From contig KZ538178.1 in the NCBI GenBank assembly GCA_000934665.2, positions 62,001-108,404 on the forward strand: 46,404 nt of DNA. Reading direction: 5' to 3'. Below, piece by piece: positions 1-46,404 of the stretch. The stretch comes from Catajapyx aquilonaris. Lineage: Eukaryota. A program made the translations under genes and the position numbers. Positions within the stretch are counted from its first letter, which is position 1, and every line of letters begins with the position of its first letter. The notes beneath the pieces were generated by a model, which ran no database searches, was not told the origin of the DNA, and worked only from the letters and a program-made list of their open reading frames with translations.

Positions 1-987
1 TTCACTCGGGTCCCAACGACGCTCTTGGCGACGTGCACCACTCACTATGATGTAGTCCAGGTTCTGAAAAGCGGTACAATGTGACAAGTTCAAATTGTTG
101 GCCATACTTCTTTCTGCAGGATTAATGGATCCAGGGCTCTCAAAGACACTGCTGTTTTCATACGTATCAGACTGGCTGTAAGAATGAACCATGAGATGTA
201 GGTTTGACAAGAGATCTACATGGATGTTGCAAGCACGGTGGAATTTCGTGGAGGATAACCAAATGATCCAAACTTACAGCAGGGTCAGTCTTGATCTCAA
301 AGTGGTTGTCACAGAGATGGCACTTCATTCGGAACTGGTAAATGGGGGTGGAGTAGTACATCCCGACTTTCTTCTTCTCTGCGTTGTACCTGCATTAAAA
401 GCATGCGATCACCTCTTGCCCCAGCGTTCAATCATGAGACCAAAGAACACCACTCACCTAACTCCCATGCCAATGTGGTTCTTGCAGCCCTCGCACCAGA
501 TGTTGTAGGGCATCTCAAAGCGGATAATGAGGATGCCCATGTGCAGCTTCCTCGCCCTTTCTCGGAGGGCATGGGTACCTTGGAACTTGTTGAGGCCGCC
601 TTTCGCCGGGTTGTAGTCCGGCGGGTAGTACTTGTTCACTCCCTTGCGCTCACCCTGGAAGGATTTATGGTAGGGTAACATTACGTCACACTGCACTATT
701 ATGACAGGCGAAACAAAATGGGAAATTTCTCTGTCGCAGAAGCCGTCCATAGCAAGGGAAAGCATATTATGGCCGAGTTACACAACTGAAGGTACACCTC
801 TACCAGATTCTGTTACATGCCGGCGGCATTCCAGAAATAACGTTTAGGTTCGAGGCGGGCTCAGGAAAGTGGGCTCGACGGCCCGTCAACTTTACATTGA
901 CACATGGGACCTGTTCGTCATATAGTTTCAGGTTGTAATGGCCATGGTATGAATACTAGGGCACAATCGAATTGTTCTTCTTACCAT
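1..987 (-). CDS. CCDC130: Splicing factor CCDC130/YJU2B, 5' part (runs off window start); exons 987-985 (ATG only), 654-458, 389-278, 63-<1
   Basis: Spliced translation MGERKGVNKYYPPDYNP...IRFEMPYNIWCEGCKNHIGMGVRYNAEKKKVGMYYSTPIYQFRMKCHLC...IKTDPANLDYIIVSGARRQ is the Yju2/CWC16 (DUF572) N-terminus. All junctions are GT-AG and in phase. Confidence 0.95.
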
Positions 988-2297
988 GTTTGGTTCCTAG
1001 GTCAGGTCACTTGAAGCAGATGGGACAGAGCACCGGCTGGAGAGCTGGGACGGACAACCAGAAACTTCCCGCCAGCACCCTCCAGACCCTACGAGAAATG
1101 CAACGTTTTATCTATCGGCGCAATTTTATCATAATTGTAATAATTAATTATTAATCCCCAGCAATAAATACGCAATCATAGAGTAAGCAACCCACCCAGT
1201 CCAGCTTGGTTCGTCCTCTGGCCGGTAGGTAGTCGTTCCGGCAAGTGGCGCCGCCACTCTACCAAAATCTTGCCCAAAGTGCGATAGAATTTTTTTGCAA
1301 ATTTTTTTTGCGCAATTCCCACGTTTTTCTACGACGCATCTGGTCGAATAATTGCATGCACGTTAAAGGATTTGAGAGGAATTTTTGATGGAAACAGTGT
1401 GGTGGTCAACGATGCCAGCGAGACAATGGGCAGCAGTAATCATGTGGCCGTGCGGTGCATATGCGCATACTTTCCAAGTAGGCCATTCATGGTACGGGCC
1501 CCAGGGTACGGCAGGGAGACAATAATTTTCTTTACTTCAAGACGGCACCGTCCTGGATTGTCATATTAGCATGATGTGTTGTTACAAGTCTGCAGAGGTT
1601 GTCATCCCTGCCGTTCCTTGCAGGGTCCTGCAACAGAAGCGAGGTATTGGGGAAATTCCGTCGCAATTCTTCAATTTCCTTCCGTCCCCGAGCGCTTTAT
1701 TGCATGATTCGAGGCTCCCTTTTCGATGGGGCCACGACGGGCCGGGGCGATGCAACATGGCCGTCGTCCGACCCTGCCCGTTCCAATCCTCCCCTCCGTC
1801 TGCTGCTGGAAATCACCAAAGAAAATGAGGGGAGAGGAGAGGAGGGTGGAGGGCGGTGACGTCAGGAATGGTGACGTAGGAAGGGAATCCCTGCCCCGGA
1901 TTGGTGGGAAGGGGGGGCCCCAAGATGGCGGCCCTCCCTCCCTCCCCCGCAGCAGGCAGAGGGGGGGCGAGCAGGCAGGCAGCAGCACCAGTCCGTCCGA
2001 ATCCAATCCCCATCCGGACTCCCTTCCCCTCCCCTCGCCAGTCCATGTCGGCCTATCGCAGGGGTTGGGTGTCCGCCGCCGCCGATCTTCCTCCCGATCG
2101 CCTGCCTGTGCTCGCCCAGGGGCGGACACCACCACCACCACCACACTGTGCCACCGCTGCTGCCTCCCCACAACCCACTCGCTCCGTGCACCCTCCTCCT
2201 CCTCCACCATCCCTCCTCCTCCACCACCACCACCCGGAGAGGCAGCAGCAACCATCGTCGAGACACGGCCGGAGGTTGTCGGGGGGTTGCCTGCCCC
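988..2297. promoter_or_regulatory. Head-to-head CCDC130/MED26 promoter and GC-rich 5' UTR region
   Basis: Lies between divergent ATGs (987 -, 2298 +); CpG/GC-rich; CRE TGACGTCA at 1857-1864; YY1-type AAGATGGCGGC at 1922-1932. Confidence 0.6.
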
Positions 2298-5200
2298 ATG
2301 CAGCAGCACTCGCCCCTACGAATCAAGGATAAGTTGCTCGGGGCCTTAGACAAGGACTACCATGTAAGGAGGAAAACGCACTGTCCCTGAGGTTGGGGGG
2401 GATGGATGGCCCCGGGGCCAACACTCTTATACACTGCCTGCCTGTGGGGGAAGGAGGAGGGGGGGCGAATGGAACGCTCCATGTCCGTGTGCCGAATGGC
2501 CGTACAGAACACACTGGAGAGAGAGAGAGAGGAGGGGGTGTGCTGGCCCCCCCCCCCTCCCCCTCTCCCTCTATCTATCCTTTTCGGCGGACGGGCGAGG
2601 CTTGGGTGGGCCGCCGGGTAGCTAGAGTGTGCGGTGTGTGTGTGTTGGGGGCCCTCCCGCTCCACCCCCTCCCCTCCCCTGTACTTACGCGGATCGCTTC
2701 GACGACCCAAATTCGGTCGCCCTGGACCGAGTAGACGCGAGTCCGGACGAGAGAGAGAGAAGGGAGAGATCGAGGGGGGGGGGGAGGGGGCGCGCACACC
2801 CCCCTCCTCTCCCTCTCCTACCCTCCCTCCCTAGTGGTGCGAGGGTAGCCGACGCGGCACGGCGCATGCGCACATGCCGCGCACAAAAGTGTTCGAACGC
2901 GCATTTTTTGGTCTCTCCCCCTCCCCTCTCCCTCCCCCTCCCCTCCCCCCCCCGCCTCCTTCCCCACTCTCTACCCTCCCTCCAGCCACCCACCCACAAC
3001 CATTCCCACCTTCCCTCCCCTCCCGACTATCTAATAATGGAACATTCCATGATTTTCCCATACATTTCTTCTGGCTTCACATATTTCATTGTGATTAGTT
3101 ATGTAAGGGAGAGACAGATGGAGAAAAGCATGCCCATCTCATCATCAGATTGTTTGGAAGCAATAAAACATGTATGGGCTGCCCCAATGTATGACCAGGG
3201 AGTGTCGCAGGGGCAGCGTGATGATGGGTGTCCGTCCGCACAGTGCGGAATGGAACGTGCCAAATGTTTGGTGGCAGTTCCTATCCAGACACAGTAGACT
3301 ACAATGTTGGGTTCATTGGGGGAGTCGAACCTGGAAAGAGGGAAGGATTGAGCTTATGTATGATGGGGACAGTGGGAGGAAATGAAACTGTTCCAAAGAC
3401 AGCCCGTGAATATCACACCGGATAACCTGTCATGCGCCATGTTCTGTATCAGACCCATCAGAATAGGACAGGGTATGGAGGAATTATTCTTAATGTCGAG
3501 GGGTTATTGGCCCGTCACTCATTGAAGTGTGGATACCCGAATTAAATTATCATGATTGCATGGAAGCATTTATTTCCCAAGAGGAATAACTGGTGCACAC
3601 TTGTGATAATGACGAGGGGTACACCTCATTATGAGTGGCCAGCACCTTGATCCAAGTATTGTGCAATGTTCACCTTGGTGTGCACCCGATCATAGAGCAA
3701 CAGTGTGCACACTGCTGACAGGATGGGTTGGGTCCCACAGAATGTTCAGCACAGGTGATGCAGCTTTCCAAGGCAGGCACTTATTGCAGAATGTTGGGCG
3801 TGGCATGTTGTGCCCCCAAGCTAACATTTATGCCGTCTACACACAGCCAGAGTAAAAGTGGCTCAGAGCAGCGACAAATGTGGGTACAGGAAATGCAATA
3901 AAATTAAACCGTGCAGCTGCAGATTATTGACAACAGGGAACAAGAGTAACACCATTGCTGGTTCACTTCCAAGGGTTCAGGCTTTGCATTGTGTATGGTC
4001 ATTGCAGCTTGAGCAGCAAAAAGAGTCTTGTGATGATTGACATGGTAGCTTTGTAGTGCTTACCACTAAATGAAGATGCAGTTAGGAGTGTTTATTAATA
4101 TGGCAGTGTTGAGTGAATAGTATACACCCCTTCATTTCTTGCAGGTTGTGGACATGGGAGTGGTTTTGGAAGTCATTGACGTCCTGGAGAGGATGCCCAT
4201 TACCAAGGAGGTGCTCGAGGTCAGTCATTACTTAATACACATTGCAATTTGGGTGAATCAAATGAAACCCGTTCTTGGCATTTAGAGATGACTAGCAGGT
4301 TACCCCGCGTTGCCCAGGTATGTTATGGTCAAAGAGTTCTGCTATTATATAATATAATACCTAGAGGAGGTACTCCTTATCCTTTTCCATTAGACAGGCT
4401 GAGGCAGCCGCCATCTTGTTGGAGGTAATATTGTTGTTCTAACAGTTGTCTAGCAACTGGGATAACAACCAATAATGACAACTGGGCGACAATTAGTTCA
4501 AATTTTAATGTCAGGCGTCCGCCATCTTGTTGGAGGTCATATTGTTGCCTGCATTGTTGCCTGCCTCACATTTCAGGCCGAGTACCTCCTCTAGGTGTAT
4601 ATATAAGGCGTATTCGGCAATTCAGATTATTCTGAGATGCGTCACGTGATATCTGAGTTGTTAGCCCTGCCCCTCAGAAGATTATTGCCGAACTGCCGAA
4701 CTGAGAGACCCCCCTACCCGCCTGTGCTGCATCCCAGTGATATGCCAATGTTCGGGTATTTTGGTGCCGTATTTCGGACGCTTGCGGGTAATGGACTAAT
4801 GGTGCGGGTAAAATGAAAATGCGGGTAAAATCGGGTATTTTCAGGTCCTCCCGCGGGGTTTTTGGGCATTTTGCATTGGCAACACTGCTGCATCCATAAC
4901 AATAATTTGTTTGTTAATTGTTTCTCAGCAAGTAAGTCAGGTCAGGAGTACACTAAGTTCCTGAGCTTGGGAAGTCAGGTAGGGCGCATGCGCACTTACT
5001 TCAGGGGGCGTGGCACCTGATTTGCCGAACATCCAAACAGCCCAGGAAGTCAGATTCCTGAATTGCCGAATACGCCTATAATATAGCAGAACTCTTTGGT
5101 TATGGTGGTAGGGCTACAATGTAATGAGGGCATTACCATGGAAATCTATGAATATTGTTAAATAGGTAATTGATAATAATTGGTTAATTGGGAATATGCG

Positions 5201-8200
5201 TGTTATGGGTGTTAGGTTCATTTTCGGAAGCTGAAACATGCGGCATTAAATTCCTTGAAGAATGTAACCCCCGATATGCTAATTTAAGGCGGTGTAGGGG
5301 CCTTCCCCCGGATTTCTATAAGGTACAAACATCCAAACTGACAAACTTCCTTATTTATAGAGATAGAGATACTGCTGAATGAAGGGACTGGAAATTTCTA
5401 CTATAGCAAGATAGTATACCGTGTACCTTGTAAATGCATAGGTAAGAGCCTGCTCATGCATACCAAGAACACCGCCACAGACGATCCAAGATGGCGTGCG
5501 CCATGTTGAGCATGCCTAAGCGGGATCAGCACATTGTTATCCCACATCTGATGGCCAATGGCAATAGACCCGCGGAAATCCATCGGCACTGTGTGGCAAA
5601 GACTACCATTGTTAAATTGTTCAGGATTCCAAGTTGGTAGAGAATCCACTGCTGACCTTCCCCGACCAGGCCAGGCTCGGCCTGCAATCACACCTGGCAT
5701 CATTACACGTGTGGACCAGCTGATAAGGGGGGNNNNNNNNNNNGGGGGGGGGGATTGTGGGTACATCTGGCTTACTTGGATGTACCTTACACCGTACGCA
5801 TCCTCAGATGGGTTCCCGCCTGTCTATTGCCCTTGCCCATCAGAAAATGAAGAACAGTGCACTGATCCCGCTGAGACATGCTCGACAGTGCACACACTGT
5901 CTTGGATTTGCTGTGGCGGTGTGTGCGGTATGCACGCTCAGGTTCTTACCTATGCATTGCGAAGGTATTGGTACTATCTTGCTGTGATAGAAATTTCACG
6001 TCCCTGTGTTCAGTAGTATCCTGTCTAGACGCCAAGAACGAGTTTCATTTGATTCACCTTAATAGATTAAGATTTGGCATCTTGCAAGCTTGCTGGGGAG
6101 TAAATGCTGCTCCAGTGTGCCCTGGCTTCACCTAAACTTGCCTTTGTATGCCAGGGCTGAAAGATATGCTACACTCCATGCTGATATGCTGCTAATGTAA
6201 ACAATTTGCCGAGCAAGTCCAAGCATAGACCTTCGATCAGGGCCTTCATGTCTCCTAAGGTGGCCATTTGTCGAGTAAGCACTAAAATGAGTTGAATGGG
6301 CACATCCATTAACCCTGGAACTGTGACGTGCCTGACAGTAACGTTAACTGTCATGTAACTGCGTGACCTCTAGAACTCCAGTGGGAAATGTCACTTGGAT
6401 TGTTAGAAACCTATGCACAAACAACTGGAGCATGATGCATGAGGCCTCTGATGATTGTGTAGTTTTTATTTTGCCCCTCGCTTGCAAAAACAGTTGAATG
6501 TCGTCGGGTGCAAGGGTGGACATTGATCGTTCTTCCAACAATGTCAAATATTTCAGGGCCTCTGATAGCGAACTATGACCATTTCACCACAACAACGATC
6601 AAACCATCATATTCTGCACAAGTCAAACTATCCTATGGAATATGTAACTCATTTTTTGACAAACAGTTGACCTTGATCGTATTTCTCCCGAGGTCTTGAC
6701 GTCTTCATATGCAATCATTCTTTGAACAATGCCTAAAATGATTGCTAATTCAAAATAAACATGCATTTCCTGTTATATACTTTTTTTTTTAAATGGCTAC
6801 AGTTCATTGCAATTATCATTTTAATGCATTGTAATTCCTTTGGGGTCCTCAAAGACCCCACGTCACAGTTCCAGGGTTAAACCACTGCAGGATAATATTA
6901 TTATGTTCTGCAGAAACTATGCTCAGCGATTGACGTTGTATGCTGGTGGTTGCAAAAGGTTCATTCGCAGAGTTGTAAATTTGGAGTGCCAAAACAGTAT
7001 GAACTGAATGGTATACGCAGGGTACAGGATTTACTGTCAATTTGTGGAATGTGAAATCTCCACATGGTGCATAGATTTGTTACACGTGAAATTTTCCCAT
7101 AATGAACACTAATTATGTAGTGGAGGGTGTTTCTGAGCCATCCCAAGATCCTGCTGCCAGCATAGCCATTGGCTAAAAACAATTAAAAGAAATGCTGAGA
7201 GGGCAACAGGTAATGATGCTCGTGACGGGACATATTTTCCGGTCCACAGACACAGACAACAACCCACATGGCTGCCCAAAGACAGGCAGAACATCTCGTG
7301 CATTTGCAGTGGCCACCACTGCATGTTCACCTGCTGTTGGTTGTCTGTGCCTAGGGGAAGGAAAATGTGTCGTTACTGGCTGGTCTCTTGACCGATCTCA
7401 TCCCTCAATTCTTTCTACATGTGTTGGGTCACCGACAAAAAAAAAAGGAACCGTAAATTTGAAGAGATTCCGCACTACAATGCTACTGGGCTCACAAACA
7501 CATCTTGTTCAGTCTGTGGTGACTAAGAGGGGCTGGAATAATAATAATAATAATAGGGCAAGTGTCATTACGCAGATATCCCGTATTCTTCTTGCGTAAT
7601 GATTAAGATTGCCCAGAACCATTAAGGAGATAGGGTCAATTGTTCACATGCTTTGAAAGTACCCCTTTCAAACCTAGTGGCGCTCCCGATTAGATTTGTC
7701 AAATTGGTTCGCACTTTTGTGTGCGCCATCTAAGAAACTATTTGAACCATGGGTGTGACATTGAGGCTAAAAAGCTCTTTTACCATGCAAGTTGCCATTT
7801 GGCACAGAAGTATAAAATGTTGGTGCATGATCAGTTCTTGCAAAGGCTTACCTTTGAACAGATGGGATGGTTTATGAGAGTCATGCCGAAGGATTAGAGT
7901 CTGTCTCCCTTCCTAAATGCCTGTTGTTTTTGTGTGTTTCAGACGACACGCCTTGGTCGCCACATTAACGAGCTCCGTCGCCGTACGAGCAGCGAGTCAC
8001 TGGCTAGGAGGGCAAAGGATCTGGTCAGGCATTGGAGGACCATGGTGCTGCCCATGGAGGCTCAGGCCCAGGCCCCTTCCTCCTCTGCAGCAGTGCCAGG
8101 GGGAGGAGGGGGCAGTGGTGGACCTCCTCCCCCTTCCTCCTCGCTCTCCCACCACCACCACCACCAACACCACACCCACCACCCCCACCACAGCCTCACA

Positions 8201-9732
8201 ACGCCTCCCGTCTCTTCAGCGGCTATCTCCGTGGTTGTGCCTCACCAGGCCGGGGGCAGTAAGAGTCCTCAGGGGGGAGGTGGGGACTGGGGGCATCAGA
8301 AGAACAGCAGTCACGCAAGGGTCAGGCCTGCAGGGAAGGCGGGGTTCATGGCCATCACCCGCAGTCCCCCTTCCCGCCCTGGGAGCAGGGCCAGCAACAG
8401 CAGCAGCAGCAGCGCCAGCAGCTCCTCCACCAGTGGAGTGGGCAGCAACGGTGGCCCAAGCACCATCTACAGTCCCAACACTGCTTCTTCGCCTGCCTTC
8501 CTGGTCAACAGGGACATACCCTCCTCCAGCAGCCCCAATCTTCTCCACCCTCACAAGAGCCTTCCGGTATCATCAAGGGCGTCCTCGCTTGGACCCAGGT
8601 GCCCAACCACAGGGCGTTTCATCACCAAGCCTCACTCACCAAGCCCTGCCGTTGCAGGTCAGTAAAGGAACAAAAACCTGTTCCAAATATCCTGCCTCTT
8701 AATGCTGTAGCAACACGGAGTTTGACCTCTTGACCACTTGCAGGAGTGTGGTGCCACTCTGCCCCATGCAGCCCCCTGGTGACATCTGCCCCTAACGTAG
8801 AAGCAGTTCCCAGGACTCACGCTGCCAACAAGCGGCTCCGGAAAGAACCAGAGGAAAACAACGACTCGGAAGACTCTGATGTGATTGTTGTGGGGACAAA
8901 CCTCAGGACTCTCAACGGAGTGGGGAGAGGGGGGGTAGGAGGAGGGGTAGGAGGAGGGGATTCGTCGTCTTCTACCCCGTCCTCTCCTCAAGTCGTGTCA
9001 GGCGGTTCCCCTCCACTCCAGCCCCCTTCCAGCAAGCGGAGGCGAGTGGCGGTAGGCGTGGGGTCTGGGTTAGGGAGGGGCAGGCGTGGGAGTTCTGGTT
9101 TCGGCCCTGGGGCTAACTCTGGGACTCTGAGTGGGGTGGAGGACTTGCGCGAGAAGCTGGCTTCTGTGTCGCGCACCCCAAAGGTGCGGACCACGGAGGA
9201 GATCCTGGAGGACTTGGATATCAAGGGGGCTGCTGCAGGGATTGGGGTGGGTCACAGGTCACTGAGCTCCTCCCTAGTGAAGCACGTGTCTGAAGAGGAG
9301 GTCAACCTCAACAAAATAAGGCACCTGGAGAGGTACTTCCGCTCCCAGGATCTGGTTCGGGACAGGGGCGAGAGCTTCTTCCCCGACGTGGTCAAGCCTG
9401 ATACGCCAGATGACTTCTACCCTGACGGGAAGGTGGCCAAGCAGGAGGAGGAGAGTCCCACTGAGACTGCGGAGGAGATAATGGCCCGTCTCCCTCCGTT
9501 GGACCTGGATGCCATCAAGTGGGATGACAGTGGTAGTGAGGATGAAAGGGAGAGGAAGGTGAAGAGTGAAGTGACCCAGGAGGATGTGGACAGGTACATG
9601 ACCCAGAGTGTCCCAGGTATGAATGGAAACCTGGACCACCAGGGACAGTTCAGAGAGTTCCACGAGACCCTGACGGCGCGGTCTTATGGTAGTGACATCC
9701 TTCACATCCTGCCTTACGCCCTTATTGACTGA
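2298..9732 (+). CDS. MED26: Mediator subunit 26, 614 aa; exons 2298-2363, 4145-4219, 7943-8657, 8744-9732
   Basis: TFIIS-N-like N-terminus (IKDKLLGALD...VLEVIDVLERMPITKEVLETTRLGRHINELRR...LARRAKDLVRHWR), low-complexity middle, and C-terminal Med26_C motif (GNLDHQGQFREFHE...LHILPYALID). Exon phases 0/0/1 are consistent. Confidence 0.95.
4359..4596. mobile_element. Small inverted-repeat module (MITE-like) nested in 4330-5098
   Basis: Perfect 17-bp IR ACCTAGAGGAGGTACTC (4359-4375 / 4580-4596); internal 29-bp direct repeat at 4408-4436 and 4519-4547. Confidence 0.7.
4606..5077. mobile_element. Second inverted-repeat module (MITE-like) nested in 4330-5098
   Basis: Perfect 20-bp IR AGGCGTATTCGGCAATTCAG (4606-4625 / 5058-5077), flanked by ATA on both sides. 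Confidence 0.75.
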
Positions 9733-11994
9733 CCCGACTGACTGACTGACTCACAGGCCATCATTCAAAAAGTGTTCCTTCTTATTTCCCCTTCCCTCCT
9801 CCTGTCCCTCGTGTCGCTCAACCTGTCTCTTCTCCTCCTCCTCACACCCCCCCGTATTGGGGGCCCACACTGTTGTTGGGGAAGGGGAATGGAGTTGAAT
9901 AAAAACATATTGTTGAAACTTTCGTCAAAACGGTTTCAAAACTAGGCGCCTTGTGATTCGGGGTGCAGCAGAAAGCTGCTGCTGCAACCCACTCTGCGTT
10001 GATTGTGTGTTTGTTTTTTTTCAAGCTGTTGTTCAGATGAATTATGTTGTTACAAAAAAAAGAAAGAAGTGTTTTCCAAATTGACGCCCATTTTGAGCTA
10101 AGTCATTACCTATACAGAACCATCACAATTCCCCTTTCGTGCCTTATCCTGCGTCAGCAAGTGTTCTTTGTTATATTTGCCAAGACTGTGTTTTCTGTCT
10201 CCTCCTTGCGTTGAACTCAGGAATTCCGTTGCCCCCCCCACCCACCCAGCCTTGCTTCTTGCCCACACGGTCGCAAGCTTCATTGAGTTGAACTCCTTCT
10301 TGCCTGTTTTTGGCTCTGACCACGCACCCTATTTGCACGCAGGGAAACGATGGAAGTAATAATTTCTTGCAATTGCATGATTATCAAAGTGGTTCAGTTT
10401 GATGATAACCCCCCTCCCTCCGTACTCAAAGGTAGGGAAGAAGGCATTTAACTCAAGACATCATAGAGGTGCCTTGGGCAACTCCTTTGTAACCTGTTTT
10501 CCGGAGGAGAACAGCTGGATGCCTCGATGCAACTACTGTAATATTGGATGTGCATGCCAGCTCTTCTTTTTTAAAAGAAAAGGGAAATTAATAAAAAAGA
10601 TCTGGATGTGCATGAGTTGTTGATGTGTTGCAAATGCATGTACCTGAGGTTTTGTTCTCCTGGTGGGGTCATGACAGCCAAACTGCTCATGTCTTTGGGT
10701 GTCTCTCTAATGATTAGGTTTGCTTTTTCCAAATATATTTATTGCCAAAATAACTGCACATTCCATCCTTCCCCCTGCTACCTTATCACCTCCAAAGACG
10801 TCTGCCCAACAATCCGGTGCTGTTCCCCCTGTATCCAGGTGACAGAAAGCGGTCCTCACACTATAATTAACCACTGTTTTATGCCAAAAATGATTATGCA
10901 GTGGCAGGGGGGAGAAGAAGAAGAAAAAAACAACAACCTGTAATCAAGTTCAATAAGAATACAATCATTTTTTTCTTCAAAAGTCTGTCGTTATAGTATT
11001 TTATTTTTTGTATCGTAACCATCATTGAGGATAACAGTGTTCTCCCTGCATAAATGGAGCACGTTCAAAGAACGTAAATAATACGCAGTGGATATCGCTC
11101 TCACCTTGAACAATTTGGAGTAGGAGGAAATGCTTGAGAATTTCACTTCGTAATTCTCAAGACTAACTGTCCCATTCAATGAAGAATTGTACTGGCCTAG
11201 TTAGCTTCTGCAATAATTGCCTGCAGTGACTGGATGCAAATATTTGGGGATGTAAGCTGGCCCACCCTGCAGCCGTGCTTTATCTGGTTTTCAATAATAT
11301 TCCCAAAACCCTATAAAACTGATTCAGCAAATTGCATAAACACTGGAACTTGTAATTATAGAGCAACCTAAATCGTGGATGAAAAAAAAGCTATAAAAAT
11401 AAACTATGCTTTGAGCAAAAACATGTCAACAAACATCTTGAGAGGCAGACAATAACGGGCTACGAACCAAAAGAAAATCGGCCAGCCAAATAAATTAACA
11501 GTCTATGTGCTCTCGTAACGTCTGTCGATATCCTAACAAGTAAAACCTTTGATTGCAGCAGTCTTGAGTGTTCAACGAAACGTCGTTGCTACTGGTTTCG
11601 GAACAAGTGCCACCGAGAGTGGGTTCAGCTCCTAACAATTACCCTGCGAAACACTCCCACGGGTGCAATGAACAATAGAACAATGCCACGATGCAGCTTT
11701 TATGGTGAGTTGTTGCTGCAGCTGTGGGAGGCACGTGCAGTAAACAATGGCACCTTGCGAATGACCGCATTACCATGAAGAGCTGCGTCATGGTGCAAGA
11801 GTTTTGCTTAACTTGGCACCCACTGGAAAAGTACCCTTCGCACGCATCCAACAATTATTCTTTGGTCCCCTATAATAGTTGTGAGCAGAACCCAACTCCA
11901 AAACTGAATGGTAAAATACCCTGTTGATTCTAATAAGGTAAGACTGGAATATTATTACTGGAATGGATGGCACCATTGCTGGAAGAGTGGGCCT

Positions 11995-14006
11995 TCAGCT
12001 CTGCTTCTTCTTCTGCTGCATGAAACGACCAACAACAGCGGCCACAGTCTCTCGCTCTGACAAGTACACTGTCGCCAGCACCACCGAGAAGGTGCCTCCT
12101 CCTATCAGCAGATGAATCGCTGCAGACTCGGGGTATATTGCCACCTGCAAGAAGCCGTTGTTAATATTATTGCAATAATGTTGTCTGCGGAGTGAGTGCA
12201 CCCACCTCTGATAGATGGTTGACGATTGCTGCAATGAGCAGTGAAGCCAGGACGGGTTTAGTTGGCACCACTCCAGTCCACGGCTGGAACTCTGTTCCCT
12301 GGAAGTGCTGGCGCATGTAGACAATGCCATGCGATATCCTGGCCAACATGTTGCAGCAGTTGGCTAGGACGAACCCCAGGCTGCCACACACCCGCGTCAG
12401 CAGCCAGGAGAGGAGCAGGAAAAGGGCAGACAGCACCACCATCAGCCGGTTGTGCCTGCAGCAATCAAACGTGAGTCACGCATGCCCTTTGGACGCAGCT
12501 CACACTGCCACAGTCACCACCTACCTGTTGAGCTGCGCTTGGCTCATGCAGGCAAACACGTAGGCCTCAGTGACCCCATTGAGCGCCAGGAAGAGGACGC
12601 AGAGGCACTGGGCTCGCAGCAATGACGGGCCCTCCCCCTGAGCCCAGGAGGGTCCCCCGTACAGGCGCAACAATAGGTGGGAGTAGGAGTGGCCAAACAC
12701 AACAAAGATCAGGCCAGTCACGCTCATGAAGCGGAGTAGAGACTTGAGGATGACAGACACTTGGGACACATCGTTCTAGGCAGAGAGGCGACAATCATGT
12801 TACTTGTGTGATATATCATATCTGGGATGCCAGGATTAGTTTTAAATATGTTTATTAAACTTTTAAATTCTGCTGACCTGGTCATGCTGAGGCAAGGGTT
12901 TGTCCCTCTGGACCATCTGTGCAAAATAGTAGTATGCAGAGTCCTCCACTGGGAGGAAGACAAAGCGGACGACCATTGAGGAGAGGTTGGCGACCACGTC
13001 GTACGTCCCCTGTTGCAGGAAGGTCAGCAGGTCAAAGATTGTCATCACGTATCTCTCTCCTTCAGTCAGCAGCTGCTTGAGTAGACCCTGCTTGAAGAAG
13101 CTCCAGGTCAGGGCACACAGGGTGGGGTTGAGCCAGCGACCCTCGGGACCTCTCCTTGGAAGGAAGTCCGCTACAGACTTGAATGGAAACGGGTCGCCCT
13201 CGTCTGACTTTTTGACTGCTTCTCCTCGTTTGCGTATGAACCACCAGAAGTACACGTAGTAGGATAGAGTGTACATGGTAGCTGCCAGTACGTGGCCAAT
13301 TCCGTACGCAAGCACGGCTGTACGCGGACTAACCACGGCAGCCACACAGAGGCTGAGCGCTCGGACCAATATGTAGGCAGTGTTGATGAGGACCTGGAGC
13401 TTGACGAAGAAGAAGGCCTGTGCGGCAATGTTGGCAGGGGCGGCAACCATTTCAATAACGCAGGAGGCTCCGATGGCCACCACCCCGTACACGTAATGCG
13501 ACGTCACCTCCTCCTCCGGCTGGACCAGCAGGTGGGTCCAGGCAAATCCAAACAGCAGGCTGCATATGATGCTGTTTGGCACGCTGTAATAAGAGTGGAG
13601 CATAATAAGCAGGGTGGTTGGACGAGGCCGCCTTCCCCTACTGCCAGCAAGACCCCTTACACGATCCAGACGAGGTTGAGCACGTGCGTCCACTGGCTGC
13701 GATCGCTGGCCTTGGCGCTCCCCAGGCAGGCCCTCCTGAAGGCCTCCCTGCTGACGAAGAGGACGGTGGAGTAGAGGAGGGTCAGCCGCACGTTGATCAC
13801 CCCGAGCACCTCCGGGCTCACGTAGCGGATGGTGAACGCATTCAGCAGGAAGGTCAGCACCCGGCTGCCAATCTGCAAAACCATTTATTATTGCAATGAG
13901 CACATGGCAATAGAGAGAGAGAGTTGTTGTGTTAAGCAATGACCTGGTATATGATGTTGTACGATGCGGTCTTGACGCTCCCTGCCAGCAGCTCCGTGGA
14001 CTTCAT
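11995..14006 (-). CDS. RFT1: RFT1 Man5GlcNAc2-PP-dolichol translocation protein, 543 aa; exons 14006-13944, 13872-13661, 13583-12878, 12775-12525, 12455-12206, 12144-11995
   Basis: Signature motifs SRVLTFLLNAF...NVRLTLLYSTVLFVSREAFRRACL, FFKQGLLKQLLTEGERYVMT, QGTYDVVANLSSMVVRFVFLPVEDS and LALNGVTEAYVFA; multi-pass hydrophobic protein; total spliced length divisible by 3. Confidence 0.96.
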
Positions 14007-14454
14007 CTTGGGCTCTCGTCTGCTGCACGGGAAGGAAGGAAGAGTTGTTGTCTTCTTCACATCAGCACCAAGCAGGCCCCTAATTTCGTCACATTTCAGT
14101 ATTTTTTTCCCAGCTTCTTTTTGCCAAAATTTTCATTTCCTGCAGCAGCTGCTGCAGTGATTTCAATTGCGGCGCAGGCGCACTAGAAACAGTGCACGGC
14201 AATTGTGCTGCAGATTGCACCCCCTGTATTGTCCAGGCGGTGAGCCATGCAATTTAAGCCGGACGAGTAATTAAAAACCGGGTGGCCATGCATGCCCCCC
14301 CATGTGTCGTCTGCAGTGGGATGCACACGCATGCGCCTTGACACGCACGTGACGTTGCAATCCCCATGTTCGTTGACATGGGGACGGTCCGTTCCGCGGT
14401 CCGTTCCTTTCCGCCCAGAGCCAGAAGGAACGTCGGACTGATTCATCATCTTCC

Positions 14455-14482
14455 TGATGATGATGATGATGATGATGATGAT
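14455..14482. repeat. (GAT)n microsatellite in the RFT1/GK5 divergent promoter interval
   Basis: About 9 tandem TGA/GAT units. Confidence 0.9.
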
Positions 14483-14692
14483 ACTGCGGAAGGAGGAAGG
14501 GGACATCACCCAGTGAGCACAACTGGGGCACTGCCACTCGCACCAGCAGGGAAACACACACAGGGAGGCAGGCAGGCAGGCAGCAGAAGTGGGCACTGCC
14601 CAGCAGCCAGTAGAGGTGAGGAGGAGGAGTGGACCATCAGGCAGCACATCATTGTTCCAGGGTGTTCTACTCCTGAAGAAGTGTTCTGAAGG

Positions 14693-17103
14693 ATGGGACG
14701 GACTGAGGAAGGCGACGGAGGGGTTCAGCCTGGGAAGGGCCTCCTCAGGGAAGGCGGAGGAGGGGACGACACCCCAGCCAGGTACGTGGCCTCCCTGGAC
14801 GTGGGGACCACCACCGTCCGCTGCCACGTGTACGACCAACACCTGAGGATCAAGGGAGCTGCGTACGCCAAGGTTGGTAGCCACACAAAATATATGGCAA
14901 GAGAAAAAAAACGGATGTACATGCTTGCAAATTGTGTTCCAGGTTGAATTGCTTCATCCGCAGCCTGGATGGGTTGAGATTGAGCCAGAGTCTCTGTGGG
15001 AGACGGTGCTGGAAGTCATCAACGGGGCAATCAAGAGTGAGTTTTCAGTCATTGCTTGGGGGAAGGTTTTGCTCAAGCCGTTGGTTCTGGTTCAGATGGA
15101 GGTCTCCGCGCTGGTGATGTCACCTGCCTGGGGATATCCACCCAGCGGTGCTCATTCATAACCTGGAACCACGAGAGCGGGAAGTACTACCACAACCTGA
15201 TTGCCTGGAGTGACATGAGGGCAGACTCCCTGGTCAACCGCTGGAACAGCTCCGTCACTCTGAGAGGCCTCCGCTTTGGTGCCAAACTGCTTCACATGGT
15301 CACACAGCAGAAGAGGTTCCTCGTCGCCTCCGTGTTGAGGCTCATGAACCCACAGGTGTGTGTGCAAGGCGTTCCATCCGAGTCGTCATCTTGCCTCCCA
15401 CCATTCATGCTCTTCTAGGTGCTGTCCCGCCTTTTGTGGGCCCTCGACAACGTTCCCAACCTTCGCCCTGATGCCGAGCAAGGGCTGGTTCGCTTCGGCA
15501 CCCTCGACACTTGGCTGATCCACCGCCTGACTGGTGGGGAGCTCCACGTGACCGACTTCAGCAATGCGTCCGCCACGGCCCTATTCGATCCATTCCTGAT
15601 GCAGTGGAGCCAGCTGGCTTGGAAGGTCTTTGGTGTCCCTCTAGCCATGCTGCCAGAGGTCAGGGATTCCGCTGGAGATTTTGGCACATGTAAGACCAGC
15701 CTCTTCGGAGCACCCTTGCCCATCAAGGCTCTGGTGAGTTTGAGCTCTTCACTGAGAAAGTAACAATCTTATTAGCTACTTACAGTGTGATACTTCCTGT
15801 TGCTGTGCATTATGCAATGGATTGTAAAGAAACAGAATGGTTCACTAGTGTTTTCGCTTCTACTGGTAACAGTCTGGGTTACATTCCATTGTTGAAGTTC
15901 ACTGGGTCAAGTGGTTTTCCCTGCCGAAACAGGTGGCGGACCAGTCTGCATCAATGTTTGGATCATGCTGCTTTGATAAAGGAGATGTGAAGATCACCCT
16001 TGGGACTGGCACCTTTCTGAACGTAAACACTGGCAGAGAGCCACATGCATCGGTCAAAGGTCAGTGGGTGGAGGAGTTCACCAGCTGACTTGAGACGCTC
16101 TGTTGTTCTTCAGGTCTTTACCCAGTGGTTGGATGGAAAATAAGGGATGAGGTGGCCTACCTGGCAGAGGGAGCCTCCAATGACACTGGATCACTGATTG
16201 AATGGGCGCAATCAATTGGTGAGTTAGGGCTGATTGCGCAGTACTTGCTGTGACTAACACCATGTGACTAATAACACGCAACACTGTGTGTGACACAGGC
16301 TTGTTTAAGAAGGCGGAGGAGACCTCTGACCTGGCCCAGTCTGTTCCCGACTCGGGAGGAGTCTGCTTCGTGCCTGCCTTCAGCGGACTGCAGGTGTGGC
16401 AGTCTCTCTTTGCTTACCTCGGGTCCTTCTTTAACACTTCTTTGAGTACATTAATTCTATTAACTGGCACATTACATGGATCCCCAGCCGTGGCATTGTT
16501 CATGCTCAGGATGATGCATTTGGCAGTAGCTTGCTTATGACTATGAACACATTTCCTACCTTCTCTGTGCCTTTTGCAGGCCCCGTACAACGACATGTGC
16601 GCATCTGCCGGCTTGATAGGAGTGACTCGATCAAGCGGTAAGGAGGTTCTGGTGCGCTCCCTGCTGGAGAGCATTGCCTTCCGGGCAGCCCAGCTTTACC
16701 AGGTCATGCTCAGCGAGGCCTCCTTCCACTTCTCTCCCGTCATTCGCACTGACGGCGGGGTTTCTGCCAATGACTTTGTGGCACAGCTGATGTCCAACCT
16801 AACCAACCAGAGGGTGGAGAGGTCAGCCAGCACTGAAATGACCTCTGCAGGGGCTGCGCTCATGGCAGGAATGGAAGGAGGTGAGGTAGTCACTGGAGTA
16901 GTCACTTCCGCTATTCTGACGTGATTTATTGGCCATCAGGTGTGTGGGCTTCCAAAGAGGAGCTTGCAAAGCTTCGCAGGAAAGGGAAGCACTTTGATCC
17001 AAAGCTGGACCAGCAGAAGCTCAGCAGGTCAGCCATGGCCCACTGGGAGAAAGCTGTCAGGAGATTCCTCCAGTGGCACAATAATGAAAATAACACTCAA
17101 TAA
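14693..17103 (+). CDS. GK5: Glycerol kinase 5 (FGGY family), 546 aa; exons 14693-14872, 14943-15036, 15096-15355, 15419-15733, 15933-16059, 16114-16218, 16299-16393, 16580-16880, 16940-17103
   Basis: Motifs LDVGTTTVRC, GISTQRCSFITW, FGTLDTWL, TDFSNASAT, VADQSASMFGSCCF..GDVKITLGTGTFL, FVPAFSGLQAP and DGGVSANDFV. All junctions are GT-AG and in phase. Confidence 0.94.
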
Positions 17104-17691
17104 CTTAGCAAACCATTCCAGGCATGTCAAAGTGCCTGCATTTACTTGCATAGCATACTGCTTAGGATGACGTCTTCTATATTTAAAAAAAAAAAGATTA
17201 GTTTTTACCGGGAAGTCTACCCCCGTATGTTGCACGTGTACAGTTGCAATACTCTAAAGCCAAAGGGAAGGTTGAAGAGCACATGGTGTGTAACAATTCG
17301 GATATTATTATATCACAGAAATTCTGCCTGTACGCGTCTGGATTGCCGCATCACCTCAGAAGCTAGTGTGTGTGGCCAGTACTACGTGAGGAAGGTTAGT
17401 TTTCTGGTGCTCAAGCAGATTATAACGACATTGATATTATATGCAAGTAAATGAAGTAGAATTCCTGCTCTTGCCATTCCGGTGCTTAGGCTCTGACATA
17501 ATCAAACTAACGCACTTCTATTTTTATATTTCTTGAGATATCGTGCCTTATATTTTCCTGGCAGTATGAAAGTGAAGTCCACGAGAGGTTGTATACTTTT
17601 ATACCAGAAGTTGCTGTCACATGGTTGTACTAGGTTGTACCCAAGTATTTTTGGTATTGTTATGTTGTTTCCATTGTTCTAGTTGTTGAAA

Positions 17692-18043
17692 AGCACTCGT
17701 ACTGGACTCGTGGAGATTGGCATGAAACTGGAACAATAGGTGCATCATAGGCTGTGAATTCACTGGTTTGTGATGCCCAGTCCTTTTCATATTATAGGCA
17801 AAAATATATTAGCATAATTAGTAAAAGATATTAATCAATTGCTATTATTATATGCTGTATATTCCATGTCACACGCCTGTTATTCACTTCTCAGGCCTTA
17901 CACATGTATGTGAAGGTCACTAATACAATTTTGCTCGCTTTTAAAGTGGCTGGCTGACATAGCTCCTACCAGTGAATTATCAGCCTACGATATGCCTGGC
18001 GTGCCAGTTTCATGCGAATCTGTGCGAGTCCAGTTCTTGTGCT
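17692..18043. repeat. Degenerate inverted repeat (about 90-bp arms), likely an old foldback/transposon remnant
   Basis: 17692-17782 (ACTGGACTCGTGGAGATTGGCATGAAACTGG...TAGGCTGTGAATTCACTGGT) matches the reverse complement of 17952-18043 with scattered mismatches. Confidence 0.65.
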
Positions 18044-18947
18044 CTCCTTGTTAGCAATATGTGAAGTTCCTGGTTGTAATTCGGCAGGGTGAGTTGCTCA
18101 GTTAACCAGGGGAGGCCCTTCGAGCCGTGGAGGAACTTGGACAATTTAATTCTAATTGCTTGAATTATGTGGGGCTTACGAATCATGTTGAGTCTGTTTG
18201 TTACTCTACTAGAGACAGTCTCACATGTTGCAAGTGACCCAGTTGCATGTTAGTGCTTGTTGATTTCCATGTTGAGCATTAGGACGCAACTAATTCTTGG
18301 CAACAGCCTTGTCATGCAGGTTACCTCCTCAATGCTTGAGGCATTTTGCAATTACTTTGAGAATCCTTAGGTAATTAGTATAATGTGATTAATAGTGCTC
18401 AGTGATTAATTTGCGATTGAAGACCATTGCGTCACTGCTTGGTCCACAGTGAAGGCAAACGTGAAGTCCTTCCCTAGGTGCGAAATTCATTGAAGCAGGT
18501 CCCAGGTGCAGGGAAACATATCCACTGAGTTTATTTTTCCCTCTTACATTATTTTGTCGAGTCACAAATCTGCGGCTAACATTCCTTGGCATTTCTTGTT
18601 TCACCTTCGAGAGTTTATTTTCTTACCTTTGTTTTCAATTTCTCTTGTTCATGACCCTACTTGTACAATAAGCTACATTTGTTGTGGTGGAATAAAATAT
18701 ATCTTTGTTGGGAAGTCTGCTTTCCATCTGAGTGTGTGCCATTGGGGTTCCAAAATGTTGCAGATTGAGTGAAGCAGCTTTTCATGTTATTTCAACAGCC
18801 AAGAAACGATGTGGTAAGCATACATCACTGTAAAAAAATCTCACACATACTGTACGTATACGACCACCTTCCTCAGTGCTCCATTCTCATTGTTCAATCT
18901 TAAAAGTAGCAATCCATTTCATTATTAATTTTGTTCATTTTTCAGAT

Positions 18948-19695
18948 TTAGCTCAGTAAACCTTCAGAGGGTAGCCTCCTCTTTGCAAGCCACTCTCTAA
19001 GGTCCGAGTTGCCATTTTCTTCAACAATGGTTCGTAATGACCTGCCCCTGTCATCTCGAGTTGTGCTGTCAGCCCCATGATCCGCCAGCCATTGCACCGT
19101 GTGGCTTTTGCCAGCTACGGCTGCCAAAATTAGCAAAGAGTTTCCTGCTTTGTCCTTTGCATTAACATCACCTCCGACACTCACCAGTGATTTCACAAAT
19201 GGCCAGAGGCCCTTTTGAGCCGCTTTGATTAATGCGTTGTCAGGAATAAGTGCACCCATCCGCCGAGTGCTGAGCTGGCCTGGATTCTCATGCTCTTGGA
19301 CCAGCAAGAGCAGCTCTTCTTCATCCATTTCATCAGAGTAGTCATCGCTGGGTGTTGTTGATGGCAACCCTTGAATGTCGGCGGCGCATAACCATGCCAC
19401 TACTGCCTGGAAAGAGGGGTAGGCACACAGGGATTGTCATGTCAAGTTATTAGGAAACGCTATAATTTCACCATTGATTATTATTATTTAAACGCCAGAA
19501 GGTATTCTTTTCGGCTTTTAATTTGGCGCGTCTTCTGGGAGAGCTTAATTCAGCAGGGTTGATTTTTGGTAGCCTTCTTCTACATGGAATGATTTGATTA
19601 GCATTTCCCTGCGCCAGTAACACAGGCATATTTAAAATATATTGTTTTGATAGCAATGTCCTTACCAGCAGATGAAACCAAGCTGCTTCCATCAT
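18948..19695 (-). CDS. Secreted small ankyrin-repeat protein, paralog 1, 162 aa; exons 19695-19666, 19406-18948
   Basis: Spliced N-terminus MMEAAWFHLL|AVVAWLCAADIQG (signal-like), acidic DDYSDEMDEEE segment, RR, then ankyrin repeats (LIKAAQKG..FVKSLVSVGGDVNAKDKAGNSLLILAA...WLADHGAD). Confidence 0.85.
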
Positions 19696-21544
19696 GAGAC
19701 TCGGAGCTGTAGTTTTCTGTGAGAAATGACACACGACGCAGCAGCTGTATTCTCTGTGGTGTGCCTGACACAGTAATTGACTACGTGCTATTCATAAGAT
19801 ACAATGTTTCCATGAGATTCATTTTTTTTAAACACACCTGTTCTTTTTTCTTATCAGGAGAAATGAACTTGAACAGCAGGAGATGTTTCAATACACAGAC
19901 ATGGAAGTGGCAGCCTCTACCAACTTCACCAGTGAGGACAACCAAAAAAAAAAAAAAAAAGGGTATTGCGCTAGAATATTAAAAGTTATCGCTCTACTAC
20001 GTCTTGCACAGACGTCACAACACCCACCCAAGCTTCCTTTTGTGTTACTAATAGACTAAACAGTGATTTGTGAATCACTTTGTAAGATATAATCTAACAA
20101 TTCATATTGGTGGAATCCACAGTATGTAATCGCTTTTATGCTTTATTGTTTGGACTTTAGAGATTGCTCTTTTATGAGGTGCTGGCAGCGGAGCCTGTTT
20201 TTCTCACAGCCTGTTTCCATGGTGATCACCGACAAAATCCCGTTGCCATGGGCTGACAAAAAAACAAAAACAAAATGAAGCTTTGCCTCATAAGTAGATT
20301 TTGAAAAAAAAAAAAAAGAAGTTATTAATTAATTTCATAGCAGCAAACCCCCTATTGTTGTTTCCAAGAATAGCAGGAGTGTTGCGAGTGGCAGCGTTGT
20401 GGTTAGGTTTCCAACTTGTTCTGAAAGAGTCTCTGAAAAATGACAACATGTGTGAATATTGCAAACAGTAATAATTTGCGAGAAATGGTTTGTTTGTTTG
20501 AGTACACACAGCCATTATGGTTTGTCCAGTTCGCCCAAACTTATCCGCTGCTCCTGGTTTTTAAATCTAGCAGCCTTACAAGATATTTACTTCAGCTTGT
20601 TTAAGTTTGCTGAGCAATATATCTGGCGTGACCACTTTATTCCTTCAGCAGGGGAAGCAGACGTCTGTCCCTGGCCGAAACCAATAGCAACATAAAACAT
20701 ACACATAATTCACAAGCAACCCTACATTGGGCGCCATCCTTGGTACTGGCATGCTTTTTAAGGGACTGCGACTTCATTTCCTGAAACTGGAGCATGCGTC
20801 TCGGGCATCATTTTTGTAAAGGGGAGACGAATGTCAGATGAACCTACATTTCCTGCACTCTTTTTATACTGTCCGAGTTCAGTATTTCATCATGAAGGTG
20901 GGGCAGGAGTTCCGCACATTGTCTTAATTTCTGAATATGATGCATTTCAATGCACTTGTCACACCAAGTCACACCAATTAAAAGTTATATTAATTTTAAA
21001 ACGAGTGTTTTTGTAGTATAATTGAAATACATGACTCAATTGAGTTTCTAGCTTCAGTGGAATCAGGTGGGCTGTGTTGGTAATGGTTGGGGAGACTGTT
21101 TGATCACTGTGTGGCAGAACATGACATGGAGGAAGGGGCAGAGGGGTTTGGCTGACCAGGATGAGCTGGAAAGCCAAGACATAAAGTTGTTAATGTAACA
21201 TCTCAGGTGCATGTGCTTCCAGGGGTACTACATTGTGCGCAGGGAATGATGACTCTCCCTCCAGCACTCATGCCAAGACGTTCTGGAGGTGCACTACTGA
21301 TCAAATAATTTGGCCCTGATTCTATATCTCGTTAGTTTCATAATATTCACGATGAGTACTGTACAGTTTGGCCTGAAAGGAGGTGACTGATAGTTGAATG
21401 AACCAACATTATTATGCCAAAAGAAAATGGCATGTTACGAACAGTTCCACGTGCGCACCTGCAGTCTGCCAAAGCCTCATCTGCCTGTGTGAAGTGTTGA
21501 ACGATATTTCCGTTTTTGTACACAGCGTCACCCATTTTTCAAAT

Positions 21545-22244
21545 TTAGCCAATCCTCCTCCCAGCAAACCAAGTCAGAAGGTCTCTGTCACCATTGGCAG
21601 TTATAATGCTCCTTAATGTCCTGCCTCGGTTGTCTCTTTTTGAGGTATCAGCCCCTCGATCCACCAGCCATTTCACCATGAAGTTTTGGCGAGTTAAGGC
21701 TGACAGAATTAGTATGGAGTTTCCATCACTGTCCTTGGCGTTGATGTTGGCCCCAAGATTCACCAGTGATTTCACAAATGGCCAGAAACCCCTTTTAGCA
21801 GCTTTGATTATTTCACGATCAGGAATTGCGTGACCAAACCGCCTGCCGAGAGTTCCATCGCTATACTGATCCATGTGCGCCACAATGCGGACCAAGTCTT
21901 CATCCAACTCTGAATAGTCTTCATTGAGCAAGGGTGTATGAGGCTCCTCCCTGTGAGCGTCTGCACCCAACCACACCATTATTGCCTGGAAAGAGTAGTT
22001 GGCACATGCACATTAGAATGCCTTAACTTCAGTCGAGTCCCATCAGCCTCGGACCACCCTGCACATTGGAATGCCAGAGTCACCAACTTCTTCGCATTAA
22101 TTGAAATATTTTTTTGTTGCTGATTGATACATTCAAGTTGTATGTAGGAGAATGTGATTTTTCGTAATTTAATATATGTTTTTTTTACATAATATTGCAA
22201 TATGTCCATACCAAGATGTAGAAACTGCACCATGCTGCTTTCAT
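21545..22244 (-). CDS. Secreted small ankyrin-repeat protein, paralog 2, 157 aa; exons 22244-22212, 21985-21545
   Basis: MKAAWCSFYIL|AIMVWLGADA signal-like N-terminus with AxA end, acidic EDYSELDED segment, RR, then ankyrin repeats (IIKAAKRG..FVKSLVNLGANINAKDSDGNSILILSA...WLVDRGAD). Confidence 0.87.
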
Positions 22245-24988
22245 CCCGAGACTTGGCGATTTCGTTTCCTGCAGAAAATGACACAAGACACAGTTGTTGT
22301 TCTTTGTGGTGATGTCACAAAAAGTATTGCAATAAAATGCTTTCATCCAATTAACTTTTGTCATCAGAACACTTTTTTCTTACCAGGAGAGCTGATGGAC
22401 TTGGAGTTTCAAAGTCCAGCGTGGACCAAAAGAGTTGGCTGAATGGATCGAGAGGATTGGATGCTGCCCTCTCAACGCGCAGAATGCACCACTTCACCTT
22501 GAGGATGACTCCACAGAGTACACATCACGGAAGATAATCGTTGCTTGATCCCATTGCTGCAGCATGTGCAGATGACAAGTGCATCCAGGCTGATGCGTAC
22601 TTTTCCCATACACTGAACGATGATAGGTAACAAGTTTACAAGATATCGAGTTTAACAATGCATGCTGATTTCGGCCATAATAATTTAGTGCATTATTGTT
22701 CAGAGAACGTCCAATGATTTTTATGAGTCATAAAAGTAAATAATGCTCGACACGAACTGAGTATTTAGTTTAACGAGAGAAATGTAGATAACCTGAGCAA
22801 CCTACAGACAAAAGGTGCATATATTGTTGGTGAATATTGTTATTGGGAGAATGTGGGCATTGATGTGCCTACTGTTGTAAAGGACCAGAAGAACACTGTT
22901 TCTTTTTCGAGGATCTCGGAATTTTATTTTTTTGGGAGGTCAAAGGAAAAATAGGGAATTTTGGCTTTTCTTTTTCTTTCTTTCTTTATTTTTTATTATT
23001 TTGAAAACATGAATTTTTACCATCATTGAACATAAAGGAATAATTGTTTCAATTTTTAACAAGTGTGGTTTAACCAGTGACAAAAAGTGTTTTCATTTTC
23101 AGCCTTTCATTTGTGTTACAGGCCAAATTAATTGGTTTTGTACTCTGGGCCTCAGGATAATGTTTTCACTTTCATGTTGAATCGTTTTTATCCAAGCCCT
23201 CATACACTGCATTATTGTGTGTGCCTGCTGACTGCTTGGTCTATGACTCCGTTACTGAATTCTGCAGTTATTTACTGTGCGAAGTTTGGGTCTTGGAATA
23301 TGCTGTACTGGTATCGTTTACGGATCCCCTTTTGTAATGTGTCGTCAGTATAATGCCCTCATAATCATTTATTCAAAGATTATTACTAGTGAGCAATGAC
23401 ATGAGACGGATTTTAAGAAAAATATCAAACTACAGTTTAGCTGTATTCATTTACCAATCATTTCATTATACATGCATAGCTAAGGTCACATCTCAATTGA
23501 TCCAACTTTACTATGATGATAAAATAGATTCCTAGACAGTAAACTTGAGAGGAATGGTTCGAATAAGTTGATGGAAACTAGAGAAGGGAATCACACATCT
23601 TCAGTTCAATGATTTGAAATTTCCTTAGTTTAAAAAAGTGTTGCACATTTAGATGCATCACGTGCATTATTGTAGTGTGTAAGAAATAAAAGTACAAGGC
23701 AAGGGCAATTATTCCACCAAATACCAATCCAATGGTATGAACCTTACTGAAACCTGATCTACAGCCCCTGCACTTTATAAAAAAGTGACACCAGGCACAC
23801 TGGATGGAAGGAAGCAATGTTGAACCGAAGTGTGTACTCGTCATCTGACAGTACTTCCCAACAGATTGTTGTTGTGGTTTGCAGGCCCCACCAGCTGGCA
23901 TCACACCAGAATGGCTTTAGTCGCCAGCCATGCAGCAGTTGAGATGCCTCATCAGAGGGGCGTGAATCTCCACTGCTGCTGGTTTCTAATGGGCATTTTT
24001 GCTCCCAAGTTCAGCACCAGTTCCCACTGCTGTTCACCACTGACTTCAAATGGCCTCTCAAATCAGAATCCGCGGGATTCTTGACATCAATAAGGACTAC
24101 AAAGGGGACTGCTTCTCTAAGGACTTGTGATGAATTAATGGGACAATTATTATTGTTATCAGGGAAGCGTGTATAATGATTCTAAAAGGTTTCACATGGG
24201 TTTGGAAACATCATCTGTGTGTCTATGCATGCAATTCTTTATCTGACATTAGAATTAAATACATAAGTAGCAGTCAAGTCAATTTTAATAACTCTCTGAA
24301 TCTTTTATACAAGATTATTCTTAATCTCGTACACAGTTTCTAAAGTGTAACATATTATGCAGTATACTTAGGTCTACCTAGTTATAAAATTGTTAATCAA
24401 CTGAGGATATTTACAGAAAGTAGTGCAATAGTATCAAATAAAAAACCATGCGTGGTCCTAGCATATTATTGTGCATTTTTTGCCAATAAGTACTCTGAGT
24501 AGGTGATTTCCAAACTCTAAGTACCAATTACAGTTATCATTAGCATCCATTAATTACAACAACAACAACAACAACAGACATGATTTCTCCCTTTCTTTAG
24601 CATGTTAAATCACCTAATAATGGCCATCATTTTAAAAACCCTTGCTGCTAAGATGAAGAAGGAAAAAAGGGTGCATGTGTTACAGATCCCACAACTATAG
24701 TTAGTGATGAATGTGTTAGGTACAGTGTTATTGATTGTTAGGATTGTGAACACAGTCGCTTGTTCCCCACTCCTGGTTCACCTCCCTTGTACGAGTCTGT
24801 CCAATGGCGGCAAGCTACAATAAAGCACAGTTAACCCTAGATATGTATAGATTACCGAAAGAATGTTCAATTTTTAATAACCTGTGCGAACCTATGTCAC
24901 CTGGTGTAACATGCGGATTTAGACTTAAATCCCAGATAATGAGTCTCAATAAGTGACAACCTCCTTGAAGTTGTCAAATCCACCCAGG

Positions 24989-24989
<1 letters not shown>

Positions 24990-25021
<32 letters not shown>
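24990..25021. repeat. (TA)n microsatellite
   Basis: About 16 TA units just downstream of ankyrin paralog 3. Confidence 0.95.
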
Positions 25022-25022
<1 letters not shown>

Positions 25023-25074
25023 CTGGACTGACTCCTCCTCCACACTGATGGTTAACTGGATGAGTTTTTCTTTC

Positions 25075-25813
25075 TTATGCGCCACTTAACCGAGGAATGA
25101 TCCCACCTGTGTGAGTCTTCCAGTTATCAACAGTCCTTGCAAGGACTAGGGACCCATTGTCCTTGAGAATGTCAGATACTGTCCTGCCCTTTTCATCCTG
25201 AGATGAGCTATTAGCACCACGTTCCAGCAGCCATTTCACCAAGGCATTTTGCTGATTGAGAGCGGCAAGTATTACTACAGTCCTCCCCAACTTGTCCTTG
25301 GCGTTGATGTTACCCCCCATGTTAATCATGCCTTTCACAACCGGCCACAGGCTCTTGTCAATGGCTCTGATCAAATCCCGATCAGAAACGAATCCTCCGC
25401 CCAATAACCGACTCTCAAGCATGTCAGTTACTCCATGCTCTTCAAAGTCATGGTCATCCATCCATCCAGATGAGTGGTCCTCCTCCTTGGATGAATAAGC
25501 CATTGCCAGGTGTGGAGTGTCAACGCACAAACACACAAGGCAAATCTGAAAGGAAGTGGCATGCACAGAATACCATTATTGGAATCCACCAAAATCAGGA
25601 AGGTCTCCAGCAGTTTCATCACATGGGTATTATTAGCAATGATTCCCTCTTGGTAATAACGTTGCATTATGAACCGTTATTATAATTTTTTGGCTGATGA
25701 TGTTACATAATGAACGCAGCATAATATATATAATTATATATATTGACCTGAGAGGTTCATCATACCAGGAGGTGCAATCTGCAGTGCAGTAGGTAATATC
25801 TACATTCTTCCAT
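25075..25813 (-). CDS. Secreted small ankyrin-repeat protein, paralog 3, 172 aa; exons 25813-25766, 25545-25075
   Basis: MEECRYYLLHCRLHLL|ICLVCLCVDTPHLAMA (signal-like, AxA end), acidic segment, ESR, then ankyrin repeats (LIRAIDKSLWPVVKGMINMGGNINAKDKLGRTVVILAA...WLLERGAN). Same phase-0 intron position as paralogs 1 and 2. Confidence 0.8.
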
Positions 25814-26482
25814 GCTGTGACGACGAGGGGCCCCTCGCTCCTGCTGAAACGTACCAAGTGCACTCTTATAAATCCTTGCTGCTGAAGGACTGCACCCAAA
25901 TATAGCAGGCTGCCGCTTCCCCTCCTGCGAGTAAATGTCCCCCTCTGCATACGATTGGCCATGACAATGCATAGTAAATGCACCCGACATGTGATAGTGC
26001 AGCTGCATTATTTTATTGCATCCCATTATTGTATACTTGATTATGGATTGTAATCTGCCTGCCAGTATGTTGCTCAGCCTGTAAAGATGCACGACCCGGA
26101 TGAACGCAGTTGTTGTTGCAGTGCGAAGATTGCCAGCTTCGAATTTTCTTCAATGAGACAACAATACAGTTGGAAGGAATAATAATTCTTATTCTCGAAG
26201 GAATTATTATTGATTTGAAAGTAAGTAAGCCGCTACCTGCAAACGTAATATCAGCTACGCGACGTTCGACCCCCTCCCCCTCCCTCCTCTTTTCCAGCTG
26301 GCAACACTGCTTCTCTTTTCCAAGATGGCGGCCTTCTGATCCTCCTCCTTCTTTTTTTTTTTCAAAAAGGCGGCAAACGGTCTCCTCTGGGCATAATAAT
26401 TATTGTTGTCGTGGCTTGTAATAATTGAGCTCCTCTGTTGTTGCTGGGGTGGCCGGATAACAACAGTGCGGTCCGTCGTCCG

Positions 26483-28325
26483 ATGGGAGACAGGCGCAGG
26501 GTGTGGCACGGGCTGGACGGGGATGAGGCCCCTCAACCCAGGACGCCCTTATTGCCGACCAAGTCCATCCCGCCCGTAACGATGACGATTGCAACAATAA
26601 TAACAATCTCTCCATTTAACAATGGAATGTGGAAAGGGCATTTGTTTATTCGCCTTTGCTCATTTTTCCAGCCCCCGAGACCAGCCGTCCCAGAGCTGTC
26701 CCTGGTGCTGGACGGACTGGGCGACGGGTATCGCCACTGCGCTCCGGACAATGATGAGGGGGTCTACAGGCGGGGCTTGGCGGCACCAGCAGAGGAGGAG
26801 GACTGTGCAGCTGGCCCTCGGGAGAGGTACAGCACAGCATGCAACAACACCATGCAGGGCCACCATATGTCCGATGCTAACATGCCTTCCACCCAGGTAC
26901 TGTTCCCAGGCGTCTGGCCCCTGCGGCTGCTTCGTCCCAACGCAGGAGATGATGAGCGAGCAGAAGATGCACCTGGAGGTGATCCAGAGGCAGATCCATC
27001 AGCTGCTGGCCCAGCAGGCGCTCCTTACCAGCAGCACTGCAGCCAGCAGGCAGGAGAAGGAGAAGGAGGAGGTGGTGAGGAGGAGGAGAGAGGACAGGGC
27101 CACCCAGACCAGTCCTCCTCCGAGGATGGTGGACGGCTGGACCCAGGGGGAAGGGGAGGCTGCGGAGCACTGCCAGTGTTGCCGCCACGCCACCAGCCCC
27201 CCTTCCAGCCACGCCCCGGAAGAGGACGACCTGAGCATCAACCTGCAGGGGCTGCAGCTGCCTACCATGCACGAGCAGCAGTGCAGTCCTCCCGTCTCCT
27301 CCATCCAGGTGGACATGAGGGATTTCCAGCACTCTCTGGACAGGTGGGTGGTTGCGCTTTTTATGGGTCCACCACTGCTGGTTACTCACTTTGTCTCTCC
27401 GCAGTGCAAGCGGACTGGGACACTCTACGTCCAATTCCTCGTCAGAGTGGGACAGCCCTAGACTCGGAGATGGTTTTAGTTCCTACGTCAACAATGACCG
27501 TGGCTGCTGCTCCGGTGGCTGCAACCATCAGCAGGGACAGCAGGAGAGCGAACAACCAGGGCTCTGGACAGTGTGCCACAATGTCATGGTCAGTTACCGC
27601 CAACTTCCTTATTAGCCTCACAACTGGCATTTCTGCTCATGTCTGGTTGATTCCTGCAGAACCATGTCCAGAAGTTTCTGGACCAAGACAGCGCAGCACC
27701 TAGTAATGAAGATGACATGTACGAGAACGTTCTGGCGGGAATAGCTCATCCTGGCAGTGGTGCTGGTGGTGTGGTCGTGGCTGAGCAGCAAGAGAGTGCC
27801 AAGAACGGTTGGGGTAAAGGTCCTCCGCTGCAATGCCAGAAACCTCCCGTTCCCCCTGAGAAGCCGATGCCTCGATCCCCAGACAGCATAGGAAAGACGA
27901 CCCGCATGAGAGCGCTGGCTGGGGTCAGCTTTGCGGACCAGCAACTGCCCCAGAAGGCGGACTTCAACTCGATCTACGTCCCTCGCCTGAACTACATGTC
28001 CCTGTACCCCGAGTCAGAGTGCAGCATGGAGATCAACGCCCTGGCCATGAAGTACCTGAACAAGAGGGACGCACCTCCTGCACCGTCCTATCCACCAGCA
28101 GCAGGCGGCAGGGGAGTGAGGGCAACCATGACCACCACGACCAGCAGGGTGGAGCAGAGGGTGATGATCCAGGGTGGGACGGGAACAAGCAAGGAGCAGC
28201 AGGGCAGGATGGGTGGCGGCGGTGGGGCTGGGGAAGTGACCTTGTACGGCATGTCAGCAACCAACCTGTCCTACACCACCAGGAAGTACCTCCACAAGTA
28301 CAGGCTGGCCAAGGAGGAACATTGA
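26483..28325 (+). CDS. STIL: STIL/Ana2/SAS-5 centriole duplication protein, short form, about 514 aa; exons 26483-26575, 26672-26826, 26897-27343, 27405-27588, 27660-28325
   Basis: CR2-like PRTPLLP...PAVPELSLVLDG, central coiled coil EQKMHLEVIQRQIHQLLAQQ, STAN motif VPRLNYMSLYPESECSMEINALAMKYL and C-terminal TIM-like NLSYTTRKYLHKYRL; AATAAA at 28411. Confidence 0.88.
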
Positions 28326-28817
28326 TGCCACGGTTGTGCTTTTTTTAAACCTTTTTTAAAAACGTTTGTATTGAACTGTTGTACGAGTGCATTGTATTGT
28401 GCGATTTTTAAATAAAAAGGCTGTTTTTGCATTTACGACAAATAAGCGAGAGGCATTTTGTGTGGCCATGAACAGATAGCAGCTGATGTCACGTTGAGTC
28501 TACAGGTGGCGCCACATTGGCGCCGTCTCCTCCAGAGGGTCGTGACCTTCCGACTTCCGAGTAAAATTCCCTGCCTGATTAGATTGGCAGGGCTCCAAGT
28601 TATGACCGTACTCTGAGAGAAAGAGGTTGAGACAGGAAATAGGAGGATGAAAACAGCGTCGTAAACTAACCGCGCGGCTCAGATAACATCCCTCACCACC
28701 ATTGAGGACGTCGTACCCACCAGACTGGCAATGATGAGTCAGACGCCAGGCATTTCAGATCACGTGCTGAAAAGAGTTGGACTTTCAGCAGCTCAGAGTC
28801 TCAAAGTGTGAAACCTG

Positions 28818-31800
28818 ATGCAGCCTGAGGCTTGCTGGGGAACAAACAACAAAGATCAGCAGCCTTTGCTGTTGGACTCCACCCACGCACCACATAACAT
28901 TCCTCCAGAGTCTCCTTTGTGTGCGTGGCATTGCATCAGCCTCCTGCCAACAGGACCACTGGTGTACCGCTCATCAAGGTAGCCTACACTGTGCAAACAA
29001 TGATCCCCAACAGATATACTTGTGCCAAATGAAAGTTTCTTACCAGCATGTGTTGGAATATTTTCAGGATGAGGGCCGTGCGGGGAGGTGCTTCACAAGA
29101 GGAGGCTGATGAAGACAGCGATGATGACAACAACGCATCTGACGGAGCCACGGTGAAGCCAAGCGCTGCCGCAGCAGACTACTGCAGCAACCTTGCTGAT
29201 CTGGTGAGTGACCTGTCGATAGACTGCCCGCTGTTCAACGATGGAAGGCGCGATGGGGTAGAACACGTCCTAGAATCAGGCTGGGAGGAGGAGAGGAGCG
29301 GTGCATGTCCATTCAATGCGGAGAGAGCTCATGGTAGCTGCGCACTGGACTGCAGTCAAGCTGCAAGTAAGCAAATAGCATCCAAGTGCGATTATCCCGC
29401 TGATCTGTTGGAGCATGAAAAGGATGCACATAGCAATAATCTCAAAGATTGCTGGGATTACAAGACGGTTGATGGCCACTGTCGGTCATCATGGAACAGT
29501 TTGCGTCCAGCACAGTCGCAGATGGAACAAGCAAAGAGGAGCGAGCTGCTGCGACTTGAGCCAAAGTCGTTCACCCGGAACATTGGGCCCAATATCGCTC
29601 TGGGAATGAAGCCGTGCTCTGCAGAGACAGAGACCAGCAGTGATGGTTCTGACTCGGACGATTCCATCCTGGAGAGAGGTCTTGCCACCAAGAGCAAGTC
29701 TAACGGGAACAAGTCCGCACCGTACACCAAGCAGAGTCTCCGGAGGGAAGCTGCCCATGTAATTATTTCAGTTCAGAGGTCAGTATAGTTGCACTCAGAC
29801 TGTACACTGTGATAATTCTTCCAGGGTGCGGTGCACCATGCTGCTGATGCCGTGGTCCAGAGCAGCGAACTGCATCTGGTGTGTGTGACTGACAATGTAC
29901 GCATGCTACTCATGGTGTGAGCATGCGTTCCTGTAGCGTAACATTTTCGATTTTCAGGATTATCTCGCGTGGCCAGCAAGCGGAGTCCTAGCACCCGCAC
30001 CAAACATGCCCCGTCAGAGAAACAGTTCGTCTCTGTCCAGCAACGATCCGTCCCTGCCTTCGACCAGCAGCAGTGCTTCCACCCCGTCTCCCCAGAGTTG
30101 GCCATTATCTTCAGACCCGTCGTTGAGCTCAGGCAGCCCACCGGGTGAGGACTTCTCCAGCCGGAACAGTCCATCGACTTCGGACAACGAGAGGGAGAAC
30201 AGCCTTGATGAGTGGGAGAATTTAGAAGACATTTTAAATCAGAGTAGCGGCCAGCCACTGGGAGACGACTTCATAGAATTGAAGAACAGGTTGATCCAGG
30301 GTGGGGAGGCGGTTTTGAACAACATGACCAGCAGCCACTCTGGGGACACTCAGGTGTTGCCTGTCCCGGATCATATGGCTGGGTGCATCCTCCCGGACAC
30401 TTATTACTCGCATGCCTCCCCACCTCCCCAACCTCTTCAACATATCAGTCCAGTCGTGGTGTATCAGACACCTTCTGCAGTGCTGCTGCCGGTCAACATC
30501 ACCGTCCCCGCACCCAGACTGATTTTGCCGAAGCCAGAACAAAGTCCGGTCAGACCCCGTCCCGTCCAACAGCAGTCGGCAACACATCGCGTCCTTCTGA
30601 GATTGGATGAGGACAAAAAGGGAGCGTGGCACGACGAAATAATGAGGAAGGATGTGCACGACCTGAAGAAGCTCGACAAGGAACAGAACAATGAGTGAGT
30701 CAATAGCTGGTGGCAACATGCATTCTTCACACTTATTGGTTGTCGTTCTTTTTCCAGGCTGCTGAACCAAGCCATAACAGATACTAGTACTAACCTGGAA
30801 CGTCTTTTCGAGTTGGTGGAGAGGCTTGTTCATCTGGGTTTGGCAGAAGTATTTACCAGGGAAAATGCCCAGGGAAATGTATGTGCTATAGTCAATAAGT
30901 GGAGGTTGAGTGTTCCTCGTCTGATGGACATTCCGTTACGCAGATTGCGCTGGAAGTGGCTGCCTATGAGAATAAGGATTTGGTTGTTGGGTACGTGGCC
31001 GAAGCTATGGTGCGAGTCGGAGCGGAGAAGTCTATCAACAGGAAGGTAGGGAATTATTTTGTACGAGAAGTTGGGCATGGGAAACGCATCCTTTTACTCT
31101 GTCATGGAATCTGACACCGCATTTATTTTAATTTGATGAACTCGACTCTCTTTTGATAGGTTGATGGGGATGGGAATACCCTTATTCACATTTTATGTGA
31201 ATGGGGCGACGAATATGCAGATGTTGTCAGTGCACTGCTACAAGTTGTTGGTGCCGAAGGGAACCTCGTCTTCGATGTCAACATAAGGAACTACTCTGAT
31301 GGTAAGATATTTTTCTAATATTTCTGAACTGTTTGCAGGCAAAGTAGTGAGAGAGAGATTTGATTTAATATTTCAGCAGGCATGACTCCATTGCACATTC
31401 TGGCTCGAGCTAGAAATGAGAACGACAGGGGTGTGAAGATGCTGGGAGTGCTGTTGGACCATGGTGCTGATCAGCTTCGCCAGGTATGGAGAGATGATGC
31501 CACATGTCCCTTCAATTATTTCCACGCAACGTATCTGCCAACGTGATCGCCGATCTCTATTATTCTTCCCAGGACCTGAGCGGTGGAAGGATTCCGCTGG
31601 TCTTTGCAATTGAGACCAAGAACTGGCCACTGGTGTGGAAGATGGTGCTGCTGGAAGGAAACCCCACTGCTCTTCTCTCCGTGAAAGACTACCAGGAATG
31701 CACTGCATTGCACCACGCCAGTCAGGTTAAGGGGGTGGATGGCGATGTGTACCAATCCGTCCTTCAATTCCTCATGGATCACAACGCTGATCCGGTGGCT

Positions 31801-31960
31801 CAAGCCATGCACAACATACTGCCAAAAACACTGGCGTCTGCGAGTCATAAGAAAGTAAGTTGGTGCGCAACTGCCTGGCATGCATATGACCACTACGCTA
31901 CTACCTTTTCTGTTGCAGATATTTGAACGAGCCAAGGGGCTGCGCAAAAAGTCCAAGTGA
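28818..31960 (+). CDS. IkB-like ankyrin-repeat protein (atypical/nuclear IkB type), up to 811 aa; exons 28818-28978 (tentative), 29068-29758, 29825-29878, 29958-30694, 30758-30878, 30944-31045, 31160-31301, 31380-31483, 31573-31854, 31919-31960
   Basis: Long Ser/Pro/acidic disordered N-terminus followed by about 6 ankyrin repeats (GNIALEVAA, DGNTLIHIL, NYSDGMTPLHIL, DLSGGRIPLVFAIE, DYQECTALHHA) and a basic tail RAKGLRKKSK. Exon phases are all consistent; the start codon is uncertain (28818 or 29069). Confidence 0.75.
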
Positions 31961-32124
31961 AAAGGTCCAGTTCTGTTCACGGATTGTTCCAAGTGAGGAT
32001 CAGTCTTAATGCGCTGGACCAAGCAGCATGATATTATTTTTATATTTGGTCACGGAAGTATGCATTTTATTTACCCAGATACTGTCGAGTAATGACTTGA
32101 TTGATCAGTTCGAGAGATTAAGAA

Positions 32125-32166
32125 TATCACCTTAGGTCAAAGGTTAACCTTTGACCTAAGGTGATA
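32125..32166. repeat. Perfect 42-bp palindrome
   Basis: TATCACCTTAGGTCAAAGGTT|AACCTTTGACCTAAGGTGATA, no spacer. Confidence 0.95.
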
Positions 32167-32757
32167 AAGAACCTGTGCCAATAATGCATCAAGTGCAGGA
32201 CACTTTTCTCTTCAGAAATTTGAGCAGGAATTGCCTGGGAACGCAACTGGTTTCAGTTTATGGGACCAAACGTGTCTGTATGGGCATTGCCAGTCACTTA
32301 CATCGTGACACTGTATTATAACGATGTGCAAGTGCCATCTAGTCGTAGAAAAGTGTGTGTGTGTGAAAACAGCAACAAAAGCTATGACCTTGAAACACCC
32401 AATATGTTCATTTATGTGCCATTGCTTAGTAGTTTTAAATGGTGCTGCCTGTAGTTCAAATGGTTCATTTTGTAATTGTTGGATGCTTTCGCACAAAATA
32501 TTCACAATTATATGAATCAACCATGACAAATTGAAACTTTGTTGGGAGACATGAATATGGAATAAAAGATGCTCAAGATAGATAAAGCTCGCCGGATGAT
32601 TCTTCAAACGAATTGCTTTTAATTTATACACAGAAATCATCTTTACAAACAGCACCACCATCTGTACAGGATCAGGAACGTCCTCTATTCACACAATATT
32701 TTCTTTGTACAATTTGCATGCTGCTTCTACCGCCCCCCCCTAGCCGACACAACATGG

Positions 32758-33526
32758 TCAGACGGAGAAGCTCTCCCCACAACCACAGGTCCCCTTGATG
32801 TTTGGGTTGTTGAAAACAAACTCGGAGGTGAGCTTGTTCTCGGAGAAGTCCATCTCTGTCCCAAGGAGGGTCAGCTGGGCTTTCTTGTCTATGAACACAC
32901 GGACACCTGCAAGGAGCCGCGGGTGGGAATAAAAGTGTAATAAGAGCGTGGGCACTATGCAATGCTCTGGGTGGCCTTACCGTCCTGCACCACCTCTTCG
33001 TCAAATTTGCCTTTCTCCGAGGCGTAGTCGAGGGTGTAGCTGAGGCCGTTGCATCCCCGCTGCTTGACCCCGACCTTCACCCCAACCTGTCAATGGCAGG
33101 AAAGGACGACAACAAGGTAATGACAAAAGCAACGTACGTGTCAAGACTCACAAACTCCTTCTTGCCATCCAAGAGCTCCTGCAGCTTCTTAACGGCAGAT
33201 GGACTCTACGGAAGAGAGGTCAAGAGTCACAGGGGAAGACTGCAATCGAAGGTGCAAAAATTGCAATAAAAAAAAAAAAGGTTGACATTATTTTTCCCTG
33301 TATGGAACTTTCCAGAAATGGAACGTATCCTGTCGCGAAGTGTCTGACGCAACAGTTTTTGGACTTTCCCCTTTGCGGCTGGTCCCCTATTTGTTTTTCT
33401 GAGATAATCTGAGTGGGCAGGGTAATGTAGGGAGACCCGTACCAGGACGAGGGCTGCCCTGGTGGGGACGAGCTTCCTTCCCTTGACCGCTCGAACAGTC
33501 GCAGATCCCACAATGCGAGACGCCAT
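32758..33526 (-). CDS. ISCA1: Iron-sulfur cluster assembly 1, mitochondrial, 130 aa; exons 33526-33443, 33205-33152, 33086-32981, 32906-32758
   Basis: MASRIVGSATVRAVKGRKLVPTRAAL..., KVGVKQRGCNGLSYTLDY and AQLTLLGTEMDF...SEFVFNNPNIKGTCGCGESF. Confidence 0.97.
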
Positions 33527-33747
33527 CTTTCGAACGATGCTGCGTTCGAACACTCACACTCGGTGACGTCACTGCAGTCGACCCATCGCCACTCGTCTGA
33601 ACGCACCCCAACTCTTAATCTCTCATGAAACAAGTGAGCCACTGGCCCCGTGTCGATCGTCACGTGACGGAATTTGGTCACTTTCTTTGATTGTCGTTCC
33701 CTTCTCCAGCACGTTCTCCAGCACGTCCAGCTGATCCCACAGACATC
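33527..33747. promoter_or_regulatory. Compact bidirectional ISCA1/LAMTOR5 promoter with CRE and CLEAR/E-box palindromes
   Basis: 221 bp between divergent ATGs; GTGACGTCAC at 33563-33572; GTCACGTGAC at 33659-33668. Confidence 0.7.
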
Positions 33748-34819
33748 ATGGAGAGGAACCTGGAGAAGGCCCTGGAGGACATGTACGTAACTTGGCCATG
33801 GGGGCAGTAGGAAATGATCGATGCCCTGGCAGCCTTATTAGGTCAAAGGTCGCTCCTCTTAACCTTATTCACTGCTTTAGCACCCACCAGCCTGGAGTGA
33901 TTGGTGCCCTCTGCGCTGACAGGCAGGGACTCTGCCTCTCCGGTTAGTTGTTGTTGTTGTCGGCCAACGGTTGCGCATTTGACCTATAATGACTGCCGAT
34001 TGTCATTCACAGCCAAGGGACAGGTGAGTCCAGACCTGTCCGGGGTGACGGCCACCATGACGGAGCTGGCCTCCAAGCTCATTGACGCACCTCCGCCTGC
34101 CAATGGGGGAGGGGACGATCCAGTGGCAGCGGCTGGGGCTGCTCTCTCTGCCGATTCCAGCAAGAAGAGCCCCATCATCATGCTGGAGGGAGAGACCAGG
34201 CACGTCCTCTCACAACCGTACCCTGTCGCTTTAATCTCACGCTACGCAGTTGTAATGCTTCATGCAAATTATGTAAATGCCAAATATCAAGTGTTGCTAA
34301 CTTCTCCATGTTAAGTGGTAGTGAAGCCAAATTAACACTGGGACGATTTCATACAACTTCTGTTCTGCTTAATTCCTCTTTTTCCTCACAGAATTGCTAT
34401 AAAATGTTCAAGATCGTAATAATAATTTATTGTAGTGCATAATATGGCAGTCAACAATTTTTCATGCTAATAATTTTGTGGTAGTCCTGACCAAGCTTCT
34501 TTATCCCAAGCACTCATGAAGGAATGGAGTTATCATGTCATGCATGTAATGTAAAAAGCGCTTGGGAAATATTGGCCTATGCATGATGTGATGGGAGGAT
34601 TTTATTGCCTGTGATTAGCATTTTTGGGAGTACTGATGCATACAAGATAAGACGGTAGGTCAGGACTGACACATGAGATGAAGTCAAATGCACCAATTCT
34701 GTGAGCGTTGTGCTGAAACTGCGACTAATTGGGTAATAATATTTTCCAGCCTGTGCCTAATTCAGCGTCAGGATGATGTGGTGCTGACCCTGGCCAAGAC
34801 CACTCAAGGCAGCTCCTGA
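33748..34819 (+). CDS. LAMTOR5: Ragulator subunit LAMTOR5/HBXIP, 117 aa; exons 33748-33782, 33881-33942, 34013-34199, 34750-34819
   Basis: MERNLEKALEDITHQPGVIGALCADRQGLCLSAKGQVSPDLSGV...ASKL...PIIMLEGETSLCLIQRQDDVVLTLAK aligns along its length with the remembered human LAMTOR5 sequence. Only partly visible in the ORF track. Confidence 0.9.
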
Positions 34820-35380
34820 GTTCATTCCTGCCTTGTGTTGCGGACTGGCCTGTGGTGATGACAATGACAGGATAGCATTGACGGAGGACAGCATTGCAGA
34901 CATAGCAATACAGTGTGCTGGACAGGAAAGAAGAGGAAATGTCAACACATATGAACTATACAGAAGAAATGTAATGCATGCGGGTGGATGTGTGACATTC
35001 CTGAAATAATGTGGCAAGTGTTTATTAATATGTACTGAAGACCACTTTTCTGCTACAGTTAGTGTGGAAATCTAAGCAAACTCTTTCAGGAAATGTATCA
35101 AAAGTTGCGTTAATTTTGAATGCTTTACAATAAATATCAAATCGTAATTATATAGCAGGTATGTTTGTGGTGGAAGTGAGGCAAATAAGCCAGGAACTTT
35201 ACACCATTGCCATACTTCCTGACCATTGACTTTGGCTGAGTAACATATTGCATAATTAGGGATTGTTAATAGGTGCATTACATTACATTAGAGAAGCTTG
35301 AGACCTAGTCATGATAACATATGGACCAATTGAGGCTCACTTCCCATGAGTAGGTCCGAGTTGAGCCTGCATACAACAGC

Positions 35381-35845
35381 CAGCGCCGGATTTACGGCAA
35401 GGCAACCTAGGCAGTTGCCTAGGGCGGCAGATTTCAAGGGGCAACAAATTTAGGCACACAAAAGAACGTAAACGAAAAATTAATAATAAATAATTACGCG
35501 ACTGGAAGCAGCGCCGGATTTACCATTGGGCAGAGTAGGAAATTGCCTAGGGCGGCCGCAAGTTCCAATAAATATTTTTCAAATAGCCTACAATAATAAG
35601 AAATAAAGGCGAAATCATTTAAAAAATTAAAAATTTCGTCGGGGTGGGGGTTCCCATTGCCGGATATTCCACTAGGCAGAAAAGCCCTCCGGAGGCGGCC
35701 ATAAGTTTAAAGAGTTGGAATATAAAATTTGAATAAAATAAAATGAAATGAAGGAGAGAACTTGGCAAAAAAAATTGAATTTTTAAGTGGCATTGGGGGG
35801 GGGGGGGGNTGCCTAGGGGCGGCGGAGGGGGTAAATCCGGCACTG
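35381..35845. mobile_element. hAT-type MITE
   Basis: TIR CAGCGCCGGATTTAC / GTAAATCCGGCACTG; perfect 8-bp TSD ACAACAGC at 35373-35380 and 35846-35853; a second left-end copy lies at 35509. Confidence 0.93.
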
Positions 35846-36223
35846 ACAACAGCGACCATTTCTTAATCACACCTGCCCCTCTGGTGTAAGCGCACCTAAA
35901 GTATTGCATGCATTGTTTGAAAAATATTAATCAAAAATGTGATTAGCTTAGTGCTTAGGGGAAGCAGACATCCTGCACATTTTACGACCCTGTAAAACTC
36001 CTGGACTTGCCTGCCTAAGCCCTGGCATTTGTTGTGAATCAAGTCTTGGAATGCTATTGGGAAAAAAACCCGGATATGACAAGAGTGAAGATACTGCGAA
36101 ATTATTATTGAACACTCCCACACTCTCATAGGGACACAACATATCTGTGCCCTTTGTGCTGCGTAATCTATAAAATAATGATACAAGAATCAAGACACCC
36201 AAGGAGTCTGTCTCCTTTTTCAA

Positions 36224-37332
36224 CCTGACTATTCAGGGCAACCCAATGGGCTCCCTTGTCAGGAGGGAAGCTGCACTTCCAGGATGATCGTCAAGTGAGA
36301 AACTGATTGGGATGCATGCGGGATACTGGCTGTGACCTCGCCATCTCGGTTCTTCACTTGTTTCATTTCAATAATCCCAGTACTGTCTATCGTCAATACA
36401 TATGTAGAGTGCGAAATGTACAGGGCTGTGCAACCCCGTAACGGCACACAGCTGATGAGGAATCTGCCACCTCTGCATCAAGTTTCTGCCTAAAGATATA
36501 TCCACTGGAAGACATTCGATATGCCTGCCACTTCATTTCTGACATGTCGTCCTCTGCGCAAAGGCTACGACTGTAACTGCATTGCTTGGAACTTTTCCAA
36601 CCTTACTGTTGCAAAAAGTGGGGATAAATTTGGGGCAAACCTACAGAAAAGGGGAAAATTGCTCACTGAAAATGTGTTCAGCTGAGGATGACAAATTATA
36701 TTTGCAATTTAGAATTTTTGTTATCGTAGTGTGACTAACCTAGATGTCTCATTTGGGGATAGTGAGAGACGTTAGTTATGTGGTGTCCTAACTACAGTAG
36801 ATTATTTGGGCAGGTGCAAGCTGAATTATTTACCTGAGAAACTATAACTCCTTGACCTGCAGCACAACTGTTGCCAAATTTCTGCAGGATTCTGCGGAGA
36901 GATGACTAGGAGGAAATGGCCAAGGCTTGGAATTTTACACTTAGAAATAAAGGCAACAACGAAATTCGTAGACTTAATTGTTTGTGGCGCGAAATCTCTC
37001 CATTTCAGTAAATTTTCTCAGCATCTTAAAATCGCATTGAAATGTGAAAACAGAATGATAAATTAAAATTCCAAATTATTAAAATACTTATTAAAAGAAT
37101 AACAAATGTGCACCTTCTCTCTTGTTATGATGGACTTTTTCAACTAATGTTAATGCAAAAGTAAGTTTGGGACAAAATAATTAATGATTGGACTAATAAA
37201 CACTGCACTTTTTTTATTTATTAAAGGGTTTCATTCCACACCAGTTGTCAATATATGACTGAAAACTCTTCTGATTCTATCATAAGCGCGTTAAAATCAA
37301 TTTATGACACTAATCTCCATGGGAAGGGTTTA
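36224..37332. mobile_element. Dispersed repeat, copy 1 (possibly piggyBac-like non-autonomous element)
   Basis: Shares its 5' end (CCTGACTATTCAGGGCAACCCAA..GCTCCCTTGTCAGGAGGGAAGCTGCAC), middle (GGGCAGGTGCAAGC...ACCTGAGAAACT) and 3' end (CTCCATGGRAAGGG) with 44960-45807; ends in GGG-TTTAA. Confidence 0.65.
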
Positions 37333-39130
37333 AAGTGCGGTACCCTGAATAGCTGCAAATGTCCACATCAGAGCAAGCCACAGGCAGTCACAGTCAAGCA
37401 ACACAAATAACAATTGTTCTGGCTTGCATTTTGTCAAGAACAAAAATTAGGCCGACGGAAACAGACCCTTACCAAACGTTATAAAATGATGGACTCGAAT
37501 GCAATGCTTGGAAACTTAACACTCCAGCACCAAACAAAACATAACATTATTTACCTAAGGATAATAATTATGCACAGTGCTTCCTTGTTCTTCTTGCCAG
37601 TATGATTGGAACCAAAAAAGCCTTTTCAAAAAAGTAATAACGTACTCGTCAAAAACAATTTGGCCAGACGTGTCCTGGAGTTACAAACCAATAAGCAATC
37701 ACGTGTTGTTTTCCACAGACTTAACCCGGATCGATTACTGATGGTTCTATACTATGTCATAATAATTATGTCCAATCTAAACTCATTTTCACAGTAGGTG
37801 CAGTGCAGAAGTCAAAATTAATCCAAGGCTTCCTGGAATGAATAAAAAATACTAGAATTCTCAAGGATGAGAACCCGTCATGCTATAATTAGAGATATGT
37901 ATACTGGGCAGCAATAACATATTACTTGTCATTCAGTTGTCGTTCCAATGACAACTTCAAGTAGTAGTAACATGTAGCATGCTGTGTGTGGTCTTTCCAC
38001 TGCTATATTATCTCGTGTATTGCAAGACTGCAGTCATCGCCCACGTGTTATTCTTTCTCACTTCTGAACCTGTATGAGCAATGACGAGATTGCGGATTTC
38101 AAAACGTGTTTGCCTAGTTGCCTCCTGTTATGTGTGTCCTCTCTGCGTGTTTCATCAACCTCATCAGTCATAGATGAGCTTATACCTGTGATAATGCAGT
38201 CTTACTGATTGTATTACAGAGAGCTTATACTGTACACGGTCAGATTGTCTAAATCGATATGCATTTTTGCAAGAAAGCCCGCATTATTCCTAGCACACAC
38301 TACAGTACTATATGACATAAATTGTATCATCTGCAAAGCATTTCGATTGGAAGTGTCTATTTCAGGTGTGAATATTTTGTCGAAATTTTAAAATCTTCAT
38401 GGTGAAGAAGTAATACCAAGAGTAAATACCAAGGTAATACTCGGTAATTTTTACAAATCAAGCGTTACTAGGAGAGGTGACAGTCGATAACGCTAAGTAA
38501 CAAGAAGTAGTGTACAGTACATGGACCAATTATCCCTGCCGAAATGCGAAGATTAAACGACTAGTTACGAAACTACTATCGCGTGGTATAAGCCGGGATC
38601 AGCCAAACACTGACACTGTCAGTGATATATTACGATGTGATTATGATGGTGTGTTGTTCTGCTCTTAATCCACTTGAAGAGTGACTTATATATACTCTCT
38701 GATGTTTGTTTGTACTCTCTAATCATCATCCCAGCTAATACTGGTGTAGAGATTCGCCCACTCATTTCCCACGCCGAATGGCAGCTGAAATCCGAACAAC
38801 AAGGGAAAATATTATTATCAAGGCTCAACTGAATCTAACACATAAAAAACAAGCAGTGTCCCACATATACAGGGTGGTGTACGCATACTGCCAAAAATCC
38901 TCAGTTCAACCGGCAGAAGTGACGGTTTTTGCTCACTCTATAGCAGCTGCATGGGGGGCTATACGAGGTGGCTCCCCTGCTGGGTGCGAGCAAGGTGCTC
39001 CTCTAAGCCTCTAACTATGTACTTAATCCATCACCCCTGGTGTAGGGGGTGGGACAAAGGACCAAGAAACTGTATCTTCAAAGGGGTGCGAAGGCCTGAA
39101 AAGGTTAAGAACCACTGCTCTATATACTCG

Positions 39131-39842
39131 CAGTGGTTTTCAAAATGGGGTCGCGCGTTGAATCTCATCAATAAGCAACATGGCAGTGTTAACTCAAAAA
39201 GGTCAAATGTCGAAGCAACTGCGGGGGAGGGGACAGTGGAAGACAGTCGTGTTCAATGTCAACATACTCGTATTGGAGCACAGCATGAATCAATTGGCGC
39301 AACAGTTTAGACATAATAATTGTCCCGAGATGTCCATAAATTGTCCATGCCAATCAGTATTGGATCAGAAATCCATTTGAGATTTCTTGACCACTACATC
39401 AGTGCAGGATATCGTAAATGATGATCGAAATTTCCACGAATGGAAGTTTGTCAGTGCCAATAAGACTTGTGATTTTTTTTAGGCTGAAAAAATTGAAGAC
39501 TCTCCAGCCAGCAGTAGCAACCTGCTGTGCTCTGAAGTATTTAATACCATGTGTACTACTATCTATTCATTATGTGAAGCAAGTTTTTTTTTTTGGCATT
39601 AACGTCCATGAAAACCAAAATAATGAGATCATCGAGTCTGTGTTGAGAAAGATCTCAGGCTTAAATGGACGCCCAATTGTCCCGAATATTGTGTGGAAAA
39701 AAAACCTGCCCATCGCACTAACTGGCCCGCAATTACTATTGTTAGGTAACAGGATCGGGAGTGGGGGTACAAACTGTCTTGACATAATTATTATTAAATT
39801 TGAAAAGCGGTACGTGACAAAAAAAAAGTTTGGGAAGCACTG
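39131..39842 (+). mobile_element. Decayed, internally deleted hAT (Buster/Charlie-type) transposon with a transposase C-terminal remnant
   Basis: Ends CAGTGGTTTTCAAA / TTTGGGAAGCACTG. Frameshifted peptides WIRNPF, IEISTNGSL, ALKYLIP, LCEASF..ALTSMKTK, VEKDLRLK and PIVPNI..CGKKPAH match the hATC dimerisation region. Another right TIR (GGTTAAGAACCACTG) ends at 39117. Confidence 0.85.
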
Positions 39843-40167
39843 CTCTCTATATAGCAACCAACAATCACTGCACATTGAGGAATGCAATCCCTGCATGTCG
39901 CCGCAATATTGCTTGCGTCTCAAACACGCGAGTAATGGACCACCAAGTATGTTGTGCAAGGTCAGATGGTCAGAAGAACACAAAAATATCGCGTAGTAAT
40001 CATGTGAACGTGGAAGCCTGTCAACCAGTGATGGATTACTCTTGAAGATAAGTGCTGGGAACACTACTACTTAATGGCAATTCGGGAAGAGGTGATGTCC
40101 AGCACTCAAAGCATCGCCGCAGCACCAGCAAGCATATGTTGTGTCGTCAACAACGCAGCAGCACAAC

Positions 40168-43100
40168 ATGGCTCGGACTACGTTATTGCTGGCATCATCG
40201 TCCATCCTCATCATTTGCACAGGTATGTAGTATTTTGTTGGATTTTCACCTGGGTGCTGGCTCTATAAGTGCGATTAAATAATTCATTTTTTAAATTCAA
40301 ATTCATGTTTAATGCAGTTCTGGTTAGTTCCTTGTGCAGAAAAAAGCTGATAAGAGCATGCCGTACCGCAGAGTAGAGAATGATGAGAATGTATGTCACA
40401 GGGTCTGATAGTAAACTTGCTCTCATAGACCCTGGAGATCACCCTCTCATGCAGGACGAATAGTCTCCCTTTCACTGTACTGTCCATGTTATGCACATCC
40501 CCACTTGCTTCATCTTTCGCGTCACTGGACCAGTGATGCGGCAGTTAAACTTATTGTCTACTCACGAGAACAGCTGCACAGACTCTTATTATCCGACTCT
40601 TGTCCGGAAGCGACTTTTGAATAGAGAAAAACACGGGCTTGAGGGCATCACGGGGAGAATATTAATACCGCATCACCTGAGGAGGGACATGATGGTGACC
40701 AGCAGCCGCTCTCTTTCCATCTATATAGGTCTGGTGACATTCAGCTCTCCGGCCTCGGGTGACTGTGACGTAGAAAGAGTTTACAGCAACATCTCCGCCT
40801 TGTGGAAGGAGGACTTGGGAATGTACGGGGGCTTCCCCACCACTTTGCATCAACTGGAAAGTGCCTGCAACGCAACGTGAGTCACCCTTTTGAAAATACA
40901 GTAGCCTATATCTTATTGAATTTCACCGAATCATATACTCTCCGAGTCTCAGGTCATTAGCATTGAATTATAACGCAACACTCTCGAGCTCATCATCTCG
41001 ACATTTCACAGTCCACCGATGGTGAACGAGACCATCATCTCCTTCCTGAAGCCTTGCTTCGCCCACAAGATTATTTCAGACGTTGTGGCTGACATGCTGA
41101 CGGACGTGGGGAATATCTTTGCTAATGAATGTAGCTATTACAGCCATGGTGAGTTTAAAAAAACAAACAGCCACTTTAGAACTGATATGATCATACAGAA
41201 ATTATTGTACCCCTATAAGAATACAATAATTATTATTTCTGTATTTCTGCTTGGATACCTCTGATACGTAGAGTACATACTCTACGTATCAGAGGTATCC
41301 CATCAGCAGTGAGTTGGTTGCAATGAAATTCGCATCAGCAGTGACATGTTGCAACAATATTATTGGCATCGAACGTCAATGGCAGGACCCATTTTTCATG
41401 CAGGTCAGACACCTTCCAAGCATAAGAGAGTAGATACTATATGAATTTACCCTATAACATTAGTAGGTAATGCTTTTGATTTTAATAAATAGGCCTACAA
41501 AATCCCTAACGTTCAAGAATTTCAAGAAAGCTGAATAATAACCTGCAAAATGCTATGAAAACTGTTACCTAATATGAACATTACATAAAATACTTTGAAT
41601 AGTACTTACTATAGCATTCAATAGTTTTCAATAGTAACAATGTGACCCGAAGTTGGCCGAGCTCTGACTGCCAAAACAACACATGGCATTATGTGCCACC
41701 TGCATTACTTTGGTCTGTTAACTTTACTGTGACCGCATATACGGTTGGCTCACTTTCATCTGAGTGGGCCAGGTAGACACACTTGCAGGTATTATTACTG
41801 TAAAGTGAAGTATACACCCTGCACATTTATGCACTCTTTACAGACATTGTAACAGCATCGTTTTGCCTAAACCAGGAGTTGGATGCCTTCAAAAAATGCA
41901 CCAAGGATTTGCCCGTTCAATTTTGGCGTCTTGTGACGGACTTTTCCCTTCAGAGCATGTGCTGGTAAAGTGTGTTTTTGCATCTTGAAATACTGCATAA
42001 TTTGTTATCTACATTACCCCAACCCTTCGTTATTTACCACTAATTCCCGACTTTCTGTATAGCTCAGTGTCTATTTGAGCTTACTTGATTATTGACTCAT
42101 TTCAGCCCAATTCATGAGTTTTTATTCTGCATCACAGACGTGGCAGTTGAGTGCGGTACTTCTGCGAAGGATCCCTTCGACGATTTCTTTAGTGATGTGT
42201 TCGAGTCCACAGGATATGAGGTAATTGGATCACCATGGTCTTCTATGTCGTGCATAGATGAATGATTACACTATATACCTTCTGTAAATATTACGAGAAA
42301 TAATAATATTTCAATGCATCCTTATAGAAAGGTGAGCCTTGAATGTGCAATAAACTGCTAGAAAAAAAAATGGCAATAACATTAACTTACATGTTAAAAT
42401 AGCACTCACATCGTATACTTATTTTGACATGACATTTTAGTCATACGGTATAATTGTAGAGTGTAAATCTAATTCAAGGGCCAAAGTTTATTTGCGCAGG
42501 CTATATAGCCAGTTTTTACGACACTCTTCCCGTGTGATAATAATAATAACTATAGAGAACCCCTCGCTTATACGCTCCCTTTTTTCTAGGCCTACGGCTT
42601 GCAGTGCCTACCATATTTTTAATCGCTTCGGATTTAATGATGATGCCCAGCACCGACCCCCCCCCCCCAATCATATGCATACACCCCCACCCGCTCCTCC
42701 GTGCATTCACATATCCGTGATTCCCTTGTATATACCCTGCGACCCATTGGCAATCCCACCTTTATTGCTTTGCATTGGCTGGGAAAAATATGCATTTTCC
42801 CATCACCTCAACACACCAATACATTTTGAATTTGTCCAATTTCTTAAAAAAAAAACCATGCACCAAAAACAAAGGAAAATTCCAAGTGTCAAAATGTAAG
42901 ATTTTCACATTTAGTAATAAGACCCATAAGTTTGAGGTCAGCGTGAGTGTTTCCATGAGTGGCAACGTCACAAACAGGTTCGCAATATTCTGGAACCCAA
43001 CACAAATCCGACCTCCCAAACAACATAGATTCACCAATGATGTACTTTGCCTGTGCATTACAAAAAGCTATACGGAATGTTAAAAGTTTGTGCAACTTAT

Positions 43101-44140
43101 TAGCACCTGAAACAGTCATCAGTTTCATTGATTCTTTGCAGTCGACGACTGAAGTCAGTCAAGTGGACGCGTAGTATGAGTCTGATTAAGCTGAATGCCA
43201 CATTTGTGCAACTTGCAGAGGTTTTGCAACATTTAACCCGAGACTGGGAAATTAAGTGAACACACCAGGCATGGCAATACGAGGTCCTCGTATGTCAATT
43301 ACAGGCACCATATATGGTGCCTGTAATTGACATACGAGGACCTATACCATTTCTTGCAACGAATCATACCAGAAAAAGATTGATAAGTGACCTGACAATT
43401 CATCAAGGGCCCAATAAATTGTTACAACAAACTTCACTAATGAAGCCGATAACGAGCTGTATTTTAATTTTGGCACGTATAGGTCAATTTTTCCAATCAA
43501 CTAGAGCACAGAAATTTTCTGTTCCGAAGCGCGCTAGCCATAGCGAATACACTTTCCACATCCTGCACTTATGAAACGGATAGATCTCTTCAAGAAATTC
43601 TCGTGATGTTTGTTATCAGCGAATACGGAGAGGCAGGGACTTAACGCCATTAACTGCAGCATGGAGAGTTCCTAATACCCAATGAAATTAAGTTCCAAAC
43701 CACAGCATTGTTTCTAAGAAACATGATGCCTATACACTGTGATGTTTTCTCTCTGTGAGAATATTTCACGTCTTGTGCAAACAAACATGACTCACATTAT
43801 CAATCATTCTCAGGTGCTTTGCGGGCCAATCAACTGCGATGGATGGAGTTCCACGACTAGACGCACGACGGAGTACTACACCACACCTAGTCAGCACTCC
43901 ACGGAGGGTGGTCCTACCACCTCTCCTCCTCCTCCTCCTCCCCCCAGCACCTGGTTTCCTCCATTCAGGACCACCACGGACTACTACCCATGGACGACAC
44001 CAGCAGAATGGACGACGGAATGGCCCACGGAATGGCCCACCAGCGACAACCCTCCTCCTCCTCACCACGGGAAGGTGATCGACGTGGACGTGGACCTGGA
44101 GGAGCACATCCACATTCACGAGGTCGAGCAGGATGAATAA
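40168..44140 (+). CDS. Uncharacterised secreted protein, 300 aa: signal peptide, 12-Cys domain, Thr/Pro/Trp-rich stalk, His/acidic tail; exons 40168-40222, 40729-40876, 41012-41148, 41844-41964, 42106-42220, 43814-44140
   Basis: Six exons with strong GT-AG sites join in phase (903 nt) into an open frame: MARTTLLLASSSILIICTGLVTFSSPASG/DCDVERV...SMCCPIHEFLFCITDVAVECG...VLCGPINCDGWSSTTRRTTE...HIHIHEVEQDE. Confidence 0.8.
41253..41300. repeat. Perfect hairpin, 23-bp arms with 2-nt loop (intron 3 of the secreted gene)
   Basis: GGATACCTCTGATACGTAGAGTA-CA-TACTCTACGTATCAGAGGTATCC. Confidence 0.95.
42601..42825 (+). repeat. Dispersed repeat, copy A (direct repeat of 44159-44369)
   Basis: Both copies begin GCAGTGCCTACCATATTTTTAATCGCTTCGGATTTAATGATGATGCCCA and stay highly similar for about 210 bp. 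Confidence 0.9.
43282..43343. repeat. Perfect 62-bp palindrome (intron 5 of the secreted gene)
   Basis: AGGTCCTCGTATGTCAATTACAGGCACCATA|TATGGTGCCTGTAATTGACATACGAGGACCT, no spacer. Confidence 0.95.
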
Positions 44141-44158
44141 CAATCGGGCCATGATCGA

Positions 44159-44369
44159 GCAGTGCCTACCATATTTTTAATCGCTTCGGATTTAATGATG
44201 ATGCCCACCGACCCCCCCAATCATATGCATACACCCCTATACCCGCTCCTCCGTGCATTCACATATCCGTGATTCCGATACCCTGCGACCCATCGGCAAT
44301 CCCATCACCTTTATTGCTTTGCATTGGCTGGGAAATATGCATTTCCCCACCTCAACACACCAATACATT
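44159..44369 (+). repeat. Dispersed repeat, copy B, starting 18 bp after the stop codon of the secreted gene
   Basis: Direct repeat of 42601-42825. Confidence 0.9.
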
Positions 44370-44959
44370 CTGATTAAAAAAAAAACACAATTATTGTATA
44401 CGAACAGAAATTCTTCACAACCTCTATCGCTCCCGCATCCCGCATGCACTCGCACACATGTGTCTAAATAATATGCACACTTTCCGACCACGTTTTTCTA
44501 ACTGCTCATAACTCCCTCCCCCCCTACACTATAAACGTCCATGGAACTTTGCAATGTTTGTATTAGCTGATCACACACTGGTTTCATTCAACCCGGCCCT
44601 TTCTTTCGACGTTCTCGACCTTATCTCTGGGTTCAGTGTCCGTGACTCCATGGAGTTGGCACACCACTGATAAACAGCATCCCTATATCTAGCCCATGTC
44701 CGGTTTGTTTACGACGTTCCAATTTATTCGACCACTGCTGCCTCCTTCCCCCCTCCTCTCCTCCTCCCCTGTTGTGAGGTCACCGTGAATAATAAGACGT
44801 GGGTAGAAGGGTAGGTGGAAGAGGGTGGAGGGGGTCTTCACGGGAGAGGAGAATGAATACCAACCAACCAAAGGCAGTACACACACAATCGTCATGACTG
44901 TCCTCTATACACACAGAGTGCAACAGCATGATTCATTTCCCGCACCGTATCCGCTTCAT

Positions 44960-45807
44960 CCTGACTATTCAGGGCAACCCAAGAGGCTCCCTTGTCAGGA
45001 GGGAAGCTGCACCACCAGGATGATCAACCTACACGATCTGTACTAATACTTGTATTGTCGGGATCGGGACAAGCGGGGATAAAATTATTATGTGGGGGCA
45101 AATCTGTCGAAGAGAAAAATCGCTCGCTGAAAATGTTGGCGGAATTTCCGTCCCACTGCTATACTCACTGCTAACTTAGCAGTACCAGTGTTGACATTGG
45201 TAGGCCTAAGTTAGCACAGATGGCAGTGGGACGAAAATTCGACGTTCGCACTTCTGTGTATGAGGATAGCGCGGACTGTTCGCACTGAACCACTTTTCGT
45301 GTAATTGAGCTATCTGCAGGTGCTTTACCGGATCACTTGGGCAGGTGCAAGCAAAACTACCTGAGAAACTGAACACTTTGGCCTGCAAGTTGCTGAATGG
45401 GGATGGGTATAATTATGCTTGTCATTTAACATGTAGAGTAGTAATATTTTGCAATGTTCGATGAATTTCGCCGACTTCATTTTATAAGAGTGCTTAAATT
45501 GGATTGAAATGTAATTGTGCCAAACTGAGACACATTTCCAAAAATTAAACGAAATATTAAAAATAGCCTAATTACAAAAATGCTACTTTCTCGGTTGATT
45601 TGATAGACTTTGGTAACTCATGTTCCCCGCAGCAAAAAACTTAATATGGGACAAAGTACTGGTCAATGATAGTGACTAATAAACACTGTTATTTATTTAT
45701 TTAAGTAGACTTATATCATAATTTTGTGAGCTCTTCCCATAAGTCGTAAGCGATTTAAAATCCAGTTATAGGATATTATGTGCAAACTATTACTCTCCAT
45801 GGAAAGG
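44960..45807. mobile_element. Dispersed repeat, copy 2 of the 36224-37332 family
   Basis: Colinear similarity blocks at both ends and in the middle; shorter internally. Confidence 0.65.
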
Positions 45808-46404
45808 GAAACCAGACCATCCTATCTAATAAGTACTGTACTGTTTTTCAGGATCTTCACTATAGACTATCTGACAAGAGTCGCGTCACAAATATCACCC
45901 TGAACTGAAGATCTGCAAATGACACATGAGGTTACACCAGCATAATTATACGAGACATTTTGAGAGATGAGCAGTGTAAATAAGGGAAAAGGGACCGACC
46001 AAAGACACCTGCACCTACACGTGATGCCTCATCTGAACCCAGGCCAGTGCAGTGGAATGAAAGGTGCTGTCTTTATGTCCTCTGAAGCACTTGAGACAGG
46101 TGCCGTACGTCCTGCTCTGTGCCTTTTGAGCTGTGTAATCTATTGTAGGGACTGTGACGTCCCACTCACCAGGGGGCTGGGCTGACCCAGTTATTTCCCC
46201 CCTGGTGGGTGGGGCCACCAGAAGGAGCCCTCAGCTCCTGCACTATGGTACCCCTCCTGATACTTGTACTCCAGCCCCTTTTGGGGACACTTCAGAATAA
46301 AACACCGGTGTGAACCGAACCCACTGTGTATCATTTGAGTAGCCTGGGCGACGACGGTGCCTTAACCGTTACAATGGCAGCCCAACGTGCTCGTCTCACA
46401 GGTA

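What the first reader, a model, noticed from the sequence alone, without database searches (positions are those of the whole stretch)
18948..25813. Tandem trio of secreted mini-ankyrin prepro-proteins: candidate novel toxin/effector or extracellular binder family
Seen: three same-strand paralogs whose ORF-track N-termini are wrong. Each has a small upstream coding exon (10, 11 and 16 codons, phase-0 intron at the same position) that completes a hydrophobic signal peptide (MMEAAWFHLLAVVAWLCAADIQG; MKAAWCSFYILAIMVWLGADA; MEECRYYLLHCRLHLLICLVCLCVDTPHLAMA). About 3 ankyrin repeats follow, with no other domain and no transmembrane segment or KDEL. Known: animal ankyrin-repeat proteins are almost all cytosolic or nuclear; secreted examples are mainly venom toxins (latrotoxins) and microbial or parasite effectors. 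Inference: a lineage-specific, duplicated family of secreted natural DARPin-like binders (venom, saliva, immune, symbiosis or seminal role), inserted among housekeeping genes.
Basis: partly seen in the sequence, partly recalled or inferred. Interest (0 to 1): 0.88.

Follow-up and report, generated by a model that had tools for sequence, protein, structure and literature searches.

The report
Three tandem signal-peptide mini-ankyrin genes
An animal genome, probably an arthropod's, carries three neighbouring genes for very small three-repeat ankyrin proteins that start with what looks like a secretion signal, which is unusual for animal ankyrin proteins, but secretion and function are still untested.

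Summary
Three minus-strand paralogs (162, 157 and 172 aa) each have a first coding exon of 10, 11 or 16 codons. It is joined through a phase-0 GT..AG intron (259, 226, 220 nt) at the same aligned place inside a hydrophobic N-terminal stretch. A spliced transcript contig confirms the gene-1 junction to the base. The junctions of genes 2 and 3 were not displayed.

Each protein has a signal-peptide-like N-terminus, a disordered acidic tail of about 35 residues, and a confidently folded three-repeat ankyrin domain that matches minimal designed ankyrins. The parts after the predicted cleavage sites hold 0 Cys in 415 residues; the leaders hold 7 in 76.

No orthologue was found among 5.8 billion proteins, although a control showed that animal proteomes are included. 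None was found in metagenome contigs either.

The host is probably a poorly sampled pancrustacean. Secretion is inferred from sequence features only; SignalP was not available. A toxin or effector role has no support.

A precedent exists: 20 predicted secretory ankyrin proteins in stink-bug salivary glands (PMC8207144). Verdict: a real, expressed gene family and a new variant of a known kind, of moderate interest.

The parts
19666..19695 (-). gene 1, coding part of exon 1 (10 codons; first half of the hydrophobic leader)
   Evidence: Sequence read and translated. The junction to exon 2 is confirmed by the spliced contig. An in-frame stop at 19794..19792 rules out any N-terminal extension.
19407..19665 (-). 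gene 1 intron, 259 nt, phase 0, GT..AG
   Evidence: One search lists the joint 19405>19665 'skips 259, CT..AC (cut +1)'.
18948..19406 (-). gene 1, coding part of exon 2 (152 codons plus stop): rest of the leader, acidic tail, ankyrin domain
   Evidence: Pfam Ank_2 35.7 bits against a cut-off of 27.3.
18969..19250 (-). gene 1 ankyrin domain (residues 53-146 of the exon-2 translation), three repeats
   Evidence: AlphaFold block pLDDT 76-93 with six helices. Foldseek match to 2xen: TM 0.78 normalised by the target, rmsd 2.3 over 87 columns, 41% identity.
17546..18947 (-). gene 1 3' untranslated region (about 1.4 kb)
   Evidence: The same contig as the coding part, record 3, runs on to 17546.
19696..19938 (-). 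transcribed 5' flank of gene 1, with four short upstream ORFs; the true start site is unknown
   Evidence: The contig has 273 further nt beyond the junction. Upstream ATGs are listed. The contig stops at the A17 run 19944-19960, so this is not a mapped transcript start.
22212..22244 (-). gene 2, coding part of exon 1 (11 codons)
   Evidence: This exon plus about 65 nt upstream is 74% identical over 85 nt to the same part of gene 1.
21986..22211 (-). gene 2 intron, 226 nt, phase 0, GT..AG
   Evidence: Its joint was not among the rows shown.
21545..21985 (-). gene 2, coding part of exon 2 (146 codons plus stop); ankyrin domain at about 21557-21829 by alignment with gene 1
   Evidence: Pfam Ank_2 30.7 bits against 27.3.
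25766..25813 (-). gene 3, coding part of exon 1 (16 codons)
   Evidence: There is no upstream ATG within 87 nt.
25546..25765 (-). gene 3 intron, 220 nt, phase 0, GT..AG
   Evidence: Not confirmed by RNA.
25075..25545 (-). gene 3, coding part of exon 2 (156 codons plus stop)
   Evidence: Pfam Ank scores 21.1 bits, equal to its cut-off; Ank_2 scores 26.1, below 27.3.
25114..25392 (-). gene 3 ankyrin domain (residues 52-144 of the exon-2 translation), three repeats
   Evidence: AlphaFold block pLDDT 86-95 with six helices.
25863..25870 (-). TATAAGAG, a possible TATA box about 50 nt upstream of the gene 3 start codon
   Evidence: Read directly. The promoter role is inferred, not tested.

Best explanation
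These are three real, anciently duplicated genes of an animal, probably a pancrustacean arthropod. Each encodes a small protein that enters the secretory pathway.

Proposed steps (all inferred unless marked):
1. A cleavable N-terminal signal peptide, split by a conserved phase-0 intron, directs the protein into the ER.
2. After cleavage, about 136-140 residues remain: a disordered, strongly acidic tail of about 35 residues (net -8 to -9) with a Tyr embedded in Asp/Glu, then a basic three-repeat ankyrin domain (net +3 to +10). The domain is built as N-cap, one internal repeat and C-cap, as in the smallest designed ankyrin binders.
3. The ankyrin groove binds a protein target outside the cell or in a secretory compartment. 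The acidic tail acts either as a second binding element (possibly sulfated) or as a charge mask on the basic domain.
4. The three copies keep the scaffold and differ on the hairpin and first-helix face, so they probably bind different targets.

Shown here: gene structure, transcription of all three loci, splicing of gene 1, the fold, and the failure to find close relatives. Inferred: entry into the ER, cleavage, secretion, and binding.
For: Gene models: three intact ORFs with canonical splice sites and an identical intron position. The gene-1 junction is confirmed by a spliced contig.

Leader anatomy:
- The uncharged hydrophobic cores are about 16, 17 and 12 residues long (my count). This is shorter than a membrane span.
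- Kyte-Doolittle 11-residue means peak at 2.2, 2.2 and 2.9, then fall below -1.
- Each core is followed by small residues at -3/-1 (A-x-A in genes 2 and 3).
- The region after the core is strongly acidic, which favours translocation of the C-terminal side.

Composition: 0 Cys in 415 residues after the predicted cleavage sites, against 7 Cys in the 76 leader residues. The chance of zero is 0.015 at a 1% background, the rate seen in the generic ankyrin hits and in the neighbours' ORFs, and 0.002 at 1.5%. Free cysteines are typically avoided in secreted proteins (established knowledge).

Fold:
- Pfam finds only ankyrin families.
- AlphaFold gives block pLDDT 76-95 for residues about 52-146, with six helices, in the two paralogs modelled. 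The first about 51 residues are below 50.
- The best structural matches are DARPins and consensus three-repeat ankyrins: 2xen TM 0.78 and 2zgg TM 0.80, both normalised by the target.
- A profile of the three also hits DARPins first in the PDB.

Constraint: Nei-Gojobori dN/dS over the ankyrin part is 0.304/0.689, 0.554/1.02 and 0.495/0.776. All are below 1 but high, as expected for a fast-evolving functional family.

The invariant residues are scaffold positions, including a family-specific WP[FV]VK motif.
Against: - No signal-peptide predictor could be run, so the call rests on my inspection.
- The n-region of gene 1 has no positive charge. His and Cys residues interrupt the cores of genes 1 and 3.
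- Transcript start sites are unknown. If gene 2 or gene 3 started further upstream, in-frame ATGs in the ORFs could bury the hydrophobic stretch inside a longer N-terminus. For gene 1 this is excluded by an in-frame stop.
- The gene-1 contig carries four upstream ATGs if its long 5' flank is a true UTR.
- The junctions of genes 2 and 3 were not confirmed by RNA.
- N-glycosylation sequons occur only in gene 3.
- dS is near saturation, so the dN/dS values are rough.
- There is no tissue, proteomic or orthologue evidence, and no target is known.
Confidence: 0.6

Rival explanations
1. The hydrophobic N-terminus is an uncleaved signal anchor, or the proteins are otherwise kept in the ER, Golgi or secretory granules. 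The ankyrin domain then faces the lumen and acts inside the secretory pathway, for example as a chaperone or cargo adaptor, and is not released.
For: The leader features and charge asymmetry are the same as for secretion. The gene-3 leader is long (32 residues), and its hydrophobic part together with the preceding Tyr/Leu-rich stretch approaches span length.
Against: The hydrophobic cores of 12-17 residues are short for a membrane span. Small -3/-1 residues follow each core. There is no KDEL/HDEL-type C-terminus and no second hydrophobic segment.
Confidence: 0.15
2. The proteins are ordinary cytosolic ankyrin adaptors. The hydrophobic N-terminus is either an anchor to the cytosolic face of an organelle or has no targeting role.
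For: Nearly all animal ankyrin proteins are cytosolic or nuclear (established knowledge). No predictor or experiment supports secretion here. The n-region of gene 1 lacks a positive charge.
Against: All three diverged paralogs keep a hydrophobic core plus small -3/-1 residues, although sequence identity in this part is low. The flank after the core is acidic, unlike the basic flanks of N-terminal mitochondrial outer-membrane anchors (recalled). There is no Cys after the predicted cleavage sites.
Confidence: 0.12
3. The genes are a recent horizontal acquisition of a bacterial (symbiont-type) ankyrin gene that gained a signal-peptide exon.
For: The best database hits are unnamed metagenome or bacterial ankyrin proteins. 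NCBIfam gives sub-threshold matches to bacterial ankyrin effector models. GC3 of 0.49-0.53 is lower than the neighbours' 0.62-0.70. The authors of PMC8207144 suggest such transfers for stink-bug ankyrins (passages).
Against: The hits are generic: 25-56% identity over 18-82% of the query, ankyrin part only. None of the 5 sequences I read and none of the 80 loci carries the family motif or the acidic tail. The NCBIfam scores of 14-35 bits lie far below the cut-offs of 50-1400. The genes have spliceosomal introns and sit between animal genes. The three copies are already 30-43% diverged. Near-consensus ankyrin repeats match everything.
Confidence: 0.04
4. The proteins are prepro-proteins. Convertases cut at dibasic sites on both sides of the ankyrin domain and release it from the acidic pro-piece. 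This is a sub-variant of the secretion model.
For: Genes 1 and 2 have RR just before the folded domain and (K)RR just after its last helix. The pro-piece is anionic and the domain cationic.
Against: Gene 3 lacks both sites. About two dibasic pairs are expected by chance in a protein of this size and composition (my estimate), and gene 2 has two more inside the domain.
Confidence: 0.15

Closest known systems
Designed ankyrin repeat proteins of minimal size (N-cap + one internal repeat + C-cap; PDB 2xen) and consensus three-repeat ankyrins (2zgg, 2zgd)
   Same: The fold and size of the structured part match. 2xen: TM 0.78 normalised by the target, rmsd 2.3 over 87 columns, 41% identity. 2zgg: TM 0.80. 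In the profile search of the PDB, most of the 60 rows shown are DARPins or other designed ankyrins.
   Different: Those are engineered, cytoplasmically expressed proteins. The window's proteins are natural, carry a signal-peptide-like leader and a 35-residue acidic tail, have lost the TPLH-type histidine of the internal repeat (recalled consensus), and carry a family-specific WP[FV]VK motif.
Predicted secretory ankyrin proteins of the Halyomorpha halys salivary gland (OrthoMCL group 2, 20 proteins; PMC8207144, passages read)
   Same: They are animal (arthropod) proteins with an N-terminal signal peptide, no transmembrane segment and ankyrin repeats, and they form a multi-copy family of unknown function.
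   Different: Their sequences and sizes were not available to me. The term 'ankyrin' did not occur in the two supplementary files held, and I did not see Table S3. No sequence relation was tested. Tissue expression is unknown for the window's genes.
Latrotoxins of widow spiders
   Same: They are animal proteins with ankyrin repeats that act outside the producing cell.
   Different: Latrotoxins are over 1000 residues long, with about 20 repeats and an N-terminal pore-forming part (recalled; I saw only titles and abstracts). The proteins here are 157-172 residues with three repeats and no other domain.
Secreted or translocated ankyrin effectors of microbes (Legionella/Coxiella Ank proteins, oomycete secreted ankyrins)
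   Same: They use ankyrin repeats as exported binding modules. The phrase searches found 'secreted ankyrin' wording almost only for microbes.
   Different: They are exported by type IV systems or belong to other kingdoms. NCBIfam matches to the effector models score 14-24 bits against cut-offs of 500-1400, so this family is not a member.
Tandem exported mini-ankyrin paralogs of a Dependentiae bacterium (earlier finding e1-3763181)
   Same: Three tandem, diverged genes encode small signal-peptide ankyrin-like proteins.
   Different: That genome is bacterial, with a bacterial signal peptide and no introns. No sequence relation was tested.

Membership tests
Ankyrin repeat superfamily (Pfam Ank_2 PF12796 / Ank PF00023) | A Pfam ankyrin model scores at or above its gathering score | tested here: met
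   Ank_2 scores 35.7 and 30.7 bits (cut-off 27.3) for genes 1 and 2. For gene 3, Ank scores 21.1, equal to its cut-off, and Ank_2 scores 26.1, just below.
Ankyrin repeat superfamily (Pfam Ank_2 PF12796 / Ank PF00023) | Stacked helix-turn-helix pairs joined by beta-hairpin loops | tested here: met
   Both AlphaFold models have six helices in three pairs, with block pLDDT 76-95. Foldseek probability is 1.00 to ankyrin structures.
Eukaryotic cleavable Sec-type signal peptide | Short n-region, uncharged hydrophobic core of about 7-17 residues, polar c-region with small residues at -3 and -1 | tested here: met
   By inspection of the spliced N-termini and their hydropathy profile. This is not a trained predictor.
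Eukaryotic cleavable Sec-type signal peptide | Positive call by a trained predictor (SignalP, DeepLoc) | not testable with these tools
Eukaryotic cleavable Sec-type signal peptide | Experimental cleavage and translocation | not testable with these tools
   Needs expression and N-terminal sequencing.
Minimal DARPin-like architecture (N-cap, one internal repeat, C-cap) | Three-repeat ankyrin domain of about 90 residues that superposes on N1C-type structures | tested here: met
   2xen: TM 0.78 normalised by the target, rmsd 2.3 over 87 of its 91 residues. This shows what the domain is built like, not descent.
Latrotoxin family | More than 1000 residues, an N-terminal helical/pore domain and about 20 ankyrin repeats (recalled) | tested here: not met
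   The proteins are 157-172 residues with three repeats and no other domain.
Bacterial Dot/Icm ankyrin effectors (NCBIfam AnkY, AnkH, AnkF, AnkG, AnkX) | Score at or above the curated equivalog cut-off | tested here: not met
   14-24 bits against cut-offs of 500-1400.
Halyomorpha halys salivary secretory ankyrin group | Sequence similarity beyond the generic repeat, and salivary-gland expression | not tested
The two supplementary files held did not contain the term 'ankyrin'. The tissue of run X1 is unknown.

The most novel reading that the evidence does not exclude
An arthropod lineage has evolved its own family of secreted natural mini-DARPins. These would be three-repeat ankyrin binders exported by a classical signal peptide. 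They would carry a sulfotyrosine-type acidic tail and act outside the cell as diversified neutralising or ligand-trapping proteins in immunity, feeding secretions or reproduction. That would be a third natural extracellular repeat-protein binder system, beside antibodies and the leucine-rich-repeat receptors of jawless fish.
Probability: 0.25. Interest if true: 0.75.

Novelty: new variant of a known kind. Interest (0 to 1): 0.5.

Why it matters
Ankyrin repeats are the scaffold of engineered DARPin binders, but in animals they work almost entirely inside the cell. A natural family of minimal, cysteine-free, signal-peptide-bearing ankyrin proteins would have several consequences:
- It would show that evolution has used this scaffold extracellularly in animals.
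- It would give natural examples of the smallest stable ankyrin module.
- It would point to unknown extracellular targets in a poorly sampled arthropod lineage.

If the leaders prove not to be signal peptides, the finding reduces to an ordinary lineage-specific ankyrin duplication.

Tried and rejected
- **Profile search of 1.84 billion representatives with the three-paralog alignment.** It gave 204,281 hits at E <= 0.001. The 150 listed are multi-repeat ankyrin proteins of 676-5901 residues, so the result says nothing about orthologues.
- **The search for homologous proteins with gene 1 alone.** 0 of 85 candidates reached E <= 0.001.
- **The same tool with the alignment.** 264 of 2633 candidates reached E <= 0.01. 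All 120 listed are generic ankyrin proteins covering 18-82% of the query. I read 5 of them and none has the tail or the family motif. The 'longer' and 'shorter' length classes were not searched for the trio, so fused gene models could have been missed.
- **Metagenome contig scan.** 433 pattern matches gave 179 relatives, of which 80 were kept. Of these 80, 0 carry WP[FV]VK and 77 matched only through the generic hairpin pattern.
- **Whole-genome search.** No genome is held for this window.
- **Earlier findings of the scan.** Nothing exists for this genome or sequence.
- **ESM Atlas.** It returned only generic bacterial ankyrin clusters.
- **Sequencing runs.** No RNA holder is listed as such. 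The one run of unrecorded kind (X1) was laid. Its rows for the gene-2 and gene-3 junctions were not displayed, and the uncovered stretches (22338-23671, 25673-26339) say nothing either way.
- **Origin of the trio from the ankyrin exon of the right-hand neighbour (31498-31926).** Pairwise BLASTP gave only E = 0.012 and 29% identity over 77 residues, which is no more than generic repeat likeness. Rejected as unsupported.
- **Rfam and tRNA scans of the window.** Nothing found.
- **Literature phrase searches.** No described animal family with this architecture turned up apart from the stink-bug group. The ctenophore paper only lists latrotoxin-like BLAST hits.
- **Complex prediction.** Not used, because no specific partner is claimed.
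Full report
**What is there**

The stop-to-stop ORF list shows three minus-strand ORFs at 18948-19436, 21545-22012 and 25075-25575. Each begins, without an ATG, in the middle of a hydrophobic stretch.

Reading the minus strand shows the same arrangement for each gene. An upstream ATG opens 10, 11 or 16 codons that end at a GT donor. An intron of 259, 226 or 220 nt ends in a pyrimidine tract and AG, exactly at the start of the hydrophobic continuation. Joining the exons by coordinates gives proteins of 162, 157 and 172 residues. All three introns are phase 0 and fall at the same aligned position in the hydrophobic core. tblastn with the three proteins finds only these three copies in the 46-kb window.

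**Independent support from RNA**

No whole genome is held for this window. One public run of unrecorded kind holds 34% of the sampled words of 18800-26200. Laid on 13000-32999, its contigs skip introns. All 15 joints listed, of 24 found, have GT..AG or CT..AC ends in the neighbouring genes, so the run behaves as RNA.

One 2133-nt contig covers 17546-19405, skips 259 nt and continues at 19666. This is the predicted gene-1 intron to the base. The same contig shows a 3' UTR of about 1.4 kb and 273 nt upstream of the junction.

Those two junctions therefore rest on sequence and on homology with gene 1.

Start sites are unknown, because the contig ends at an A17 run.
- Gene 1: an in-frame stop at 19794-19792 excludes a longer N-terminus. 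Four short upstream ORFs lie in the transcribed flank.
- Genes 2 and 3: there is no ATG within about 90 nt upstream. In-frame ATGs further upstream could matter only if transcription starts well upstream.
- Gene 3 has a TATAAGAG about 50 nt before its ATG, which suggests a short leader. This is inference.

**The proteins**

Pfam finds only ankyrin families, at the same place in all three. NCBIfam gives only far-sub-threshold ankyrin matches. The paralogs are 43% and 30% identical to gene 1. The invariant residues are scaffold positions plus a family-specific WP[FV]VK motif.

AlphaFold models of gene 1 and of gene 3, the most divergent copy, agree. Residues about 52-146 of the exon-2 translation form six helices, that is three repeats, with block pLDDT of 76-95. 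The first about 51 residues and the last few are below 50.

Foldseek matches DARPins and consensus three-repeat ankyrins. The best fit by target coverage is to minimal constructs: 2xen TM 0.78, rmsd 2.3 over 87 columns, 41% identity; 2zgg TM 0.80. A sequence profile also hits DARPins first in the PDB. The structured part is therefore an N-cap, one internal repeat and a C-cap.

**Is it secreted?**

This is inferred, not shown.

For:
- The uncharged hydrophobic cores of about 16, 17 and 12 residues (my count) are shorter than a membrane span.
- Each core is followed by small residues at -3/-1, and by A-x-A in genes 2 and 3.
- The following 35 residues are strongly acidic (net -8 to -9), which favours translocation of the C-terminal side.
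- There is no later hydrophobic segment and no KDEL-type end.
- After the predicted cleavage sites there are 0 Cys in 415 residues, against 7 Cys in the 76 leader residues. The chance of zero is 0.015 at the 1% background measured in the generic ankyrin hits and in the neighbours' ORFs, and 0.002 at 1.5%.
- All three paralogs keep these features although this region is the most diverged.

Against:
- No trained predictor was available.
- The n-region of gene 1 has no positive charge.
- His and Cys interrupt some of the cores.
- Sequons occur only in gene 3.

**Other features**

The acidic tail holds a Tyr flanked by Asp/Glu in genes 1 and 2, a classical context for tyrosine sulfation (established knowledge; untested here). 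The ankyrin part is basic, net +3, +10 and +5.

Dibasic sites bracket the domain in genes 1 and 2 but not in gene 3. The 'prepro' reading is therefore weak.

Within the internal repeat, the paralogs differ mostly at the hairpin and first-helix positions. These correspond to the randomised surface of DARPins; that correspondence is recalled, was checked by eye, and rests on only three sequences.

Nei-Gojobori dN/dS over the ankyrin part is 0.44, 0.54 and 0.64 for the three pairs. All are below 1 but high, and dS is near saturation.

**Relatives and host**

- Gene 1 alone found nothing among 85 word-sharing candidates.
- The three-paralog profile found 264 hits among 2633 candidates. All 120 listed are generic ankyrin proteins covering 18-82% of the query. 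The 5 I read lack the tail and the motif.
- A control with the neighbouring RFT1 exon returned 78 hits, including many NCBI and UniRef animal proteomes. The collection therefore does hold animals and the blank has some weight. It is limited by the word index and by the length class searched.
- The RFT1 hits reach only 46% identity (cockroach, leafhopper).
- A quick tree of the window plus 40 of the 78 hits puts the window with a cladoceran and insects (10-row set, SH-aLRT 90), outside the 8-row insect clade (99). The host is thus probably a pancrustacean from a poorly sampled lineage. This is a weak placement from 239 residues.
- A metagenome scan kept 80 loci. None carries WP[FV]VK, and 77 matched only the generic hairpin pattern.
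- The large profile search was swamped by giant ankyrin proteins and says nothing about orthologues.

**Surroundings**

To the left lie MED26 (+), RFT1 (-) and an FGGY-type sugar kinase (+). To the right lies a multi-exon + strand gene with one ankyrin-like exon. That exon resembles the trio no more than any ankyrin does: E = 0.012.

The trio's GC3 (0.49-0.53) is lower than the neighbours' (0.62-0.70). No RNA family or tRNA lies in the window.

**Comparison with what is known**

Phrase searches for secreted, secretory or extracellular ankyrin returned microbial and oomycete papers and one latrotoxin review. Venom-gland searches returned latrotoxin work (listing only).

One animal precedent exists. 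The salivary-gland secretome of the stink bug Halyomorpha halys contains a group of 20 proteins with a signal peptide, no transmembrane domain and ankyrin repeats. Their function is unknown, and the authors note that such proteins are scarcely reported (PMC8207144, passages). Its Table S3 was not seen; 'ankyrin' did not occur in the two supplementary files held.

The window's family is not a latrotoxin, because size and repeat number fail. It is not a bacterial effector family either, because the scores lie far below the cut-offs.

**Verdict**

This is a real, transcribed, tandemly duplicated family of minimal ankyrin proteins with signal-peptide-like leaders, and no detectable orthologue in the searches possible.

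I put about 0.6 on entry into the secretory pathway with release, and about 0.15 on lumenal or membrane retention. Any toxin or effector role is speculation. I class the family as a new variant of a known kind, of moderate interest. SignalP on the spliced proteins and one secretion assay would settle the main question.

Noticed in passing
window 26429-32000 (+ strand): A multi-exon gene with very short introns (61-114 nt, 10 joints shown). Pfam finds no family in its large exons, apart from a weak ankyrin-like match in exon 31498-31926 (Ank_2 E = 0.0017, below the cut-off). Its identity is unknown.
   Followed up: partly
window 13000-14340: The RNA contig over RFT1 differs from the assembly at 8 single bases and has two small insertions behind 14197 and 14241. 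The trio contig shows no differences. The sequenced individual is probably polymorphic relative to the assembly.
   Followed up: no
window 19677-19761 vs 22229-22311: The 5' flank plus exon 1 of genes 1 and 2 is 74% identical over 85 nt, as well kept as the coding part. It includes a shared block upstream of the ATG that ends in a TCATTT-like element. This may be a shared promoter or initiator.
   Followed up: partly
window 24990-25021: A (TA)16 microsatellite lies about 55 nt downstream of the gene-3 stop codon.
   Followed up: no
window 5733-5743 and 35809: Assembly gaps: 11 N and 1 N.
   Followed up: no
window 43727-44140 (+): An open frame rich in Thr, Pro and Trp-Pro-Thr-Glu repeats, which looks mucin-like. 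It has no Pfam family.
   Followed up: no
window 7898-9732 (+): The MED26 homologue has long His-, Pro-, Ser- and Gly-rich low-complexity inserts between the TFIIS-like N-domain and the Med26_C match.
   Followed up: no
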